Program-made: the position numbers and the translations under genes | Source of the DNA: an uncultured Pseudobdellovibrionaceae bacterium | Lineage (GTDB): Bacteria; Bdellovibrionota; FAC87; UBA2466 | Assembly: GCA_964492125.1 (NCBI GenBank) | Contig: CAZBJE010000005.1 | Coordinates: 8,964 to 72,963 of the forward strand | Direction: 5' to 3' | DNA: 64,000 nt | Part shown: one piece after another, positions 1-64,000 of the stretch | How the letters are laid out: every line of letters starts with the position of its first letter | Numbering within the stretch: position 1 is the stretch's first letter | The notes under the pieces: model-generated | What the model saw: the letters and a program-made list of their open reading frames with translations, nothing else | Databases searched by the model: none | What the model was told of the DNA's origin: nothing

Positions 1-2
1 GT

Positions 3-3462
<3,460 letters not shown>

Positions 3463-4095
3463 TTATTTTCCTACTGAAGGCCCGCTACCGAAGAAGAAAC
3501 CACTACTAACCTGGTACTGCTTAAAGTTGGAGGTTATGTCCCAAGCGGCGCCTCCTTCTACAAAGATGCCGACAGAGTTACCAAAACGCAATCCGATCGC
3601 CGAGCCCAAAAGATTTTGCTGGCTCTGGGCATAGCGTAGAACGAAGCGGGGCGACATATAGACGCCGAACGCCTCGCTAAAATCGTAGCTTACATAGAGT
3701 GGAAAAATCAGGTCTAGCACTTCGCTTTTAAGGTGGTGGTCGTCGCTGGTGTCCGTGGATTTAACCGCCACGTAGCCAGCACCGAAACCCGCGGCCAAGG
3801 CAAATCCGTCTTCATCCACCATATTGAACTTGAGATCGCCGGTGAACATGCCGGGCATGGTGTACTTCATACCCACGTCCCACCCCTCGGTGAAACCAAA
3901 ACGCGCGCCACCTTCCAAAAATGGAAACGTCACCTTATTGGGCTCGGAGGGGCTTACTTCGGGCGTGCGAAAGAAACCTGCACCCACAAAAAAACGATTA
4001 GTCCCCTCGGGCAAGACTCGTCCGGTTTGCAAAGAAGAAAAACTGGTGCACCCGGTCAGTACTAAAGACCCGAGTAAGAGTAGCCACGTTCGCAT
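3463..4095 (-). CDS. Outer-membrane beta-barrel lipoprotein (OmpW/opacity-like, unassigned family)
   Basis: The start is chosen at internal MRTWLLLLGSLVLTGC (lipobox LTGC). The ORF-track start at 4221 would lack a signal peptide. The sequence has alternating hydrophobic beta-strand character with many Gly/Phe residues. It lies directly upstream of pyrD on the same strand. Confidence 0.5.
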   Translation of the reverse strand: MRTWLLLLGSLVLTGCTSFSSLQTGRVLPEGTNRFFVGAGFFRTPEVSPSEPNKVTFPFLEGGARFGFTEGWDVGMKYTMPGMFTGDLKFNMVDEDGFALAAGFGAGYVAVKSTDTSDDHHLKSEVLDLIFPLYVSYDFSEAFGVYMSPRFVLRYAQSQQNLLGSAIGLRFGNSVGIFVEGGAAWDITSNFKQYQVSSGFFFGSGPSVGK

Positions 4096-4096
4096 A

Positions 4097-4735
4097 TTAG
4101 GGAGCCGCGATCGGCAATTGATCCGTGCCCACCACATCAGCGGAAACCTTGAGCACAGGCGCAAAGATTCCATCCATGCCTTCGGGGATGGGGCTTTTAT
4201 AATCTGCCAGGACCAAATCAAAATAGGCGCTCACCTTGAGCAGGTTCCCCGTCAGACGTCGCTTGGTACGTTCGGATTCCGGGTGGTAGACCGCCTTCAA
4301 CTGCATTTCTTGGCGGCGCAAAACCCCGCGAGCAAAAAGCATCCCACTGACCTTGGCGGTAACTGATTTGCCAGGCGATAGATCACCCGCCGAAGCGTCG
4401 TACAGCTTATCCATCTTGTACAGTGCGCCCGGATTTTCTTGAGCAGACAATACCGTGTCGCGGATTTTAACTTGCCGAGAGCCAGGCCCCATCTCAAAAG
4501 CGCGTACGTCGATTTCCATTTCGCCTTTGATGCCCGCTTTTAGGTTTTGAGGATCGACCTCAAACCAGCCCGAAATGAAATGCGAGCTAGCGAGAGTTTT
4601 TTCCAAAGGAGCGTCCGAAATCCAGCTAATCAGGTTGCGAAACGCCGCGTCTTTCACTTCAAAGCGGGTAGGCTTGGCGTGACTCGCCAGGCAAAACAAA
4701 GAGAGCAAAAGGAGAATGCGACCGTGGAGTTTCAT
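4097..4735 (-). CDS. YceI-like periplasmic (polyisoprenoid-binding) protein
   Basis: 212 aa with signal peptide MKLHGRILLLLSLFCLASHA/K. Length and residue pattern are consistent with the YceI family. Confidence 0.7.
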   Translation of the reverse strand: MKLHGRILLLLSLFCLASHAKPTRFEVKDAAFRNLISWISDAPLEKTLASSHFISGWFEVDPQNLKAGIKGEMEIDVRAFEMGPGSRQVKIRDTVLSAQENPGALYKMDKLYDASAGDLSPGKSVTAKVSGMLFARGVLRRQEMQLKAVYHPESERTKRRLTGNLLKVSAYFDLVLADYKSPIPEGMDGIFAPVLKVSADVVGTDQLPIAAP

Positions 4736-4762
4736 GGAAACTCTAACGGTAAGACTGGCTGG

Positions 4763-5791
4763 TTAGTTTGTCCACTGGATACGGTACGCCTTGACTGACT
4801 GGCCGTCGAGGTTGGCGTAGAAGTGCGAATCGTCTGAAGAGACTGCGAATTTTTTAGGACTGCCCGCGGCGAAGAAAGCCACGTTGCGGCCCGTGGAGTC
4901 AAAAACGTAAATGCCTTGCGGCGTCACACCCTGACCGGAGGTCTGGGAGACGTTGGTAGGCTCGTGTTGCACATACAAGTACCGCGAAGTGGCAACCACA
5001 TTGGTGGCGTTCAACGAAGCGGTTTCACCCAAGCGGCTCAAGCGGCCATCGGCGCCGATTCCGAAGATAAGTAAGCGATTACGGAATCCCACAAAGACTT
5101 GGTTGTTGTAGACTGCGGCACCCATGGCGCAGCAAACGGCTTGGCCAGCGGTGGCGCCGTACGCGTCCTTGGCGATCAAATTGATTTTTCCCGCACTCAA
5201 ATCCGAGGTGTAGACGTAATCCTGTCGGGTAAAGCCGTACATAATAGGTTTGGTTGGGTGCATGACCATGGCGGAGTAGATGTAGGCCGCATCCGAAGGC
5301 ACCACATCGGAATTCGGGTTCAAAGCCGGGTAGCGCTGCACTTCCACCGGGTGCAGAGTATTGGACATGCTCACTACGCTGGTGCCGACAGTGCCACTCA
5401 TAAAAGCAATCTGGTTGTAAATCGCGAGTGCGCCGGACGCGTACCAATCTTCAACCCATTTCCCCATGGGGCTGAAGGTATCGATCTGGGTGCTCATTGA
5501 GAAAGTGATGGAAGGATTTTCTTCGTCCTGAGCAATTTCCAAGCGGGCAAAACCCATCGGCTTGCCGGTCATAAAAAGCGAGCCGCCGTTAATCAAAAGT
5601 GTATCCGCAGTGGTAGCAGCGGCTTGGCCGTTTACTTTGAATTGGATATCGGCGGCCGAAATCAAACGCGTCGTGGGCATATTGGTCGTGGGGGCCAGCT
5701 GCAACTGCGACGAAGCCCGTCCATCGGTGCACGCACCGAGGAGATTCGTGAGCAGAACCAAAAGGCCAATCTGTGTAATGCGTTTGTACAT
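4763..5791 (-). CDS. Hypothetical lipoprotein (possible beta-propeller fold)
   Basis: The start is chosen at MYKRITQIGLLVLLTNLLGAC (lipobox LLGAC) rather than the upstream ORF-track start. There is no recognisable catalytic motif. Confidence 0.5.
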   Translation of the reverse strand: MYKRITQIGLLVLLTNLLGACTDGRASSQLQLAPTTNMPTTRLISAADIQFKVNGQAAATTADTLLINGGSLFMTGKPMGFARLEIAQDEENPSITFSMSTQIDTFSPMGKWVEDWYASGALAIYNQIAFMSGTVGTSVVSMSNTLHPVEVQRYPALNPNSDVVPSDAAYIYSAMVMHPTKPIMYGFTRQDYVYTSDLSAGKINLIAKDAYGATAGQAVCCAMGAAVYNNQVFVGFRNRLLIFGIGADGRLSRLGETASLNATNVVATSRYLYVQHEPTNVSQTSGQGVTPQGIYVFDSTGRNVAFFAAGSPKKFAVSSDDSHFYANLDGQSVKAYRIQWTN

Positions 5792-6068
5792 TCTATTTAG
5801 TGTTCCTACCGTCTGTATACTGCAAGCGCCGAACCAACCGCCCAAGTGGCGAAACTCCTCAGGAATTCGCCGTATGCAGGCTCTGGAAAGTGTGTGTTCT
5901 TCTCGCTCTCGTACACGCTGTATACAGTTCCCCTCGGGGCCGTATACGGGCGCACTGTCGAACAATTTGACAGTCGGTTCGGCCCCTCTTTGTGCCTGAT
6001 CACCGCTCTGGCATGGGTTGCACCAATGGCAGCTGAACGGGTGCGTTTAACGCCCCCAGGGAGGCCCT

Positions 6069-6677
6069 TTGAAACAGATTATTCGGTTAGCCACCAACCC
6101 AGCCGCTTTCATGAACCAGCTGCAATGGTCCCGAAACCATGCCTGGATCCTGCTCACTTTTCTGGGATTAGCGATTGTGGAATCACAGATCGGTACCACC
6201 AAGGCTTTGAACGCGCAGCTAGCTTGGCTACTTTCGAACGAAGCGCACATCGCGCGGGACCAAGCGTTGTTTCTGGTGATGGTCGGCCGCATTGCCGCCC
6301 TGTTTTTGGGCGGCCAAGTCCTCACGCAAATTTTCTGGCTGATTGGCGCGCGCTTGGGCCGCGCCTCGAGCAAACGGGTGCTCACTCGTCGCCTATCGAT
6401 CGTTTATACGTTCTTGCTGGGTAGCTACATTTTAGCAGTCACCCTGAGCGTCGATCAGCAAATCTGGGCCGCTTTGGTTTTCGGCTGGGGGCTGATACTG
6501 GCCTACGTTACATTCCGAGAGCATTTCAGCTTAGACCGGTATGCCGCAGTCGTGTTGGGTTTGGTAGCGGTGGGATCTATCGTCGTGAGTTTTCAGCAGG
6601 CGGATCGCTACGTGCAAAAAAGCGCTAGCCAAGCCATCGCTAAGCAAGTCGCCAAATCCCGCGTTCACCGCCGCTAG
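6069..6677 (+). CDS. Hypothetical polytopic membrane protein
   Basis: 202 aa with 4-5 hydrophobic helices. It is divergent from the lipoprotein gene. The overlapping ORF 5846-6424 in another frame is considered spurious. Confidence 0.45.
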   Translation: MKQIIRLATNPAAFMNQLQWSRNHAWILLTFLGLAIVESQIGTTKALNAQLAWLLSNEAHIARDQALFLVMVGRIAALFLGGQVLTQIFWLIGARLGRASSKRVLTRRLSIVYTFLLGSYILAVTLSVDQQIWAALVFGWGLILAYVTFREHFSLDRYAAVVLGLVAVGSIVVSFQQADRYVQKSASQAIAKQVAKSRVHRR

Positions 6678-7846
6678 GGAATCGAAGCAATCCCGCGGGC
6701 GGCAGCGGGCTGTTTGATTTTCGGGTAGCGCATCGTGCGCCACTTTAGGAAGCTGTGGTAATTGCGATTGGCTACCTTGAAGATGGTTTGCCCTTTCGCT
6801 TTCACAATCCCCATCGCCGCTAAGTCCGATCGAGATATCAGTCCACCGTAGCCGCCGGCCATCTCTTTTTCCTGCGATCCAGCGCCAAACGAACCAAACA
6901 TTCCTTCTAAACCACTATGTAAGCCGGCCACACCGTCTTTCCCGTTAGAGGTCGCGCTCGATCCGAGGCCCCGTGAAACCAGCTTGCCGTTCTGCGCCGC
7001 AAGCCCATTCGCGCTCGAAGACGGGTTCGAACTTTCGTTAGCATTTGCCGACGAGCGAGCCCCAGAGTGCGCAGCAGCCGAATTATTACTCGCCACACCG
7101 CCACCGGAATTTAAAATAGCGCCTTCGTTCACTCCCAAACCAATTTGATCCAATATGCTTTTCACATCTTCGCCGCCGGTATCATTGAGCGCGGTCTGGG
7201 CTTCGGGCGAGAGAGCGCTGGGGTCTTGCCCCAATGCAGCCAGAGCGTCCGAACCCGAACGCACGTTGCCGCTGGTCAAATTGTTAAAAAACAAGTTGGG
7301 ATCGATGCCCTGCGCCTGCAACGCCGCCACAGCCTCGGGGGTCATGAGACCTTGCGCCACTTGTTGGGGATTGTAGCTGCTCTGGGCGGAAGTTTGGCCA
7401 CTTTCGGAAAGCAGCGTATCGCGCAACCCGGTATTCGCCGCAGAGGTCCCGCCACTTCTCCCGGCTTGGGCAAATTCCATCCCGGCCAAACCGAACAAGC
7501 GGGCTGCCTCGGCAAAATTGAGCAAGCCCAGTTGAACGCCAGCGGCGGTGGTCAGCGCAATGCCCGCTGCTGTTGCGGCGGCCTGACCCGCATTCGCCTG
7601 ACGAGTGGCATCGGCGAGTTTGTACTCGCGGCCGTTTTGAGAATTGCCCGCGCTGTCATCGAATATGGTACTGGTGCTCGTAAAAAAATGGGCGTCGCCG
7701 GGATTAGCCCGGGGGGTGGGGGTGCTGGTGTCGTTGGTGTTAGCGAACGGGTTGTTGTTGTCCCCGCCGGTGTAACTCTCCGCTAAAATGCGTGGAGCGC
7801 TGAGTACAGTAGCCAAAGCTAGCACTACGAGTTTTGTACCTTTCAT
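6674..7846 (-). CDS. Secreted low-complexity (Gly/Ser/Ala/Asn-rich) protein
   Basis: 390 aa with signal peptide MKGTKLVVLALATVLSAPRILA/E. It is compositionally biased and has no enzymatic motif. Confidence 0.5.
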   Translation of the reverse strand: MKGTKLVVLALATVLSAPRILAESYTGGDNNNPFANTNDTSTPTPRANPGDAHFFTSTSTIFDDSAGNSQNGREYKLADATRQANAGQAAATAAGIALTTAAGVQLGLLNFAEAARLFGLAGMEFAQAGRSGGTSAANTGLRDTLLSESGQTSAQSSYNPQQVAQGLMTPEAVAALQAQGIDPNLFFNNLTSGNVRSGSDALAALGQDPSALSPEAQTALNDTGGEDVKSILDQIGLGVNEGAILNSGGGVASNNSAAAHSGARSSANANESSNPSSSANGLAAQNGKLVSRGLGSSATSNGKDGVAGLHSGLEGMFGSFGAGSQEKEMAGGYGGLISRSDLAAMGIVKAKGQTIFKVANRNYHSFLKWRTMRYPKIKQPAAARGIASIP

Positions 7847-7865
7847 ACGTACGACCTTTCAAAAA

Positions 7866-9164
7866 CTAACGATTGCCGCAATTCAATGCGCCCGAGGCGC
7901 ACAAACCGCTCAAAGTAAGTTCCATTGGCTTTGAAAACGCAGGCCCCGAAGACGCGGGAGTCGAAGACTGCTCGCCTCCCAGCGCACCAGAAGCTGCAGA
8001 AAAAATGGAATACCCGCCGGCGGCAATTTCAGATTCGCCATCCACCGCGGGGGAACCCTCTTCGCCATTCGACGAAAGGTACGGGTTCGCACGTAGGTAA
8101 TTAAATCGTTGGCGCGCAGGCGCACCGTAGTCGCCACCATTTACATCGTAGGCAAAGCCGCCGTCACTCGTGCCACCTGAATTGCCGTAACCAGCCTGCA
8201 TCGGCATCATTCCGCCCGAACCACCAGCCGGCGGTTGGGGACCCGCTACGCCCCCGAAAGCCGGGGAGTTTTGGATAGGCGGCAACGCGGATTTTTTGGG
8301 TGCCACGGGGGCTTGAGCCATTCTTTCCATCGGCGCCGCCGGAGTGGGCGTTTTTGCGACAGGTGCCGGAGTTTCTTTTTCCTCTGGCAATCTAAAAGGT
8401 TTGTCTGGCGTTCGAGGTGCTTCGTCTTTTTTCGCCGGCGCAGCGGTGGCCGTGTCGGTTTTAGGAGCGCCCAAGAGGCGGGCCAAGTCACCCATGCGCT
8501 TATCGGTTTGAGCCACCGGCGCGGCCGGTGCGCCGCCAGCCATCATCCCGCGTTCGTCGGCACCCATGCGGACAGCGTTTTGCGGTTGCACCGCCATCAG
8601 CGGTTGGTTCATTTCCATTAGGCGCTGGCGCAAGAGTTGCTCGATTAATTGTTTTTGCAAATCGGGCCGAGCCGCCATCAACCGTTCTTGTTCTTTCTTG
8701 TCGAGCCGCTCCATTAAAACTTGCAACGCGGTCTTCGCCAAAAGCGCCTGGGGTTTGGGCCCGTAGAGTGCGCCACTTTTTCGGTATTCGTTTTTGAGTT
8801 GCTGGCGCAACAAGCGATCGAGTTCCGCGTTTTCAGCGAGCCGCGGTAACTTATCCACTAGCACATTGAAAACCTCGGGATTCAAATTCACGAGTTTCGT
8901 CATGCTGAGGTAAAAAACAGTGACTCCGTCGTCGTTCAGGTTGCGCAGAATCGCCTGCATGGGCGTGGCGGCGATTTCGGCTTCCAGTTGCGCTAACGCC
9001 GGGGGTACGGCGGCCCTGTTTAGTTCCGCCACCATTTCGGCTTGGGCGTGATCGCCCAGGGCACGCGGTTCTCGTTCCACGCGCAAATCTGTATAGGGAA
9101 TGCACAAAAGGCACACCACCGCGACTAGCCGAAGCGCGCGTGCAATGTGCTTTGCATTCAACAT
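7866..9164 (-). CDS. Secreted Pro/Ala/Gln-rich protein
   Basis: 432 aa with an N-terminal hydrophobic signal/anchor (LRLVAVVCLLCIPYT). The central segment is helical and Q/L-rich, and the C-terminal half is Pro-rich. Confidence 0.5.
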   Translation of the reverse strand: MLNAKHIARALRLVAVVCLLCIPYTDLRVEREPRALGDHAQAEMVAELNRAAVPPALAQLEAEIAATPMQAILRNLNDDGVTVFYLSMTKLVNLNPEVFNVLVDKLPRLAENAELDRLLRQQLKNEYRKSGALYGPKPQALLAKTALQVLMERLDKKEQERLMAARPDLQKQLIEQLLRQRLMEMNQPLMAVQPQNAVRMGADERGMMAGGAPAAPVAQTDKRMGDLARLLGAPKTDTATAAPAKKDEAPRTPDKPFRLPEEKETPAPVAKTPTPAAPMERMAQAPVAPKKSALPPIQNSPAFGGVAGPQPPAGGSGGMMPMQAGYGNSGGTSDGGFAYDVNGGDYGAPARQRFNYLRANPYLSSNGEEGSPAVDGESEIAAGGYSIFSAASGALGGEQSSTPASSGPAFSKPMELTLSGLCASGALNCGNR

Positions 9165-9386
9165 CTTAGGAGCCTCCTCGGCTCAAAAAATAAGGGTTTC
9201 CCCCTTAAAGAGTGCAAGGGGGACGCCGAAACCCGTAGGCACGGATTAGGCACAAAAACACGGCAAGCGCGTGCCTGAGGCTAAAGCGAGTGGGTAAACT
9301 CAATAAATACGGAGTGTTAGACCGGCAAATGAGCAGACAACGACTAGAAAAATGACAACTGGAGAGCGGCCGCGGCCCAGCCGCCT

Positions 9387-10142
9387 TTAGCTTTCTGCGC
9401 GCAACGGGGCGGCAGGAGCCGCCGGGCGCGGTGGCAGCATCTCCACGCGACGGCTCGTCGAGTAAAGCGTTTCGCTGATGATCTTGAGCATGCGCTGTTT
9501 CAACGCGTAGTCGGCCGGCACCGACGGACGGAAGTTGGTGACGATATCGCGGCACTCGCCCAATTTTCGGTAAACTTCGCTGTCCGTCAGCGGTTGCAAG
9601 GTTAGCTCGCCTTCGATCGCCGAAATTTCCATATAGTCCGTGCGTTTGATTTTACCGACGGAGAGTGGCCCACGGGCCTCACGAACCCGAATAAGAAATT
9701 GGCTGTCCGGATCGTCTTGATCCAAGTAGGTAAACAAAACCGCGTCGGCATCATCCATCCAGAGTTCGCTCTCGTTCAGGCCATGGAAATGCCGCAACCG
9801 GCCCGATTTCCAATCTTGCAAAATCGATTCGCCGATTTTTCGCGGAGACAGGAAAGACCGAAGCCCCGCGCGCACGCTAGGAACCAGACGAGGGAAATCC
9901 AAACGCACCCATTCACCACCACGGCCGCGAACGGTTACGAGCAAATTGAACTTGGCGCGCTCTAACTCGAAAGAAACCGTCACCGATTCTCCCTCGGGGA
10001 GCTCGGCAAAGGGACCCGTGTTTTCCACCACAGCCCGAATATAGGAAACGTCGAGCACGCGAGCGGACGTGTCTCCGAGTTTCGCGAAACTTTTTTGAAC
10101 GGAGACAGGATTAACGAGAAGACGGCCTTCGCCTGATTGCAT
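9387..10142 (-). CDS. Hypothetical cytoplasmic protein (possible PilZ-like, unconfirmed)
   Basis: 251 aa. The start is uncertain and there is no signal peptide. The motif assignment is weak. Confidence 0.4.
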   Translation of the reverse strand: MQSGEGRLLVNPVSVQKSFAKLGDTSARVLDVSYIRAVVENTGPFAELPEGESVTVSFELERAKFNLLVTVRGRGGEWVRLDFPRLVPSVRAGLRSFLSPRKIGESILQDWKSGRLRHFHGLNESELWMDDADAVLFTYLDQDDPDSQFLIRVREARGPLSVGKIKRTDYMEISAIEGELTLQPLTDSEVYRKLGECRDIVTNFRPSVPADYALKQRMLKIISETLYSTSRRVEMLPPRPAAPAAPLRAES

Positions 10143-10389
10143 GGACGCAGTGTAGAAACCGTCGACACCGTTTTCAACTTAAATCCCCGCTATCTCTTCG
10201 CGCGATGAAACACTCGCCCTGCCTAGAGTGAAAACACCCTTTCTAGCCGTCCATTTCTTGGTGACTTTTCGCTCAAAAGCCCCTACGCCGGTTTTCTAGT
10301 AGGTACCTGATTTTGAAGCGCTAATTTCGGAGACGGATTTTAATACGTCTTGGCCCCCCCTTTGCTTCTATCAAGCACCGAGGGATACA

Positions 10390-10590
10390 ATGAAAAAATT
10401 AATCACCATTCTCGTCCTTGTAACTTTGAACGCGACCCAAGCCGACGCCGCGAGCGAAGCCCGCCGCAAAATCCGCGATTGGGCGAAGCGCTTGGAGAAG
10501 ATGGAACAGATTAATAGTCCTGCGGTTCAGCAGAAGCCGGATGTTACGCCTCGTGCGCCACAGTCGATTGTGGCATCCCTAAAACAATAA
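10390..10590 (+). CDS. Small secreted protein (66 aa)
   Basis: Signal peptide MKKLITILVLVTLNATQADA/A. A GAGGG RBS lies 5 nt upstream of the ATG. Confidence 0.4.
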   Translation: MKKLITILVLVTLNATQADAASEARRKIRDWAKRLEKMEQINSPAVQQKPDVTPRAPQSIVASLKQ

Positions 10591-10773
10591 GTTCGGTCGA
10601 TTTTTTGAGAGTATCGTCGATCCAGGAGCTATTCCTGGATCTCGATGCCGATTGCAGATCCGGCTGCACCGCTAACCCCGGCCCCTCCTACTACGTACGT
10701 TCCTGCACCAGGCATTGGTGACACCCTACCCCAAATGAGCTATTTTCCTCTCTTCAAACACCGGAGAGGCTCC

Positions 10774-11952
10774 ATGTCAGAAACCATCGTGATCGTCGCC
10801 GCCAAACGTACCCCTTTCGGGGCCTTCGGGGGCAGTTTCAAAAACCTTACCGCGACCGACCTTGCGGTTACCGCCGCCCAAGCCGCACTGGCTCAGGCAT
10901 CCGCGGTACCCACCGATATCGACCATGTCATTTTCGGCAACGTGGCCCAGACCTCGGTCGACGCGATTTACTTGGCGCGTCATGTCGGCATCCGTGCCGG
11001 GTTGCCGATCGAAGTTCCGGCCGTGACGGTCAATCGCCTCTGCGGATCCGGGTTTGAAGCGCTGATTCAAGGGGCACGCCTAGTGCAAACCGGCGAAGCG
11101 CGCGCGGTTTTAGTCGGCGGAACGGAAAGTATGACCCAGGCACCTTACGTGTTGCGCGGCGCCCGATTCGGTTACCGGCTCGGCAACAGCGAACTCGAAG
11201 ACAGCTTAATGGCCGGACTCACGGACTCCATTCCCAAAACGCCGATGGCGATCACCGCTGAAAACCTCGCGGTGAAATACGAAATCTCCCGGACGACCTG
11301 CGACGAATTCGCGTTACGCTCGCAAAAGCTGACCCAAGCCGCGATCCAGGCCGGCCACTTCAAAGAGGAAATCACCCCGGTAACCCTAAAGGGCAAGACC
11401 GGTGACACCGTTTTTGACAAGGATGAACACCCGCGCGCCGATAGCTCCATCGAAGGGCTTACGAAGCTCAAAGCGGTTTTCAAGAAGGATGGGGTAGTTA
11501 CCGCCGGTAATGCCAGCGGCATGGTGGACGGCGCCGCGGCGCTTGTGGTCACCAGCGAAAGTTTTGCTCAAAAAAAGGGCTGGACCATCTTGGGAAAACT
11601 GCGCGGATCACACGTCGTAGGTTGCGAACCTTCCATTATGGGAATCGGACCGGTTGGGGCGATTACGGGCTTGCTCGCCAAGACTGCGACGACTCTTAAT
11701 GCCATCAAACTCATTGAAGTGAATGAAGCGTTTGCCGCCCAAACACTGGCGGTAGAAAAACAATTGGGCTTACCTCGCGAGAAACTCAACACCGACGGGG
11801 GTGCGATTGCGATCGGGCACCCCTTGGGTGCGAGCGGTGCGCGGATCACGGCCCACTTGCTCTATGCCTTGAAGCGCCAAGGCGGCGGCCTAGGCCTTGG
11901 TTCGGCTTGCATCGGCGGGGGCCAGGGAATTGCGGTTCTTGTCGAAGTATAG
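10774..11952 (+). CDS. Acetyl-CoA C-acetyltransferase (thiolase II)
   Basis: 392 aa from internal ATG 10774, with a GGAGAGG RBS at 10763-10769. N-terminus is MSETIVIVAAKRTPFGAFGG. The active-site Cys is in NRLCGSG and the C-terminal motif is GLGSACIGGGQGIAVLVE. The ORF-track start at 10645 adds a Pro-rich leader unlikely to be real. Confidence 0.9.
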   Translation: MSETIVIVAAKRTPFGAFGGSFKNLTATDLAVTAAQAALAQASAVPTDIDHVIFGNVAQTSVDAIYLARHVGIRAGLPIEVPAVTVNRLCGSGFEALIQGARLVQTGEARAVLVGGTESMTQAPYVLRGARFGYRLGNSELEDSLMAGLTDSIPKTPMAITAENLAVKYEISRTTCDEFALRSQKLTQAAIQAGHFKEEITPVTLKGKTGDTVFDKDEHPRADSSIEGLTKLKAVFKKDGVVTAGNASGMVDGAAALVVTSESFAQKKGWTILGKLRGSHVVGCEPSIMGIGPVGAITGLLAKTATTLNAIKLIEVNEAFAAQTLAVEKQLGLPREKLNTDGGAIAIGHPLGASGARITAHLLYALKRQGGGLGLGSACIGGGQGIAVLVEV

Positions 11953-14224
11953 ACTTCTTGCCGTCGCCTGCTTGCTGGGGGTTTTGGCGGGAGAATTGCG
12001 CGCCGAAGTCCCAAAGGGCGTGCAGTTTAAAGCCGACTATTACCAGCGCGATCTCTCCAGCAATACTTTGCGGGGCAAAGGCAACGCATGGATCCGTAGC
12101 GGCGGCCAAGAACTCTTTGGCGACGAAATTGAAGTCGATTTCGGCACCAATCTTGGTACCGCCAGCGGCCACGTGCGCATGGTCGACGGCGACACCCAGG
12201 TCACCTGCGCGCATGCGAGTTTCAATTTAAAGGGGCAAGACGCAACCTTCGACAAAGCCACACTCGCCAGTGGGCAAATGGTGGTTACCGGTGAAACCAT
12301 CCGACGCATCAATGCGCTGGAGTACGAAGTACTCGAGGCCACCTACTCCAATTGCAACGTGGATCAAATTGCGCCGCCCGAAGCGGGAATTTGCCCGATG
12401 GATTGGAAGTTTTCTGGTCGCCGGTTTCGCATCACCATGGGTGGTTATGCGCATTTCTACGATGTCATGGTCAGCGCCAAGGGCATTCCCTTTTTCTACA
12501 CCCCCTACGCAATGATCCCCGTGAAGACCGAGCGGGAAACCGGCTTCCTGATGCCCACCATGCCCTGGACCGCTACGCTCGGCACCGGGGTGGGCTTGCC
12601 TTTTTTCTGGGCCATCAATGAATGGTCGGATCTTTTGATTCGCCCCACCTACTATTCCAGCACCGGCGTGCACCTGGGGTTGAATTACCGCTACGCTTAT
12701 TCGCCGGACAAAAACGGAACCTTTAATCTCTTCCTCGCATCTCGCCGCTTCAGCGGCCCGGACAACCCCAACCCCGACGACACCAGCCGTGGACGTTGGC
12801 TGGGAATATGGGGCGAAGGCGCAGTAGAGGCCATGAACATTTATCGACTCACTGGCTCGCGCCTGCAGAGCAGACAAATGCTCAATTTCGTGAGCAACCC
12901 CTACTACACTTATGACTACGCGGCCGACGTAGGCCGGCGCGCCGACCTAGGTAACTTGCGTTCTCAAGTGACTCTCACCATGCCCGGCGACGAGTGGATG
13001 ATGACGGCGCAAGCGCAGTATTTACAGTCGCTGGTCGTGTCGGCACCCAACGAGCCCACCAACCCGAACACACTCAATATCGATGGCGGTGGAGCCAGTC
13101 AGTTGCCGATCATCACGGTTGCCAAGACCACCACCCCGTTTTTGGGGCAGTTGTTTTCGTACGAGCTCGATACCCAATTCACTAATTTCACCCGAAGTAC
13201 GGCAACAGACGTTCTGACCAATAATTCGCTCCCCTCCACTATCACGCCATTAGCGGCACCGGTGGACTACGTGCGTACTGGTCGACGGCTGCAGATTGAA
13301 CCACGCTTGGTCTTCAACGTCCCGGCGCCAGCAGGCTTTCAGATTCAGCCGCTCCTACGGACCGGCACCTTGTTCTACCAATTCGACGCGCCTCAGCCGG
13401 CGGTACGCCACCGCGAATACCTCGAAGTGGAAATCCCTTTCGCCATGCAGATGTCGCGGGTTTTTAATACGTCGATCGCTGGCTTTGAGAAGGTCAGCCA
13501 CGTTTTCCAACCGCGCTTTATTTATTCGGGAAGTCTTTTACAAACCGGTGGAGACGATCACGCATTTTTTTACACCGACGCCGCGCGTGGTTTATCCAAC
13601 CCACGTTTTGACATCATCGACCAGATCACCCCGTTCGAATACATGCGTTTTGAATTGATTAACCGCTTTCAACGTAAAAACGGCGACAAAGCCGAACGCT
13701 TTTTCTGGTTTCAGGTTTCGGAGCAGTACAACTTAAAAACGTCCGCAAGCGATCCTCGTTTCATCAATGCCCTGGGACCGATCGAGCTATTTAGTTCTTT
13801 GAGCTTGGGCAAGTACAGCATGCAGCTGACCGCTACCTTTCCGCTGCAAGAAACCACAAAACTGCTCGACCAAGCCGTTACGCCAGTGCGCGAGTCGACG
13901 GTATCCACTGGGATATCCTACGCGGCCGGCGGCAAAAATCTGATCTCGCTCAACGGCCTATACCGGCTCTCCGCCAATCCGGCACTCAATGCGCAGATGG
14001 CGAATTTGTACTTGTTTCAAGAGTTGCCTACCTTTTTCGATTTTGAAGGTTCGGTGGAGTACAACTTCATCACCCATAAGATTTACGGCTATAAAGTAGG
14101 TTTGCACTTTCGCTCCAAGCCGCGCTCCTGTTGGGCGTTTTCAGTGGCGGTGGGCCAGAACTCTTTTGGCACCCAGTTCACCAATCTGGGCTTTAACCTG
14201 AACTTGGGGTCCCCGAGTGGCTGA
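11897..14224 (+). CDS. lptD: LPS-assembly protein LptD (OstA family)
   Basis: 775 aa with an OstA-like N-terminal domain (GNAWIRSGGQELFGDEIEVDFGTNLGTASGHVRMVDGD) and a long C-terminal beta-barrel. The start is uncertain; the annotated ATG overlaps the thiolase 3' end by 56 nt. Confidence 0.8.
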   Translation: MVRLASAGARELRFLSKYRLLAVACLLGVLAGELRAEVPKGVQFKADYYQRDLSSNTLRGKGNAWIRSGGQELFGDEIEVDFGTNLGTASGHVRMVDGDTQVTCAHASFNLKGQDATFDKATLASGQMVVTGETIRRINALEYEVLEATYSNCNVDQIAPPEAGICPMDWKFSGRRFRITMGGYAHFYDVMVSAKGIPFFYTPYAMIPVKTERETGFLMPTMPWTATLGTGVGLPFFWAINEWSDLLIRPTYYSSTGVHLGLNYRYAYSPDKNGTFNLFLASRRFSGPDNPNPDDTSRGRWLGIWGEGAVEAMNIYRLTGSRLQSRQMLNFVSNPYYTYDYAADVGRRADLGNLRSQVTLTMPGDEWMMTAQAQYLQSLVVSAPNEPTNPNTLNIDGGGASQLPIITVAKTTTPFLGQLFSYELDTQFTNFTRSTATDVLTNNSLPSTITPLAAPVDYVRTGRRLQIEPRLVFNVPAPAGFQIQPLLRTGTLFYQFDAPQPAVRHREYLEVEIPFAMQMSRVFNTSIAGFEKVSHVFQPRFIYSGSLLQTGGDDHAFFYTDAARGLSNPRFDIIDQITPFEYMRFELINRFQRKNGDKAERFFWFQVSEQYNLKTSASDPRFINALGPIELFSSLSLGKYSMQLTATFPLQETTKLLDQAVTPVRESTVSTGISYAAGGKNLISLNGLYRLSANPALNAQMANLYLFQELPTFFDFEGSVEYNFITHKIYGYKVGLHFRSKPRSCWAFSVAVGQNSFGTQFTNLGFNLNLGSPSG

Positions 14225-14963
14225 GAAAACACTATGGGTACTGGGAGTGCCGCTAAGCGACCACACCGACCTACCCGCGCAAACTTTGGAACGGATCGCC
14301 CAAGCCGATATTGTGATCGGCGAAAGCCGCAAGTCGAGTTTCCGGTTCTTGGCCCAGGTGCCCGGAGGCAAGAGCAAGCCGCTCTTTCTTACCGATGAAT
14401 CCGCGCGCCCCGAGGAAAAGGATTGGCTACCAGCTCTGAAAGCGCTTGCGCAAACGGGCGGGTCGGTAGCGCTGTTTTCCGACACTGGGATGCCGCTGCT
14501 TTTTGATCCGGGCCGGGAAGTACTGGTGGAGTGCCGCAAACTCGGGTTCACGATTCGCTCGGTGAGCGCGGCCACGTCATGGGGCAGTGCTTGCGCTTTG
14601 ACGGGGTGGGATCCTCCTTTTTGCGTAGCCGGTTTTCCACCCCGCGAAAACCGAGATCGGGAAGCCTTTTGGAAGACTCTTCGACAGAGCCCACAGCACT
14701 GTGTGATAATGGAGAGACCGTATCGTTTTCTCGCCTTGCTCGGTGAATGCCGAGAAGTTTTTGGTAAAACCCGGCCCGCGTTTCTGGCCTGGGAGCTGGA
14801 CTCCCCAGAAGAAATTCTTGTCTGGGGAACCCTCGAAGAGCTGGAGAAAAAAGCCGGCGCTTTTCCAAAGACCAAGGGCGAATTTGTCGTGGTTGTGAAG
14901 GGGATCCCATTAGCACGAACACCCGATCCGAAAGGACCCTCTTCTTCTCGCTCTGGGCGGTGA
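14217..14963 (+). CDS. 16S rRNA (cytidine1402-2'-O)-methyltransferase RsmI-like (tetrapyrrole-methylase family)
   Basis: 248 aa. The N-terminal LWVLGVPLSDHTDL...ADIVIGE and C-terminal PAFLAWELDSPEEIL...EFVVVVKG patterns match the RsmI family. It overlaps the lptD stop by 8 nt. Confidence 0.6.
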   Translation: MAEKTLWVLGVPLSDHTDLPAQTLERIAQADIVIGESRKSSFRFLAQVPGGKSKPLFLTDESARPEEKDWLPALKALAQTGGSVALFSDTGMPLLFDPGREVLVECRKLGFTIRSVSAATSWGSACALTGWDPPFCVAGFPPRENRDREAFWKTLRQSPQHCVIMERPYRFLALLGECREVFGKTRPAFLAWELDSPEEILVWGTLEELEKKAGAFPKTKGEFVVVVKGIPLARTPDPKGPSSSRSGR

Positions 14964-15319
14964 TTTTGCTCGCGGCCGCAATCTGGCGCTTCTACCCCGC
15001 TTCTTCTCACCACGACACCACCATCGTCCCGGTTGAACTGGCCCCGGAACTTTCCTCCTGGGTCGCCTCCGCTACCACGGTCGAAATCCAACCTAGCCGT
15101 TATGAAGTAGAGCTGGGATTGAAACCGGCTTTTGCCGAATCCTTACGCGGCGGAACCCGCACCGCTCAACTGGGGTATGGCTTTAGAGGACCTAGCGGCA
15201 CGCTCTTTCAAGGTGTCGCCCCTTGTCGCTTTGACGGCGGAAAACCCAATTTAAAGATTTCGCTACCCAATCCTGATCGCGTTTCTGCGCGCGGGATACA
15301 CCTCTACCTGGCGCGCTAA
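14960..15319 (+). CDS. Hypothetical small protein (GTG start)
   Basis: 119-aa ORF with a hydrophobic N-terminus, overlapping the rsmI-like stop. There is no homology evidence and it could be spurious. Confidence 0.25.
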   Translation: MILLAAAIWRFYPASSHHDTTIVPVELAPELSSWVASATTVEIQPSRYEVELGLKPAFAESLRGGTRTAQLGYGFRGPSGTLFQGVAPCRFDGGKPNLKISLPNPDRVSARGIHLYLAR

Positions 15320-15354
15320 CGGGTTAGTCCGTTTGTCGTGTAAAATAGGTCTTT

Positions 15355-16467
15355 ATGCCGAACCCACCTGCTCCGTTTCCCAGAAAAGATGGCCTTGTTC
15401 TCGCTGCGGGCAGTGCCCGTGCGGCTTTCCAGGCTGGTGTCCTGCGTTATATGGCCGAGAATTTCCCCGATTTCAAACCGACGGTATTTACCGGGATCTC
15501 GGCCGGCAGCATCAACGCCTGCTACCTCGCCCAAGGGGAACCGTTTCCAGAATCGGCGGTGGCGCTATACAAGCTTTGGGAAAGCCTCACTTTCGACCAA
15601 GTTTTTCAAACCAATTTCCAGTCGATCGCGTCGATGGGTTTACGCTGGGTCTACGACTTATTTGCGTCGAAAATTACTAAAAAGATTTTACTCAAATCAC
15701 TCCTCGACGCGAGCCCCTTGGCCATGACGCTTTTGAACAACATCCACTTTTGGAAGATCTCCAAAGCTATCCAGATGGGATTAGTCGACGGCGTTTCGGT
15801 CACCGCGACCAATTACCACAACGGCTGCTCCACGGTATTTTTCGATTCTCACGCGGGCGTAGAAGCCTGGACTCGCGAACAACGCCGCTCAGAGCGCACC
15901 AACATCCGCGCGCGCCACATTATGGCCTCGTGCTCGTTGCCCTTGCTCTTTCCACCCATCCGTATCGGCAACGCTCTCTACGGCGACGGTTCCCTGCGCT
16001 TTAATTTTCCATTTAGCCCCGCGATTCGCATGGGCGCGACCCACGTATTGGCGATTAGTATCCGACCCCGCAAAATCGACGATATCACCACCACTCCCAA
16101 CCCCGACCATATCGGCATGGGCTTTATCGCGGGCGCGGTCCTGAACTCCATTTTTTCGGACAGCGTGGAGCAAGATTACGAAAACGTTTGCCGCATCAAT
16201 AAATTTACCGGCAAAGACGAACGCAAAGTCTACCCGTTCTTGATCCGCCCCAGCGAAGACCCTGCGACAATAGCCCGCTATTTCCGCAAAGAAATCCCGT
16301 TCCACTTCCGGCAATTGATTGGAAGCACCGCAGGCCCCGACGAAGCCGGCGACTTGCTCAGCTACTTGATGTTCTCACCAGGCTATATCCGCGCGCTGCT
16401 TTCACTGGGTTATAAAGACGCTGCCGCCCAACACGACCAAATCAAAGAGGCGCTAAGACTAGCCTAG
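15355..16467 (+). CDS. Patatin-like phospholipase
   Basis: 370 aa with the oxyanion-hole region LVLAAGSARAAFQAGVLRYM, the GxSxG nucleophile motif GISAGS, and the catalytic Asp in a DGS context (LYGDGSLRFN). No signal peptide is present. Confidence 0.8.
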   Translation: MPNPPAPFPRKDGLVLAAGSARAAFQAGVLRYMAENFPDFKPTVFTGISAGSINACYLAQGEPFPESAVALYKLWESLTFDQVFQTNFQSIASMGLRWVYDLFASKITKKILLKSLLDASPLAMTLLNNIHFWKISKAIQMGLVDGVSVTATNYHNGCSTVFFDSHAGVEAWTREQRRSERTNIRARHIMASCSLPLLFPPIRIGNALYGDGSLRFNFPFSPAIRMGATHVLAISIRPRKIDDITTTPNPDHIGMGFIAGAVLNSIFSDSVEQDYENVCRINKFTGKDERKVYPFLIRPSEDPATIARYFRKEIPFHFRQLIGSTAGPDEAGDLLSYLMFSPGYIRALLSLGYKDAAAQHDQIKEALRLA

Positions 16468-16560
16468 ACCACTAAATATCTGTTTACTTTCAGCTAGTTA
16501 AACTCAGCCAATTGAACTCCAAGCTCATCCATAGTACACTGCGTCACTTTTTCCGTCGGA

Positions 16561-19500
16561 GTGGGGCTGGTGCGGCGTTTATTCTCAAATACATGGGCGA
16601 TCTGCGTTTTCCTCGCCATCGCCTTTTCCTCCACCGTTTGGGCACAACCCTGCCCCCCGGAGCTGCTGAAATTCGCCCAAATCCAGGAAATGCTCGCGCA
16701 GGGCACTCCCGGTGCCCAGGAACTTCTCCAATTCCCAGCACCCTTTCTCCGAGACAGTTTCGCACAACTTGAAGAGCACCAAAGTATTGGACTCACCGTT
16801 CTGTACCCAGAGGCGTTTGGCTACTTTCAGCACCATCTCCTCAAGACTCTCTACGCCGAAACGCCCGATAGAGTTTCTCCGCGAGTAAAATTGGAGGACA
16901 CCTGGTCGGAGTGGCTTGTTCTAGAATCCCTTCAGAGCCCCACACAAATACCGCTGCGCGATCATCTCGGGCTCGCACCCATCGATCTTTCGAGTCGGCC
17001 GGTTGTACTGTCTGAAGCTCACCGCCAGCTGCGCTCCCAGCATTGGATCTCCGCCGATGCCGTACCGCTTTTTTGGTCTCCCGTTTTCAGCCATTTGGAA
17101 TGGCTCAAGCAGTTTGGGTGTTCGCGCGAAAACGGTGTGCAAAGCTGGCTTTCCAACACCAGTTGCTTGGGCACATTGCGCAGTCTCTACGGGGCATTGA
17201 CCGAAGCGTGGTTATTAGCGCCTCGGGAAAACTGGATCCCTGGCGGAGCGATTCGGGTGGGAGGAAAACTCCATGCCGACGGATGGAGAATTTCGTTTGA
17301 GGGCGGACATCTTGTTCTCGAGAGCCTCACCGAAATCAAACCAAGCCTTGTGCGTTTTCACGCACGGGGGATGTACCAGATCCACGGCTTCCTGGAGCGA
17401 CTCTTAGAACCGGGCGCGCGGATTGAGGTTTATGGGCAGAAAATAGATACTGGCAAACTCCGCATCCGAACAAAACACGGTCTTGTGTCGCTTCCTATGC
17501 TTCGATCGCTCTTGGGAGCCCAACACTTCGAGAAATCGTCGATAGTCCTACCCGGCGCAGAAGCGCCCCCCATCGCCTACGACGGACGTTGGGGTGGTTT
17601 TGTGAAGCAATTTGAGGCGACTTTTGAACCCGAGTTTTTTGAATCGGTTCTGCCAAAGGACGAAGTGCCCTATGTCGCCTCCCACTTGGTGCATTTGCAA
17701 AATCGACCCGTTGGCATACAAACCCCAGGCCTATTCACTTTGGCGCAAAACCGGCAACGCTTTATTCAATTCATGGCATCTGTCATGGGGGATCCAGAAT
17801 CCGAGCCGCTCTTAAGTGCCGCGATCTTTCTAAAAGAAACGCATGAACACCGGGACCTTTTAGTGCATGTGGCCGTGCCAGGGACGTCCGGGATCGCGGA
17901 ACCAACCCCCACGGCACTGGAAAATCTCGACCCTCGAATCAAGAACGCAGACTACGCAGCTATTTTGGAGGAAGCAGTCCACCGCGACGTTTCCTATCAC
18001 CCCTTGGAATACCCAGCCAACACGCAAAAACGAGAGTTTCTCCTGCGCGTGCTGATGCCGTACGCGGGTTGGCGCACCCTGCTTTCAGCACCCTCCGCTT
18101 TCCGCCAGGTGGCTATCGACGACACTTCGCTCACTATTGAGCCGTACGGCAGCATGATGCCACTACGGGTAGAGTGGGTGCCTCAAACTATTTTGTCGGC
18201 ACCCGTTTGGGAAACCACCGGTGTACGTACCTTGAAAATCCCGCACGGGTACCGCTGGCCGAGCGATTCTTCGCTTTTTGAATTTTTCGACTACGGCTTG
18301 GTCAACCACGACCTGCATCGTTTCACGGCACCGGAGTGGGTAGAACGCCAACGCGCCGGACTCGGTGAGCCACGAGTAATCCTCAAGCCTGGCCAAAAAT
18401 ATATCTTGGATCGCTTTCGCACTACCCTCGATGCAAACCCGAACACTCGCCTGGAAGTCTACATACAAGGCCCCATGGCATACGGGAAAACCCTGATCCT
18501 CCACGAGGCATTGAAGGACCTTATCCGCCGCTCGCCATCTGGCACGACCAAACGAAACCTCTTTTTCGTTGTGACAGGCCAAAAACGGCTCGTTGAGCAA
18601 ATTTCGACAGAGCTCAAACGCAAGCGAGCACACGACCTTTCCGAGCCGGTGGATTTTACGCATCTCTCGTGGGAGACAGGAAATTCTCGCCAGCAATTCG
18701 GTTCTCTTTCGGAAATAGCGGATAAAGCGGCGCTCGAGGCGGCATCTGGCCGCACCGTGGTGGTTACTGTGAACTGGAGCTACCTAAACCAACGCACGAA
18801 AGAATCGTCCCCGGAGGCGATCGAGCGACTGAAAAACCAGCTAGCGGGCTTTTTTATCGACGAAGCGAATCAAGCTGGCGCTGACAGCAACCTAAACACC
18901 GTTTCCAACCTCACGGAAAATGTTCCAGAGATGGTCCTCTGGGGCCAAGAAGCTGTTGGGATAAACCGCAAAGTCATCCAAGACATCTTTCATGGAAATA
19001 TCTGGTGGGTAGTACCAACCGAAAACGAAAACCAAGATCCTGTCCAAGCTAGCCTCAGCCAAATGACCCGCAGCGTGCGCGACGGCCTGATTGCGCCAAT
19101 GGCGGAAAATGCCAGCGATAAGGTACTGATGCACTTTACGCCAGAGCAACTAGTCCGCAATCGTGCGCTACCTAAAGGCGCACAACCGCGGATGATCTAC
19201 CGAACAATTGCCGATGCTACACACCGCGAAGCGCTTTACGGGTACCTTGCGAATGACCTCGACCAAATGCTCCTGCGACACCGCGGCCTAATTCGAGTAG
19301 AAAACCAGCAACAGGCTTCGGACCTCGCAAACTACCTGCAGGCTTACCTCCATCGCGCGCGTGAATTGGAACCTTCTCGCCCGCAGCGCACCATCCGGGC
19401 CTATTTCGACGGCTCGCCCGATCACGATGGAGTGTATAGGGGACTTTCCAAAACCGAGGGCGCCGATCGCGTCGATTGGGCGGTGGTAGTTAAGCAATTT

Positions 19501-22500
19501 GATGGCGGCATCGATATTCCCCACCTCAGCGGACTGGTACTGATCACCGAAAAGATTGATCCGGAAACTTTCTTGGAATTTTTGGGCCGCTCATTGCGGC
19601 TTTACCCGGGCAAGGCACCGGTCGAGATTGTACAAATATCCGCGGCTCCCTCTTTGCCGGAAAGCCTTCTGGCGGGGCTAAAACGCAAACAGGAGGCTTT
19701 AGATGCCGCGGTTAGTTCCACCACCGGAGTACCGTCAGGAGATATTCCACCCGTCGTACTCGATACTCTTTCGCCCGTGGCTGTCCCCCAGGCGCCTGCT
19801 CCCGAGGCGGTCGCTCAAGTGGAGGCCAAGCGCCGGATAGCCTTTTCTCCGATCGGAATTCTTCCCGAGCTGACGGGTTCTCGCGATCAGATCCTTATTT
19901 CTCAATTGGCTCGGCTGGCGATTCACTTCGATAAGCCGAAACTTCAATGGGTACAAAACCATCCCGAAGCAGAGCTGCAATACCAAACGGAAATGAGAAT
20001 ACTGCTAGAATCGATCACGGATCTGGCGCCCAACTCCGTGCTTTCAGATTTTATTCGAAATTCAGATAGCAAACAGGATCCACGCCGTTTCGAAGTGTGG
20101 ACCCTATTCAACTATCTTCTGGCACCGGTGATGGACGAGTTCGTGCTGGTGCACCGCCCAGCCCAACCACCGGCAGAGCCGAGAGTATTTGAAGCGGAAT
20201 ACGAATTGGGTATTTACGAAGGCGGTGAAGAGAGGATTCTTCGGTACGTGCGCGCTGGGCCGAGCACCCAATTCACTTCCTGGCCTCCCACTGGCTATCC
20301 ATTAGAAAACCGACTGAACACTTTGCAAGCCAGGTGGCCCGAGGAGTGGCAGGATTTTCCCCAAGATACACCGCTTCAATCACTTGCCTTTGGGATAACA
20401 GAGCTAACCAAGCGATCCCACCAGTTCGCTATCGAGCTAGCACGGTGGCTTTCGATCAAGGCAAACCAGAATCCAGATCCACAGACCGTGCTGTTGTGGA
20501 CTGCCCGTTTTGGCAAACTGATTGACTGTTACCGTGCGCTTTTGCCCAACGAACCGAACCTCGAAGCGGCGGCGCGTCGAGTAGCATTCGGAAGCTTTGA
20601 TTTACAAAATTTACTTGTTTTTGCGGGTCGACTGCAAACAGATCTCCGTTTGCGTTACTCTCCGTTAGAGAGACTCCCTCTGCAGAAAACATGGACAGCT
20701 AGACTCTTTCCCCTTCCAGACTTTGAAGTAAATCTCCACGCGGACGTTCAAAAACTGGAAAGCGCCAGCGCCGTTCGGCCAAAAACCAAGCTGAACGCAA
20801 CCGAGATACATTCGATGGTGGACCCCTGGTTGGATCATCTGGGCGAAAAACTACCCGGCGAACGCAAACTCGTCGTGGAGGCCTATGAGTTTTTGAAGAA
20901 GGTTCAAACGACGTTGCGAAGAGCCAGGGATACTTCAAGCCCCATAGATTGGCAGGAACATTTTGAGTACGCCGAGGTGACACCAGAGAACCTCGTTGAA
21001 GAGCCTACTAAGAAGCTCGTCGTTATTCGACCTGGAGAGCTGGGCTCCCTGTCGGGCAACGAATGGGAATCGAAGCTAGCGTGGGTAGTCAAAGCAAAAG
21101 CATTGTTAGATCCGCGCAAATACGCGCTGGTTGAGAGCGAAATGAAAACCCGGGTTCCCGAAGGCCTGCAACGCCGTGTCTTTCTAAATTCGTGGCGCGT
21201 CCTGGAAATCATTCGGCTAGACAACGCTGTGATGGCAGTGGTCCGACGCTTTGGCGTTCAATCTGAGTTGGCAAAGGCGCTAATTTCAGAACTCGATTAC
21301 CTGAAAAACTTTGTGGCAACCGACGATCCCTCGAACCTTCTATCTTTTTTGAAGAACTCGCCGGTTCACTCGCGTCCGCTATCCACCCAAGTTCCATTTA
21401 CATTTTTTCTAAAAATGATCCCTTCGACAGAACTCATTACACCATCCGAGATCGACCTGAATAACCCAGACTCGATAATGGATCGCCTCCTCGGATACCC
21501 GGCTGAGGCTTCGGCGATCGTCGCTAGCCCGCTGGGCGAAAAAACGAGGCGCTTCTCAAATGTAGCCTCCCTGCTCTTCTTAGGTCCGCAAGACAGACGC
21601 ACTTTCGAACTAGACGCTCTGGTCAGAGTAGTAGGCCCCCGCCTTTCTGCTGCTCCCGAGCTCGAATACGAAGTGCGCTATTCACCAGAAATCTTGCTAG
21701 ACATGGATGCACAAATCGGCGGAACGCCCAAATTAGCAAAGTGGCCACTCACTGAGCAGATAGCAAAAGAACGAGTGGCGACACTGAAAGTTTCCGGGCC
21801 TTCTGCGCTCGATCAATTCGCCAACGCATGCGCCGCGCTCCACTTCTACCTTACAGCTGCCGGAGTTGAGGCAGAGCGGGCGTCTTGGCTTCTCAAAGGT
21901 GGTCAAACGGAAAGAATAAAGGGACTCATCCAGCAAGCCGACTTGTACCTTCGAGAGGGTTTGAGATTGAGTGCCGCACTCTTTGGCGGTGACGAACGTT
22001 TAGCGTTGCTCAAGCGAGTGTATGAGGAGAGTTATTCGGAGCAATCGAACCACCAGGCGGGACCCCTGCGGCAATCGGAGTTGATTCAAGGCATAATGAT
22101 TTCCGCCCACCACTGGATTAACGAACACTATTTTTCCATTGGCACGAGTAACCCTGAGACGGATCGATTCTTGATGCGAGCTAGTCGTTTTGCTTCCGTC
22201 CAAAAGGAAATAACGCTGAAGCAATTAAACGCCGACATTGCGAAGCTCGACCGTGCTGCTTCCTCTCTATCCGGCGATTCGAAACCTGACGCCGACTGGT
22301 TGGAGAATCCTCGCCAGCAGATAGGCGCAATCGTGAATCCGTGGTCAGACAACGAAGGGCTGCCACTACCAAGAGACCCAGGTGAAATGGCCCGATCGGC
22401 CTCTCAATTCATGCGAGAGATTCTCAACGACCTACGACAGTATGCAAACACCCCGGACCCGTTGCCTCTTGTGACAAGAATAGCATTCGCGCCCCCAAGC

Positions 22501-25476
22501 GTAGCCACCCTGCAAGGCGAGGATCCATTTGCTGTTGTGGACCTTCCACTATCGCTTTCCACGCAAGAAATTGCCGCACTACAGGGCGAGCGGCGTCGGC
22601 TTGCCGTTGCCGCCTTATTCAAGCGTATCGTGGCTCTGGTCGTCGCTGAACCCGCCATGGCTATTAATCGGGCGGAAGGGATAGGCGTCCGGATGACGGC
22701 TTTTATGTCTGCCTGGTCAATACTCCACCGAGCCCGACTGGCCGATGCCACTCGAGGGCTTGAAGCTCTCCTGGGTTCTGAGTGTGATCTGGTGCGCTTA
22801 TTGCGAGAACATATTCGGACATACACACCAAATCTGTCCAACACTGCCTCTCTCACTGCAGAATTCATGCGACTCCGCGATACCCTTTGGCGGTATTACC
22901 CGACCCTTATGGTGGCGGACATCCAAGGTCTAAAGCGTTCCGTTGCTCCGCTTACACTCCCCGCCACGGAAAAACTTGGAAATTGGAAGCGGATGCTTGG
23001 CTACTCTCCGCATACTCTTTCCGAATTCCCAGAAATTACACCCGAGGAAGAATTCCTCATGGGAGCGGGATTGGCGCGCCCAATCGATAATTTATTGACG
23101 CTGTCATTCGAGCCGGATCTAGAAGAACGCCTACGAAAAAGCTCTGTAGCAACCAGGACTGCGCTCAGAGACAAGTGGCTTGCCCAAAATCCGGAGGCCA
23201 AAGCCGACCGATTCGCGGCTGTCGCCAAAACGATGCTGCAGTTGGAATTTATGGTGGCTAAAATTCGACAGAAATTAGATGTCAAAAATGCCATTCGCCA
23301 AGTTCAGGAGACCGATAGGTTGCGGGGCATTTTATTGGAGCATTTAGGTGAACTGCGCAGCCTCTTAGTCACTATTTTCCCGGAAGACCCGCTCCTTGCT
23401 GAACTTGTGCAAGACGAGCCGGAGAATACTTTCGAAGTTGAAGCACTTCTGAAGTACTTGGATGAAACCTACTTTCTTTCTCTTCTACAGGCTGGCAGTC
23501 CACCGCTCCACGGGGAATACAAGCCGGGTAACTTCCCCATTTTGACCAAACCCCAGGCGCTAGGCGCGCTCAAACTCATACGCTGGAAAAGTGAAAACAC
23601 TCCGCACATCCCTCTGCAACAACCCACCGGAGTCGAGGCGGCGAAAGCAGTATTGGATGTAATTCGTCAATTGGAAGAGACGCTACCCACCCAGTGGACC
23701 GCTGAAACACGCGTGGGGTTTGTCTCGCAGCTCCAACTACTCCATCACCGCTTCACAGAGCCTGTCTGGGGCAAGAAGAATGCTTTCGTGCCGGGTATTT
23801 CTGCTTTGATTGAGGCCCTTTCTGATGGAACCGACGCTTCTGGCGACGAAACCACCCGGCGAATTAATCGAGCGTTAAACGACGACACATTCGCATTGGG
23901 AAGGCTTGCACTCCTAATTCACCCGACATACTTGACCGACAGTGGAGAAATAGAAGAGCAAGAACTCGCCTTGCTTTTTTCGGAAGGCGCAAAACAAAAG
24001 GTGGCCGCATTAGCGCCAAAGCCCAACCAGAACGCCGAAATAGCGGATGCTGGCTTGGAACACTTAGTGGTTTCTCAATTACTTCTGATGCAGAATATCC
24101 CTAGCGATACCGGCCCACATATAAGAACGGATGCACTGAAGGAATGCCTGAGACTTGCCCTATCTGAGTTACAGCTGGCCTATTCCTACGATCCCTTCTT
24201 CCAGATCGCGGCATTCAAACAAAATATCGCGGGCGACTCGGCATTTACCACTGTTGGATTATTGGCACTCACCATAGACCGTCTTTTCCAAATTCACGCC
24301 ATCAATCTATGGGGTCATCTGTATCGCCACCCTCTGTTCGAAGCCATGAACGAAATTTTCGTTCGCAGGCCCGACGCAAACCCAGAGCAGATCATAGAAC
24401 TTCTCCGCACCACTGAATTCAAGCAGCAGATCCCCGACACGGAGGAGGCGATGGCGGTGGTGCGACGTATGCATAGCCTCGACCGGCCGGCACCCACAGA
24501 CGCTAAGCAGGCAATTGAACTCGCGCGAGGTATTCTCCGTGACCCCTATTGGACTCGGAGCGCTGCACCCACCTCTGCCCAAGCTACGGCGATTCAATCG
24601 CTGGTGAAGTGGATGACCGTTCTAAGTGAGGCGAACTCAAATATCGATAGAATGGATAAACAGAAGCAAGCAGCCTCTCAGATAGCAATCGCTTCTATGA
24701 AAGCCAGTGTGCAGAAGGAACTTGCCGACGCTTTCGGCGAGAATTGCTCGATTCTTGCGCGGCTAGACAAATACGAAATCACGCGGGGCGCCCACGTGAT
24801 GAAGCTTCTAGAAATGGAGCTCGCGGTTCGCTTTCCGTGGAAAACAACCCCACCAGACGCCGCGATCAGCCAGCTCTTCAGTCCTAGCCCTGTTGCGATG
24901 AAAGCCTTTCCCCTTTCGCGAGAGCAAGCGCAGAGTCGGCTCCAGAAGGCTGGGTTAGGCGAAGATTTGGGCTCGGCATTCAAGACGATCATCGAAACCC
25001 TCGCGCTCACGCAGAATGCCGCCAATCGAAACCTGGTTAGAGGGGTTCCCGCCAACGGCACACTAGAACCCATAGTATTCCAAATGGTGGGGGCACTGAG
25101 CGCCTTGGTGCCAGAGGACGCCTACTTCTCCGCACTTTTGGAAAGCAAGGTATGGAAAACGCAAATGCTCCACTATGGCGCTATCCACATCCTTTGCGAG
25201 GCGTTGTTAGAGAGGATCCAATTCTATCCGTTCTACGGATCCCTAAAGACCGGCCCCATTCATCGCCCTCTCCATGGGATGGACGATATGCTCCAACGTG
25301 TTACTACCTACAAGACGGTCATCGAAAGAGGCCCGCAAAGCGACGAAGCCGCCTACGCTCAGGCCATTGGTGAACTGCCTTATTTGGAGCGTTTTTTAGA
25401 TCCTAAAAGCGAATTTTCTGAAGAAGAGAAAATGGTCGAAGCAACGCTCCACTTGGACAAGCTTATCCAGCCCTAA
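16561..25476 (+). CDS. Giant (2971 aa) signal-peptide-bearing protein with an internal SF2 DEAD/DEAH-like helicase/ATPase core; function unknown
   Basis: Single ORF of 8916 nt with a GTG start; an alternative GTG at 16570 has better GGAG spacing. The Sec-like N-terminus is MGLVRRLFSNTWAICVFLAIAFSSTVWA/QP. Motif I is GPMAYGKT (aa 637-644, nt 18469-18492). Motif II is FFIDEANQ (aa 764-771). A motif V-like element FDGGIDIPHLSGLVLIT lies at aa 979-996. Motif VI is FLGRSLRL (aa 1007-1014). The flanking ~600 aa and ~1950 aa are non-repetitive with no recognisable domain. Confidence 0.8.
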   Translation: MGLVRRLFSNTWAICVFLAIAFSSTVWAQPCPPELLKFAQIQEMLAQGTPGAQELLQFPAPFLRDSFAQLEEHQSIGLTVLYPEAFGYFQHHLLKTLYAETPDRVSPRVKLEDTWSEWLVLESLQSPTQIPLRDHLGLAPIDLSSRPVVLSEAHRQLRSQHWISADAVPLFWSPVFSHLEWLKQFGCSRENGVQSWLSNTSCLGTLRSLYGALTEAWLLAPRENWIPGGAIRVGGKLHADGWRISFEGGHLVLESLTEIKPSLVRFHARGMYQIHGFLERLLEPGARIEVYGQKIDTGKLRIRTKHGLVSLPMLRSLLGAQHFEKSSIVLPGAEAPPIAYDGRWGGFVKQFEATFEPEFFESVLPKDEVPYVASHLVHLQNRPVGIQTPGLFTLAQNRQRFIQFMASVMGDPESEPLLSAAIFLKETHEHRDLLVHVAVPGTSGIAEPTPTALENLDPRIKNADYAAILEEAVHRDVSYHPLEYPANTQKREFLLRVLMPYAGWRTLLSAPSAFRQVAIDDTSLTIEPYGSMMPLRVEWVPQTILSAPVWETTGVRTLKIPHGYRWPSDSSLFEFFDYGLVNHDLHRFTAPEWVERQRAGLGEPRVILKPGQKYILDRFRTTLDANPNTRLEVYIQGPMAYGKTLILHEALKDLIRRSPSGTTKRNLFFVVTGQKRLVEQISTELKRKRAHDLSEPVDFTHLSWETGNSRQQFGSLSEIADKAALEAASGRTVVVTVNWSYLNQRTKESSPEAIERLKNQLAGFFIDEANQAGADSNLNTVSNLTENVPEMVLWGQEAVGINRKVIQDIFHGNIWWVVPTENENQDPVQASLSQMTRSVRDGLIAPMAENASDKVLMHFTPEQLVRNRALPKGAQPRMIYRTIADATHREALYGYLANDLDQMLLRHRGLIRVENQQQASDLANYLQAYLHRARELEPSRPQRTIRAYFDGSPDHDGVYRGLSKTEGADRVDWAVVVKQFDGGIDIPHLSGLVLITEKIDPETFLEFLGRSLRLYPGKAPVEIVQISAAPSLPESLLAGLKRKQEALDAAVSSTTGVPSGDIPPVVLDTLSPVAVPQAPAPEAVAQVEAKRRIAFSPIGILPELTGSRDQILISQLARLAIHFDKPKLQWVQNHPEAELQYQTEMRILLESITDLAPNSVLSDFIRNSDSKQDPRRFEVWTLFNYLLAPVMDEFVLVHRPAQPPAEPRVFEAEYELGIYEGGEERILRYVRAGPSTQFTSWPPTGYPLENRLNTLQARWPEEWQDFPQDTPLQSLAFGITELTKRSHQFAIELARWLSIKANQNPDPQTVLLWTARFGKLIDCYRALLPNEPNLEAAARRVAFGSFDLQNLLVFAGRLQTDLRLRYSPLERLPLQKTWTARLFPLPDFEVNLHADVQKLESASAVRPKTKLNATEIHSMVDPWLDHLGEKLPGERKLVVEAYEFLKKVQTTLRRARDTSSPIDWQEHFEYAEVTPENLVEEPTKKLVVIRPGELGSLSGNEWESKLAWVVKAKALLDPRKYALVESEMKTRVPEGLQRRVFLNSWRVLEIIRLDNAVMAVVRRFGVQSELAKALISELDYLKNFVATDDPSNLLSFLKNSPVHSRPLSTQVPFTFFLKMIPSTELITPSEIDLNNPDSIMDRLLGYPAEASAIVASPLGEKTRRFSNVASLLFLGPQDRRTFELDALVRVVGPRLSAAPELEYEVRYSPEILLDMDAQIGGTPKLAKWPLTEQIAKERVATLKVSGPSALDQFANACAALHFYLTAAGVEAERASWLLKGGQTERIKGLIQQADLYLREGLRLSAALFGGDERLALLKRVYEESYSEQSNHQAGPLRQSELIQGIMISAHHWINEHYFSIGTSNPETDRFLMRASRFASVQKEITLKQLNADIAKLDRAASSLSGDSKPDADWLENPRQQIGAIVNPWSDNEGLPLPRDPGEMARSASQFMREILNDLRQYANTPDPLPLVTRIAFAPPSVATLQGEDPFAVVDLPLSLSTQEIAALQGERRRLAVAALFKRIVALVVAEPAMAINRAEGIGVRMTAFMSAWSILHRARLADATRGLEALLGSECDLVRLLREHIRTYTPNLSNTASLTAEFMRLRDTLWRYYPTLMVADIQGLKRSVAPLTLPATEKLGNWKRMLGYSPHTLSEFPEITPEEEFLMGAGLARPIDNLLTLSFEPDLEERLRKSSVATRTALRDKWLAQNPEAKADRFAAVAKTMLQLEFMVAKIRQKLDVKNAIRQVQETDRLRGILLEHLGELRSLLVTIFPEDPLLAELVQDEPENTFEVEALLKYLDETYFLSLLQAGSPPLHGEYKPGNFPILTKPQALGALKLIRWKSENTPHIPLQQPTGVEAAKAVLDVIRQLEETLPTQWTAETRVGFVSQLQLLHHRFTEPVWGKKNAFVPGISALIEALSDGTDASGDETTRRINRALNDDTFALGRLALLIHPTYLTDSGEIEEQELALLFSEGAKQKVAALAPKPNQNAEIADAGLEHLVVSQLLLMQNIPSDTGPHIRTDALKECLRLALSELQLAYSYDPFFQIAAFKQNIAGDSAFTTVGLLALTIDRLFQIHAINLWGHLYRHPLFEAMNEIFVRRPDANPEQIIELLRTTEFKQQIPDTEEAMAVVRRMHSLDRPAPTDAKQAIELARGILRDPYWTRSAAPTSAQATAIQSLVKWMTVLSEANSNIDRMDKQKQAASQIAIASMKASVQKELADAFGENCSILARLDKYEITRGAHVMKLLEMELAVRFPWKTTPPDAAISQLFSPSPVAMKAFPLSREQAQSRLQKAGLGEDLGSAFKTIIETLALTQNAANRNLVRGVPANGTLEPIVFQMVGALSALVPEDAYFSALLESKVWKTQMLHYGAIHILCEALLERIQFYPFYGSLKTGPIHRPLHGMDDMLQRVTTYKTVIERGPQSDEAAYAQAIGELPYLERFLDPKSEFSEEEKMVEATLHLDKLIQP

Positions 25477-26219
25477 GGAATGGGCGAACCGCACGCTTCA
25501 TTCGCGGCACGAGACAGAAAGAGCATTCGCAGCAGATCATTTGTTTGAGCCGGGTCTTCCGCTGCGGCCAACCGGCCCTCAATTCTGGCAAGCGTTTCAC
25601 CGTCCAGTAACCGATCTTTTGCAATTTGCCGGACCTGTTCCGCTCGACTGTTGGCCCAGACACGAAACTCCGACGCATCCTCGGGGTAGGATTCGTAGTC
25701 GACGGAATCAACAAGAGAAGTATCGGGATCCCAGTTCGATCGATCGACCTTAAAACGAAGTGCTTTTCCGCCAAAATCAAAAGATAAATAGTTCGCCCCC
25801 ATTCGACCGACTTGGTCCAAAAGTCCGGCGCGTTCAGAATAAAGGGAACTTGCTTTGAAAACCGGATCGGCGTTTACGCGTTTGGCTAGTTCGGCTGCCG
25901 ACTCCAATACGGCGGCCAAAAGCGCTTCGTAGTCCCCGGCTTGGTAAGCCGCTTGGAGCCGAGCCTCGGCAGTCGGCGCCCAGAGTCGTTGTGCTTCCAG
26001 TGATTACCGGCTACGAGGCAAATCCGTATAGAGCTCGGTATAGGACTGTGCCAGCGTGGTTCCACCCGCTACAGGGCGATCTCGCAGCTGCTTCAAAACA
26101 AACGGAGCCCGAAAGTTTTCGCACGCTTTATCAGTCGCTGTTTGAACTACTGTCGTAGCCACCGGGCGACTGCACCCAGCCAAAAAAATCAAAACAAGGG
26201 GCATCAGGCATCTAGTCAC
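25473..26219 (-). pseudogene. Lipoprotein gene interrupted by a single in-frame TAA (pseudogene, sequencing error or two-piece gene)
   Basis: The 71-codon ORF starts MTRCLMPLVLIFLAGCS (lipobox LAGC) and ends at TAA 26004-26006. The same frame stays open for 27 codons with no ATG (SLEAQRLWAPTAEARLQAAYQAGDYEAL), then joins the 148-aa ORF 25473-25919, whose listed start is a TTG. The total is ~247 codons in one frame. The 3' end overlaps the giant gene stop convergently. Confidence 0.5.
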
Positions 26220-26525
26220 AAATACTCCTTACCTGTGCGATAGAAGACAGAATCCCAAACTTAGTCAAGTGTCTAAGAACGGGTTTTAGGGGAGCGTGGG
26301 GATTGGGAGCGAGTTGGCTTGCGACTCTTTCACTCGGCGTGGAGCGGCGGTGCTGAGAGGTTTGCTCTTACTGCATTCCTTCTTGGTCGTCCTACAAGAC
26401 TTTTACTTTGCCCGGGCAAGGTAAGTGCTTGAACAAAGCGCGCATGGTAAAAAGCAGCAGAACGTCCGCAAGGTCCCAAGCCTGCTCGCCTCCCCTATTC
26501 ACGGCTCGCTGAGCAACCCCACCAA

Positions 26526-28181
26526 CTAAATTTCCGACCGGATCCCCCCTTGGAACAGCCACTCACCATTGAAAATGCCCAGCGTCCAAAGCGGCGCAAA
26601 ACGGGGTGAGCGCTCACTGAGAAACTGCAGCTCCAGACCGGCGCCCCAGCGGGATGCGCTAGGCAAGCCCGCTAAGTCGACAGCCACCGCTCCCAAAGAG
26701 GCGTATGCGCCCACGCGCAACCACGGCAGCAACTGGTAGCGGTAGGTCGTCCACAATGCCGCAGCCTGAGACTCCAGAAGCCGGTATTCACGAATGCCGG
26801 GCATGTCTGTGTCTCCCAAATCCGACAAGGCATTAAATGGCACCGTACCGTCGGTCGCGAGCAAGGCCGCGTTCACGTGCAGCGTATTGCGCAGATTAAT
26901 GCGAATGTGCGCCGCTCCCTGCAAGCGAGTGCGCGTAATCAAGACGTCGCCGGGTTCGGTGAAGAGCCACTCCTGGCGCAAGCGCCCAAAAAATCCTTGG
27001 CGAGGAGCTACTGCCCGATCCCGAGAATCCCAAGAGGCTTCCACCACGATGCCTTGCATGGATTTCCCGACCAAACCACCAGGCAACGGATCCGACGCAA
27101 AGTTTCGCCGCGTAACCCCTGCAGCCAGTTCTAAATTTTCCCAAACTGGCGCCGACAGAACCGCGTCGATATCCCAACTCGTCGTACGGAAATCACTTCG
27201 GGCCCCATAAACAGAAGCCATCCCCAAACCAAAATAATCGCGCACTCGATGAGACGCAGAAAACCGACCGACCAAACGCAACGGGGCTATCCATTCGCTC
27301 TCGGCTAGTTCGAGCTCTCCCCCGACGTTGCCGCGCGTAGAGGCCATCACCGCCGCCGTGCCACTTCGGCGTCGATCCCCCAACCGATCGTCCCAAACTC
27401 GCAAGCCCGCCCCAATGCCGCGCGCAGGTGAAGCCCCGAACAGAGGCGCCCAACCATACCCCAAAGCGTCGAAGCTGCGCGGTTCGCTGCGTTTCAAATG
27501 CAAAACCGCACGGGGGTCCGACGGACTGAGTTTTGCCGCCCGCTCCATCGCTTCCCGGGCCAGTGGCAAATTCCCCTGCCGTTCCAGCGTCAACCCCAAC
27601 CAGTAATCCGTTCCCGGGGCGGTGGGGGCACTGCGTTCGAGCACGCGCCAAGACATCAGCGAATTGCGGAAGTCTTGCCCAAATACCGGAGAGAGAGCAG
27701 AGCGTAGGCGCCCCGTAACGTGCAATCTTTCCGCGTCGTCGGCTTCACCCAATAAAATATTCTGCGTATCCGACGCTAAACGCTTGGCGCTGAAGTAGTG
27801 CATCCAGGGCAACCCCTGGGCGGTGCGCTCGGCCCCGGCCAATGCGCAGACAGAGGCAGCCCGCGCAGTCAGTGGGCCAGTGAGACTTTCGTAGTGACTC
27901 ATGCGCCAACCCACGCAGAAATCTTCCACTTTGGCCCACGCGCGCTGCGCAGCGTGGGGGTGGCCCGCTTCTCTCTCCAGCGCACCCAATGCCAACCAAT
28001 GCAGTGCCTGTTCCAATTCGGACTGAGGAGAGGAATCGCCGTACGTCGCCAACCGCCGAGTCAGCGTTTCGGCGTCGGCGTTCTGCAATTGTGGCGACAG
28101 AAAACTGGTGTCGGCGCAAACCACGCCACTGAAAACCAAAACCCATGACCACCTGCGCCAAGCAAAAAAAAGATTTCCCAT
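26526..28181 (-). CDS. Outer-membrane beta-barrel protein, Omp85/ShlB-like family (tentative), with helical TPR-like N-terminal region
   Basis: The start is chosen at MGNLFFAWRRWSWVLVFSGVVCA, which looks like a signal peptide. The C-terminal ~300 aa have amphipathic beta-strand periodicity and a TRG motif reminiscent of the VRGY/F loop 6 motif. The terminal residue is not aromatic, which lowers confidence. Confidence 0.4.
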   Translation of the reverse strand: MGNLFFAWRRWSWVLVFSGVVCADTSFLSPQLQNADAETLTRRLATYGDSSPQSELEQALHWLALGALEREAGHPHAAQRAWAKVEDFCVGWRMSHYESLTGPLTARAASVCALAGAERTAQGLPWMHYFSAKRLASDTQNILLGEADDAERLHVTGRLRSALSPVFGQDFRNSLMSWRVLERSAPTAPGTDYWLGLTLERQGNLPLAREAMERAAKLSPSDPRAVLHLKRSEPRSFDALGYGWAPLFGASPARGIGAGLRVWDDRLGDRRRSGTAAVMASTRGNVGGELELAESEWIAPLRLVGRFSASHRVRDYFGLGMASVYGARSDFRTTSWDIDAVLSAPVWENLELAAGVTRRNFASDPLPGGLVGKSMQGIVVEASWDSRDRAVAPRQGFFGRLRQEWLFTEPGDVLITRTRLQGAAHIRINLRNTLHVNAALLATDGTVPFNALSDLGDTDMPGIREYRLLESQAAALWTTYRYQLLPWLRVGAYASLGAVAVDLAGLPSASRWGAGLELQFLSERSPRFAPLWTLGIFNGEWLFQGGIRSEI

Positions 28182-28258
28182 TCTTTCTCCCGAGCCGGAG
28201 CTTACCAGCGGCATGCCGTCATTGCGAGTAACGGCGGTCGGTGCCAAAATGGATCAAC

Positions 28259-29257
28259 ATGAAAACCCAAACCTTTCTCGCTCCGCTTATCGTCGCCGTA
28301 TTCCTGATTGGCTGCACCCGTACACCGGAGAAGGTGCTGACCGGCAAGGTCTTTGGGCAGGCCTACGAGGTACGCGTGGCGGAGAGCAAACTCGCTACGC
28401 GGGAATTGAAAGCCACGGTAAGCGAAATCTTCGACGCCGCTGAAAACACGCTAGCGCTCGATAAAGCGGATTCCGAGCTCTCTCAGTTTAATCAAAGCGA
28501 AAAATTGATTTGGCTCCCCGCCTCACGCGCCCTTGTAACGGTCGCCGAGCAGGCCTTGGCCATCGCCAAAATCACAGACGGCGCATGGGATCCCACCGCC
28601 GGAAAACTCGTGGAAATTTACCGCAGCGCCGGCGGCAAGACGCCCGGCCCCCAAACGCTCGCCGCAGCCCGTGCCAAGATCGGGTACTACCACCTAGAAA
28701 CACGCCAAGAACCGCTGGCATTGAAAAAATCTCGGCGGGGAATGGTGGTGGATCTTACCTCGCTCGCCGGTGGCTATGCAGTGGATCAACTCGCCGAAGC
28801 ATTGCGCAAAAAAGGGCTGGGAAATTTCCAAGTCCGGGTGGGCAGCGCCACGCGAGCGGCCGGTTTAAATGCGCAGGGGGAGACTTGGCCGTACCACTAC
28901 CAGAAACCGACCAGCGTGGAGCAATCTCCGCTGCAGCTCACGGCCGATGTGATTGCGTTGGAAAACCGCGCGGCCGCCGTATTTGCGTTGCCCGTCGCGG
29001 GGAGCGACCCGGTGGTAGTTGATCCGCGATCGACGAAGCCTTTGGTTACGGATTTGATCAACGTTACGGTGGTGGATTTATCCGCGCTGAAAGCCCAGGC
29101 AATGGCGTTGGCGTTTTTTTCGGTGGGTAAAACGGCTGCCATGGAACTGGCCGCCAAGAAAGGCACCGCCGCGTTCTTCGTAGCCGAGACAAAAGAAAAA
29201 GGCATCGCCGAAGCGACGCCCTATTTCCCGTCTCCGATTCGATCGACGACTTACTAA
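28259..29257 (+). CDS. apbE: FAD:protein FMN transferase ApbE (lipoprotein)
   Basis: The start is chosen at MKTQTFLAPLIVAVFLIGC (lipobox). DLTSLAGGYAVDQ matches the ApbE DLGGIAKGYA motif. Length is ~330 aa. Confidence 0.8.
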   Translation: MKTQTFLAPLIVAVFLIGCTRTPEKVLTGKVFGQAYEVRVAESKLATRELKATVSEIFDAAENTLALDKADSELSQFNQSEKLIWLPASRALVTVAEQALAIAKITDGAWDPTAGKLVEIYRSAGGKTPGPQTLAAARAKIGYYHLETRQEPLALKKSRRGMVVDLTSLAGGYAVDQLAEALRKKGLGNFQVRVGSATRAAGLNAQGETWPYHYQKPTSVEQSPLQLTADVIALENRAAAVFALPVAGSDPVVVDPRSTKPLVTDLINVTVVDLSALKAQAMALAFFSVGKTAAMELAAKKGTAAFFVAETKEKGIAEATPYFPSPIRSTTY

Positions 29258-29264
29258 GCGCTCT

Positions 29265-29624
29265 TTAAGCGTTGTCGTCCGAATCCATGTCGTCGTCATC
29301 ATCGTCTTCATGATCGCCTTGCGCGCTGGGCAAGCTGACCAATTTACCGTTGATGCCGTCACGCAGGATGCGGCTCGGAGTAAAAGTGAGCACTTTGCGG
29401 GCCGAGATGACCATCGCATCGCCCGTTTGCGGGTTGCGTCCCATACGGGCCTTTTTGGCCCGTACCCGGAACTTTCCGAACCCTGAAATCTTGATGGAGC
29501 CGCCCTTGCAGAGCTCTTCCTTCATACTCTCAAAGACCAGCTCAACGAGATCAGCCGCTTCCTTCTTGGAAAATCCGACCTTCTCGTAAACCGACTCGAT
29601 CAATTCCGCTTTGGTCAGTGTCAT
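29265..29624 (-). CDS. Integration host factor / HU family DNA-binding protein (IHF-alpha-like) with C-terminal poly-Asp tail
   Basis: The core GFGKFRVRAKKARMGRNPQTGDAMVISARKVLTFTPSRIL matches the IHF-alpha signature. The C-terminal 20 aa are GDHEDDDDDDMDSDDNA. Confidence 0.8.
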   Translation of the reverse strand: MTLTKAELIESVYEKVGFSKKEAADLVELVFESMKEELCKGGSIKISGFGKFRVRAKKARMGRNPQTGDAMVISARKVLTFTPSRILRDGINGKLVSLPSAQGDHEDDDDDDMDSDDNA

Positions 29625-29731
29625 TGGAGCTCTCCCTATAAGATGGACGCTGCCTTTATATTATAAGAATGTTTTCAACTATCTACAAACCGAAAGTCGC
29701 TCCCCTCGAGAAGCGTCCCGGGTGTGGGGGA

Positions 29732-30460
29732 TCAGGGATTGCGCGCGAACTGCTGGAACATGAGCGGCATGGGGTCTACCGGCTGACGCCGCGCGCGGAC
29801 TTCAAAGTGCAGGTGATTGCCCGTGGAGCGGCCGGTCCGACCCACCGTTCCCACGTTTTGACCGCGAGTGACAAACTGCCCCTTCCGCACGCCGATCTTA
29901 GTAAGATGGGCATAAACGGTCGAAAACTGTCCAGCGTGTTGCACGATAACCATGTTGCCGTAGCCCGCGATTCGGTTCGTGGCGTACACCACGTGGCCGC
30001 TGCGCGCGACCCGCACAGGAGTCCCTTTGCGCGCCGCGATATCTATGCCTTCATGCATGTGGCGTCCACGCCCGCGCATGGTGCGGCGGCCGAATTTGGA
30101 ACTGATCGGCCCTTTGACAGGCCAAAGAAACGCAACCCGCATATTGGGGTCAACGCCGGGAGTTTCGCTTTCGTCGGAAGCCACCGCGCGTTCGCCGGGA
30201 GCTTCGTCGACTTCTTCATAAAATTCTTTGTTCCAATCCGGGTTCTCTTCGAACGGGATATAGATTTTCTGACCCGGCTTTAGCCCAGCAACCAAAATAT
30301 CTTGGTTGGCTTTTTCCAACGAGGCCGCCGGAACGTCATAAGCCGTTGCTAACTTGGCAATGGAATCCCCCGCCTGCACTCGGTGGTAACGGGATTGGAT
30401 TCCCGCGCACGAGGCTAGAGCAAGACAGAGCGTCCACAAAATTGAGGTCTGCAGCTTCAT
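29732..30460 (-). CDS. LysM + M23 peptidase lipoprotein (NlpD/EnvC-like murein hydrolase activator)
   Basis: The start is chosen at MKLQTSILWTLCLALASCAG (lipobox). The LysM region is YHRVQAGDSIAKLATAYDV. The M23 motifs are HEGIDIAA and NHLHFEV. Confidence 0.75.
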   Translation of the reverse strand: MKLQTSILWTLCLALASCAGIQSRYHRVQAGDSIAKLATAYDVPAASLEKANQDILVAGLKPGQKIYIPFEENPDWNKEFYEEVDEAPGERAVASDESETPGVDPNMRVAFLWPVKGPISSKFGRRTMRGRGRHMHEGIDIAARKGTPVRVARSGHVVYATNRIAGYGNMVIVQHAGQFSTVYAHLTKIGVRKGQFVTRGQNVGTVGRTGRSTGNHLHFEVRARRQPVDPMPLMFQQFARNP

Positions 30461-30710
30461 GATTCTTTTTGTTTGAGCGCGCAACATAGTCGAGTCCGGA
30501 CAGAGAGTCAAACCAACGAGCCAAGCTAGGTATTCATCTAGCTTATCGGAACTATTTAGCTTTTGCCTGAAATAAGTTTTTGCAAGATCTTGTAACGCGC
30601 CGTCTCGTCCTCAGTGTTTTCGGTAAGTTAGGCGGTGCCAAATTACGGCACCGCCCTAGGATAGAGACGTAAAGGAGAGGGAAAATGTGAACAGAAAGAC
30701 GAGAACTACC

Positions 30711-32780
30711 TCAATCAGCCCCTGCCCCCTCTTCGCTAGCTGATTCCGTCGAGGCCACCGCATTCTGCAAAATACGACTGGCGCAATTGCTGCGGTGCTT
30801 AGCCACCCGTTGCTCGGCAATTACTCTCCACGTATGGAACGCCGCGCCTTCATAGGTAGTGGGTGCGGGCCTCTTTTTATACAGGGCCTCTCTCCGAGCG
30901 CTGTCATGATTCACCTCCGCGGCGCGGTAGGTGAGCGGCTTGCCCAACTTTTCAAACTCCTCGATGGTGATAGCGGTATTCAACCCGCCACCGACCGCGA
31001 AGATCTCGTCCGAGCCAGTGAGGAAAACCTCCAGCGCGGGGGTATGGGAACCATCGGCGTTCTTGCCTCCCCAGTTCTTGTCGTCGATGAGGACCAAGTG
31101 ATCTAGGTTACTCGAAAAAGTGCCGGAATAGCGGAGAGCCTGGGTCGATGCAATGCCCATGGTCTCAAAGCCCATCCCTTTGGCGAGTTCGTACACCCGA
31201 GAAATGCCTTCCTTGGTCCCGCCGCAGTTCACAATATCCTTGGCCGGATCCATCGACCGCAATTTTTCAAGGAGGATCTCGTCTACCACCTTGGCATACT
31301 GGTAACCATTAGCGGAATTTCCCATGAACGTGACAATGCGTTTACTCCCCTTGATCTCGCGCATCTTGGCGATGGCCTGCTGAGCACCGAGCGGTTCCGT
31401 GACAGTGCGCGGACCGGTTTGAGTTCCTTTGGCTTCGTCCGCTTGCTGAGCCAATTTTAAACCTTCATACGTGAACTTTTCCGGACTGCCTTCCTTGGAG
31501 TTGATCCATCCCAAGAGAGTGTCGTCGTCGGGGTACTCGGTGAATTCCAAAATCTGGAAAAGCTTCTTCGCCGCTTCTAATATTGCTTCAGGAGTGCGGT
31601 AATCCGGTGGCACCACGTAATTCTTCGGTGCAGTCGGATCGTCAAAGAAACCGTGAATGAGCTTGTTGTAAACATTGGCCAGTAGCGCCAGTGCTCGGTC
31701 ATGAATGAAATGGATGTTTACGGGGGTTTCGCGGCCCTGGTTGGCGCGCGATCCGCTGGCCAAGTTACCAGTCTCGGTGCGCATCGATTCATGATCAAAG
31801 TGAGCGCCAGGGGCTCTCTCTAACATCACTTCAAAGGGTTGGGTGATGCCAGGACGACGCAACAAATCATCGATAATCCATCGGCGATCCGCGGGCAGCG
31901 CGGATTCGTGCAAAATTTCAAACACCAACACCCGCAGCATGGCCCGCTTGGCGTAGGCGTCGCGATCGGCCTTCAGCGATATCTTCTCCAAGTGCGGCAT
32001 CAACGTGCCGGTGATGAATTTATCCATCCTCCGGTACATCGCCATCTCTTGGTCAAAAGTAGTGATGCCGTTTTCGCGCAGAGTGAGAAAAAGATATTCC
32101 ACCATGCGGCGAACGTGATTGAGGTCGTGGTACCAAAAGTCTAAGGGAGTTTGGTAATGGCGATCGACGCGCAAACCTTGAGTGGCCACGCCGATCAAAC
32201 CAAACGGCACCGAACGTACTTGAATCAATTCGTTGAACCCCAGGCTTTCAAAGGTGGGAATAATCACCACCCGCGGATCCGACATCATGCGGTGGCGGTG
32301 GTACATGTAACGATCGAAGTGGTACAGCGGCACGACTTTATCCGGGTTGCGCAGCCGATCCACTTTATCGAAAAGGCCCACCGCGCGTTCGATGGCGTCC
32401 AAGGTCGGGCGGTACGGGTAGATGCCCTCAAAAGGGGTGGCATAAGGATAACGAGCTTGGTCTTCGTACGAGAACTCGATGTTCACGTGAAAGAGCAACG
32501 TGCGGACTTCTTCCAGCTCCATATTGAGCGTTGGATTCTCTGCGATGGCCTTCAAAAACCAATCGGCTTTCAGGTCCGCCAAAATCCGATCGACCACTGG
32601 TTTGAATTCGGGAAAGGAGGCATTGGCCCCCTGGGTCCGCAGCCGCTTGGTCATTTCCTCGTAAGTTCCCACCGGATCCCGCACGATCCGCTCCTCGAGG
32701 GTCTCGCCCGCCTGTAAAGGGGCGGAACAAATCAGCAAAAGGCAGGTGATGCGCGCATAAGCGGATACGAGTTTTCTCAC
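30711..32780 (-). CDS. Secreted two-domain protein: novel ~450-aa N-terminal domain + C-terminal LOG/SLOG (TIGR00730-like) Rossmann domain
   Basis: Signal peptide MRKLVSAYARITCLLLICSAPLQA/GE. Residues ~480-620 (nt ~30920-31345) are colinear with LOG proteins: VTFMGNSANG aligns with VFCGSxxG, NCGGTKEGISR with GGGxxGLM, HLVLIDDKNW with the substrate loop, and AVGGGLNTAITIEEF with PGGxGTxEE. The N-terminal 450 aa (e.g. DFWYHDLNHVRRMVEY) are unassigned. Confidence 0.6.
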   Translation of the reverse strand: MRKLVSAYARITCLLLICSAPLQAGETLEERIVRDPVGTYEEMTKRLRTQGANASFPEFKPVVDRILADLKADWFLKAIAENPTLNMELEEVRTLLFHVNIEFSYEDQARYPYATPFEGIYPYRPTLDAIERAVGLFDKVDRLRNPDKVVPLYHFDRYMYHRHRMMSDPRVVIIPTFESLGFNELIQVRSVPFGLIGVATQGLRVDRHYQTPLDFWYHDLNHVRRMVEYLFLTLRENGITTFDQEMAMYRRMDKFITGTLMPHLEKISLKADRDAYAKRAMLRVLVFEILHESALPADRRWIIDDLLRRPGITQPFEVMLERAPGAHFDHESMRTETGNLASGSRANQGRETPVNIHFIHDRALALLANVYNKLIHGFFDDPTAPKNYVVPPDYRTPEAILEAAKKLFQILEFTEYPDDDTLLGWINSKEGSPEKFTYEGLKLAQQADEAKGTQTGPRTVTEPLGAQQAIAKMREIKGSKRIVTFMGNSANGYQYAKVVDEILLEKLRSMDPAKDIVNCGGTKEGISRVYELAKGMGFETMGIASTQALRYSGTFSSNLDHLVLIDDKNWGGKNADGSHTPALEVFLTGSDEIFAVGGGLNTAITIEEFEKLGKPLTYRAAEVNHDSARREALYKKRPAPTTYEGAAFHTWRVIAEQRVAKHRSNCASRILQNAVASTESASEEGAGAD

Positions 32781-32831
32781 GTGGGGACCTCCGGATTGCC
32801 CGCTGCATTAACACATTCGGCGCGGGACCGG

Positions 32832-33596
32832 TCAGAGCTTTTTGAGTGCCGCATAAAATGCATTATGGGTGCAGTCGATGGTGATGGGGGTAATGGCGAC
32901 TTTGCCTTGCTCCAAAGCATGGCAATCAGACAGGGGATCTTGCTCAAACCCTGAGTAGGCCCCGCCCAACCAATAGTAGTCCCGCCCTCTCGGGTCGGTG
33001 CGTTTAGTGATGTCGTTGGCGTAATAGCGCATGCCCTGCCGCGTGAATTCCATGGCCCCCATGTCTGTGACATTGGCGTGGTTGGGGATATTCACATTCA
33101 GCAAGCAGTGCGGCGGGAACTGGATATCTTTAGTCGCCAAAAAGACTTCCCGGGCTTTCAAAGCCGCCGACTCAAAATGCAATTTACCCGCGGGGTTCTT
33201 GGAATACTCGTGGGGATCCTGCACCAGTGAAAAAGCGTAGCTGGGGATATTCATTAAGGCCCCTTCCCGAGCGGCCGCGACCGTGCCGGAATAATGGACG
33301 TCGGTCCCCAAATTAGCGCCTGCGTTGATGCCCGACAAAATATAGTCGGGGTTTCGCTTTAGGATCTCACGCATCCCTAGGTAAATGCAGTCGGCGGGCG
33401 ACCCCGAAGCGGCATAGACGCCTCCCGAAACCTTTCGCAGGCGCAGCGGTTTGTGCAGCGTGAGGCTATGGCCGGCAGTGCTGCGCTCTCGGTTCGGCGC
33501 AACCACCAACACTTCGGCAACCTCGCGCAAAGCCGCAGCCAGCGCGTGAATGCCGGGGGATTCGATTCCATCGTCGTTGCTGATTAAGATCGTCAT
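32832..33596 (-). CDS. surE: 5'/3'-nucleotidase SurE
   Basis: 254 aa with N-terminus MTILISNDDGIESPGIHALAAAL and the conserved SurE DDG metal site. It overlaps the prfB stop by 4 nt. Confidence 0.9.
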   Translation of the reverse strand: MTILISNDDGIESPGIHALAAALREVAEVLVVAPNRERSTAGHSLTLHKPLRLRKVSGGVYAASGSPADCIYLGMREILKRNPDYILSGINAGANLGTDVHYSGTVAAAREGALMNIPSYAFSLVQDPHEYSKNPAGKLHFESAALKAREVFLATKDIQFPPHCLLNVNIPNHANVTDMGAMEFTRQGMRYYANDITKRTDPRGRDYYWLGGAYSGFEQDPLSDCHALEQGKVAITPITIDCTHNAFYAALKKL

Positions 33597-34712
33597 TTAC
33601 TCTCCCGCTTTGACATCAAGTAGCTTTCGACAAACGGCTGCAAGGCCCCATCGAGCACCGGCAAAATATCCTGGGTTTCAAAGTCGGTGCGGTGATCTTT
33701 GATCATGCGGTAGGGGTGCATGACATAGGAACGGATCTGGCTGCCCCAAGCGATGTCGGATTTGGCATCTTCCACTTCGGCAGCAGCAGCGCGTTTGATT
33801 TCCAGTTCTCGCTCATACAAGCGGGCTTTCAAAATCTTCATGGCCACGGCTTTGTTCTGGTGCTGCGACCGCTCGTTTTGGCAGGTCACCACGATATTCG
33901 TTGGTAAGTGGGTGATACGGACCGCGGAGTCGGTTTTATTTACCTTCTGCCCGCCCGCTCCACCGGCGCGGTAGGTGTCGATGCGCAAGTCCTTGTCCTC
34001 GATCTTGATTTCGATTTCTTCTTCGATATCGGGATACACAAACACCGACGCAAAAGACGTGTGGCGACGCGCATTGGAATCAAATGGCGAAATACGGACC
34101 AGACGATGCACCCCGATTTCCGCTTTCAAAAATCCATAAGCGTATTGGCCACGAGCAAAGAAAGTGGCGGATTTAATACCGGCCTCCTCCCCCTCTAGAG
34201 TGTCCACGATTTGAGTGGGAAAACCGCGCTGCTCGCAGTAGCGGATATACATGCGGAATAGAATCTGGGCCCAGTCTTGGGCTTCGGTGCCACCAGCGCC
34301 GGCGTTGATGTTTACGATGGCGTCAGCGCGATCGTTGGGGCCGCCCAGCATTTCTTGCAATTCGATTCCCCGCACAGCGGCTGCCACGCCTTGGAGCTCA
34401 GTTTGCAGTTCACGCAGGTTTTCTTCCGAGGGTTCTTCCGCGACCAGCTCCACCATGGCGGTGCAGTCTCCCGAGCGGCGCTCGGCATCGAAAAACACGT
34501 TCAGTGCGTTTTCGACAGTGCTTTTCTCTTTGAGTGTGACTTTCGCTTTTGCGGCGTCGGCCCAGAAGGATTCTTGAGCGGATTGCCCTTCTATTTCTTC
34601 GAGGCGACGTTGTTTAGCGGCGACGTCAAAGACGCCCCCGTATCCCAGCCAGGCGCGCGGCCAAGTCTTCGGATTGTTTTTTGAGAACCTCTAGTCCGGG
34701 TACGTGTTCCAT
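33593..34712 (-). CDS. prfB: Peptide chain release factor 2, with programmed +1 ribosomal frameshift
   Basis: The ORF track gives only the 301-aa downstream frame. The upstream frame from ATG 34712 encodes MEHVPGLEVLKKQSEDLAARLAGIRGRL and ends at CTT TGA C (TGA 34626-34628) with an internal GGGGG SD 3 nt upstream. The +1 shift continues DVAAKQRRLEEIEG... into the GGQ-containing body (RAGGAGGQKVNKTDSAVRITHLPT), for a total of 372 aa. The architecture is the same as E. coli prfB. Confidence 0.9.
34623..34631 (-). other. prfB +1 programmed frameshift site (CTT TGA C)
   Basis: The plus-strand sequence gtcaaag at 34625-34631 is the reverse complement of CTTTGAC. It is preceded on the coding strand by ACGGGGGCGT, an SD-like GGGGG with a 3-nt spacer. 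Confidence 0.85.
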
Positions 34713-34765
34713 GGCAGGGAAACTAGCATGGCCGCCAAACTTCAGGAAGGAAAGTTTGCCTCGGC

Positions 34766-35164
34766 CTAGTAGTAGCTGCTGCCGGTATTGATGGAGAAAC
34801 CAAACCCGCAGAAGCGGATCGCCATCGAAAAATGCTTCCGACGAGGACGAGGACGTGGAGCGCAGTACGGCATGTAGCCGCCAAACGCATACGGGTTCAT
34901 CATCTGTCCACCGCAGTAAGGCCGAGGGTAAATCGGGGGCGGGAACATCGTCGAGCCCTGAAAACCGTGAGAGAAGCCACCGCCGTAACCGCCGGTCGAG
35001 TAAATCGGGGCGGGGTAGAAAGGAACCGGGGCTCGGTAGCCAACGTTCACTTTCACGCCAACGCCAATCGACGGCGCCATTCCAGGAAACTCCGCTTTCG
35101 CGGTCTCCGAAACAGTCATGCCGACCGCTAAGAACAAACCAATAATCAACAACCAGTTTTTCAT
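34766..35164 (-). CDS. Small secreted Gly/Tyr/Pro-rich protein
   Basis: 132 aa with signal peptide MKNWLLIIGLFLAVGMTVSETAKA/E. The mature part is rich in GYGGGF and PxYP repeats. Confidence 0.4.
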   Translation of the reverse strand: MKNWLLIIGLFLAVGMTVSETAKAEFPGMAPSIGVGVKVNVGYRAPVPFYPAPIYSTGGYGGGFSHGFQGSTMFPPPIYPRPYCGGQMMNPYAFGGYMPYCAPRPRPRRKHFSMAIRFCGFGFSINTGSSYY

Positions 35165-35348
35165 CGCTTTACTTCCTTTTCACGTTTCAGTGCGTGACGG
35201 GAGCTTATAGAGCAAGTGATGTGCCACGAAACGGCAGGGGTGCCCACTGCGAAGACTACGGCGGTGCGCCGAAAATTGTCTCTACGGTTGCTAAACCGTT
35301 GAACGTATTCGCTTAGTTTTCGGCTCCAATACGCCGATAAGCCAAGGC

Positions 35349-36470
35349 ATGCCCTCGTTTATCAGCAGCCCTCTCTTTCTCTTCCGCTACGTGTGCCTAC
35401 CGTTGTGTATTCTGGCGGTGGCTTACTTTGCCTACGCAATCTTGCGCCGGCGTTTCGAAAGCAAACTCGAAGCCCTTTCGCAGGAGGTCGGGGCGAATCT
35501 CTTCGTGGCGCTGCCCGATGCTTTGCGCACACTCACGACCTTGGTCGCGGTACCTTTTTGGGTTTTCGTTTTCGTTGCGCACTCGGTGCGGGTGGTGCCC
35601 GCCACCATGGCGCCGCTTGCGCCCGCATTTGAAAAAATTCTCGACGAGACTTTGCATACCAGCGCCATCGACCGCTTCTACGTGCCCTCCCAGGGCAATC
35701 GGGTGGCATGGGAAGCGGAGACCGAGCTACCGCTTTCCGTGACCTATTACCTACTGGGAATATCGCGCTACCGCATTGAACTCGAAGACCAAACCGTTCT
35801 GCGCGCACTCTTGCCGGCGGGCCTCAGCAACCAAGCGGCGCAGGAACAGATCGAATCCGAACCCCTTTTGCTCACGCCCATTTCCAAAAACTATTTCACC
35901 CCGCAAGCCTTGCAACTGGCGCAAACCAAGGCGGCGCAGCTGAACCCTGCTTTGATGGTAGGGGAAACCATTCGGCACACGGCTCCGTTTCATTCCGCAG
36001 TGGCGGCAACCCGCAACTTGGGCTGGCTGATGTTTCCGCTTTTGCTGCTAGGGTATTTTTTGCGCGGTCTTCAGATCCGAGGATTGAAGCGGGCCTTGCA
36101 GGCAAGCGCTCTGCCCGGCCGTCGCGCCCAACTGCAGGCACCCATGCAACCAATGATTTCGGCAACTCTGGCGGCTTTTACCGGAGTGGCCTTTAGCCGA
36201 GTGGAAACCGATGGTGGGCGCCATACATTCTTAGTTGCCGTTCCACACCGACTAGCGTCGATGTCCCCCGCCGAGGGACAGCTCGTCCCGTTGGTGCGAC
36301 TCCCCCTTTTTTCCCGTCCCTGGCAGACCGGGTTCTTCGCTGCGTGCTTCATCGCGCCGCTTTCTTTCTTAGCGGCGCCCGTCGCTTTCGCATCCATGTA
36401 CCAACAGGTTTTTATTCCGGACGTGCTGATCGAGCGCATCGCCGCCAAACGACGGGATACCGCAGCCTAA
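35349..36470 (+). CDS. Hypothetical integral membrane protein
   Basis: 373 aa with several hydrophobic helices at both ends and no recognisable motif. Confidence 0.45.
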   Translation: MPSFISSPLFLFRYVCLPLCILAVAYFAYAILRRRFESKLEALSQEVGANLFVALPDALRTLTTLVAVPFWVFVFVAHSVRVVPATMAPLAPAFEKILDETLHTSAIDRFYVPSQGNRVAWEAETELPLSVTYYLLGISRYRIELEDQTVLRALLPAGLSNQAAQEQIESEPLLLTPISKNYFTPQALQLAQTKAAQLNPALMVGETIRHTAPFHSAVAATRNLGWLMFPLLLLGYFLRGLQIRGLKRALQASALPGRRAQLQAPMQPMISATLAAFTGVAFSRVETDGGRHTFLVAVPHRLASMSPAEGQLVPLVRLPLFSRPWQTGFFAACFIAPLSFLAAPVAFASMYQQVFIPDVLIERIAAKRRDTAA

Positions 36471-36494
36471 CGCCGACGCAAGCAACAGGGGTTT

Positions 36495-37304
36495 TCAGTG
36501 AATGGGTTCGGCGGTGTACGGGCGCATGGCGAAATCCTTGCCCGCAACTTCTTGGTACAGAAGGCTGATTCCTTCGAGAGTCAGGTCGGGAAAGATTTGG
36601 CACGGGTGGGCGAGCCGCGATTCGAAACAACTGGCGAGTCCGCCCGTGAGAGTCACCGAACATTCTTTGCCGATTTCCGCTTCGATCTTGGCAATCATCC
36701 CATCAATCAGCGCACAGTAGCCGTATAAAAGGCCGCTTTGGATGGCCTCCACGGTGCTTTTACCCACCACATGGGGTGGAAATTCGAGATCAATGACGGG
36801 CAGTTTGGCGGTCTTCCCACCCAAAGCTTCGGCTCCCATCCGCAGTCCCGGAACAATGGCCCCACCCTCGTAAATCTTATCTTCTCCGACGAGATCAAAG
36901 GTGGTGGCGGTGCCGAAATCAATCACGATGCAAGGCAAGACCAGCTTGCGGACCGCATAGGCCACATTCACCAAGCGATCGGCACCCACTTCATGCGGAG
37001 TAGAAAGATTCATGGCAAAGCCCAAGGGCAACCCGGGGTGGATACGCACGGGTTCGCGATTGAGGTAGCGGCGGCTAAAATCTACCAATTGGCCATCAGC
37101 GGGGGGCACTACGGAGCAAATTGCCACCCCTTTCCACTGACTGGCTTCGATTCCAAATTGTTGAAAAAGCGGCAGGAGCAGCGCGGCATATTCGTCGGCG
37201 GTGCGACTGGCGCGCGTTTCTATACGCCAGTGGTACAACAACCGATCGCCGTCAAAAGCGCCAAGGGAGGATTGGGAATTACCAATGTCTAAAGCCAACA
37301 ACAC
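36495..37304 (-). CDS. coaX: Type III pantothenate kinase
   Basis: 269 aa. N-terminus MLLALDIGNSQSSLGAF matches the CoaX DxGNT-type motif, and length matches. Confidence 0.85.
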   Translation of the reverse strand: MLLALDIGNSQSSLGAFDGDRLLYHWRIETRASRTADEYAALLLPLFQQFGIEASQWKGVAICSVVPPADGQLVDFSRRYLNREPVRIHPGLPLGFAMNLSTPHEVGADRLVNVAYAVRKLVLPCIVIDFGTATTFDLVGEDKIYEGGAIVPGLRMGAEALGGKTAKLPVIDLEFPPHVVGKSTVEAIQSGLLYGYCALIDGMIAKIEAEIGKECSVTLTGGLASCFESRLAHPCQIFPDLTLEGISLLYQEVAGKDFAMRPYTAEPIH

Positions 37305-37379
37305 TCGAGTTTTCTACCTGCTTTCGCCCAAAAGCACAAATGGGGGCGGGAGTGGCCCTCACGAACCACTCCCCCAGGC

Positions 37380-38516
37380 TTAAGTTCGTTTGGTTACCAG
37401 CAGGTAGCTGCGTAGCTTGGTATTGGCTCCGGACGGGCTCTTGCCCGCGCAGAAAATGACGTTTTGGGTGGTGCCGCCTATTGCCTTGGCCGCGGCGCAG
37501 ACCGTGTTCTGAACCGATCCACTATTGAGCGTCATTTTCAAAACACCATTCACCGGCGAGGTTAACTGCGACAACGCCACCGTCGCGGTCATTGTCGTGC
37601 TGAGCGTGTTGTTGGTGATGTCCGTGATAACAGCGCCCGTGCCAGCGCCTGCAGCATCCAAAGTAACCGAAACGGGCTGCGTGGAGCCTCCCGAACCATC
37701 CGCCGTGTCACCTTCGTCAAACGCAAGGCCGAGGTAAGTGCCCGCGAAGTCCGAAACGGTCAGCGCCGCCGCCGGCACCATGACGATGGATTGAGCTTCG
37801 CCGACGGAAGGAGCCACGCGAACGATCGCGCCCCCACCGTTGGTGAAATACATCTCAGGCGAAGCGCTGTTCATCACTGGAAAAGTTCCCACGCCACCGC
37901 TACAGGTCAACGCGCCGATGGACTGGGCAGACCCCGCGCTGGTGGTGCCGTCGGCCAAGTACTTGTTGGCGCCCACCGATCCCGTGGTGCTCGATTGGGT
38001 GTAGTCGAAAGATCCTACCAACCCTTGAGTGGTGTAGTCCGTGGTGGTCGAAGAATCTTGCATCATCACCCAGGCACCCGAAAAATCGGCACTCGGGCAC
38101 GAGCCCACAGCCACCATCGGAATGATTTCGCCGCCCTGCCCGCCGATAGGTTTGAGCATCAAAACATAACCGGGAACATCGAGGGCATGCGCTTTAGCGC
38201 CGACGGACGGTCCGCTTACCGTGTCCGACGAAGAAGTAACGGTTAACTCGAGAATGCCGGAGCTTAATCGAGTAAAGGTACCGCCCACCGTCAGGTCGAC
38301 CGTCGTGGCCGACACTGTCGCTTTTTTGGTAATGGTGAAAGTGAGGTCGGCATTCAGGTTTGCCGAATAAGCCGAACCCGTTCCGCCGTACGCTACATTA
38401 GAAGAATACCCAATCGCCGAGCCCGCAGGCGTGGAAGTGCCACAACTCAAGGATACGATCAGAACAATGAAAGAAAGACAAAGAAGCAAAAAATTGCCAC
38501 GACGCAACATAAACAT
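37380..38516 (-). CDS. Hypothetical Thr/Ser/Gly-rich lipoprotein
   Basis: The start is chosen at MFMLRRGNFLLLCLSFIVLIVSLSCG (lipobox LSC). The mature part has beta-rich T/S/G-biased composition. Confidence 0.5.
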   Translation of the reverse strand: MFMLRRGNFLLLCLSFIVLIVSLSCGTSTPAGSAIGYSSNVAYGGTGSAYSANLNADLTFTITKKATVSATTVDLTVGGTFTRLSSGILELTVTSSSDTVSGPSVGAKAHALDVPGYVLMLKPIGGQGGEIIPMVAVGSCPSADFSGAWVMMQDSSTTTDYTTQGLVGSFDYTQSSTTGSVGANKYLADGTTSAGSAQSIGALTCSGGVGTFPVMNSASPEMYFTNGGGAIVRVAPSVGEAQSIVMVPAAALTVSDFAGTYLGLAFDEGDTADGSGGSTQPVSVTLDAAGAGTGAVITDITNNTLSTTMTATVALSQLTSPVNGVLKMTLNSGSVQNTVCAAAKAIGGTTQNVIFCAGKSPSGANTKLRSYLLVTKRT

Positions 38517-38580
38517 CTCCTGATTGAGGGTTTGTGCGGAATGCGGGAAACTTAAATTGTGACGGATAGATGAAGGAGAA

Positions 38581-39435
38581 TCAACGCGTGAAAGAAGTAA
38601 TTTCTCCCGACACAAAGCGTCTTCGTTCGCCTTGGCTCCCCACCGCGAGAATGAGCGCGCCCTGGTCGTCTAACCCCAGGAAGGTGCCCACGGTTTTGCC
38701 TTCGGGACCGGCGTTTTCGACTATCTCCACTTTTTTGCCCACCAGCGCGCAATTGCGCTCCCAGAGGTAGCGGATGCTGTCGAAACCATTTTGCCGGTAC
38801 GAAAGGTAGAGATTTTCGAGCTTACGCAGCGTGAAGTCCACAATTTGGTCGACTTTAAACTCGCCGCCGGCGCACTCCAGCTGGATGGAGGTGGCCCCAA
38901 AGGGCCGCTGAGCGAAAGGAGCCAGCTGCGCCTCATTCATATTCACATTAATACCCATGCCCACGATGCAAAGACCGGTCGGATCGTCCGGGATAGCCTC
39001 ACAAAGAATGCCCCCGACTTTCTTCCAATTGATCAGGCAGTCGTTCGGCCACTTAACGCTCACGTCCAACGCCTTGGGCAGCGGCTCGCGCACGGCCTGC
39101 ACCATGGCTACCCCCGCCAAAATAGAAAGATCGGTCAGGTGCTTGATGTCGCGCGGCGCCAACAATGCAGAGAGGTACACCCCACCCTTAGGAGATGCCC
39201 AGGTGTGATCGCCCCGCCCGCGCCCCGCGGTTTGCTCCTCGGCCACCAAGACGGTGCCTAAGCGCGCGCCCTGTTTATACAGCCCTTTGATGGCCGAGTT
39301 GGTGGACTCTATGGTGCCCACCCGCAGGATCGTCTTAAAGATCGGGTGCGCAGGTGCCTTAGGGTTTGAGTTCGACAAAGCTTTCGCTCTCTTTAAGGAG
39401 TTGATCCAAACGTTGTTGCGCAACGCGTTCCACAA
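38581..39435 (-). CDS. birA: Biotin--[acetyl-CoA-carboxylase] ligase (BirA, group I, no HTH domain)
   Basis: The GRGRGDHTWASPKGGVYLSALL motif is present, with a KWPND lysine region and ~280 aa length. The start is uncertain; the annotated ATG overlaps the upstream response-regulator gene by 77 nt, and a TTG at ~39378 would reduce the overlap. Confidence 0.8.
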   Translation of the reverse strand: MWNALRNNVWINSLKRAKALSNSNPKAPAHPIFKTILRVGTIESTNSAIKGLYKQGARLGTVLVAEEQTAGRGRGDHTWASPKGGVYLSALLAPRDIKHLTDLSILAGVAMVQAVREPLPKALDVSVKWPNDCLINWKKVGGILCEAIPDDPTGLCIVGMGINVNMNEAQLAPFAQRPFGATSIQLECAGGEFKVDQIVDFTLRKLENLYLSYRQNGFDSIRYLWERNCALVGKKVEIVENAGPEGKTVGTFLGLDDQGALILAVGSQGERRRFVSGEITSFTR

Positions 39436-40120
39436 TAGGGGGAACCATTTTTTCGATTAAGCGGTGCACAATCTCTTCCAAATCGAAGGATTCAATTTGG
39501 CGCCCCACTTCTTTTTCCAATTGCGCTTTATAGGCCATGGAATCTTCGGCTCCGAGCACTTGCAAACCCTCCGGTGCTTCTGGTTGAGAGAGCGCCGCGG
39601 CACGGCGCGACGGTGCAGGAATATTAATGAGTGTGTCTTCTGCGTTTTTCACTTCTGCGTTATACGTTTCGGCAACCAACTTGGCTTCATCCGAAAACGT
39701 GTCGTTGAAAATCTTTTGTAGACGCATGTCGTCAGTATCGTCCGTAGGCGCGGCAACCGGCTCCGACCCCGCCAAAGCTTCACTGACGGCCGATTGGAGG
39801 GCCGCGGGGGCGAAAGGTTTTTTCAATACCGCGCGGTACCCACGGGAATCTTTTGTATCTTGGCCAGTAATGAGCACCAAGGCAGGCTGTTTGCGGTCTC
39901 TCCCTACCCAAGTTTCTACTTCTTTGGGAAAAGCTCCGGCACTGACCCCCGCCACCTGGTCACTAATCAGAATTAAATCCGGCGGCGACTCCAAAACCAG
40001 CTTCATCGCCTCGGAGCGAGTCTTCGCGTTGGTGATGGTATAGCGCTCACGATCCAACGTAAGTGCGACTACTTTTTGAACTGTGAGACTTTCGTCGATC
40101 AATAAGATGCGCTTCTTCAT
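39359..40120 (-). CDS. Response regulator receiver-domain protein with non-DNA-binding C-terminal extension
   Basis: The start is chosen at MKKRILLIDESLTVQK. The receiver has a conserved Asp (LILISDQ) and a K in VLKKPF. The C-terminal ~130 aa are acidic and helical with no recognisable output domain. Confidence 0.65.
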   Translation of the reverse strand: MKKRILLIDESLTVQKVVALTLDRERYTITNAKTRSEAMKLVLESPPDLILISDQVAGVSAGAFPKEVETWVGRDRKQPALVLITGQDTKDSRGYRAVLKKPFAPAALQSAVSEALAGSEPVAAPTDDTDDMRLQKIFNDTFSDEAKLVAETYNAEVKNAEDTLINIPAPSRRAAALSQPEAPEGLQVLGAEDSMAYKAQLEKEVGRQIESFDLEEIVHRLIEKMVPPIVERVAQQRLDQLLKESESFVELKP

Positions 40121-40338
40121 GGGAAAAAGTATAGCAGCCAAGGCTAATTATACGGTGCACCAAAAGATTATGTGCATCCCTACATTTTTTTCTCATGGTT
40201 CCTGCATTTTGTGACGAATGAACTTGTAGATAGAGTCTCTGCTCCTGGGTGATGGAGGTCCGGCATAGGAACCTCCAACCAAGTCGGTAAGGATACCGAC
40301 TTTCGCGCTTAAACGCGGAGGAGTTCAACGGAGGATGT

Positions 40339-41169
40339 ATGGGACTTCGGATAAAAACAAACATTGGGTCGATCGTTGCTCAGCATAAGTTGCATGAGAA
40401 TCGAGAAAAACTCGAGCACACGCAAAATAAGTTGGCTTCGGGAAGCGGTATCGTCAAAGCAAGTGACGATGCAGCCGGCCTGGCAATCTCGGAAGCTTTG
40501 AGGGCGACTAACCGCGCCACGGGGCAGAACTTGAAGAACACGCAGAACGCGTTCTTCATGCTCGCAACCGCGGACAACGCCATCAACGAGATTTCCAACA
40601 TCGTCATCCGCATGAAAGAGCTGGCTGTTCAAGCGGCATCGGATACGAACGGCGATAAGGAGCGTGGTTACTTGAACCACGAATACCAAGCGCTGAAGTT
40701 GGAACTAAACCGAATTTCGGAATCGACCCTCTTTAACGGTCGCCCTCTCCTAAACGGTGAAGGAAAAACAATTTCGATTCAGGTGGGACCGAACAACGTC
40801 TCGGCAATTGACCGAATCCAGATTGGTACCGGATTCCAAATCAATAACGAGAGCCTCGGGTTGGAAGCACTGAGCATCACCAACGTCGAAGACGCAAGAT
40901 TGGCGCTCGACCCGATTGGTCACGCTCTGGAAGTGATTTCAGAAGTGCGCGGGGAAATTGGTGCCGGTGAATCTCGGTTGGAAACAACCACTCGGAGTTT
41001 GATGGTGTATCAAGAGAACATCGCGGGAGCCTACTCTCAGATTCGCGATGCGGATATCGCTCTTGAGACGGCGGAATACGCTAAGTCGAACATCCTCAAC
41101 CAGGCTAGCGTGGCAGTTCTGGCTCAAGCGAACCAAACACCTGCTCTGGCTCTGAAGCTACTACAATAA
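40339..41169 (+). CDS. fliC: Flagellin (short, ~276 aa)
   Basis: The conserved flagellin N-terminus is MGLRIKTNIGSIVAQHKL...LASGSGIVKASDDAAGLAISE and the C-terminus is LNQASVAVLAQANQTPALALKLLQ. A GGAGG RBS lies 6 nt upstream. Confidence 0.85.
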   Translation: MGLRIKTNIGSIVAQHKLHENREKLEHTQNKLASGSGIVKASDDAAGLAISEALRATNRATGQNLKNTQNAFFMLATADNAINEISNIVIRMKELAVQAASDTNGDKERGYLNHEYQALKLELNRISESTLFNGRPLLNGEGKTISIQVGPNNVSAIDRIQIGTGFQINNESLGLEALSITNVEDARLALDPIGHALEVISEVRGEIGAGESRLETTTRSLMVYQENIAGAYSQIRDADIALETAEYAKSNILNQASVAVLAQANQTPALALKLLQ

Positions 41170-41209
41170 TTATCCTCGCAAGAGGAACGAAGTGCCAACC
41201 CAGAAGTTC

Positions 41210-41247
41210 AAACGGCCTGCGTTTAAGCGCGGGCCGTTTTATTTCTG
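41210..41247. terminator. Rho-independent bidirectional terminator between fliC (+) and a small basic-protein gene (-)
   Basis: The stem is AAACGGCC...GGCCGTTT at 41210-41217 and 41232-41239, with internal GCG/CGC pairing. It is followed by TTATTTCT on the plus strand and by a T-rich tract on the minus strand. Confidence 0.6.
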
Positions 41248-41260
41248 GGTTGGCTAGAAA

Positions 41261-41350
41261 CTACTTTTTCTTGCGAGTAGCTTTTTTCTTCGTCGCTTTT
41301 TTAGCGGTTTTCTTAACGGCCTTCTTGGCCTTTGCTTTTTTCTTAGCCAT
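41261..41350 (-). CDS. 29-aa Lys/Ala-rich basic mini-protein (MAKKKAKAKKAVKKTAKKATKKKATRKKK)
   Basis: Not in the ORF track because it is under 60 aa. ATG lies at 41350-41348, with an AGGGGGA RBS and a 4-nt spacer upstream. The TAG stop at 41263-41261 is immediately followed by the bidirectional terminator. Confidence 0.4.
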   Translation of the reverse strand: MAKKKAKAKKAVKKTAKKATKKKATRKKK

Positions 41351-41595
41351 GGTATCCCCCTAGCATGCTGATAAGGTTTTTGCGTTTACGTGATTACGGT
41401 TGTTGCATCTGCGAGCCATTGCTGACTCTTGCTGCCTTCACCACTTTCAAGTTTTACGCAAAACATTTTTTTTATCAAGGATTTATTCAACACTTCCGGC
41501 TATTTTCAGTGTCGAGTCATTTCGATCTCGCAGTATAATAAAAATTATCGTCGATAAATCACCGATCCACTCAATCACTGCGTGAAAGAAAAAAA

Positions 41596-42216
41596 ATGAA
41601 ACTCTTTCGATTATTTTCCGTTTTTTTGGATCGAACGCGCACATTCGCGCGTTTTTGTACAAAAACGAACGCGCAAAACTCACTTCCAGTGGTTTCGGAA
41701 CGCAGTTTGATCGCGGAAGTGATCGCTTCCTACCCTACTTTCGAATCTTTTTTACACACTCGCTTTGCGATCTGTCTCACTGCTGAGGATCGCGCGCTTT
41801 CTTTTGCGCAATTCACCGCCGCCCGCGCGTTACCGCCAGCGCAAATTCTGTTTATGGAATTTCAATTGGGTGAGCGCACCAAAGTGCGCGGCATTTCCGC
41901 GCGCGATCTGAAAACGAGATTGGAAACGCAATCAACTTTGGTGATTTTGGATGTGCGAGAAAGCTGGGAACACAGTTGGGGAACGCTTCCCGGCTCACGC
42001 GCCTTGGATCCGAAAGTACTAAACGAGGCGATGACGCAGTGGCCTAAGAGCACACCAATCGCAGTGGTTTGCCATTTCGGAGTACGGAGTTTGGATGCAG
42101 CAATCTATTTAGGGGATCAGGGATTTGAAGATGTAACGGCACTGACGGGTGGACTCGAAGCATGGAGCCAGGAAGCGGATCCCACCTTCCCCCGATACCC
42201 GGGGCACCCCTGCTGA
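41596..42216 (+). CDS. DUF1858-like redox domain fused to rhodanese-like sulfurtransferase domain
   Basis: The N-terminal half (LIAEVIASYPTFESFLHTRFAICLTAEDRALSFAQF) resembles DUF1858/hybrid-cluster-associated domains. The C-terminal half has a rhodanese pattern (ILDVRESWEH...IAVVCHFGVRS...GGLEAWS) with an active-site Cys in CHFG. The start is uncertain; an in-frame GTG lies at 41689. Confidence 0.6.
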   Translation: MKLFRLFSVFLDRTRTFARFCTKTNAQNSLPVVSERSLIAEVIASYPTFESFLHTRFAICLTAEDRALSFAQFTAARALPPAQILFMEFQLGERTKVRGISARDLKTRLETQSTLVILDVRESWEHSWGTLPGSRALDPKVLNEAMTQWPKSTPIAVVCHFGVRSLDAAIYLGDQGFEDVTALTGGLEAWSQEADPTFPRYPGHPC

Positions 42217-42299
42217 GGAAAGCGGCCGAAAAAGGTAAGCGGAGACAGACCCCTATCGGCGTCTCTCTCCACTTACCAATCTCGAATTCGAATTGCGGG

Positions 42300-42581
42300 T
42301 TAGCTGAGGGCTTTGTGGACAGCGGTGCTCAAGCGAGCAATCCGGCGCGAAGCGCCCCGCATCTTGATCAAGTTCTTATTGGCGGCTTTCATCAAGACGC
42401 TTTGAACTTCATTGAGAGCGCCCATCAGGCCCTCTTTGTTAGCTTTACCACCCGACGCAGCGGAAATTTCCGCGCGGAGTTTTTTCACTACCGTTTTGTA
42501 CCGGGAGCGAAGAGTTACGTTGTGGACCCGACGTTTTTCAGATTGCCGGGCCGCTTTTACTGCAGATTTGTGTCTCGCCAT
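42300..42581 (-). CDS. rpsT: 30S ribosomal protein S20
   Basis: 93 aa with N-terminus MARHKSAVKAARQSEKRR. Basic helical composition is typical of S20. Confidence 0.95.
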   Translation of the reverse strand: MARHKSAVKAARQSEKRRVHNVTLRSRYKTVVKKLRAEISAASGGKANKEGLMGALNEVQSVLMKAANKNLIKMRGASRRIARLSTAVHKALS

Positions 42582-42768
42582 GCGCTCTTTCCTATCTTAA
42601 AGAAGCTCCGCATTCTAGGTAAATCTTCAAAGAAGTCAAAGGGCTAGTAACTGACTGAGGCGTACCCACATGCCCACCGCGTATACACCTTTTTGCCGCT
42701 CAAAACATGTGATTTCAATGCTTTAGCTCGGGCCGAAAGATTGCAGAATACACCTGTAACAACGAACT

Positions 42769-43896
42769 ATGAGCCTGAACAAGCTACAATCCACCCTGCT
42801 TAGCCTCACCTTGATTTTCAGCCTGTCCGCACGCACGGCCCACGCCGACACCACAACCTTTACCCAGACCAATACGGCTCCGCCCTCGCTCAGCGACCTC
42901 CAAGCGGCCGCCAATGAGCAAATGAAGCAGGCCCAGGCCGCGGCAAAAGCCAATGACCGCAAAGATGGCAACGGCGCCGCCCAAGCCATGGCGATCATGG
43001 GTGCCGCCATTGCGGGAGCGAGCTGCATGATGCTCATGAAGGCCGCCCAAGCAGAAGTAGACCCCGCCCGAAAACAAGAATTGATGGCCAAAGCCCTCCA
43101 GCAATGCGCGCAAGCGGCGCAGAGCGCGGGCAACGCCGCCCAAAATGGCGGCAACAAAGACCTTCTCGCTTACGATGATTCACCGAAAATGGATCAACCC
43201 GCGGCGACGACTCCGACGGATTCTTACAAAACGCCGGACACGACGCCGACGCCCATCACGCAGTATGAAGATCCGGCTCCTGAATTCACCACACCAGATA
43301 AAGCGCAGGCGGTAGCCCCTCAAGTTTTCGATCAAGTAGATGTGGCGTCGACTCCAGCGCCTGCAGCGGGCATCACCAAACTGAACCCGATTGGCGACCA
43401 ACTCTCTTTCGACGACAACGCGAAGGGCACCGCCAGCGGCGTCGCCCCGCAAAGTGGCGTAGGAAGCTTTGGCTTTGGCAGCACGGGCGCCGCGAGCGGC
43501 ACCACCGCATCGGCCACCGCCAATGCCATTGAAAGTTTGAAAACCGCTTCGCGGAAAAACAAAAACAATGCGCACGAAGAAAGCGCCTCCGGCTCTGGCG
43601 GCGACTCCCGCTCGTCTTCTGAAAGCGAAGGCGGGTCTGACGTAAACGGAATGCTCGCTAAAATCATGGGCGGCAACAAAGAGGCAGGCGAAGACGGCCA
43701 CGGCGGAGCGCAGATGCCGGACTTGAACGTAGCGCGCGGCAAAGGCCGAGGCCTCGCTTCCGGCACGAAGGTTCCCAATATTTTCGAGTACGCCAGCTAC
43801 CGTATGCATAAGGCGCAAAACGATGGTGAACTCAAGGGCGGCAAACGCGTGAAGCCCGCACCCCACCCGAAGAACGTCGCCTTGGTGAAAAAATGA
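42769..43896 (+). CDS. Secreted Ala/Gln/Thr-rich protein, paralog A of a tandem pair
   Basis: 375 aa with signal peptide MSLNKLQSTLLSLTLIFSLSARTAHA/D. It shares the motifs C-MM(L/M)MK...QQCAQA, LSFDDNAKG and NIFEYASYRMHK with the downstream ORF. Its stop overlaps the next ATG (ATGA). Confidence 0.55.
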   Translation: MSLNKLQSTLLSLTLIFSLSARTAHADTTTFTQTNTAPPSLSDLQAAANEQMKQAQAAAKANDRKDGNGAAQAMAIMGAAIAGASCMMLMKAAQAEVDPARKQELMAKALQQCAQAAQSAGNAAQNGGNKDLLAYDDSPKMDQPAATTPTDSYKTPDTTPTPITQYEDPAPEFTTPDKAQAVAPQVFDQVDVASTPAPAAGITKLNPIGDQLSFDDNAKGTASGVAPQSGVGSFGFGSTGAASGTTASATANAIESLKTASRKNKNNAHEESASGSGGDSRSSSESEGGSDVNGMLAKIMGGNKEAGEDGHGGAQMPDLNVARGKGRGLASGTKVPNIFEYASYRMHKAQNDGELKGGKRVKPAPHPKNVALVKK

Positions 43897-44978
43897 GAAA
43901 CCTGATTCTCCTCATTTTGAGCGCCTGGTGGATAGCCGTACCCGCGCGCGCGGACGAACTTAAGACCACCCAAGAAGGTACTATTACCCCGGCGAAGCCG
44001 CCCAAGCCGCAAGACCGCGGCGAAGCATCTAAGGCCGCTGCCGCCGCAGCAGCAGCGGGTGCCGCCAAGGGCCAAGTGAATTGCATGATGATGATGAATG
44101 AGGCGCGCAAAGAAAGCGGCCAAAGCAAAATCATGATGATGATGCTTGCTAGCCAGCAATGCGCCCAAGCTTCGCAATTGCAAATGAGCGCGACGCAAAA
44201 TAGCAAAAGCCAAAAAGAACTTTCATCCAATGACATCCCGACTCCGGCCACCTTCACCGCGGGCAAAACCGAACTGCAGGCCGACAAAGTGAAAGAAACG
44301 ACCCTTTCCTTTGATGAAAACGCACCGTCACGCGCTCTCGTCGACAAAGGTGAAATTCCGGTGGAAGCCCCCATCGTGGCGGACCTCGGCCCCAAGAAAC
44401 CGGTCGCCGACCCACAGACTCCCGCAGCCGCAAAGCCGGAAGTGCCGTCCTCCACATTGCCTCCGCTCAAACCGGGCTCTTTACAATTTGATGACTCGAA
44501 CAAAAACCCGGCGGGTCCCGTAAACGCGTCGGCCGGCAGCATGCCCTTCGGAATGGGCTCGCAGCCCACTCCGCAAAGTAGCGGCACGGGCAAACAGGAT
44601 TCTGCGTCGGTCGCGAGCGTCTCCGGAGAGGCCGGTGACTTGCCCGCCCCCAAACGCCGCTCCCGCGGTTCGGCGCCCGAGAGCTTCGGCACCGGCGGTG
44701 GCGGTGGCAGCGAGGATGGCGGCGGTAAGGGCGGAGACGAAGCGTTGGACGCCTTGATGGCTCAATTGGGCGGCGCGCCCCCGGAAGAAATGGCCGAAGG
44801 CGGCCCCGGACAAATGTGGAGCGGAGCCGATGCGCCCACCACTAACCCAGCAGACCGCGCGAATATTTTCGAATACGCTACGGTTCGTTTTACAAAACTC
44901 ACCAGCGACAAACGCCTGGGTGGACCGCCGGAGCCCGCGAAAGCGCCGGAGCGATCGCTCGCCAGCGCGAAAAATTAA
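43893..44978 (+). CDS. Secreted Ala/Gln/Pro-rich protein, paralog B of a tandem pair
   Basis: 361 aa with signal peptide MRNLILLILSAWWIAVPARA/DE. Motifs are CMMMMNEARK...QQCAQASQ, LSFDENAPS / LQFDDSNKNPAG and NIFEYATVRFTK. Confidence 0.55.
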   Translation: MRNLILLILSAWWIAVPARADELKTTQEGTITPAKPPKPQDRGEASKAAAAAAAAGAAKGQVNCMMMMNEARKESGQSKIMMMMLASQQCAQASQLQMSATQNSKSQKELSSNDIPTPATFTAGKTELQADKVKETTLSFDENAPSRALVDKGEIPVEAPIVADLGPKKPVADPQTPAAAKPEVPSSTLPPLKPGSLQFDDSNKNPAGPVNASAGSMPFGMGSQPTPQSSGTGKQDSASVASVSGEAGDLPAPKRRSRGSAPESFGTGGGGGSEDGGGKGGDEALDALMAQLGGAPPEEMAEGGPGQMWSGADAPTTNPADRANIFEYATVRFTKLTSDKRLGGPPEPAKAPERSLASAKN

Positions 44979-45117
44979 GAATTCCCCTTCCCGGCCCGCT
45001 GTCTAACAATTTGACACTCCCACTGCCCCTTTTCGCTTTTCACCGGCCTCAATCTCCCATGGCACTGTCCTTGCTCTACCGTCCTTCGGAATTGCGCGTA
45101 AACGGCTCTAGGAGCGT

Positions 45118-46005
45118 TTGCGACGGTGGGGCGGGAAAGACACAGTGGCAGTGGGGTTTAAACGTAGCAGTGGGCGCGTCCGGTGGGTGGCGGTGCTTTG
45201 TGGGCTGATGGCGCAAACACCGGTTTGGGCCGACGGCGAACGCACCATGGCGGCCATCGCGCCGCCTTCCGACGGCACGATTGAACGGCTCATGGATCGC
45301 CCGCGGCCCCGTTCCGATGATTGGTTCTATCAAAACTATTTTTCTCAACCTGACGACGGTATTTCCCGCAATTACCGAAGCGCCTGGCAGTACCACGAAA
45401 TCCAAACCCAGTACGCTCCCAATCAGTCCAGTCCCCACTTCTACTCCATGGGCGCGTTGAACGGGCCCGGCGCTCAATCACCCCTTGAACAAGATGTCCG
45501 CTCTGGATTTGCGCAAGGCGTTTTGCGTCTGCGCCTGGATGCCGCGTTCAAAAACGCGCTGGCGCCCGTGAACGTGCCAGCGGCTGCGCGCCATCGCCTG
45601 GAAACGGTGCAAAGTGGTCTGAACAAAATTAAACATGCCTCGGTGCCTTTGTCGGAAGCGCACGACGCCGCTCGCTTCCAATTGGGGTACGACGTTTTTA
45701 CCGATGCTTCTAAATGTGAACTGGTGACGAGCCGTTGGGGAGCGGGGGTATACCATGCGCGCCTGATTGGCGGGCTTACGGGAGCCGCGGTTCCCACCAA
45801 TGCCCTTGCTCTACGTCTGACGATGTCGGTTTTACCATTGGCCGCAGCCTCCCTGAGCTACCTCCCACAAGGAGGCGCGTTAGAAGCGGCACTCAGTCGC
45901 CAGATTTCTCGTCGGGTTTTGGCGCAGTTTAGCACTTCGCAACCCGTGGCATCCACGGGTCACGCGACCTACGCACTATCACTTGCGATTGGTTTGAACA
46001 ACTAG
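45118..46005 (+). CDS. Hypothetical secreted protein
   Basis: 295 aa. A probable signal peptide lies within VRWVAVLCGLMAQTPVWA/DG. The start is uncertain. Confidence 0.4.
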   Translation: MRRWGGKDTVAVGFKRSSGRVRWVAVLCGLMAQTPVWADGERTMAAIAPPSDGTIERLMDRPRPRSDDWFYQNYFSQPDDGISRNYRSAWQYHEIQTQYAPNQSSPHFYSMGALNGPGAQSPLEQDVRSGFAQGVLRLRLDAAFKNALAPVNVPAAARHRLETVQSGLNKIKHASVPLSEAHDAARFQLGYDVFTDASKCELVTSRWGAGVYHARLIGGLTGAAVPTNALALRLTMSVLPLAAASLSYLPQGGALEAALSRQISRRVLAQFSTSQPVASTGHATYALSLAIGLNN

Positions 46006-46478
46006 CGGTCGTAGACTTCCGCCGTCACTCGCCGTTCCGGCGCGCCTGCTTTTTCTCGCCAGGCGACTTCGATTTGGTTCCGCCCGCGCGAGAGCACAAC
46101 ATAATCCGTTACAAAAGAAGCGTCATAGCCTTGAAAGAAAACAGTCCCTTCAAAACCATTGGTGAGGTTTTTGATCTGTACGCCGTCGAACGTACGCATA
46201 GCGCGCGTCGAAAGATGGCAGAACTTGCCGCGTAGGCGAATGGTGCCGGCTTCGCTCGTGAGCTTCTGAGTAGGTAAGCTGCGTTCCAAACAACCCAAGT
46301 CGGCGGTCATCTTAGAAAGGTCTTCACTATTCGAATGGAAACTGGCGATCTCACGCTCCAGCCCCATGCCCTTGGAGTCATCTACTAATCGGTTAACGGA
46401 GTAACCAAAGCCAGCCGTGGTGATGGTTAGGAAAACAACCATGTCCCAGGGGATCGGCATCCGCGGTACGTACTTCAT
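46002..46478 (-). CDS. Hypothetical membrane-anchored protein (N-terminal TM helix)
   Basis: 158 aa with TM segment MVVFLTITTAGFGYSV. No family is assigned; a GspC/PilP-like role is only a guess. Confidence 0.35.
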   Translation of the reverse strand: MKYVPRMPIPWDMVVFLTITTAGFGYSVNRLVDDSKGMGLEREIASFHSNSEDLSKMTADLGCLERSLPTQKLTSEAGTIRLRGKFCHLSTRAMRTFDGVQIKNLTNGFEGTVFFQGYDASFVTDYVVLSRGRNQIEVAWREKAGAPERRVTAEVYDR

Positions 46479-46646
46479 TCTGCCTCCCGCACAACGCGAC
46501 GAGAGTCGCGCGTCTCATCATTCTAGCAAGACTTAACGCATTGCAGCAATATGCAGGGTTTAGACAGTGAATTGTGAGCGGATTCACTCATTTGACTGGT
46601 TGAAATAATCGAGATCACTTGGTACACCCTCTCTTCACTCACCGAC

Positions 46647-46729
46647 GCCGGAGTGGTGGAATGGTAGACGCGCTGGACTCAAAATCCAGTACTCGCAAGG
46701 GTGTGAGAGTTCGAGTCTCTCCTCCGGCA
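46647..46729 (+). tRNA. tRNA-Leu (anticodon CAA)
   Basis: The 7-bp acceptor stem is GCCGGAG/CTCCGGC with discriminator A. The anticodon stem CTGGA/TCCAG encloses loop CTCAAAA. The variable arm is long (~15 nt). The T-arm is GAGAG-TTCGAGT-CTCTC. CCA is not encoded. Confidence 0.9.
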
Positions 46730-46781
46730 CATTTTCTTAAATAGCTCCCAGATATCGCAAACGCGGAAAGCCAGCCGATTG

Positions 46782-47111
46782 TTATTTGGTCTTTTCGAAA
46801 GCATCCAGTTTACTGATCAAGTCATTCATCGCGGAGTCCACATCGACCGTCGTTTCGTCGCTGCCCAGGCTGCTGCTGCTCAAATTGACGGCCTGGCATC
46901 GGACCCCAGGGTATTTGGCTTTGAGCGAGTTCGCCAAACTGCGAACGCTTGCCACGTCAGAATGAGTGACGTACCCCGCACTGCGGGCCACTTTGTTGTA
47001 GTCCGAGATAAAATCGCTGCTGCAATTATTTGAAAAGCCTTGGTAGCCAGGTCCACCGCAACCGGCCAGCAAAAACAATCCGCAACTCGCCACCAACAAA
47101 CGCTTTGCCAT
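46782..47111 (-). CDS. Small hypothetical lipoprotein
   Basis: 109 aa with N-terminus MAKRLLVASCGLFLLAGCGG (lipobox LAGC). Confidence 0.45.
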   Translation of the reverse strand: MAKRLLVASCGLFLLAGCGGPGYQGFSNNCSSDFISDYNKVARSAGYVTHSDVASVRSLANSLKAKYPGVRCQAVNLSSSSLGSDETTVDVDSAMNDLISKLDAFEKTK

Positions 47112-47256
47112 GGAACCCCCTACAGTTTTGGAAAACGCCGAATATACAGGAAAGAAAATTTCCCGCTAGACTGCGTTATTTGTCACCGGATTGGCCAGGC
47201 AACAAAAAAGGGCACTGCTCTCGACTGACCCAAGCCTAAATCACCTGGCGCGGCCT

Positions 47257-47787
47257 ATGCATTTCACACCGGGTGGAGGACCCGTGCGGGCTTGGTTGTT
47301 ACCCCTTTTTCTTGCGATCTGGATTGGCGGCTGTTCCATGGGAAAAGCTTCCACGACGGAGAGTGGCGCCGTGCTCGACGGACACAACGCCGAACGCGGG
47401 AGTGTAGGAGTGCCCGATCTCACTTGGTCCGACGCCCTCGCCGCCCAAGCCGCTAGCTGGGGATCCGGTTGCCGTTTTGAACATAGCCACGGAAAAACGG
47501 GCGAGAACCTCTACGCCACTTCGCGTTTGAACCTGTCGGATGCCACTGTACTCGCTGACGCGGTGGAGAGTTGGGCGGAAGAAAAATCGGATTACTCTTA
47601 TGGCTCCAACGGATGCAACAGTGGCGCCCAATGCGGCCACTACACTCAAATGATTTGGAAGAGCACGCGACAAGTCGGCTGCGCGGTCATCAGCTGCCCC
47701 AACGGGATGGAAAGCTTCCAAGCCGGCACGCTCGTGGTTTGCGAATACGATCCCCCGGGCAACTACCGCGGCCAACGCCCGTACTAA
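47257..47787 (+). CDS. CAP/SCP/PR-1 domain lipoprotein
   Basis: The start is chosen at MHFTPGGGPVRAWLLPLFLAIWIGGC (lipobox). The CAP signature GHYTQMIW...VGCA and Cys-rich pattern are present. Confidence 0.65.
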   Translation: MHFTPGGGPVRAWLLPLFLAIWIGGCSMGKASTTESGAVLDGHNAERGSVGVPDLTWSDALAAQAASWGSGCRFEHSHGKTGENLYATSRLNLSDATVLADAVESWAEEKSDYSYGSNGCNSGAQCGHYTQMIWKSTRQVGCAVISCPNGMESFQAGTLVVCEYDPPGNYRGQRPY

Positions 47788-47791
47788 CCAC

Positions 47792-48289
47792 CTACTGCAC
47801 TTTGCACGACACCAAAATGGATTTCACATGCGGCGCTGTTTCCCAGGCCGGCCGCGGAGTACCCGCGCGCTCTTCTGTCGTCGCAAAATACATAAAATCC
47901 GGCAACGGATCTTCCGAACACTGCACAATGCCTACTGCCTCGGGACCCGATGCCGAGAAAGAGTGCGTTTGCGCGCTATTGCCACATTGGACCACAAGCG
48001 CCATTTGGCCATCCGCCATCCGAGACGCCGCATACCCAAATCGGCTCCCGCCTTTCTCGAACTCCGGAGTTTCCACGTAGGCTTCGCCATTGGTGAGCAG
48101 AGCGGTCTGTTTGAGATGTTTTTGGGCAGGCACCTTAGCTACGTCATTCCCTACCAAGTAGTAGCCGACCTCGCAGCTGAGGGAAGAATAAACCGGGGCG
48201 GTAACCGCCTGACTCCCTTTGGCGCCCTTTGGGCCACCACAGGCCGCGAGACCAACCGACAAAACCAAACAAATCCAAAAGCGAGTCAT
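47792..48289 (-). CDS. Hypothetical Cys-containing lipoprotein
   Basis: The start is chosen at MTRFWICLVLSVGLAACGG (lipobox LAAC). Confidence 0.45.
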   Translation of the reverse strand: MTRFWICLVLSVGLAACGGPKGAKGSQAVTAPVYSSLSCEVGYYLVGNDVAKVPAQKHLKQTALLTNGEAYVETPEFEKGGSRFGYAASRMADGQMALVVQCGNSAQTHSFSASGPEAVGIVQCSEDPLPDFMYFATTEERAGTPRPAWETAPHVKSILVSCKVQ

Positions 48290-48409
48290 GCAAACTCTCC
48301 TGCGCCTGAAAAAAAACTCTGGCTCAACTAGAGCAACGACGACCCGTCGTGTCAATATCGCCATAAACACGCAACGCGGCTTTGGCTTTGCACCAGAGCA
48401 TGGGTTAGC

Positions 48410-48718
48410 ATGGGCGCTGTGCAGCTACCCAAGGGAATCAAATCCGAAGACATGCGGCTATGGAGGCAAGCGTTTGGGTTGTGGTTCACCAAAGCCACTC
48501 GGGTTGCCGTCGTCATGGCGCGCGGAGCGTACTGGTTGGGAGAGCGCAAGCGGTTGCTCACGCAGATGGGAAGCCAAGCCTTCGAGCAAGTAAAACAGGG
48601 CTCGCTCGATGCCACTTCCCTCGAACCACTTGCGCGGCAGCTGCAGCGGCTCGACGAAAAACTCAAAGCAGAAGAAAAGCTTATCCAAGAAATCAAACGG
48701 GGGCCTTATGAAGGGTGA
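48410..48718 (+). CDS. Hypothetical small protein
   Basis: 102-aa ORF upstream of and overlapping the acyl-CoA dehydrogenase start by 11 nt. It has helical K/E-rich composition and no homology evidence. Confidence 0.25.
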   Translation: MGAVQLPKGIKSEDMRLWRQAFGLWFTKATRVAVVMARGAYWLGERKRLLTQMGSQAFEQVKQGSLDATSLEPLARQLQRLDEKLKAEEKLIQEIKRGPYEG

Positions 48719-49841
48719 ATGGACGGCGGAGCAGGAACAGCTCGGCCAAACGCTAGCGAATTTTGCAGCCACGGAACTCGCGCCTCGCGCAGCGGAGCTC
48801 GACGAAGTCGAAGGGTTTAACGACAGCGCGTTCCGCAAAATGGCGGATCTGGGCCTTTTGGGCATAACGGCCAGCGAAGAATATGGCGGTGCTCACCAAG
48901 GCTGCGTTGAAGCGACTCTTGTGATGGAAAAATTCGGCGCGGCCTGCGCCTCCACCACCCTCTCCTATTTAGCGCACTCGATCCTCTGCGTGAACAACCT
49001 AAACGAAAACGCTTCGGCCGCGCAGAAGCAAAAGTACCTACCCAATCTGATCTCCGGCAAATGGATCGGCGCCATGGCCATGACCGAGCCAGATGCCGGT
49101 AGCGATGCGCTGGGCCTTTCCACTCGCGCTGAGAAAAAGGGCGGCAAGTATATTCTCAACGGCGCCAAGACCTACATCACCAACGGCAGCCTGGCCGACG
49201 TGTTCGTGGTTTACGCCAAAACCGGCAACACCAAAAAAGACATTTCCACTTTCATAGTAGAGAAAAATTTCCCCGGCTTCTCGGTCGCTCGCAAGCTTAA
49301 GAAGATGGGCATGCGCGCCTCTCCGACTTGCGAACTCGCATTTGAAAACTGTGAGGTACCGGAAGAAAACCTGATCGGTAAACCCGGTGAAAGCGTTTCG
49401 CATATGATGCGCAACTTAAACATCGAGCGCATCACCATCTCCGGGATCTCGGTGGGCATCGCCCAGGCCTGTTTGGAATACGCCAATCGGTTTGCTCACG
49501 AACGCAAGCAGTTCGGCGCCCCCCTTTCCAGTTTTCAAATGGTGCAAGAACGCATCGCCGAAATGGCCACTCAGAACGAAGCCGCGCGGGCGCTTGTCTA
49601 CGCGTCCGCTCGATCTTATGACAGAGGAGATCGTTCGATGGCCTTGGGGGCCATGAGCAAGCTTTTCAGCGCGCAAGTCGCGACTCAAGCGGGCTTGGAT
49701 GCGATCCAAATCCTCGGCGGCGCGGGATACATGAAGGAGTATCCCGTGGAACGTTATATGCGAGACGCCAAACTCATGGAAATTGGCGCGGGCACTAACG
49801 AGATTATGCGTTTGCTCATCGCGCGCTCCCTGACGCCCTAA
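48708..49841 (+). CDS. Acyl-CoA dehydrogenase (short/branched-chain type)
   Basis: 377 aa from internal ATG (MKGEWTAEQEQL...). The ACAD pattern is present: AMTEPDAGSDA...ILNGAKTYITNG...catalytic-base region...GGAGYMKEYPVERYMRDAK. Confidence 0.85.
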   Translation: MKGEWTAEQEQLGQTLANFAATELAPRAAELDEVEGFNDSAFRKMADLGLLGITASEEYGGAHQGCVEATLVMEKFGAACASTTLSYLAHSILCVNNLNENASAAQKQKYLPNLISGKWIGAMAMTEPDAGSDALGLSTRAEKKGGKYILNGAKTYITNGSLADVFVVYAKTGNTKKDISTFIVEKNFPGFSVARKLKKMGMRASPTCELAFENCEVPEENLIGKPGESVSHMMRNLNIERITISGISVGIAQACLEYANRFAHERKQFGAPLSSFQMVQERIAEMATQNEAARALVYASARSYDRGDRSMALGAMSKLFSAQVATQAGLDAIQILGGAGYMKEYPVERYMRDAKLMEIGAGTNEIMRLLIARSLTP

Positions 49842-49859
49842 TTAAGAAGAGACTTACCA

Positions 49860-51011
49860 GTGCCACTTCGTTTTTTACGCCAGATCAAACACGACGAACG
49901 CCAAACCCGAGAAAAAACGGCGCAGTTTGTGGCCGCCTATGTCCGCCCAACCGTGGATGAGGATGACGCCCGCGCCGTTTTTCGCCGGGAACTCTTCGAT
50001 CAGGTCGCCCAACTGGGTCTCCACGCCTATTCCCAGCCGATCGAATGGGGCGGGGGCGGCGGCTCGCACCGCTGCTACTACGCGTTTTTAGAAGAATTGG
50101 GCCGTGGTTCGCTTTCGCTTTCGGTGTCAGTCGGCGTCACCAACCTGGTCCAAGGGGCGATTGCCCACTTTGGCACGGACGCGCAGAAAGACGAGTTTCT
50201 CCGGCCTCTCACGGCGGGAAAATACTTGGGGGCCTTTTCGCTTTCCGAACCGCAATCTGGTTCCGATGCTTCGGCACTGCGCCTTCCCGCCCGCAAGGAA
50301 AAAGGCGGCTATCGACTCAATGGCACCAAGATCTGGTGCAGCAACGCCGGGCACGCCGACCTCTATTTGGTCATGGCTCGCACGGGGGAACATAAAAGCA
50401 AGGGCATCACTTCTTTCTTGGTACCCGCCCAAACCCCCGGTTTGCGCGTCGGTAAATACGAAAAAAAACTTGGGCTGCGCGCCTCCACGCTAGCGGAATT
50501 GGTATTTGAAGACTGCTTTATTCCAGATAGCCAGCGGCTGGGCGAAGAAGGCCAAGGCTTTCAAGTCGCGCTTTCACAATTAGACGCGGGCCGGATTTCG
50601 ATCGCGGCCGCTGGGATCGCGGCTGCCAGCGAAGCATTGGAAACCGCCTGGAAATACTTCGCTGCCAAAGCCACGCCCGAAGCCCCGTTTGCCGAAGGCA
50701 CCCAGCACCTGTTTGCCGACTATTTCGCTCGGCTCCTGTCCGTTAAGGCACTCATGGGAATCGCAGCCATCCGCCGCGATAAGGGCCACAACATGACGGT
50801 CATGGCATCCAGCCTGAAATTGCTCAGTAGTGAACTGGCCGTGCAAGTCTGTCATGACGCCGTCCATCACATGGGGTATGACTGTGTCCGCTCTGGCAGT
50901 GGCGTGGAGCGGAATTTGCGAGACAGCAAAGCCCTACAGATCGTGGAAGGTACCAACCAAATCCAACGACTGGTCCTCGCCCGAAACTTGGATGAGATGC
51001 TAAAAAAATGA
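49860..51011 (+). CDS. Acyl-CoA dehydrogenase (second, tandem)
   Basis: 383 aa with a GTG start. Motifs are FSLSEPQSGSDA, LNGTKIWCSNA and C-terminal IVEGTNQIQRLVLAR. Confidence 0.8.
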   Translation: MPLRFLRQIKHDERQTREKTAQFVAAYVRPTVDEDDARAVFRRELFDQVAQLGLHAYSQPIEWGGGGGSHRCYYAFLEELGRGSLSLSVSVGVTNLVQGAIAHFGTDAQKDEFLRPLTAGKYLGAFSLSEPQSGSDASALRLPARKEKGGYRLNGTKIWCSNAGHADLYLVMARTGEHKSKGITSFLVPAQTPGLRVGKYEKKLGLRASTLAELVFEDCFIPDSQRLGEEGQGFQVALSQLDAGRISIAAAGIAAASEALETAWKYFAAKATPEAPFAEGTQHLFADYFARLLSVKALMGIAAIRRDKGHNMTVMASSLKLLSSELAVQVCHDAVHHMGYDCVRSGSGVERNLRDSKALQIVEGTNQIQRLVLARNLDEMLKK

Positions 51012-52282
51012 AAACGCAGTGGGAACTTCCTGGATTTACGCTCGACACCTCCACTCTCTGGAATCAAAACAAAGGCCCCAAAGACAGCGATGTCGAAGAA
51101 GGACGCCTGGTCTCCGCCGAACAGCGCTTCCGCGATAAAATGGCCGCGAACCTCACTGGCTTTTACGATTTACCAACCCAGTCGATCACCAGCAACCCAG
51201 TGGAAGTTCTCGCCCTGGCGAAGCGCCTGCGTGAATACTTCGAAGCCGCAATGGTCATTGGAATAGGCGGCTCGTACTTGGGAGCCGCCAGCGTGGTCCA
51301 AGCCCTCGGCGATGGAAAGTACCCCCTCACCTGGGTCAGCAACATCGACCCGGCCGCCATCCGGCAAGCCCGCGAAAGAATCGGCGAGCGGCGGCATTCC
51401 ACGATTGTGGTGAGCAAGTCCGGCAATACTACCGAGACTCTGGCCGCTTTTTACCACTTTAGTCGCCTACTAGATCCAAAGGGCTTTGTGACCATCACCG
51501 ATCCCAGCTCGGGCGAGTTGCGTCGATTAACCAAAGAGAATGAGTGGACCAGCTTAGAAGTACCCACCAAAGTCGGAGGCCGCTTTAGCGTTTTTACTCC
51601 GGTGGGTTTGCTCCCTTGTGCCCTCGCTGGCGTCGACATCGTGGGCTTGATCGAAGGCGCCAACCGCATGCGCTCCCTGCTCGAAGACTGCAAACCGGAA
51701 AACAACCCGGCGCATCTTTTCGCCTTGGCGCTCCATCTCTGGGATGAAGAACACGGCCATGGACAGCAGTACCTAATGCCCTATTGGAGCAACCTGGCGC
51801 TATTGGCCGATTGGTACGTACAAATCTGGGGTGAGAGCCTGGGCAAAATCGACCCCTCCGGACGGCGGGTAGGCCCCACTCCGGTGGCAGCACTCGGCAC
51901 AACAGATCAGCATTCCCTGCTCCAGCTTTTCAAAGATGGTCCAGCCAATAAAGTAGTGGGTTTTATCGACGTATTGGCGCAGGGGCCGGAAACCACAGTG
52001 GGCGCTCCTAGCTTCCGCGCGGGCGACGCCGGCTACTTGTCCCGGCATACCTTTGAAAACATTTCCCATGAAGCGTGTAAGGCGACCCAAAAGAGTTTAA
52101 TCAACTCCAACGTGCCGACTTACCGCCTCACGGTGCGGCGACTAGATCCCCAAACGTTGGGGGCGATGATTTTCTTCTTCGAAACCGCCACTGCTATCGC
52201 GGGTGAGCTCTATGGGGTCAATGCCTTCGACCAACCGGGCGTCGAGGAGTCCAAAAAACTACTGCATGCGGCCCTCACTTAA
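51008..52282 (+). CDS. pgi: Glucose-6-phosphate isomerase (short bacterial form)
   Basis: 424 aa with the PGI signature VVSKSGNTTETLAAF and SIS-domain architecture. The ATG overlaps the upstream stop (ATGA). Confidence 0.85.
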   Translation: MKTQWELPGFTLDTSTLWNQNKGPKDSDVEEGRLVSAEQRFRDKMAANLTGFYDLPTQSITSNPVEVLALAKRLREYFEAAMVIGIGGSYLGAASVVQALGDGKYPLTWVSNIDPAAIRQARERIGERRHSTIVVSKSGNTTETLAAFYHFSRLLDPKGFVTITDPSSGELRRLTKENEWTSLEVPTKVGGRFSVFTPVGLLPCALAGVDIVGLIEGANRMRSLLEDCKPENNPAHLFALALHLWDEEHGHGQQYLMPYWSNLALLADWYVQIWGESLGKIDPSGRRVGPTPVAALGTTDQHSLLQLFKDGPANKVVGFIDVLAQGPETTVGAPSFRAGDAGYLSRHTFENISHEACKATQKSLINSNVPTYRLTVRRLDPQTLGAMIFFFETATAIAGELYGVNAFDQPGVEESKKLLHAALT

Positions 52283-52300
52283 AGCCGCTATAATAGTGGG

Positions 52301-53212
52301 ATGGCGGATGATGACGAAAAGTCGCTATCAGACAAAACCGAAGTAGCCGAGAGTCAAACACTCAAGATTCGCTTGGAACAAGCGAAGTCGGCATCGCCCT
52401 GCTTAGTGGTGATTTCGGGTAAACCCTTGGGCAAATCGTTCTTTTTGACCAAGCCTTCTATGGTCATGGGCCGCGACCTTACCGCCGATATCAGCATTGG
52501 CGAGACGTCGATTTCCCGGCGCCACACCGAATTCAACGTCACGCCCGAAGGAATCATCTGCAAAGACTTGGGCAGCACCAACGGCACCTTTATCAACGAC
52601 GTCCGCTGCGGCAGCCAGCTTTTGGTCGACGGCGATCTCATTCGCTGCGGCAACACGATCGTGAAGTTTCTCAAAGAAGGCAAAATCGAAAACATCCACT
52701 ACGAGAAGATGTACGATTTGGCCACTCGTGACGCACTGACCCAGGCGTTGAATCGCAAAGCGATTTTGGATCTCATCGCCGAAGAATTCCAACGCTCCAG
52801 CAGCCGGGACTTGCCGCTCACGATCTTGCTGCTCGATATCGATCACTTTAAAAACATCAACGACACCTACGGCCACCCTGCGGGCGACTACGTATTGAAA
52901 GAAACCTGCGCGCTGATCATGAATAAAATGATCCGCTCCCAGGATGCTTTGGGCCGCTACGGCGGCGAAGAGTTCGCCTTGTTGCTACGCGAAACCAAAT
53001 TGCAAGTCGCGGTGGATGTAGCCGAGCGCATTCGCATCGCCGTTGAAAAGCAAAACTACACGTTTGAAGAAAAGCAAATCCAAGTCCATATCAGCATCGG
53101 TGTCGCCACTTTGGATTCCACCTCCAAAAGCTCTGACGACCTCATCGCCACTGCGGACCGCGCACTCTACGACGCCAAGAACCAAGGCCGAAACCGCGTC
53201 TGCGTCCGATAA
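52301..53212 (+). CDS. FHA-domain diguanylate cyclase (FHA-GGDEF)
   Basis: The N-terminal FHA domain spans residues ~30-110 (VVISGKPLGKSFFLTK...SRRHTEF...DLGSTNGTFIND). The C-terminal GGDEF domain carries GGEEF (RYGGEEFALLL) and a DxLT (RxxD-less) region. Confidence 0.8.
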   Translation: MADDDEKSLSDKTEVAESQTLKIRLEQAKSASPCLVVISGKPLGKSFFLTKPSMVMGRDLTADISIGETSISRRHTEFNVTPEGIICKDLGSTNGTFINDVRCGSQLLVDGDLIRCGNTIVKFLKEGKIENIHYEKMYDLATRDALTQALNRKAILDLIAEEFQRSSSRDLPLTILLLDIDHFKNINDTYGHPAGDYVLKETCALIMNKMIRSQDALGRYGGEEFALLLRETKLQVAVDVAERIRIAVEKQNYTFEEKQIQVHISIGVATLDSTSKSSDDLIATADRALYDAKNQGRNRVCVR

Positions 53213-53269
53213 CCGCCAACCCGAAAATATATTTTAACCACCGTTAAAATCGTGGTATGCCCCCGCCCT

Positions 53270-53890
53270 ATGAAGTTTCTGTTGCATCGGATGCTAGGGG
53301 TGGCGATCGCACTCCTGAGTACGACGGCCCTTTCCAAAATCTGGGAAATGGAAATAGAAGTGCGTTGTTCTGGGCCTCAGGCAAAGGCATTGGTAGAGAC
53401 ACTAGTGGCAAGCCAGCAGTCTTTCGGGATCCAGGTCTTGGGTTCAACCGAAACTCCCGAGGGGACTAGCATCCAGATTTCAGCCTCCGATCCAAACGGC
53501 ATAGTGGACGTCCAACTCCTTTGTTCTCAGCGAATGTCACTAAAAACAGAGCCCGGTTATCTGCGAGGGTACTCAATTGCGAATCACCCCATTTTTCTCG
53601 ATGCCGTCGAACAAGGGAGCTTCCGCCTACCTGAGCTGGCCCGGCACGAGCAATACGCGGCCCCCGTGGATCTGAAGCGCCTGAGCGGAATAACACGGGA
53701 GGAATTGCGGGACACCTACGGCCTCGAGTTCAGTGGTTTCAACAGCGACATTGGTGTCCTCAGAGGCACACGCGAACAGATCGTCCGCGTCGCGGCAGAA
53801 AAGGGTTTTCACCCCTACGATCCTCGATTCGGCGGAACACCCCCCGCCTCCGATTGCCCAAAACTCATTGCGCCACCGGCCATCCCCTAA
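53270..53890 (+). CDS. Hypothetical secreted protein
   Basis: The start is chosen at MKFLLHRMLGVAIALLSTTALS (signal peptide). ~206 aa. Confidence 0.4.
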   Translation: MKFLLHRMLGVAIALLSTTALSKIWEMEIEVRCSGPQAKALVETLVASQQSFGIQVLGSTETPEGTSIQISASDPNGIVDVQLLCSQRMSLKTEPGYLRGYSIANHPIFLDAVEQGSFRLPELARHEQYAAPVDLKRLSGITREELRDTYGLEFSGFNSDIGVLRGTREQIVRVAAEKGFHPYDPRFGGTPPASDCPKLIAPPAIP

Positions 53891-54008
53891 CGGACTGTCT
53901 GCTATCCAGACGTCCTCCACCTGTATGCGCCAGCCTACGGCACCGGCATGGATGTTGTAAGAGGTAAGGGAAACGGGATCTGTCTGCGTAGTTTAGTTGG
54001 GGGAGTTC

Positions 54009-54491
54009 ATGAAGCGATCCAAATTAATGCAATTCATCTTACTCGGCGTCGTGATGCTGGCGTTGGCAAATTGCGCGGGCAAAAAACCCAAGTGCGGTTC
54101 GGAATGCAAATCCAACCCTGAGAAGGAAGCGGCGGAGAAAGCCGCGCGCGAAGCCAAAGCCGTTCAGCTGACTCCTAAACAGAGAGCCGATCTGCAACAG
54201 GGAATGGACCAAGCGTTGAACAACCTCAACGACGGTGGTGGGGTCCCTGCGCCCGATCCGGCTGCACCTGAAGTACCCGGAGGCTTGCCGGATGCCGCTC
54301 CTGCAGCGATGTTCGGTGCCGACGGCCAAACGCTCTTGGTGCGCCAAGGACCGCAAGAGTCGCCGGCTTTTAATAACCGGTTTTTGAACCCGACTCAGTC
54401 CGAAGCCCTGGCGATGCACCGACGGCAAACACCTCGTGGCGTAGCCTCGGTGCCCGGGCACAGCGGCCTGAACGACGTTCCGAGCATTTAA
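54009..54491 (+). CDS. Hypothetical lipoprotein
   Basis: The start is chosen at MKRSKLMQFILLGVVMLALANCAG (lipobox LANC). It has a lysine-rich helical segment followed by a Pro/Ala-rich tail. Confidence 0.45.
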   Translation: MKRSKLMQFILLGVVMLALANCAGKKPKCGSECKSNPEKEAAEKAAREAKAVQLTPKQRADLQQGMDQALNNLNDGGGVPAPDPAAPEVPGGLPDAAPAAMFGADGQTLLVRQGPQESPAFNNRFLNPTQSEALAMHRRQTPRGVASVPGHSGLNDVPSI

Positions 54492-54890
54492 TTAATGGCC
54501 CGATAACCCGCGCCAGGCCCCTTAGCTGCCGCCGCGGCTCCCCGTGCCGCGGCATTGCCCTGGTTCCCCTTGCGGCTCTTTCTGAGCCCTCACCCTTTTG
54601 ATTGTGGGAATCCCTAGAGCACGTTCGGTGCCAATGGTTTAGACAGCTTCCTTATTGCATAAAATCCAACACTTACATCAACTCCATTGACTTGCGCGCA
54701 GGGGCACCGCTGTCCAAAAAATCGACAGTCGTCCAAGAAATCGTCGATCCGCGCGCGCTAAACCCACGAGATCGCGGCGGCTTCGCGCGACTGTCTAAAA
54801 ACCTGACACTAGCGTCTAAACTTTAGACACCCGCTTCCCGGCGAGGCCGAGTTTGACGAGCCTAGCGGCCCCGCTTATCGTCTCCCTGAT

Positions 54891-56666
54891 TTGGAAACCA
54901 CTCTATCCCGCATTCATCGCATCCCCGATATTCTGGTGAACCAGATTGCCGCCGGCGAGGTCGTGGAACGCCCCGCCAGTGCCCTCAAGGAACTGGTCGA
55001 GAACAGCCTAGACGCCGGCTGCCGGCGAATTGAAGTGCTCTTAAACGAGGGGGGCATGGCCGAGCTGACCGTCATCGATGACGGAAGCGGCATCCACCCC
55101 GACGATTTGGCGCTCTGCCTGGAGCGACACGCTACCAGCAAAATCAGAGCCTCCGATGATCTCGAATCCATCGCCACCTACGGCTTTCGGGGAGAAGCGC
55201 TGGCAAGTATCGCCAGCGTCGCCGAAGTAGAGCTCAAGAGCCGGACCGCCGGCGCCAGTAGCGCGCTTTTCTTAGCCATGCACTACGGCGAAAGCCAAGG
55301 CGAACCGCGCCCGGTGGGTGCGCCGCAGGGAACTTCGATTACCGTTCGAAATCTTTTTGCGCGATTGCCGGCACGGCAGAAATTTATGCGTTCTGCGTCC
55401 ACCGAGTTTTCTCATTGCGCCCGAGTCGTGAAAGAACTCGCGGTCGGCAATCCCCAAGTGAGTTTCGCGCTCCATCACCAGGGCAGGCGCGTGAACGCGT
55501 ATGTAGCGCCCACGCGCGAGGGGCGAATCCAAGAAGCTTTTTCTTGGACGTGGAAACCGCTGCGTGTGGAAGAATACGCGGACGGGCTCTCGATTGACGC
55601 TTTTCTCACTCCCGGCGATCGCACATCCGATCGAGGCGAATTGCTGCTTTATATCAACCAACGCCCGGTACGAAACCGCGGGTTGCTCCAAGCCGTTCGC
55701 CAAGCGTACTCGTCGACATTGGGCCCGCACCATGAACCCAGCGGCGTCGTTTATCTCGATATCCGCAAAGACTGGGTCGATGTGAACGTCCACCCGCAAA
55801 AAACCGAAGTGCGCTGTCTGCGACAGGAAAATCTTTATAGCTGGCTTCTAGCAGCGATCCGCAAAGCCATTTCTACCCAACCGAGTATCCGTTCTTTGCA
55901 TGTCCCGGCCGTTTCATCCGCCCCACTCCCCCCCATGGCACCGCTGGAAAGCTATCAGCCGCCCACGGCTTATGTGCGGCCGGTACAGATTGCCTTGGAT
56001 GATACGAGTGAAACGCTTTTCGCCGATCGAGTGGCGGAACCGTCGGCCGCGTACGAGGCAGCTGCTCCGGTCACGCCCCCACCGCGGCAGTGGCGCTATC
56101 TCGGACAGGCCAAGGCCGCCTATCTCATCTGCGAAGACGCCCAGGGCGTGCTCTTGGTGGATCAACACGCTCTGCATGAAAAATTTCGTTTTGAGGAGCT
56201 GCGCCGGAAGGTGGAGACGGAAGGGCTGGGATCCCAGCGCTTGCTCTTGCCCCGGATTTTGCGCTTACCCAGCGACTTGGCCCCGTTAATGGAGGAGTGC
56301 CACGCCGAACTCGCCCGATTCGGATTTGAGATCGAAGGTTTTGGCGACGGCGACTGGGCGATAAAGGCTCTGCCGGAGCTGGTTTCGGAAACCGAGGCCG
56401 AGGCTATTGTGCTGGAGACGTTGCGCGAGATCCGCAAAGCCGAGCAGAGCGCGGCCGAAGTGACCTCCCGCGCCCTTACCCCGGTACTGGCTACCATCGC
56501 CTGCCATTCCGTCGTACGCGCAGGTCAGGTATTATCTCCATTCGAGGCCGAAGCACTTTTAGAAAACATCGATGCCTTGGAACTGGGCTGGACATGCCCC
56601 CACGGTCGCCCCGTGGTGTTCCGGGTGGGTTACAACGACATCGAAAAACATTTCGAGAGAAAATAA
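54891..56666 (+). CDS. mutL: DNA mismatch repair protein MutL
   Basis: 591 aa. The GHKL ATPase motifs are NQIAAGEVVERPASALKELVENSLDAG, DDGSGI and GFRGEAL. The C-terminal dimerisation domain is present. Confidence 0.9.
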   Translation: METTLSRIHRIPDILVNQIAAGEVVERPASALKELVENSLDAGCRRIEVLLNEGGMAELTVIDDGSGIHPDDLALCLERHATSKIRASDDLESIATYGFRGEALASIASVAEVELKSRTAGASSALFLAMHYGESQGEPRPVGAPQGTSITVRNLFARLPARQKFMRSASTEFSHCARVVKELAVGNPQVSFALHHQGRRVNAYVAPTREGRIQEAFSWTWKPLRVEEYADGLSIDAFLTPGDRTSDRGELLLYINQRPVRNRGLLQAVRQAYSSTLGPHHEPSGVVYLDIRKDWVDVNVHPQKTEVRCLRQENLYSWLLAAIRKAISTQPSIRSLHVPAVSSAPLPPMAPLESYQPPTAYVRPVQIALDDTSETLFADRVAEPSAAYEAAAPVTPPPRQWRYLGQAKAAYLICEDAQGVLLVDQHALHEKFRFEELRRKVETEGLGSQRLLLPRILRLPSDLAPLMEECHAELARFGFEIEGFGDGDWAIKALPELVSETEAEAIVLETLREIRKAEQSAAEVTSRALTPVLATIACHSVVRAGQVLSPFEAEALLENIDALELGWTCPHGRPVVFRVGYNDIEKHFERK

Positions 56667-56677
56667 GGGGACGCCCG

Positions 56678-57601
56678 ATGCACCGAAAACTTTGCTTAGC
56701 GATTGTGGGCCCCACTGCCTCTGGCAAAACCGGCTTCGCTGTAGAAGTCGCCGCCAAATTGGGCGGTGAAATTGTTTGCGTCGATTCCACTACCATCTAC
56801 CAAGGTTTTGACATTGGGACGAGCAAGCCTACCGCCGAACAGCGCAAAGCAGTGCCGCACCACCTGTTAGATATTTTGGCGCCCGATGCCGCCTTCAGTG
56901 CTTTTGATTTTGTCGCCAAGGCCCGGGGAGTGATCGAGGACATTTCTAGCCGGGGCAAACTCCCCATCTTAGTCGGTGGCAGTTATTTCTACCTGCGCGC
57001 TCTGCAAAACGGAATGTACCCCACCGGCGCCTACGACGACGATGCGCTGGACAAGATCGCCCAAGAATTTACGGAGGCCGACGCCATCAACGGTGAAAAG
57101 CTCCATGCTGCTCTGGCGAATGCCGACAGCAAAACGGCCGAGGCCATCCACCCAAACGACAGCTACCGGCTGCTGCGAGCTATGGCGCTGGTGCGTTCGG
57201 GCGTTTTGCCGAGCCAGCAAAAACCAGCGCATGCCCTGGGGCCCGAATACCTTTGGGTGAAATACGCTATGGCAGTTTCGCGCAAAACCCTCACCGAAAA
57301 TATCCAACTGCGGATTGAGTACATGCTGCGCGCTGGCCTGGTGGATGAAACCCGGAAAATGATGGCCACCCACCCCAAGGCCAAAGCGCTGGGTAGCATC
57401 GGCTACGCGGAGACCCAGAGCTTTTTGCGCGGTGAAATCAATGAGGCGACTTTGGCCCAACAGATCACCGAAAACACTCGCCAGCTTTTAAAACGCCAAG
57501 TCACTTGGCTGCGCTCGGATCCCGAAGTGCGATTCATCGACTCCCGCGATTTGTCTCGGGTGGAGTTAGAAATTGCCAACCTTCGAGCGGTTTTGAATTA
57601 G
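56678..57601 (+). CDS. miaA: tRNA dimethylallyltransferase
   Basis: The start is chosen at MHRKLCLAIVGPTASGKTG (P-loop). DSTTIYQGFDIGTSKPT is typical of MiaA. Length is ~307 aa. Confidence 0.9.
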   Translation: MHRKLCLAIVGPTASGKTGFAVEVAAKLGGEIVCVDSTTIYQGFDIGTSKPTAEQRKAVPHHLLDILAPDAAFSAFDFVAKARGVIEDISSRGKLPILVGGSYFYLRALQNGMYPTGAYDDDALDKIAQEFTEADAINGEKLHAALANADSKTAEAIHPNDSYRLLRAMALVRSGVLPSQQKPAHALGPEYLWVKYAMAVSRKTLTENIQLRIEYMLRAGLVDETRKMMATHPKAKALGSIGYAETQSFLRGEINEATLAQQITENTRQLLKRQVTWLRSDPEVRFIDSRDLSRVELEIANLRAVLN

Positions 57602-57610
57602 GAGTACGCT

Positions 57611-58501
57611 TTGCAGTCCATGACCGGCTTCGGAAGAAGCGAAGGGGTAATCGGCCCCACTCAGTATACCGTTGAAGTCCGCAGCGTGAACCACCGCTAC
57701 CTGGATATGCGCTTTCGGCTACCAGCAGCTTTGGCCGCTTTTGAAAATACATTCGCCGAGATCCTGCGAGCGAAGATCGCGCGCGGCTCGTTGGACATAT
57801 CTATTCGTAGCCGGGCCGTCACTACCGACAAAGGAGTGGAGGGAAACACCCGTTTTGTCGTTGATATGCGGGCGGCCACTAGCCTAGTAGACGCTTGCCA
57901 CGCGCTGCACGCAAAGTTCAAAACGGCCGCGACCCCTTCGCTGGAATTTTTTCAGGCCAGCGGCAAAGTTTTTGTAGCAGTGGAAGAGAGCCAAGAATCC
58001 GCTCCCCTCCCTACCGAACTGCGCGATCTGGTCACCCAAGCACTAGATGCGCTCGTAAAGGCCCGCAACCGCGAAGGCGCCCAAACTCAAACAAGTTTAC
58101 AAAGCACTGTAGCATCGCTCAAAACGCTGTCTGCACAATGGACTCAGGCCGCGGCCGGCCACCCGGAAAAAATCCGCGAACGCCTCACCAAGAAAATCCA
58201 ACAATGGAACCTGGGCGGCACTGCTGACCCACAGCGTCTAGAACTGGAAGTGGCTTTTTTTGCCGACCGCTCCGACATTTCGGAAGAGATCCAGCGCTTC
58301 GAGGCGCACCTAGACGAGTTTTCTCAGCTTTTGTCCGGGAACGGGCCGGTGGGTAGAAAGTTGGATTTTTTGACTCAGGAGTTGCACCGGGAGACGAACA
58401 CGGTAGCCTCCAAGGCCGATGACCTAAGCCTGTCTCGCCTCGCCGTGGAGGCCAAGACAGCCATCGAGAAGCTAAGGGAACAGGTCCAAAATGTCGAATA
58501 A
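57611..58501 (+). CDS. yicC: YicC-family stress-induced protein
   Basis: 296 aa with N-terminus MQSMTGFGRSEG (YicC N-terminal signature) and a C-terminal DUF1732-like region. Confidence 0.8.
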   Translation: MQSMTGFGRSEGVIGPTQYTVEVRSVNHRYLDMRFRLPAALAAFENTFAEILRAKIARGSLDISIRSRAVTTDKGVEGNTRFVVDMRAATSLVDACHALHAKFKTAATPSLEFFQASGKVFVAVEESQESAPLPTELRDLVTQALDALVKARNREGAQTQTSLQSTVASLKTLSAQWTQAAAGHPEKIRERLTKKIQQWNLGGTADPQRLELEVAFFADRSDISEEIQRFEAHLDEFSQLLSGNGPVGRKLDFLTQELHRETNTVASKADDLSLSRLAVEAKTAIEKLREQVQNVE

Positions 58502-58820
58502 AGATAATGAATTGGTCGGTGGCGCGCCGCGGGGCATTAACATCGGGTACGGCAATTTTGTCGCCCCATCCCGCGTGGTGGCCATTCTCGAATCGGGTTC
58601 ATTGCCCATGAAGCGATTGCGCGAACGATCGCAACAGTCAGGGCTTTTGCTCGACGCGACCGCCGGCCGTAAAACTCGGTCGCTTATTGTTTTGGATTCT
58701 CGCCACGTGGTTCTTTCCGCGTTGGCACCGCAGACGTTGAACGAACGGATTTTAGATACGGCCACTCGGGGAATGAGCCCCGGGATGTTGGAAATGCAGG
58801 GGGGCGAACTTGTCTCGTGA
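58491..58820 (+). CDS. DUF370 family protein (RemA/YlzA-like)
   Basis: INIGYGNFVAPSRVVAIL...LLDATAGRKTRSLIVLDSRHVVLSAL is colinear with RemA. It sits in the conserved yicC-DUF370-gmk position. Confidence 0.7.
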   Translation: MSNKDNELVGGAPRGINIGYGNFVAPSRVVAILESGSLPMKRLRERSQQSGLLLDATAGRKTRSLIVLDSRHVVLSALAPQTLNERILDTATRGMSPGMLEMQGGELVS

Positions 58821-59397
58821 AAACTTGAAACAGCCCGCGCCCCAACCCCGGCTAATCGTCATATCGGCGCCGAGTGGGGCTGGCAAAACGACCCTCTGTG
58901 GTCGGTTGATGCACGACAAGCCCCAGTTCAAGCTCTCTGTGTCGACCACCACCCGAGCCATTCGGCCCGGAGAAGAGAACGAAAAGCACTACTACTTTGT
59001 CTCCCAAAACCAGTTCCAAGAAAAAATCGATCGCGGCGATTTCGTGGAATGGGCCGAAGTGCACGGCAACCGTTACGGCACAGACCGCTTGGTGATCGAC
59101 CGGGCTTTGGCCAAGGGCAAGCATGTGGTTTTCGCCATCGACGTCCAAGGCGCCATGAGCTTGCAAAAGGAATACAGCAACCGGACTCTACTGATATTTA
59201 TCGAGCCACCCTCCTTAGAGATCCTCGAAGAACGGCTACGGAACCGGCAAGAGGGCGCTCAGTCTATTGAAACGCGGCTGCGCAACGCCTATGATGAGCT
59301 CAAATGGAGCCCGAAGTTCGACTACCGGATCGTCAACGACGATCTCGAAAGAGCCTATCGGCAGCTGCGGGAGATAGTGGAAAGAGAGTGTCTGTGA
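58810..59397 (+). CDS. gmk: Guanylate kinase
   Basis: 195 aa with P-loop SAPSGAGKTT and a GMP-binding region. Confidence 0.9.
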   Translation: MSRENLKQPAPQPRLIVISAPSGAGKTTLCGRLMHDKPQFKLSVSTTTRAIRPGEENEKHYYFVSQNQFQEKIDRGDFVEWAEVHGNRYGTDRLVIDRALAKGKHVVFAIDVQGAMSLQKEYSNRTLLIFIEPPSLEILEERLRNRQEGAQSIETRLRNAYDELKWSPKFDYRIVNDDLERAYRQLREIVERECL

Positions 59398-61586
59398 GCC
59401 GCAAACAGGTTCATCATGACCCTTCGACCGAGCCCGGAATCGACGATCTCCTCCTGCGCGTGAGCCAGGCCAACCCCAAGGCGGACGTCAGTCTGATCCG
59501 CCACGCCTACGAGTTTTCGAAATCGCTGCACACCGGCCAAAAACGCTCCAGCGGTGAGCCCTATATTCTTCACCCGATCGAAGTCGCTACCATTTTGGCG
59601 GAGTACCAACTCGATACGGTCACCATCGCTACCGGATTACTGCACGACACGGTCGAGGACACCGCCACCACCGTCGAAGAAATCCACAAGAAGTTTGGCC
59701 CCGAAATCGCTGGCTTAGTGGACGGGCTTACCAAAATCAGCAAAATTACTTTCCATACGAGCGAAGAAAAACAGGCGGAGAACTTTCGCAAAATGATCCT
59801 GGCAATGGCCAAGGATATCCGCGTGATTCTGGTAAAGCTCGCCGACAGATTGCACAATATGCGCACTTTACAGCACTTGCCGCCCGAAAAGCAGGTGCAG
59901 ATTGCCGCAGAGACACTCGATATTTATAGTCCCATTGCCAACCGTTTGGGTTTGTCCGAACTAAAACGCGAACTCGAAGATCTGGGCCTGCGATTCACCA
60001 AGCCGGAGGTCTATTACAAGCTCTCCGCCTCGGTAGCCAAAAAAATGAAAGAGCGCGAGAACTACACCGCGCGCGTGCAGCAGATTATCGAAAAGGCGCT
60101 GGCCGACCACGGCCAAAGCACCCCTAACGTCTCCGGCCGGCCGAAGCATTTCTACAGCATCCACAAGAAGATGGAGGCAGGTAACCTCCCCTACGAGCAG
60201 GTTTTCGACATCACCGGTTTCCGGATCATCGTTGCCAGTGTGGAACAATGCTACGGCGCGCTGGGTATCGTGCATTCGCTTTGGACACCCATTCCGGGTC
60301 GCTTCAAAGACTATATCGCGATGCCCAAGGAAAACTTTTATCAGAGCTTGCACACCACGGTGGTCGGCCCCGACGGCGAACGAATCGAAATCCAAATCCG
60401 AACTCAGGAAATGAACGACACCGCCGAGCGCGGGATCGCCGCTCACTGGCTCTACAAAGAATCAGGGCTTTCGGCTCAGGACAAAAAAACATTTGCATGG
60501 CTCAATCGCCTGATGGAATGGAACCGGGACCTGCCGGACGCTTCCGAATTTTTGGAGTCGGTGAAACTCGATCTTTTTTCAGACGAAGTTTATATCTTCA
60601 CGCCCAACGGTAAGCTGCTCTCGTTTCCCACAGGGGTCACCCCGCTCGATTTTGCGTATGCCATCCACACCGACTTAGGCCACCGCTGCATCGGCGCCAA
60701 GGTCGATTCGCGACTAGTCCCGTTGAAACACAAGCTCAAGAGCGGCGACACGGTGGAGATTCTCACGTCTCCCACCCAACGGCCCAATAAAGACTGGCTC
60801 AAAATCGTCCACACCTCCCGTGCCAAGAATAAAATCCGCCAATACATAAAGGTGGAAGAATACGAAAAGTCCAAAGCGCTCGGCGAAACCATGCTCGATC
60901 GCGAACTGAAGCGTTACAAAGTAACCACCAAAAGCATCGTCAAAGACGGCTCTTTGCAAAAAATTGCGGATAACTTTGGATTAAATACCACCAATGATCT
61001 TTTGAGTGCGGTGGGCTACGGCAAACTTTCTGTGGCCAAAGTAGTGACCAAAGTAGCCCCTCAAGGCACTACCGAGGCCAAAGAGTCTGGGCCGCTGCAA
61101 AAGATTTTCGAGTCCGCCACCAGTAAAATCACCAAGAGCCGCACGGCGATTACCGTCAAAGGGGTGGAAGATATCCTGGTGCGTTTTGCCCGCTGCTGCA
61201 ACCCGGTTCCGGGTGATTCTGTCATCGGTTTCATTACCCGCGGCCGTGGGATCAGCGTGCACGCGCGCAAGTGCCCTAAGATTTTCGACTCGGATCCACA
61301 CCGCCTGGTGGAAATAGAGTGGGATCACTCTAAGCAAGATAAGCGCGAAGTGAAGATCCGGGTGGTATGCGAAGACCGCCCTGGCCTGCTGGCCGACATG
61401 AGCAAAGTGATCGTGGATCAGAAAGTGAACATCGCTCGAGCTCAAATCGGTACGACCAAGGACAAAAAGGCGGTCTGTCTTTTTTCCATCAGCATCGGCG
61501 ATCTCAGTCACTTGCGCAAAATCATCTCGACGCTGGAAGGTGTGCCTGGCGTGATCACAGTCACTCGAGTGCAGCGGACCCATTAA
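59394..61586 (+). CDS. Bifunctional (p)ppGpp synthetase/hydrolase, RelA/SpoT family
   Basis: A GTG start at 59394 overlaps the gmk stop (tGTGa). It has an HD hydrolase domain (HPIEVATILAEY...HDTVEDT), a synthetase domain (RFKDYIAMPKENFYQSLHTTV), and TGS and ACT C-terminal domains. The ORF-track ATG at 59304 would overlap gmk by 94 nt. Confidence 0.85.
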   Translation: MSRKQVHHDPSTEPGIDDLLLRVSQANPKADVSLIRHAYEFSKSLHTGQKRSSGEPYILHPIEVATILAEYQLDTVTIATGLLHDTVEDTATTVEEIHKKFGPEIAGLVDGLTKISKITFHTSEEKQAENFRKMILAMAKDIRVILVKLADRLHNMRTLQHLPPEKQVQIAAETLDIYSPIANRLGLSELKRELEDLGLRFTKPEVYYKLSASVAKKMKERENYTARVQQIIEKALADHGQSTPNVSGRPKHFYSIHKKMEAGNLPYEQVFDITGFRIIVASVEQCYGALGIVHSLWTPIPGRFKDYIAMPKENFYQSLHTTVVGPDGERIEIQIRTQEMNDTAERGIAAHWLYKESGLSAQDKKTFAWLNRLMEWNRDLPDASEFLESVKLDLFSDEVYIFTPNGKLLSFPTGVTPLDFAYAIHTDLGHRCIGAKVDSRLVPLKHKLKSGDTVEILTSPTQRPNKDWLKIVHTSRAKNKIRQYIKVEEYEKSKALGETMLDRELKRYKVTTKSIVKDGSLQKIADNFGLNTTNDLLSAVGYGKLSVAKVVTKVAPQGTTEAKESGPLQKIFESATSKITKSRTAITVKGVEDILVRFARCCNPVPGDSVIGFITRGRGISVHARKCPKIFDSDPHRLVEIEWDHSKQDKREVKIRVVCEDRPGLLADMSKVIVDQKVNIARAQIGTTKDKKAVCLFSISIGDLSHLRKIISTLEGVPGVITVTRVQRTH

Positions 61587-61592
61587 CCCCAA

Positions 61593-62261
61593 TTAGGGCC
61601 GCGGGTTGTAACCCGGCAGGTTTGCGGCGGCTGGCGTTCTCGCCAGTTGCGTCGCGGTAGACACAGCCTTTTTGAAATCGTGATCGGTGCGGCCCACATC
61701 CACGCGGGTGCGGAAGAATTCCGCCCACTCGAATTCGGCGTACAGCGAGCGGGTTTTCAGATACCCACCCTGCTTGCGGACAAAGTAGGCCAGGCTGCGG
61801 TACGGATCGTCTTTCAAATCTTTCAAACGGGTCGGCAAGTCTTCCACTCTTCTGCTTTTGCCTAGTTCGTCACGCAAATAGACAAAACGGTTCTTCTGCA
61901 TTTGGACCCAAAAAACAGCGGTTTCTTCTTCGGACCAGTCGTGCCGGATTTCCACGTAAGCGTCGCGCCGCTTTTCCAAAACAATCGCTAGACCCAAGTG
62001 GTGGTGGTCTAGAACATAAGCCTCCCCGCCCGGCCCAAGCACGACCGGAATCGGGTTACCACACAGAAATTTTTCAATTTTCTTTTCGCTGCCATCTAGT
62101 TCTTCGCGCTTGGAATCCACTTCGCGAAAGCCCACGGCAAGCTGGGTCGGGTGTAGGTTACGAACATCCCACTTTTTTAAGCTTTTGTCGGCGCAGGCGC
62201 CCCAGCTAGCGCTGCTAAAGAGGGGCACTAAGAGCAGAGTCCAGAATCGATTGAACCGCAT
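61593..62261 (-). CDS. Putative secreted ParB-like nuclease domain protein (ParBc_2-like)
   Basis: The start is chosen at MRFNRFWTLLLVPLFSSASWGACA, which looks like a signal peptide. The LHPTQLAVGFREV motif is characteristic of ParB-like nuclease N-domains. ~222 aa. Confidence 0.5.
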   Translation of the reverse strand: MRFNRFWTLLLVPLFSSASWGACADKSLKKWDVRNLHPTQLAVGFREVDSKREELDGSEKKIEKFLCGNPIPVVLGPGGEAYVLDHHHLGLAIVLEKRRDAYVEIRHDWSEEETAVFWVQMQKNRFVYLRDELGKSRRVEDLPTRLKDLKDDPYRSLAYFVRKQGGYLKTRSLYAEFEWAEFFRTRVDVGRTDHDFKKAVSTATQLARTPAAANLPGYNPRP

Positions 62262-62318
62262 GCGGAAAGTCTGCCATCCCGCCATACATTGGCATAGCGC
62301 CATTGTTGGCTCATGGCG

Positions 62319-63266
62319 TCAGGCCTGTGGGACAGGCGCGCGGGCCACTCGCAATTCCTTCGGCAGACCGAAAATCACACTTTCCTCACGCACGGAACGG
62401 CTCTCTACTTCCGCATTAAATTCACGGCGCAGAAAATCGATACACCCTTGCACGACTTGTTCAGGCGCGCTGGCCCCGGCGGTAACCAAAACTGTGTCCG
62501 CGTCTTTCAACCAAGCGTGCTCAATCTGAGTCGCGGAATCGATGAGATAAGCGGGGCGCCCAACCAGCCGGGCCATCTCTGCCAGACGTTGGCTATTGGA
62601 ACTGTTTTGGCTGCCCAAAACCAGCACTACGTCGGCCTCTCCCGAGAGCAGCTTCACCGCCTCTTGGCGATTTTGCGTGGCATAACAAATATCGTCTCGT
62701 TTGGGACCCTCGATATGCGGGAATTTTTCCCGCAAGGCCGCGATGATCACTCGGGTATCGTCTACGCTAAGGGTGGTTTGGGTCAGAAAAGCCAGAGGGG
62801 TGCCGGGAGCAAACTCCAGGCGTTGCACGTCGGCGACATTTTCCACCAGCCGCATGGCGTGGGGAGCTTCGCCCATCGTCCCCAATACTTCGTCATGGCC
62901 CGCGTGGCCAATCAGCACAATGGTAAATCCGCGCGCCGCAAATTGTTTGGCTTCGGTATGGACCTTGGTAACCAAAGGACAGGTAGCGTCGATGGACCTC
63001 AGTTGGCCACTTTCCGATTTGCGGCGAATTTCTGGGGATACCCCGTGGGCGCTATAAAGCAGCAAAGAGCCCGCAGGAACTTCTTCCAGGGTCTCTACGA
63101 AGATGGCGCCCTTGGCGCGGAAGTCTTCCACCACATGACGGTTGTGCACAATTTCGTGATAAACATAGACGGGCGCGCCGAAAAGCTCCAGCGCGCGATC
63201 GAGGCTATCGACGGCCATATTCACGCCGGCGCAAAAGCCGCGTGGGTTTGCAAGAATGACTTTCAC
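62319..63266 (-). CDS. ispH: 4-hydroxy-3-methylbut-2-enyl diphosphate reductase
   Basis: 315 aa with N-terminus MKVILANPRGFCAGVNMAVD and conserved Cys ligands. Confidence 0.9.
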   Translation of the reverse strand: MKVILANPRGFCAGVNMAVDSLDRALELFGAPVYVYHEIVHNRHVVEDFRAKGAIFVETLEEVPAGSLLLYSAHGVSPEIRRKSESGQLRSIDATCPLVTKVHTEAKQFAARGFTIVLIGHAGHDEVLGTMGEAPHAMRLVENVADVQRLEFAPGTPLAFLTQTTLSVDDTRVIIAALREKFPHIEGPKRDDICYATQNRQEAVKLLSGEADVVLVLGSQNSSNSQRLAEMARLVGRPAYLIDSATQIEHAWLKDADTVLVTAGASAPEQVVQGCIDFLRREFNAEVESRSVREESVIFGLPKELRVARAPVPQA

Positions 63267-63305
63267 CCTATCCCCTTCTCAAAAGGAGCCTAGGATAGCA
63301 AGAGT

Positions 63306-64000
63306 TTAGCGGGTTTTGGTAGCGGAAGGACGGGTGCTCACAGCCACTTCGGAAGTTTGCTTGGCAGTGGTCTTAGCCACGTAGGCTCGCTGGACCTGTA
63401 AACTGCCCGGCAGAGACAGCAACCCTGCGGCCAGCAATTGCTTGCTGCCATTGAGCTTCATCGGACGGGCCCCTTCCAGAACCCAGTTCTTTACCTTGCG
63501 GTAATCGAAGTTGAGAGCGCCCATTTGAGCGGCAACCAAAGCGGCGGCTCCCGTTACAAACGCAGTCGCCTGCGAAGTACCCGACATGGTGCCAAATTTT
63601 CCGCCCGGCAAAGTCGAAAGGATCATCAAACCGGGAGCAGCTACGTGCACGCTCTTACCGAAGTTGGACGAAGGCAAAAGACGCTCGTACTTATTCACGG
63701 AAGCAACGCCAATCAAGTTATCAATCGGGTAGCTGGCCGGGTAGTAGGGACGTCGGTCGTTGTTGCGGCCATCATTCCCAGCGGCGGCAACAAATAAAAT
63801 TCCTTTGCGTTGAGCTTCGGCTACAGCAGCACGTTCACTCGCAGCCGGATCCGCTCCGCCACCGCTGTAGTTAATGATCTGGGCGCCATTGGCGACCGCG
63901 TACTCAATCGCTCGCACAGTGTTGGACAGGTTGTTGTAACCCGCACCGCCGTTGTCGTAATACTTCAAAGCCATCAGGGAAACAGCCGGGCAACCCCCTT
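63306..64000 (-). CDS. Subtilisin-like serine protease (S8 family); N-terminal part lies beyond window
   Basis: The C-terminal catalytic Ser region is GTSQATAFVTGAAALV (a GTSMAAP variant). The His region is HGTHVAG-like upstream. The open frame runs to the window edge. Confidence 0.7.
   Translation of the reverse strand, partial: GGCPAVSLMALKYYDNGGAGYNNLSNTVRAIEYAVANGAQIINYSGGGADPAASERAAVAEAQRKGILFVAAAGNDGRNNDRRPYYPASYPIDNLIGVASVNKYERLLPSSNFGKSVHVAAPGLMILSTLPGGKFGTMSGTSQATAFVTGAAALVAAQMGALNFDYRKVKNWVLEGARPMKLNGSKQLLAAGLLSLPGSLQVQRAYVAKTTAKQTSEVAVSTRPSATKTR

Follow-up and report, generated by a model that had tools for sequence, protein, structure and literature searches.

The locus described here raises the question of whether a helicase could be built to work outside the cell that makes it. 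Helicases are textbook cytoplasmic enzymes, because both ATP and nucleic acid are needed for their work. In the window, which is the whole stretch of 64,000 nucleotides that was analysed, a single unbroken ORF of 2971 codons plus stop (16561..25476, on the + strand, as are all features given below) encodes a giant protein in which a Sec signal peptide and an SF2 motif set had been recognized by the original prediction. The reality of the gene, the identity of its domains and the likely role of the product are considered in turn.

The giant gene and its chromosomal setting

The ORF is about four times longer than the next-longest in the window (775 aa), so that the earlier description of an uninterrupted 8916-nt frame, the largest here by a factor of about 4, holds. 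Its first codon is GTG and not ATG. A second in-frame GTG is found at 16570 with a GGAG 8 nt upstream of it, and the public record P0001 starts at this codon, giving a protein of 2968 aa. The true start is therefore probably GTG 16570; the predicted ORF stands, but its predicted first codon is the less likely one.

The window carries chromosomal housekeeping genes. Its LigA is 77-74% identical to those of Pseudobdellovibrionaceae and Bdellovibrionota MAGs, the value of 77% being to a Pseudobdellovibrionaceae MAG, in line with the predatory-lineage host that had been suggested. As judged from these sequences, the giant gene is genuine and lies on the chromosome of a Bdellovibrio-like (Pseudobdellovibrionaceae-like) predator. 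With 0.565, its GC3 lies below that of all 23 other genes compared in the window (0.59-0.70); its codon usage is uniform and otherwise close to that of the rest. Because GC3 is only modestly below that of the flanking genes, it gives no firm sign of a horizontal origin, and the earlier proposal to look for one in GC and codon usage yielded little. A phage origin is likewise unsupported, since the pattern scan of IMG/VR gave no relatives and no viral relatives were found. Scans for promoters and terminators around the gene gave nothing above chance.

The immediate neighbours, a patatin gene upstream and a broken lipoprotein gene convergent downstream, are as previously described; the neighbours of the giant ORF in the window are housekeeping or unknown genes. 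The patatin was rejected as a partner because it has no signal peptide and is not kept beside the relatives. When the loci of five relatives (P0002, P0003, P0006, P0008 and P0012) were compared with the window and among themselves, no shared neighbour emerged. The ORFs scanned across the window included no gene for a methyltransferase, a specificity subunit or any other partner, no competence or uptake gene was found near the giant ORF in the same scan, and no secretion-system gene was linked to it. Nor was there any sign of a defence island or multi-gene system around it, and the idea of a new multi-gene system is unsupported: neither conserved neighbours nor a significant match to a defence model was found.

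A family of exported-looking SF2 helicases

Residues 1-28 (16561..16644) constitute a predicted Sec-type signal peptide. It consists of an RR n-region, an h-region WAICVFLAIAFSS with the uncharged hydrophobic run WAICVFLAIAF, and a c-region TVWA/QP, where the slash marks the cleavage site and V-W-A, followed by Q, occupies positions -3 to -1. The positive n-region, the uncharged h-region and the small residues at -3 and -1 pass a feature test for Sec (SPase I) signal peptides that is heuristic only. The segment aligns from residue 5 with the signal peptide of the closest relative, P0002. By a strict form of the heuristic the window protein and 72 of 108 relatives are positive, compared to 17 of 1418 control segments (1.2%), and the signal-negative relatives are mostly N-truncated fragments. 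The Sec signal peptide of the original prediction is in this way supported by its relatives. Beyond the N-terminal segment, no further membrane-span-like segment was found in the giant protein.

The proteins of the family are nearly free of Cys apart from a conserved Cys after the signal peptide, which is present in 64 of 81 relatives and is represented by Cys31, just past the cleavage site, in the window protein. The lipobox of SPase II substrates ([LVI][ASTVI][GAS]C) is absent: the residues ahead of the first mature Cys are A-Q-P in the window protein and A-A-T in P0002, and a bacterial lipoprotein was accordingly rejected. Signal-peptide-like N-termini are conserved across the family, and they suggest that the proteins are exported beyond the inner membrane.

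A motor in an exported giant had been called highly unusual, but the protein does not stand alone. An exhaustive profile (HMM) search yielded 108 representatives at E<=1e-3, 57 of them at E<=1e-10. As delimited by these profiles, the window protein belongs, as one of the giants, to a previously undescribed clade of SF2 helicases that bear signal peptides and number at least 100. A word-indexed protein search is nearly blind to the family, finding only the protein itself and P0002, and alignments A2 and A5 added nothing useful in this respect. Pattern scans for relatives found none in GTDB species representatives (the source genome is not one of these), JGI metagenomes or IMG/VR. No link to this family was found for Bd1370, a helicase with raised expression in early predation that carries an RNA-helicase annotation.

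The window protein and P0002 are 55% identical over 1070 aa, with GKT, DE and GRxxR kept at invariant positions. The giant architecture is also present in P0002 (on two contigs obtained independently from different samples), P0004, P0005 and L013, the last of which is split by frameshifts. In P0004, Walker A and B are gone but the nuclease-like motifs described below remain, and P0006 has DQ in Walker B. The short relatives (e.g. P0007-P0030, 800-1300 aa, with the JGI name 'superfamily II DNA or RNA helicase') are homologous to the window protein at E values of 1e-33 to 1e-10. They have the same signal peptide, conserved Cys, pre-core domain and SF2 core, but, unlike the window protein, they are devoid of the HADGW domain and the giant tail. 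Furthermore, they keep motif III (TATP) and DEAHH, and those scanned pass the Pfam ResIII/Helicase_C models, whereas the window protein does not.

Domain organization of the giant protein

The two-RecA-lobe core of the ResIII/Helicase_C type spans residues 611-1035 (18391..19665) and was delineated from alignments A2/A3, the Pfam hits of the relatives, AF2 and Foldseek. Walker A, GPMAYGKT with K643 (18469-18492), aligns with APTGxGKT of the relatives, and Walker B, FFIDEANQ with D767 and E768 (18850-18873), with their DEAHH. At the position of motif III (18937-18957) the relatives have GTTATP and the window protein LWGQEAV; the TAT, and with it the S/T-A-T of motif III, is lost. In alignment A2, DGG replaces DEG in motif V, KQFDGGIDIP (19492-19521), and E replaces Q in motif VI, EFLGRSLRL (19576-19602), which keeps G1009, R1010 and R1013. 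The arginine fingers, R1010 and R1013, are intact. Walker A, Walker B and motifs V and VI, all of which had been placed at the right coordinates, each coincide in alignment A2 with their canonical counterparts in relatives above the Pfam thresholds. Without motif III, and with DGG in motif V and E in motif VI, the protein may be impaired in coupling ATP hydrolysis to translocation.

Compared on its own and in full length to Pfam, NCBIfam, PADLOC, PHROGs and PDB sequences, the window protein gives nothing but local matches below threshold, and its motif set is not significant: the best matches are AAA_16 (E 0.012), phrog_16 helicase (E 1e-3), dnd_restrict_1 (E 1e-3) and PbeA (E 2e-4). The Pfam gathering thresholds for ResIII, Helicase_C and DEAD are not reached, the only match being AAA_16 with 16.6 bits against a cut-off of 32.6. 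Eight of the nine scanned relatives are above the ResIII and Helicase_C thresholds; P0006 gives no match. As the window protein itself falls below these thresholds, its SF2 membership rests on transitive homology and on the fold. The AF2 model of the core (pLDDT 89.8, pTM 0.88) has two tandem RecA-like lobes. A Foldseek comparison of the core to the PDB gave 591 matches at E<=1e-3, and all the top ones are SF2 proteins: RadD, XPB, LlaBIII, MDA5/RIG-I, FANCM and SauUSI. The model also matches Swi2/Snf2. The homology and the structure model together settle the SF2 fold of the core, so that the motif set, although not significant on its own sequence, is confirmed through the alignment of the relatives and the AF2/Foldseek fold.

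The approximately 600 aa upstream of the core had been left without a family and can now be assigned in part. The signal peptide is followed by an N-terminal helical region (residues 29-185, 16645..17115) that includes Cys31, is mostly helical in a low-confidence AF2 model and is kept only in giant relatives. A helical linker (residues 379-479, 17695..17997; AF2 model), also kept only among the giant relatives, separates the HADGW domain from the pre-core domain. The latter (residues 480-610, 17998..18390) is specific to the family and is composed of a helix, a six-stranded β unit and further helices, modelled with pLDDT >90. Its consensus is FLxxxLPxxGxR...IEW...LxIPxGxxW...LVGHxLHPY...ERxxLGE, no Pfam family matches it, and in about 85 short relatives it comes directly after the signal peptide. 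On the conservation described here, the pre-core and HADGW nuclease-like domains are defined as two new domain families.

The HADGW domain (residues 186-378, 17116..17694) is recognized by its conserved motif residues, which are E215 (17203-17205), H238-A239-D240 (17272-17280), E258-x-K260 (17332-17340) and Q273-x-x-x-F277 (17377-17391). Across 14-15 sequences D240, E258, K260 and Q273 do not vary, and E215 and F277 hardly do; the invariant or nearly invariant set reads E, H-A-D, E-x-K-x-S, Q. The catalytic motif set of PD-(D/E)xK enzymes, a helix E, D, (D/E)xK and Q-x-x-x-aromatic, is thus present, and the order of secondary structure elements in the AF2 model agrees with the PD-(D/E)xK pattern. 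In HsdR/RecB-family nucleases motif I lies in a helix beside the ββα core that carries motifs II, III and QxxxY, and the Y183F mutant of EcoR124I stays largely active (PMC2475608). Profile searches of every domain member against known nuclease families in Pfam, PADLOC and the PDB were negative, as were hhalign comparisons with EcoKI HsdR and Mrr and a Foldseek comparison to the PDB for confirmation of the nuclease fold. The HADGW domain is probably a PD-(D/E)xK, or RecB-type, nuclease, which would endow the giant protein with nuclease activity. With this domain ahead of the core, the N-terminal 1070 aa have, in their predicted domains, an HsdR-like nuclease-then-motor layout.

The core is connected to the tail by a Pro/Ala/Ser-rich linker (residues ~1047-1095, 19699..19845), evident from its composition and from a drop of pLDDT, which goes down from 75 to 33 across the five final 10-residue blocks of the core model, with values <50 in the 17 residues at its end (protein residues 1054-1070). 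The tail itself (residues 1096-2971, ~1880 aa, 19846..25473) is fast-evolving, being ~21% identical to the P0002 tail (E 3.5e-6). It had been described as about 1950 aa of non-repetitive, helical and unmatched sequence. No match to it was found among Pfam, NCBIfam or PDB sequences, and its composition makes it probably α-helical. Non-repetitive it is not, because comparison with P0002 reveals at least two homologous modules of ~480 aa. Module 1 covers approximately residues 1234-1722 (20260-21726), and module 2 begins at residue 1723 (21727 to ~23160). Both open with a WP[LVMP][ST]-type motif, followed ~90 aa further on by an hhhPxDP/EP motif. Module 2 of the window protein also matches module 1 of P0002 (E 1.4e-4), and an HMM of the P0002 modules gives a marginal 6.8 bits on the window protein, against <=2.0 in 200 shuffles. 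A model with four repeated modules was discarded, as only modules 1 and 2 are supported by leave-one-out HMM tests in P0002.

Proposed function and comparison with known systems

The best explanation of these data, in which we place about as much belief as doubt, is an exported effector that combines a nuclease with an SF2 motor and acts on prey nucleic acids. The precursor would cross the inner membrane via Sec and be cleaved after Ala28, and the mature protein would then leave the predator and reach the nucleic acid of the prey, for which prey DNA is the presumed form. There the nuclease-then-motor unit would work like HsdR of type I enzymes, binding duplex DNA, tracking along it with prey ATP and cutting it, while the variable tail may supply targeting or scaffolding. 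ATP is absent from the periplasm and the medium, and the motor would therefore be useful only in the prey cytoplasm while ATP is still present. We know of no route for a 325-kDa protein into the prey cytoplasm. Two relatives count against the motor-effector reading, namely P0004, which has no ATPase motifs, and P0006 with its Walker B DQ.

A bolder version, offered tentatively and with doubt outweighing belief, is that predatory Bdellovibrionota deliver a class of Sec-exported, ATP-driven SF2 motors into prey, where they run on prey ATP, and that the giant subfamily adds a PD-(D/E)xK nuclease and a hypervariable tail to make a translocate-and-cut effector that dismantles the prey nucleoid. If true, these would be the first described secreted helicases that serve as inter-bacterial weapons. 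An SF2 clade of more than 100 members, nearly all with export signals and apparently from a predatory phylum, would imply either motors that are delivered into other cells or an ATP-independent extracellular job of the helicase fold. It also provides concrete candidates for the ordered breakdown of the prey chromosome by Bdellovibrio-like bacteria and for proteins that reach the prey cytoplasm.

The ATP-independent alternative is an exported protein without motor function, a pseudo-enzyme with a helicase fold that would serve in binding or as a scaffold in the periplasm, at the surface or after secretion; it might, for example, bind DNA or another polymer without ATP, with the tail as a spacer. 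The absence of ATP outside the cytoplasm speaks for such a protein, and so do the lost motif III, the altered motifs V and VI, the Walker motifs of P0004 and P0006 and the huge, poorly conserved tail. It is nevertheless unlikely in our estimation, given that GKT, DE and GRxxR are retained in the window protein and P0002 across the 1070 aa of 55% identity, and that about 85 short relatives have full canonical motifs including TAT, with the scanned ones passing Pfam, which is unexpected for pseudo-enzymes. Somewhat less probable still is a restriction, defence or repair nuclease-helicase of the HsdR, type ISP, Hachiman or RadD kind that stays in the cytoplasm or is anchored in the inner membrane, its hydrophobic segment being an uncleaved anchor or irrelevant. 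HsdR shows the same nuclease-then-SF2 layout (PMC2475608, PMC2602864), the fold matches RadD, LlaBIII and SauUSI as well as HamA and SduA, and the weak matches to PADLOC PbeA and NCBIfam dnd_restrict_1 point the same way. However, the positive n-region and the N-terminal span would leave most of the protein outside the cytoplasm, cleaved or not, AxA-type cleavage sites are conserved, and the scarcity of Cys, apart from the one conserved after the signal, suits exported proteins. Moreover, methyltransferase, specificity and partner genes are missing nearby, five other loci have no conserved neighbours, and there are no significant matches to defence models and none to HsdR models.

We consider it improbable that the protein is a periplasmic nucleic-acid machine of the predator, which takes up or processes prey DNA fragments at the predator envelope instead of being delivered. 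A Sec signal by itself guarantees a periplasmic location only (PMC3593177), and the lack of a linked secretion-system gene fits such a machine, but the periplasm has no ATP for an SF2 motor and no competence or uptake genes lie nearby. A fusion of several genes through faulty assembly or annotation is hardly credible as the origin of the giant ORF. The contig is of the MAG type and L013 is split by frameshifts, yet the same colinear architecture recurs in P0002 on its two independent contigs as well as in P0004, P0005 and L013 itself, and the frame is open over 8.9 kb with uniform codon usage. The exported nuclease-motor effector remains our preferred reading.

Several known classes could be set aside. 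The window protein is not an RHS, adhesin, NRPS or PKS giant, as had been stated, because it has no such repeat or module domains in Pfam or NCBIfam. It is not a known anti-phage defence system, as there is no defence-island context and no significant PADLOC match, the only one being a local match to PbeA (E 2e-4, 62 residues over motifs V-VI). Nor is it HsdR of a type I restriction system: no HsdM/HsdS partner genes were found among the window ORFs scanned, the NCBIfam HsdR model does not match the protein, and hhalign against EcoKI HsdR was negative. HsdR of EcoR124I, EcoKI and EcoAI does have the same domain order, in which an N-terminal PD-(E/D)xK nuclease precedes an SF2 duplex translocase of the ResIII/Helicase_C type and a helical C-terminal domain (PMC2475608, PMC2602864, PMC5248579). 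What sets the window protein apart from HsdR is its Sec signal peptide, an extra family-specific domain before the motor, the lack of motif III and a tail ten times longer. The best structural matches of the motor are the single-polypeptide ATP-dependent restriction enzymes LlaBIII (type ISP) and SauUSI and SF2 proteins of the RadD/XPB type (Foldseek E 5e-12 to 6e-10, probability 1.00), some of which, like the window protein with its probable nuclease domain, fuse a nuclease to the motor. However, they are only 12-16% identical, are cytoplasmic, have nucleases of other types or positions and lack an export signal and a giant tail.

With respect to biology, the closest precedents come from predators. 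Bd1244, Bd1934, Bd0934 and Bd3507 of Bdellovibrio bacteriovorus are endonucleases with Sec signals, which are expected of prey-active Bdellovibrio nucleases, and have nucleic acids of the prey or of the extracellular space as their presumed targets (PMC3593177). They are small enzymes of the Endonuclease_1 or SNase type that are ATP-independent, have no motor and are not homologous to the window protein; predation survives the deletion of the known small exported nucleases (PMC3593177). The giant proteins of predatory Omnitrophota (bioRxiv 10.1101/2023.11.21.568195) resemble the window protein in being very large and in carrying a divergent ATPase of the helicase superfamily. They exceed 30,000 aa and have many transmembrane regions and a SecA-like ATPase thought to serve secretion, whereas the window protein has no membrane span beyond its one signal peptide and carries a ResIII-type motor.

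The giant gene and its surroundings

A single open frame of 2971 codons occupies positions 16561-25476 of the + strand, whereas the second-longest ORF found by scanning the window has 775 codons, and the giant ORF is the largest of the window, as had been predicted. The frame opens with GTG, and residues are numbered here from that codon at 16561, although a further in-frame GTG at 16570, 8 nt after GGAG, is the likely true start. This second GTG is also where P0001 begins, a public protein of 2968 aa with the same sequence.

The window is chromosomal and carries genes for LigA, PyrD, MutL, RelA/SpoT, a peptide chain release factor (PCRF/RF-1 domains), SurE, flagellin and tRNA-Leu. LigA is 77-74% identical to its counterparts in MAGs named Pseudobdellovibrionaceae or Bdellovibrionota, and in the NCBI taxonomy the former family includes Bdellovibrio and Pseudobdellovibrio. 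The guess that the host is a predatory bacterium therefore fits. GC3 of the giant gene (0.565) is the lowest among 24 window genes, the others ranging from 0.59 to 0.70. In codon usage the gene otherwise resembles the rest, so a foreign origin is not demonstrated. It has no paralogue within the window.

The gene directly upstream encodes a patatin-like phospholipase, in agreement with the original prediction, and its product has no signal peptide. The convergent lipoprotein gene downstream (25473-26204, - strand) starts with MPLVLIFLAGCS, which contains a lipobox. Its described decay is visible as an in-frame TAA at 26004-26006 (codon 67), after which the frame resumes into ORF 25473..25919; the gene is either a pseudogene or affected by a sequencing error. 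Two genes for probable outer-membrane proteins flank the giant-gene region. One is the 775-aa ORF at 11897-14224, which partly matches LptD_2; since its TTG start and a thiolase gene overlap, translation probably begins further downstream. The other (26526-28247) encodes a TPR protein of 573 aa that weakly matches Omp85. Within the window, GC is lowest in the 40001-42000 bin (0.484 versus ~0.55-0.60), which contains a flagellin gene (40339-41169) and a rhodanese-domain gene (41596-42216). Seven long ORFs (251-689 aa) at 4763-5965, 6674-7846, 7866-9164, 9387-10142, 30711-32780, 35349-36470 and 37380-38615 have no Pfam match, and those also run against NCBIfam have none there either. The source genome is rich in unannotated proteins.

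A family of divergent relatives

Besides the query, a word-indexed search with the window protein returned only P0002, a metagenomic protein of 2723 aa present on two independent contigs. Across residues 1-1070, including the signal peptide, the two proteins share 55% identity, and past that point about 20%. An exhaustive search of 1.84 billion representatives with a profile of these 1070 residues yielded 108 proteins at E<=1e-3, of which 57 reach E<=1e-10. Nearly the whole family was missed by the indexed search, the negatives of which cannot be read as absence for divergent families. No relatives were found in IMG/VR, and no neighbours are conserved across the loci compared; the contig of one relative carries a Bdellovibrio Host_attach-domain gene.

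The whole N-terminal architecture is common to three or four relatives: P0004 (2182 aa), P0005 (3070 aa) and P0003 together with the ORF that follows it. At the P0003 locus (10001-15583), a relative of ~1860 aa has two frameshifts (frames 2, 1, 2) that divide it into ORFs of 829 and 870 aa, representing either a pseudogene or indel errors. This locus lies on a 3.77-Mb contig of 44% GC in GCA_036704275.1, the number of which, JBAJGS010025920, points to a bacterial chromosome within a far larger assembly. About 85 relatives (800-1300 aa) align to profile positions ~490-1035 alone, beginning ~50 residues from their own N-termini, and about ten match only positions ~156-369.

Domains of the giant protein

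The window protein alone had no match above threshold in the family libraries and none among PDB sequences. Its sub-threshold local matches were to AAA_16, a phage helicase PHROG, dnd_restrict_1 and PbeA (E 1e-2 to 2e-4). Of the nine short relatives scanned, eight score above the Pfam gathering thresholds for ResIII, Helicase_C and DEAD, and P0006 gave no match. All four predicted SF2 motifs were found where they had been placed. In an alignment with the SF2-core relatives, GPMAYGKT corresponds to the Walker A motif APTGxGKT, VVTGQKRLVEQI to VVADQxxLVxQL, FFIDEANQ to the Walker B motif YDEAHH, VKQFDGGIDIP to motif V (VRxLDEGxNxP) and EFLGRSLRL to motif VI (LQRxGRxLRL). Motif III does not align (LWGQEAV versus GTTATP). 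The AlphaFold2 model of residues 480-1070, built from 73 sequences, has a mean pLDDT of 89.8 and a pTM of 0.88. Foldseek gave 591 PDB matches to it at E<=1e-3, the top ones being RadD, XPB, the type ISP enzyme LlaBIII, MDA5/LGP2/RIG-I, FANCM, Swi2/Snf2 proteins and SauUSI. The predicted embedded SF2 core can be regarded as secure because the Pfam-positive relatives, the motif alignment and the modelled fold all point to it.

The giants and ten N-terminal-only proteins share a domain of ~190 residues, called HADGW here. G, H-A-D, E-x-K-x-S and Q do not vary across its members, and E, I, W, F and P almost never do. Among these conserved positions in the window protein are E215 (LYGALTE), H238-A239-D240 (HADGW), E258-I-K260-P-S262 and Q273-I-H-G-F277. 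The residue pattern is that of RecB-type PD-(D/E)xK nucleases. In HsdR subunits, the helix bearing motif I adjoins a beta-beta-alpha core with motifs II, III and QxxxY, and a Y-to-F mutant of EcoR124I retains most activity (PMC2475608). The AlphaFold2 model of residues 29-490, built from 15 sequences, has a mean pLDDT of 73, with values of 76-97 across the HADGW domain. The modelled elements (the E215 helix, two short strands, a strand right after D240, a strand ending in E258-x-K260 and the Q273 helix) follow the order expected for PD-(D/E)xK. Foldseek, PDB and Pfam profile searches, PADLOC, and hhalign against EcoKI HsdR and Mrr gave no match; the domain is therefore only a probable nuclease. 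It is all that ten proteins of 169-1242 aa (P0022, P0031, P0035, P0040, P0041, P0050, P0053, P0057, P0079 and P0105), none of which has a Pfam match, have in common with the family, and is therefore a mobile module with its own family. Several to most of the ten have signal-peptide-like N-termini.

Residues 480-610 form a family-specific helix-plus-beta domain, the pre-core domain, which directly follows the signal peptide in the short relatives. A Pro/Ala-rich linker of low model confidence follows the motor. The last ~1880 residues, ~50% of which are helix-favouring, match no family in Pfam, NCBIfam or PDB sequences. Similarity of this tail is detectable with P0002 only (about 21% identity, E 3.5e-6) and not with the tails of P0004, P0005 and P0006; it diverges fast. 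The P0002 tail has four segments beginning with [WF]P[VMI][ST]xE at 1221, 1679, 2065 and 2458, each with an hhhPxDPhF motif ~90 residues further on. Leave-one-out HMM tests back homology for the first two segments only. Module 2 of the window protein (from WPLTEQ, 1728) matches module 2 (E 3e-4) and module 1 (E 1e-4) of P0002, and the tail, which had been described as non-repetitive, is not strictly so.

Predicted export and possible function

The N-terminus fits the predicted Sec-type signal peptide: it has two arginines, WAICVFLAIAFSS as an uncharged hydrophobic stretch, and V-W-A|Q at -3/-1. The segment is conserved in P0002. A Kyte-Doolittle scan found no further membrane-span-like segment. 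A strict heuristic (positive n-region, uncharged 10-residue hydrophobic core and -3/-1 site) was positive for 72 of the 108 relatives versus 17 of 1418 control segments that begin at internal methionines. The negative relatives mostly start within the domain, these being truncated gene calls, or have hydrophobic N-termini that break one rule. Cysteine is nearly absent from the family (mean 0.2%), and yet 64 of the 81 relatives with a signal-peptide-like N-terminus have one within 20 residues past the hydrophobic core (chance expectation 4%); in the window protein it is Cys31 (nt 16651-16653). This cysteine does not belong to a lipobox. An N-terminal span with a positive n-region leaves the remaining chain outside the cytoplasm, whether cleaved or not. 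We conclude that the helicase family is targeted to Sec, and its members may travel past the inner membrane.

The most economical reading is that the precursor would be exported by Sec and cleaved after Ala28, and that the mature protein would be released from the predator, meet prey nucleic acid, and track along and cut it at the expense of ATP, the variable tail serving for targeting or scaffolding. Bdellovibrio nucleases active on prey are expected to have Sec signals; those known so far are small, ATP-independent enzymes (PMC3593177). This export-and-cutting scheme is weakest in how ATP would be supplied outside the cytoplasm and by what route a protein of 325 kDa would travel; the loss of motif III and the decayed ATPase motifs of some giant relatives also count against it.

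An assembly artefact, including the fusion of several genes, is effectively excluded by four independent occurrences of the gene. A rival explanation is an exported pseudo-helicase whose role would be confined to binding or scaffolding. In P0004, Walker A (CPASYDTH) and Walker B (FLAQTE) are gone, but the HAD, ExK and Q motifs of the N-terminal domain remain; Walker B of P0006 (1503 aa) contains DQ. In the window protein the residues for ATP binding and the arginine fingers are retained, but motif III is lost and motifs V and VI are altered. The protein might also be a membrane-anchored enzyme of restriction or repair type, and a scan of the window ORFs found no methyltransferase, specificity, immunity or secretion-system gene linked to it. 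A periplasmic protein that handles nucleic acid is a further rival to the export-and-cutting scheme.

Full-text searches of literature outside subscription journals found no published secreted, exported, periplasmic or extracellular helicases and no helicase effectors of predatory bacteria, which is not proof that none has been described. What is new is the export-targeted helicase clade, the nuclease-like and pre-core domains and the giant modular tail. The window protein is distantly related to the ResIII/Helicase_C SF2 translocases and is predicted to work alike. Residues 1-1070 resemble HsdR of type I restriction in placing a putative nuclease before a ResIII-type duplex translocase. The window protein is nevertheless no HsdR by the usual marks, having neither partner genes nor an HsdR model match, and, unlike HsdR, it sits behind an export signal.

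Follow-up and report, generated by a model that had tools for sequence, protein, structure and literature searches.

The closest described parallels to the protein analysed here are found among proteins with SLOG domains. Non-catalytic SLOG domains, e.g., those of the MoCo carrier protein and of TRPM proteins (MHR1/2), are well known. In ThsA, an effector domain is followed by a C-terminal SLOG domain (PMC7272460; bioRxiv 10.64898/2025.12.03.692087). LOG phosphoribohydrolases are defined by the motif PGGxGTxxE, and the catalytic residues of CgLOG are Arg99 and Glu122 (PMC4979012). BpLOG (BP1253) of Bordetella pertussis is a genuine LOG with demonstrated phosphoribohydrolase activity (PMC6864091).

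We analysed a gene located in a window (the whole stretch of DNA under study) of 64,000 nucleotides. The original prediction saw in its product an exported protein in which a region of about 450 residues, unrecognisable and possibly enzymatic, is fused to a LOG/SLOG-type domain processing nucleotides alongside the neighbouring SurE. The reading that we tentatively prefer is that of a Sec-exported enzyme belonging to a new family, gated by its SLOG domain and using substrates derived from nucleotides or NAD.

The gene and its predicted leader peptide

30711..32780, minus strand: complete CDS of 689 aa with a GTG start and a TGA stop, identical to the database protein P0001
32788..32792, minus strand: Shine-Dalgarno sequence GGAGG, 7 nt 5′ of the GTG, read from the sequence
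32709..32780, minus strand: Sec-type leader, residues 1-24 (n-region MRKLVSAYAR, h-region ITCLLLICSA, c-region PLQA, then GE), from inspection and hydropathy
30738..30845, minus strand: long helix C-terminal to the SLOG domain, residues 646-681, in the AlphaFold2 model
30631..30655, minus strand: GC-rich hairpin with a perfect stem of 9 bp (GGCGGTGCC, 7-nt loop, GGCACCGCC), 56 nt past the stop codon, read from the sequence

The open reading frame is real, as originally called. Because GGAGG stands 7 nt upstream of the GTG, the N-terminus and the leader peptide are fixed, and the hydrophobic segment MRKLVSAYARITCLLLICSAPLQA/GE is the true start of the protein. Inspection and a hydropathy heuristic agree with the Sec-type leader proposed previously: the segment has an n-h-c layout, with a maximal 10-residue Kyte-Doolittle hydropathy of 2.57 and L-Q-A as a cleavage-type site; inspection of the sequence revealed no lipobox. 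The N-terminus is thus predicted to be a Sec leader with a positive n-region, a hydrophobic core and a small-residue cleavage site. Analogous, not identical, leaders are present in the closest relatives and in the Bdellovibrionota copies. They are absent from all eight copies from Saccharibacteria/Patescibacteria and from at least 38 of the 75 close relatives. Export, as far as it can be read from these N-termini, is a trait of the clade of the query and not of the whole family, and the leader is clade-specific. The proposal of an exported protein stands for this clade and fails for the leaderless homologs, which are presumably cytoplasmic.

The AlphaFold2 model of the full-length protein is confident (mean pLDDT 92.1, pTM 0.75) and shows two domains. 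Residues 2-17 form a detached helix of low pLDDT, and the final eight residues are disordered (pLDDT below 50 at 685-689). Downstream of the gene, the hairpin could be a terminator without a T-run; as it has no T tail, the scan for consensus terminators did not list it.

The C-terminal domain has a SLOG fold and has lost the LOG catalytic residues

30861..31349, minus strand: SLOG-fold domain of six beta-alpha units, residues ~478-640, a predicted non-catalytic ligand binder, from AlphaFold2 and Foldseek
30966..30992, minus strand: residues 597-605, G-G-G-L-N-T-A-I-T, where the LOG motif PGGxGTxxE has degenerated, from alignment A4

All of the top 50 Foldseek matches in the PDB are SLOG proteins (probability 0.94-1.00, TM-score to target 0.53-0.61), including the MHR1/2 domains of TRPM2, 4, 5 and 8, the MoCo carrier protein, TM1055, YgdH/PpnN, LOG proteins of types I and II and DprA. 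At the level of the fold, the original assignment is thus borne out, and the modelled domain is a genuine SLOG domain, with a Rossmannoid three-layer alpha/beta sandwich. Glycine-rich loops follow strands 1, 2 and 5 (G-x-S, residues 486-489; G-G-T-K-E-G, 520-525; G-G-G, 597-599), and their glycines are invariant in alignment A4. Three LOG motif correspondences had been proposed. Those of strand 1 with its G-x-S loop (483-492) and of strand 2 with its GG-x-x-x-G loop (518-528) hold, and the third is well placed but out of register. With the register taken from the conserved GG and Thr rather than from structural superposition, G598-G599-L-N-T602-A-I-T605 aligns with G115-G116-x-G-T119-x-E121-E122 of CgLOG, so that Thr605 takes the place of Glu122. 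The family consensus at positions 597-605 is GGGxNTA(V/I)T, and the pair E607-E608, which lies past the motif in the query, is not conserved in the family. According to the alignment and the secondary structure, the Arg99 region of CgLOG is replaced by the segment following strand 4 (562-572, L-I-D-D-K-N-W-G-G), in which D and W-G-G are invariant and no Arg is conserved. The phosphate-contacting residues Ser489 and Thr602 are retained.

The query has no match to PF03641 or TIGR00730 in Pfam and NCBIfam even at E ≤ 1, and the 75 relatives have none at E ≤ 0.1. Membership in the LOG family is ruled out by these HMM scans and by the catalytic residues. Since there is no LOG HMM match and both catalytic residues are gone, a role as LOG phosphoribohydrolase is unsupported, and with it the original view that the domain processes nucleotides in the manner of LOG. 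We accordingly see very little chance that the protein is an exported LOG-type phosphoribohydrolase that would work with SurE in the periplasm and cleave AMP, GMP or cytokinin riboside monophosphates. Such a reading can appeal to the SLOG fold, to the LOG structures among the Foldseek matches, to the glycine-rich motifs in the right places and to the predicted-exported LOG BP1253 of B. pertussis (PMC6864091), but in BP1253, unlike in the query, the motif is intact and neither catalytic residue has been lost, and no LOG profile recognises the query or its 75 relatives.

SLOG copies that are not fused to the N-domain keep an acidic pair (D-E or E-E) that is gone in the fused branch, which suggests that its loss is specific to the fused form. 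The C-domain also has invariant motifs of its own in alignment A4, D-x-x-W-G-G and G-A-T-E-E-G. As judged from these residues, the domain is most likely inactive as a LOG and would serve as a ligand sensor; some other, non-LOG catalysis might rely on the invariant Asp and Trp. Some relatives match LSDAT_prok or LDcluster4 below threshold (E values 6e-5 to 7e-3), the query itself giving no such match, and an HMM of the C-domain overlaps the Pfam LSDAT_prok regions of the relatives P0084 (i-E 8.5e-15) and P0165 (i-E 4e-5). On these overlaps, we consider that the domain is probably closest to SLOG domains of the LSDAT_prok type.

The N-terminal domain is a candidate new enzyme family

31431..32699, minus strand: N-terminal domain, putative enzyme, residues ~28-450, from AlphaFold2 and searches
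32106..32129, minus strand: invariant motif H-D-L-N-H-V-R-R (HDxNHxRR), residues 218-225, at the start of helix 212-236
32163..32165, minus strand: D206, the sole position with 100% conservation in the sample of the N-domain superfamily
31905..31919, minus strand: second invariant motif E-I-L-H-E (ExxHE), residues 288-292, at the end of helix 273-292

The N-terminal 450 residues or so are as unrecognisable as first reported, with no match in Pfam, NCBIfam, PADLOC, PHROGs or the sequences of the PDB. PDB profile searches with alignments of the full-length protein, the N-domain and the C-domain returned no matches either. Modelled alone, the N-domain is predicted with high confidence (pLDDT 94.3, pTM 0.91), and Foldseek found no match to it in the PDB (best E value 0.8, probability at most 0.13, TM-score at most 0.17). 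A homolog is encoded by the giant virus CroV (E value 1.2e-23, TM-score 0.77). The N-domain represents a previously undescribed family, for which there is no Pfam entry and no solved structure, and possibly has a new fold.

Among N-domain proteins sharing only about 25% identity, 24 polar residues are conserved at 85% or more. Over 182 diverse N-domains, the first motif is conserved at H218 (99%), D219 (99%), N221 (86%), H222 (99%), R224 (94%) and R225 (98%), and the second at E288 (97%), H291 (97%) and E292 (98%); the 218-225 motif is invariant in alignments A1, A3 and A5. The invariant set comprises four His, several Asp/Glu, eight Arg/Lys and several Tyr, arranged as Y-H154-x-x-R-Y, D206, H218-D-x-N-H-x-R-R225 and E288-x-x-H-E292. 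We infer from the residue types that this His/Asp/Glu/Arg core has the make-up usual in active sites that bind metal and phosphate, and that the N-domain would be the catalytic or effector part of the protein; the conserved residues thus lend support to the earlier suggestion of a possible enzymatic domain, which the N-domain probably is.

A different explanation is that the protein is no enzyme but is secreted for binding, as a scaffold or in the manner of an adhesin, its conserved residues being needed only to hold a ligand or for folding. The N-domain matches no catalytic family, and the top structural matches of the C-domain include non-catalytic SLOG domains (MoCo carrier protein, TRPM MHR1/2). 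Nevertheless, 24 polar residues that are 85-100% conserved at such low identity, with paired His/Asp/Glu motifs, look like an active site and not like a scaffold, and the fusion partners described below are enzymes and toxin modules, so that we regard a non-enzyme as quite improbable.

Several known families were considered and rejected. The stretch V-D-R-H-x-Q-S-P-L resembles the DRGH motif of Serratia nuclease, but H208, which lies close to D206, is not conserved over the 182 N-domains and the Foldseek lists contain no nuclease, which excludes a beta-beta-alpha-Me (His-Me finger) nuclease. The pattern H-D-x-x-H invites comparison with HD-domain and class I phosphodiesterases; no HD or PDE structure was among the Foldseek matches and the domain is not all-helical, so that the likeness is convergence at most. 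Repeated matches to tryptophan hydroxylase, an aromatic amino-acid hydroxylase, were weak (probability at most 0.13, TM-score at most 0.17) and were treated as noise. Finally, residues 398-438 matched Csx28/tm_HEPN in three libraries (E values 0.027-0.07), insignificantly and over a non-conserved helix; the sole PADLOC match was this tm_HEPN model (E value 0.04, insignificant).

The surE neighbourhood is not conserved

The gene does lie in the slot originally noted, between a SurE gene (32832-33596, E value 6.5e-58) and an M23/LysM NlpD-like gene (29732-30511, E value 2.6e-35). Neither surE nor nlpD is found beside relatives of 60-70% identity or beside any other member, all of which sit in unrelated contexts. 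The adjacency of surE and the M23 gene is therefore incidental and the neighbourhood is unconserved. The supposed functional tie to SurE falls with it, and the exported LOG considered above loses its partner. Beyond near-identical genomes, no conserved neighbourhood was detected, and no adjacent gene recurs in the 27 loci. A toxin-immunity pair is not apparent either, the query being flanked by surE and the M23 peptidase gene.

These contexts also bear on the idea of a Thoeris-like anti-phage effector, in which the SLOG domain would sense a cyclic ADPR isomer made by a TIR protein and the N-domain would kill or arrest the infected cell. The order of effector and C-terminal SLOG domain parallels ThsA, and the SLOG domain looks sensor-like. 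On the other side, there is no TIR gene near the query in the window or in the homolog contexts examined, no other signal-generator gene stands beside any member examined, no PADLOC model matches, and the context of the gene in the window is of housekeeping type, not a defence island. Cytoplasmic sensing of the Thoeris kind is moreover incompatible with the query and its clade because they carry export leaders. A Thoeris-like role is therefore highly improbable. In the contexts examined, neither an immunity gene nor a signal generator could be recognised as a partner of the leaderless copies, which is at odds both with a classical toxin and with a sensor of the Thoeris kind. No canonical LOG gene was found in the window or in the loci examined.

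Distribution, domain architecture and fusion partners

The N-domain family comprises at least 863 clusters at 50% identity, often without a SLOG domain. Among 218 sampled relatives, 112 have the N-domain only and 96 are fusions of N-domain and SLOG; at one locus (L023), the two modules are encoded by split adjacent genes. A second homolog search, started from alignment A3, gave mostly the same proteins among the matches listed. The fusions and the split adjacent genes suggest that the two modules are functionally linked, while each occurs independently of the other. Because the N-domain is so widespread, stands alone in about half of the sampled relatives, and conserves its 24 polar residues and, without exception, D206, we take it to be the principal enzyme-like unit. 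It has been found in Bdellovibrionota, Saccharibacteria/Patescibacteria, Chlamydiota, Coxiellaceae and giant viruses, i.e., hardly anywhere but in the genomes of predators, parasites and giant viruses. Some N-only proteins have extensions resembling mitochondrial presequences, yet one of these proteins belongs to a MAG of Coxiellaceae, and a eukaryotic origin is unsupported.

A few relatives carry additional domains. P0110 and P0211 combine Metallophos, cytidylyltransferase-like and SLOG domains, P0165 a Zeta-toxin kinase with LSDAT_prok and SLOG domains, and P0010 has a DSP-phosphatase of the PTP-NADK/Tc-R-P type. P0120 contains a NUDIX domain, a nicotinamidase-type isochorismatase and two NAPRTase domains; its 4960 aa could reflect a gene-calling artefact. 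Neighbours in some loci encode an APH-like kinase and a DUF2608/HAD phosphatase. An effector flavour is given by P0117, a distant relative with Ntox46 and the only case of an N-domain with a toxin module, and by P0079 with TPR-S/MAP3K_TRAF_bd. These few rare multidomain relatives and two neighbourhoods, not a conserved operon, suggest that the substrates may be related to nucleotides or NAD.

The same observations could be explained by a bifunctional salvage enzyme of organisms living off the nucleotides of hosts or prey, in which the SLOG domain would have a non-LOG catalysis (e.g., through Asp567/568 and Trp570, which are invariant) and the N-domain would process its product. The taxa concerned depend on hosts or prey, and many of them have reduced nucleotide biosynthesis. 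The invariant D-x-x-W-G-G and G-A-T-E-E-G of the SLOG domain, the fusions with NAD-salvage and nucleotide enzymes, and the leaderless copies without immunity genes, compatible with a benign metabolic enzyme, all agree with salvage. However, the patchy and rare distribution (21 loci among 185,579 species genomes for the two strict motifs) speaks against core metabolism, the N-domain occurs mostly without SLOG (112 of 218), it is exactly the fused form that lacks the acidic pair, and pathway neighbours are not conserved. We thus consider a salvage enzyme unlikely.

Proposed function

In the SLOG-gated enzyme that we prefer, module 1 (residues ~28-450) would form a metal-assisted site holding a phosphorylated, strongly anionic substrate and would act on a molecule derived from a nucleotide or from NAD/ADP-ribose. 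Module 2 (~478-640) would bind a nucleotide-type ligand without cleaving it and would gate, target or oligomerise module 1, following the logic of SIR2-SLOG (ThsA) and of the ADPR-binding SLOG domain of TRPM2. In the Bdellovibrionota lineage, the protein would leave the cytoplasm and presumably act in the periplasm or on prey. That the protein is an enzyme, what class of substrate it takes, that its SLOG domain is a sensor and where it acts are what we infer.

A bolder version, which we hold to be rather doubtful, is that the N-domain has a new fold with a new His/Asp/Glu metal centre common to replicators that depend on other cells, i.e., Bdellovibrionota predators, Saccharibacteria epibionts, intracellular Chlamydiota and Coxiellaceae, and giant viruses of the Imitervirales type. 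It would convert a nucleotide- or NAD-derived metabolite of the host or prey, and the fused form would be a ligand-gated exported effector, switched on only when a host-derived nucleotide ligand occupies the catalytically dead SLOG domain.

If the preferred reading is true, the N-domain adds a sizeable enzyme family to those known, and predatory, epibiotic and intracellular bacteria would share with giant viruses a way of exploiting other cells. The principle of effector plus SLOG sensor would extend to an exported protein without a TIR partner, which raises the question of the ligand sensed by the SLOG domain beyond the cytoplasm of its producer. The gene thus offers a good starting point for new biochemistry, rather than a LOG nucleotidase of the periplasm: likeness to LOG in glycine motifs does not imply LOG chemistry, and the adjacency of surE carries no functional information here. 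Residues D206, H218, D219, H222, E288, H291 and E292 are ready targets for mutagenesis.

Comparison with known systems

The LOG/PpnN (YgdH) phosphoribohydrolases (PF03641, TIGR00730) share with the query the SLOG Rossmannoid fold, equivalent glycine loops and the phosphate-binding Ser and Thr. The query differs from them in having no HMM match, Thr605 instead of Glu, D-x-x-W-G-G instead of the Arg segment, and a 420-aa domain in front. BpLOG is likewise a SLOG-superfamily protein predicted to lie outside the cytoplasm, but it is a single domain with PGGxGTxxE and the catalytic Arg and Glu, none of which apply to the query.

The MoCo carrier protein of Chlamydomonas (MCP, PDB 2iz5-2iz7), the second-best structural match (TM-score to target 0.60), is a non-enzymatic SLOG protein binding a phosphorylated ligand. 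It is a stand-alone cytoplasmic carrier that shows no sequence similarity to the query, and nothing ties the query to molybdenum cofactor. LSDAT domains (LSDAT_prok; TRPM MHR1/2, which bind ADP-ribose or ATP) provide the best structural matches (TRPM2, 4, 5 and 8), a precedent for non-catalytic ligand binding, and the only Pfam clade reached by sequence, via P0084 and P0165. The query falls below the LSDAT_prok threshold, has the motifs G-A-T-E-E-G and D-x-x-W-G-G, and is a soluble, predicted-exported protein rather than a channel.

ThsA of type I Thoeris (SIR2-SLOG) is absent from the top 50 Foldseek matches of the query, which has no SIR2 domain (no Pfam match in residues 1-470), no TIR/ThsB gene, no PADLOC match and a predicted export leader. 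The two proteins are nevertheless alike in their plan: the N-terminal part is an effector enzyme, putative in the query, and the C-terminal part a SLOG domain which binds, or is predicted to bind, a nucleotide-derived ligand without cleaving it.

Gene, leader and predicted architecture

The query gene is an ORF encoding 689 aa on the minus strand (30711-32780) with a GTG start, exactly as in the original prediction. A GGAGG Shine-Dalgarno motif can be read 7 nt 5′ of this GTG, so that MRKLVSAYARITCLLLICSAPLQA/GE is taken as the genuine N-terminus. This segment carries the putative Sec-type leader proposed earlier (basic n-region, hydrophobic core and L-Q-A site); a hydropathy heuristic gives a 10-residue hydrophobic core with a mean hydropathy of 2.57, and no lipobox was found in this leader. 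With a GC content of 0.548 the gene matches the window as a whole (0.555), and a perfect 9-bp GC hairpin lies 3′ of the stop codon. The AlphaFold2 model, based on a 75-sequence family alignment (mean pLDDT 92.1, pTM 0.75), presents the following features:

Features of the query protein in the AlphaFold2 model
N-terminus, detached leader helix
Residues ~28-450, N-domain, large mixed alpha/beta
Residues ~450-465, linker of low confidence
Residues 481-634, six-unit beta-alpha domain
Residues 646-681, long terminal helix

The C-terminal domain belongs to the SLOG fold and lacks the LOG catalytic residues

All of the best 50 Foldseek matches of the full query model against 350,542 PDB chains belong to the SLOG superfamily (probabilities of SLOG entries 0.94-1.00; TM to target up to 0.61), e.g., TRPM2/4/5/8 MHR1/2, the Chlamydomonas MoCo carrier protein, TM1055, YgdH, PpnN, LOG types I and II, and DprA. 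This recovery upholds, at the level of the predicted fold, the SLOG assignment made earlier. Profile searches of PDB sequences with the query family gave no match, and the only named SLOG clades reached by sequence were LSDAT_prok and LDcluster4, as sub-threshold matches in relatives. The C-domain HMM overlaps Pfam LSDAT_prok regions in the related proteins P0084 (i-E 8.5e-15) and P0165 (i-E 4e-5).

The original prediction aligned this domain with LOG phosphoribohydrolases, whose catalytic pair is Arg99 and Glu122, the latter within the motif P114-G-G-x-G-T119-x-x-E122 (PMC4979012). The query keeps the Ser and Thr that contact phosphate (S489, T602), but the defining LOG features tested here fail. 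Neither the query nor its 75 relatives match PF03641 or TIGR00730. When the register is set on the invariant G-G and on the Thr that is conserved, the query reads G598-G599-L-N-T602-A-I604-T605 and the catalytic Glu is replaced by Thr605; the "EE" previously taken as part of the motif (607-608) lies two residues past it and varies even in the query's own clade. After strand 4, LOG proteins present M-H-x-R-K whereas the query presents I-D-D-K-N-W-G-G, with D and W-G-G invariant, so that the Arg segment is replaced too and LOG-type cleavage is not sustained. SLOG copies of this family that are unfused to the N-domain (P0105, P0110, P0165 and others) keep G-G-G-E-V-G-R-D-E, in which two acidic residues occupy the LOG position; loss of this pair thus appears to have occurred in the fused form. 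We read the query domain as a probable binder of a nucleotide-type ligand, without cleavage. In P0105, P0082 and P0110, two complete SLOG C-domains stand in tandem (i-E 1e-50 to 1e-60 for either copy), joined with DUF6829 or with Metallophos and a cytidylyltransferase-like domain.

The N-domain defines a family of its own

The N-domain, already unrecognised in the original prediction, has no match in Pfam, NCBIfam, PADLOC or PHROGs, and even a diverse 53-sequence profile found no match among PDB sequences. An exhaustive profile search delineated a family of 863 clusters (E<=1e-3). Among 218 sequences, 112 contain the N-domain alone, 96 both modules and 10 the C-domain alone, indicating that the modules are separable and the N-domain principal. 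In locus L023, from an Oligoflexia MAG, the fusion is split between a SLOG C-domain gene (4066-4821, minus strand; 252 aa, E 2.6e-43) and an N-only gene (5887-7854, plus strand), with about 1 kb between them, which supports a functional link between the modules. In longer forms of 770-1100 aa (L014, L018, L020, L021, L023 and L024), the N-terminus bears a duplicate of the first helical subdomain of the N-domain (HMM positions ~14-120, with a F-P-E-F/L-K-P motif).

Across 182 diverse N-domains, sharing about 25% pairwise identity with the query, the conserved polar core consists of R46, E58, Y123, D138, R142, Y153, H154, R157, Y158, R189, D206 (100%), H218, D219, N221, H222, R224, R225, E288, H291, E292, E317, K373, D380 and R395. 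From residue chemistry, such His, Asp and Glu residues together with many Arg, Lys and Tyr would be expected of a site that handles a phosphorylated substrate with the help of a metal; one rival reading of the protein is a non-enzymatic binder.

Weak recurring associations hint at nucleotide or NAD phospho-metabolism. The N-domain is found with NUDIX, isochorismatase and two NAPRTase domains in P0120, and SLOG domains with Metallophos and cytidylyltransferase-like domains (P0110, P0211) or with a Zeta-toxin kinase and LSDAT_prok (P0165). The whole N plus SLOG unit is fused to a DSP-phosphatase of the PTP-NADK/Tc-R-P type in P0010 (locus L006). Genes for an APH-like kinase and a DUF2608/HAD phosphatase lie downstream in L014, L017 and L018, and P0003 is adjoined by a giant protein combining DUF2608, Zeta-toxin and DUF6829. 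These partners also bear on the alternative of a bifunctional salvage enzyme, for which the SLOG domain would have to be catalytic. Other fusions are effector-like, with Ntox46 (P0117) or TPR-S/MAP3K_TRAF_bd (P0079). P0120 itself (4960 aa, leader-bearing) also has a Rce1-like domain; isochorismatase and NAPRTase are NAD-salvage enzymes, and the protein may be either a true giant effector or separate genes fused by gene calling.

Genomic context

The query is flanked by SurE (Pfam E 6.5e-58; NCBIfam 5′/3′-nucleotidase SurE) and a M23/LysM NlpD-like protein, with prfB farther upstream and HU/IHF and ApbE downstream; the region is made up of housekeeping genes (coaX, birA, flagellin, prfB). The functional link to SurE suggested earlier is not borne out: neither surE nor nlpD occurs near relatives of 60-70% identity, and no neighbouring gene recurs among 27 loci. 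Since the neighbourhood is not shared by relatives, this placement is specific to the present genome and carries no functional information.

Several other features were observed. An internal Met (about 30460) is the probable start of the M23/LysM gene (29732-30511, minus strand), giving MKLQTSILWTLCLALASC, whose lipobox (L-A-S-C) marks the product as a lipoprotein of NlpD-like type; just upstream of this start is the sole promoter-like site found (30511-30483). The prfB (RF2) ORF (33593-34498) is listed without its N-terminus because of a classical programmed +1 frameshift site upstream of it, at 34625-34637 (minus strand), where a GGGGG Shine-Dalgarno-like element precedes CTT TGA C. A 132-aa ORF (34766-35164, minus strand) has an N-terminal leader (MKNWLLIIGLFLAVGMTVSETAKA), a Gly/Pro/Tyr-rich body and no Pfam match. 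A 573-aa ORF (26526-28247, minus strand) contains TPR repeats, matches the Omp85 superfamily weakly (E 9e-4) and shares a few bases with the start of the ApbE gene, which runs on the opposite strand. A giant uncharacterised ORF of 2971 aa (16561-25476, plus strand), for which Pfam gives no hit at E<=1e-3, lies directly 3′ of a patatin-like phospholipase gene (15355-16467). In L029 only, a 134-aa PapZ_C (PF22740) gene (6917-7321, plus strand) begins 3 nt after the stop of a leaderless homolog.

Hosts and localisation

A species-genome scan recovered 21 loci, with nine in Bdellovibrionota (Bdellovibrionaceae, Bacteriovoracaceae, Pseudobdellovibrionaceae, Oligoflexia), eight in Saccharibacteria/Patescibacteria, two in Chlamydiota, two in uncultured Gammaproteobacteria and one unclassified. 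By its annotation, another member comes from a Coxiellaceae MAG. The N-domain model matches the uncharacterised protein E3T4D9 of the giant virus CroV (E 1.2e-23, TM 0.77). The contigs L031 (88 kb) and L032 (58 kb), with 22-26% GC, carry a subgroup of N-only proteins of ~500 aa in a setting of giant-virus type, alongside topoisomerase IB, P9_TM, a subunit of RNA polymerase, serpin and PNK3P. Where the host can be recognised, the family is thus carried by predators, epibionts, bacteria living inside cells and giant viruses.

A leader is present in 22-25 of 75 close relatives, at least 38 having no room for one, and in 8 of 10 C-only proteins. Cytoplasmic homologs had been named as evidence against export. 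Leaders proved clade-specific: predicted export stands for the resolved Bdellovibrionota copies, which have them, and not for the eight Saccharibacteria/Patescibacteria copies, which all lack them.

Proposed function and comparison with known systems

The interpretation with the best support is that the protein is exported and couples a new enzyme-like domain to a SLOG domain that binds a ligand but is catalytically inactive. The analysis establishes the architecture and the loss of the LOG catalytic residues; chemistry, ligand and site of action are inferred. TRPM2 binds ADPR through its SLOG domain. By analogy with TRPM2 and ThsA, a nucleotide-type ligand on the SLOG domain could gate or assemble the N-domain, whose substrate would be nucleotide- or NAD-derived. 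In ThsA, 3′cADPR bound by the SLOG domain activates SIR2 (PMC7272460; bioRxiv 10.64898/2025.12.03.692087). This likeness invites the alternative of a Thoeris-like defence effector, but its defining features fail here: in the contexts examined, no TIR, cyclase or defence neighbour was found beside leaderless members.

The N-domain may be new both as a fold and as an enzyme family, and its phyletic pattern is notable; this is a more novel reading than that of a variant of the effector-plus-SLOG theme. The effector-plus-SLOG architecture is already known, and the query differs from it by an unknown effector domain, export, the lack of a signal-generator partner and a new SLOG clade.
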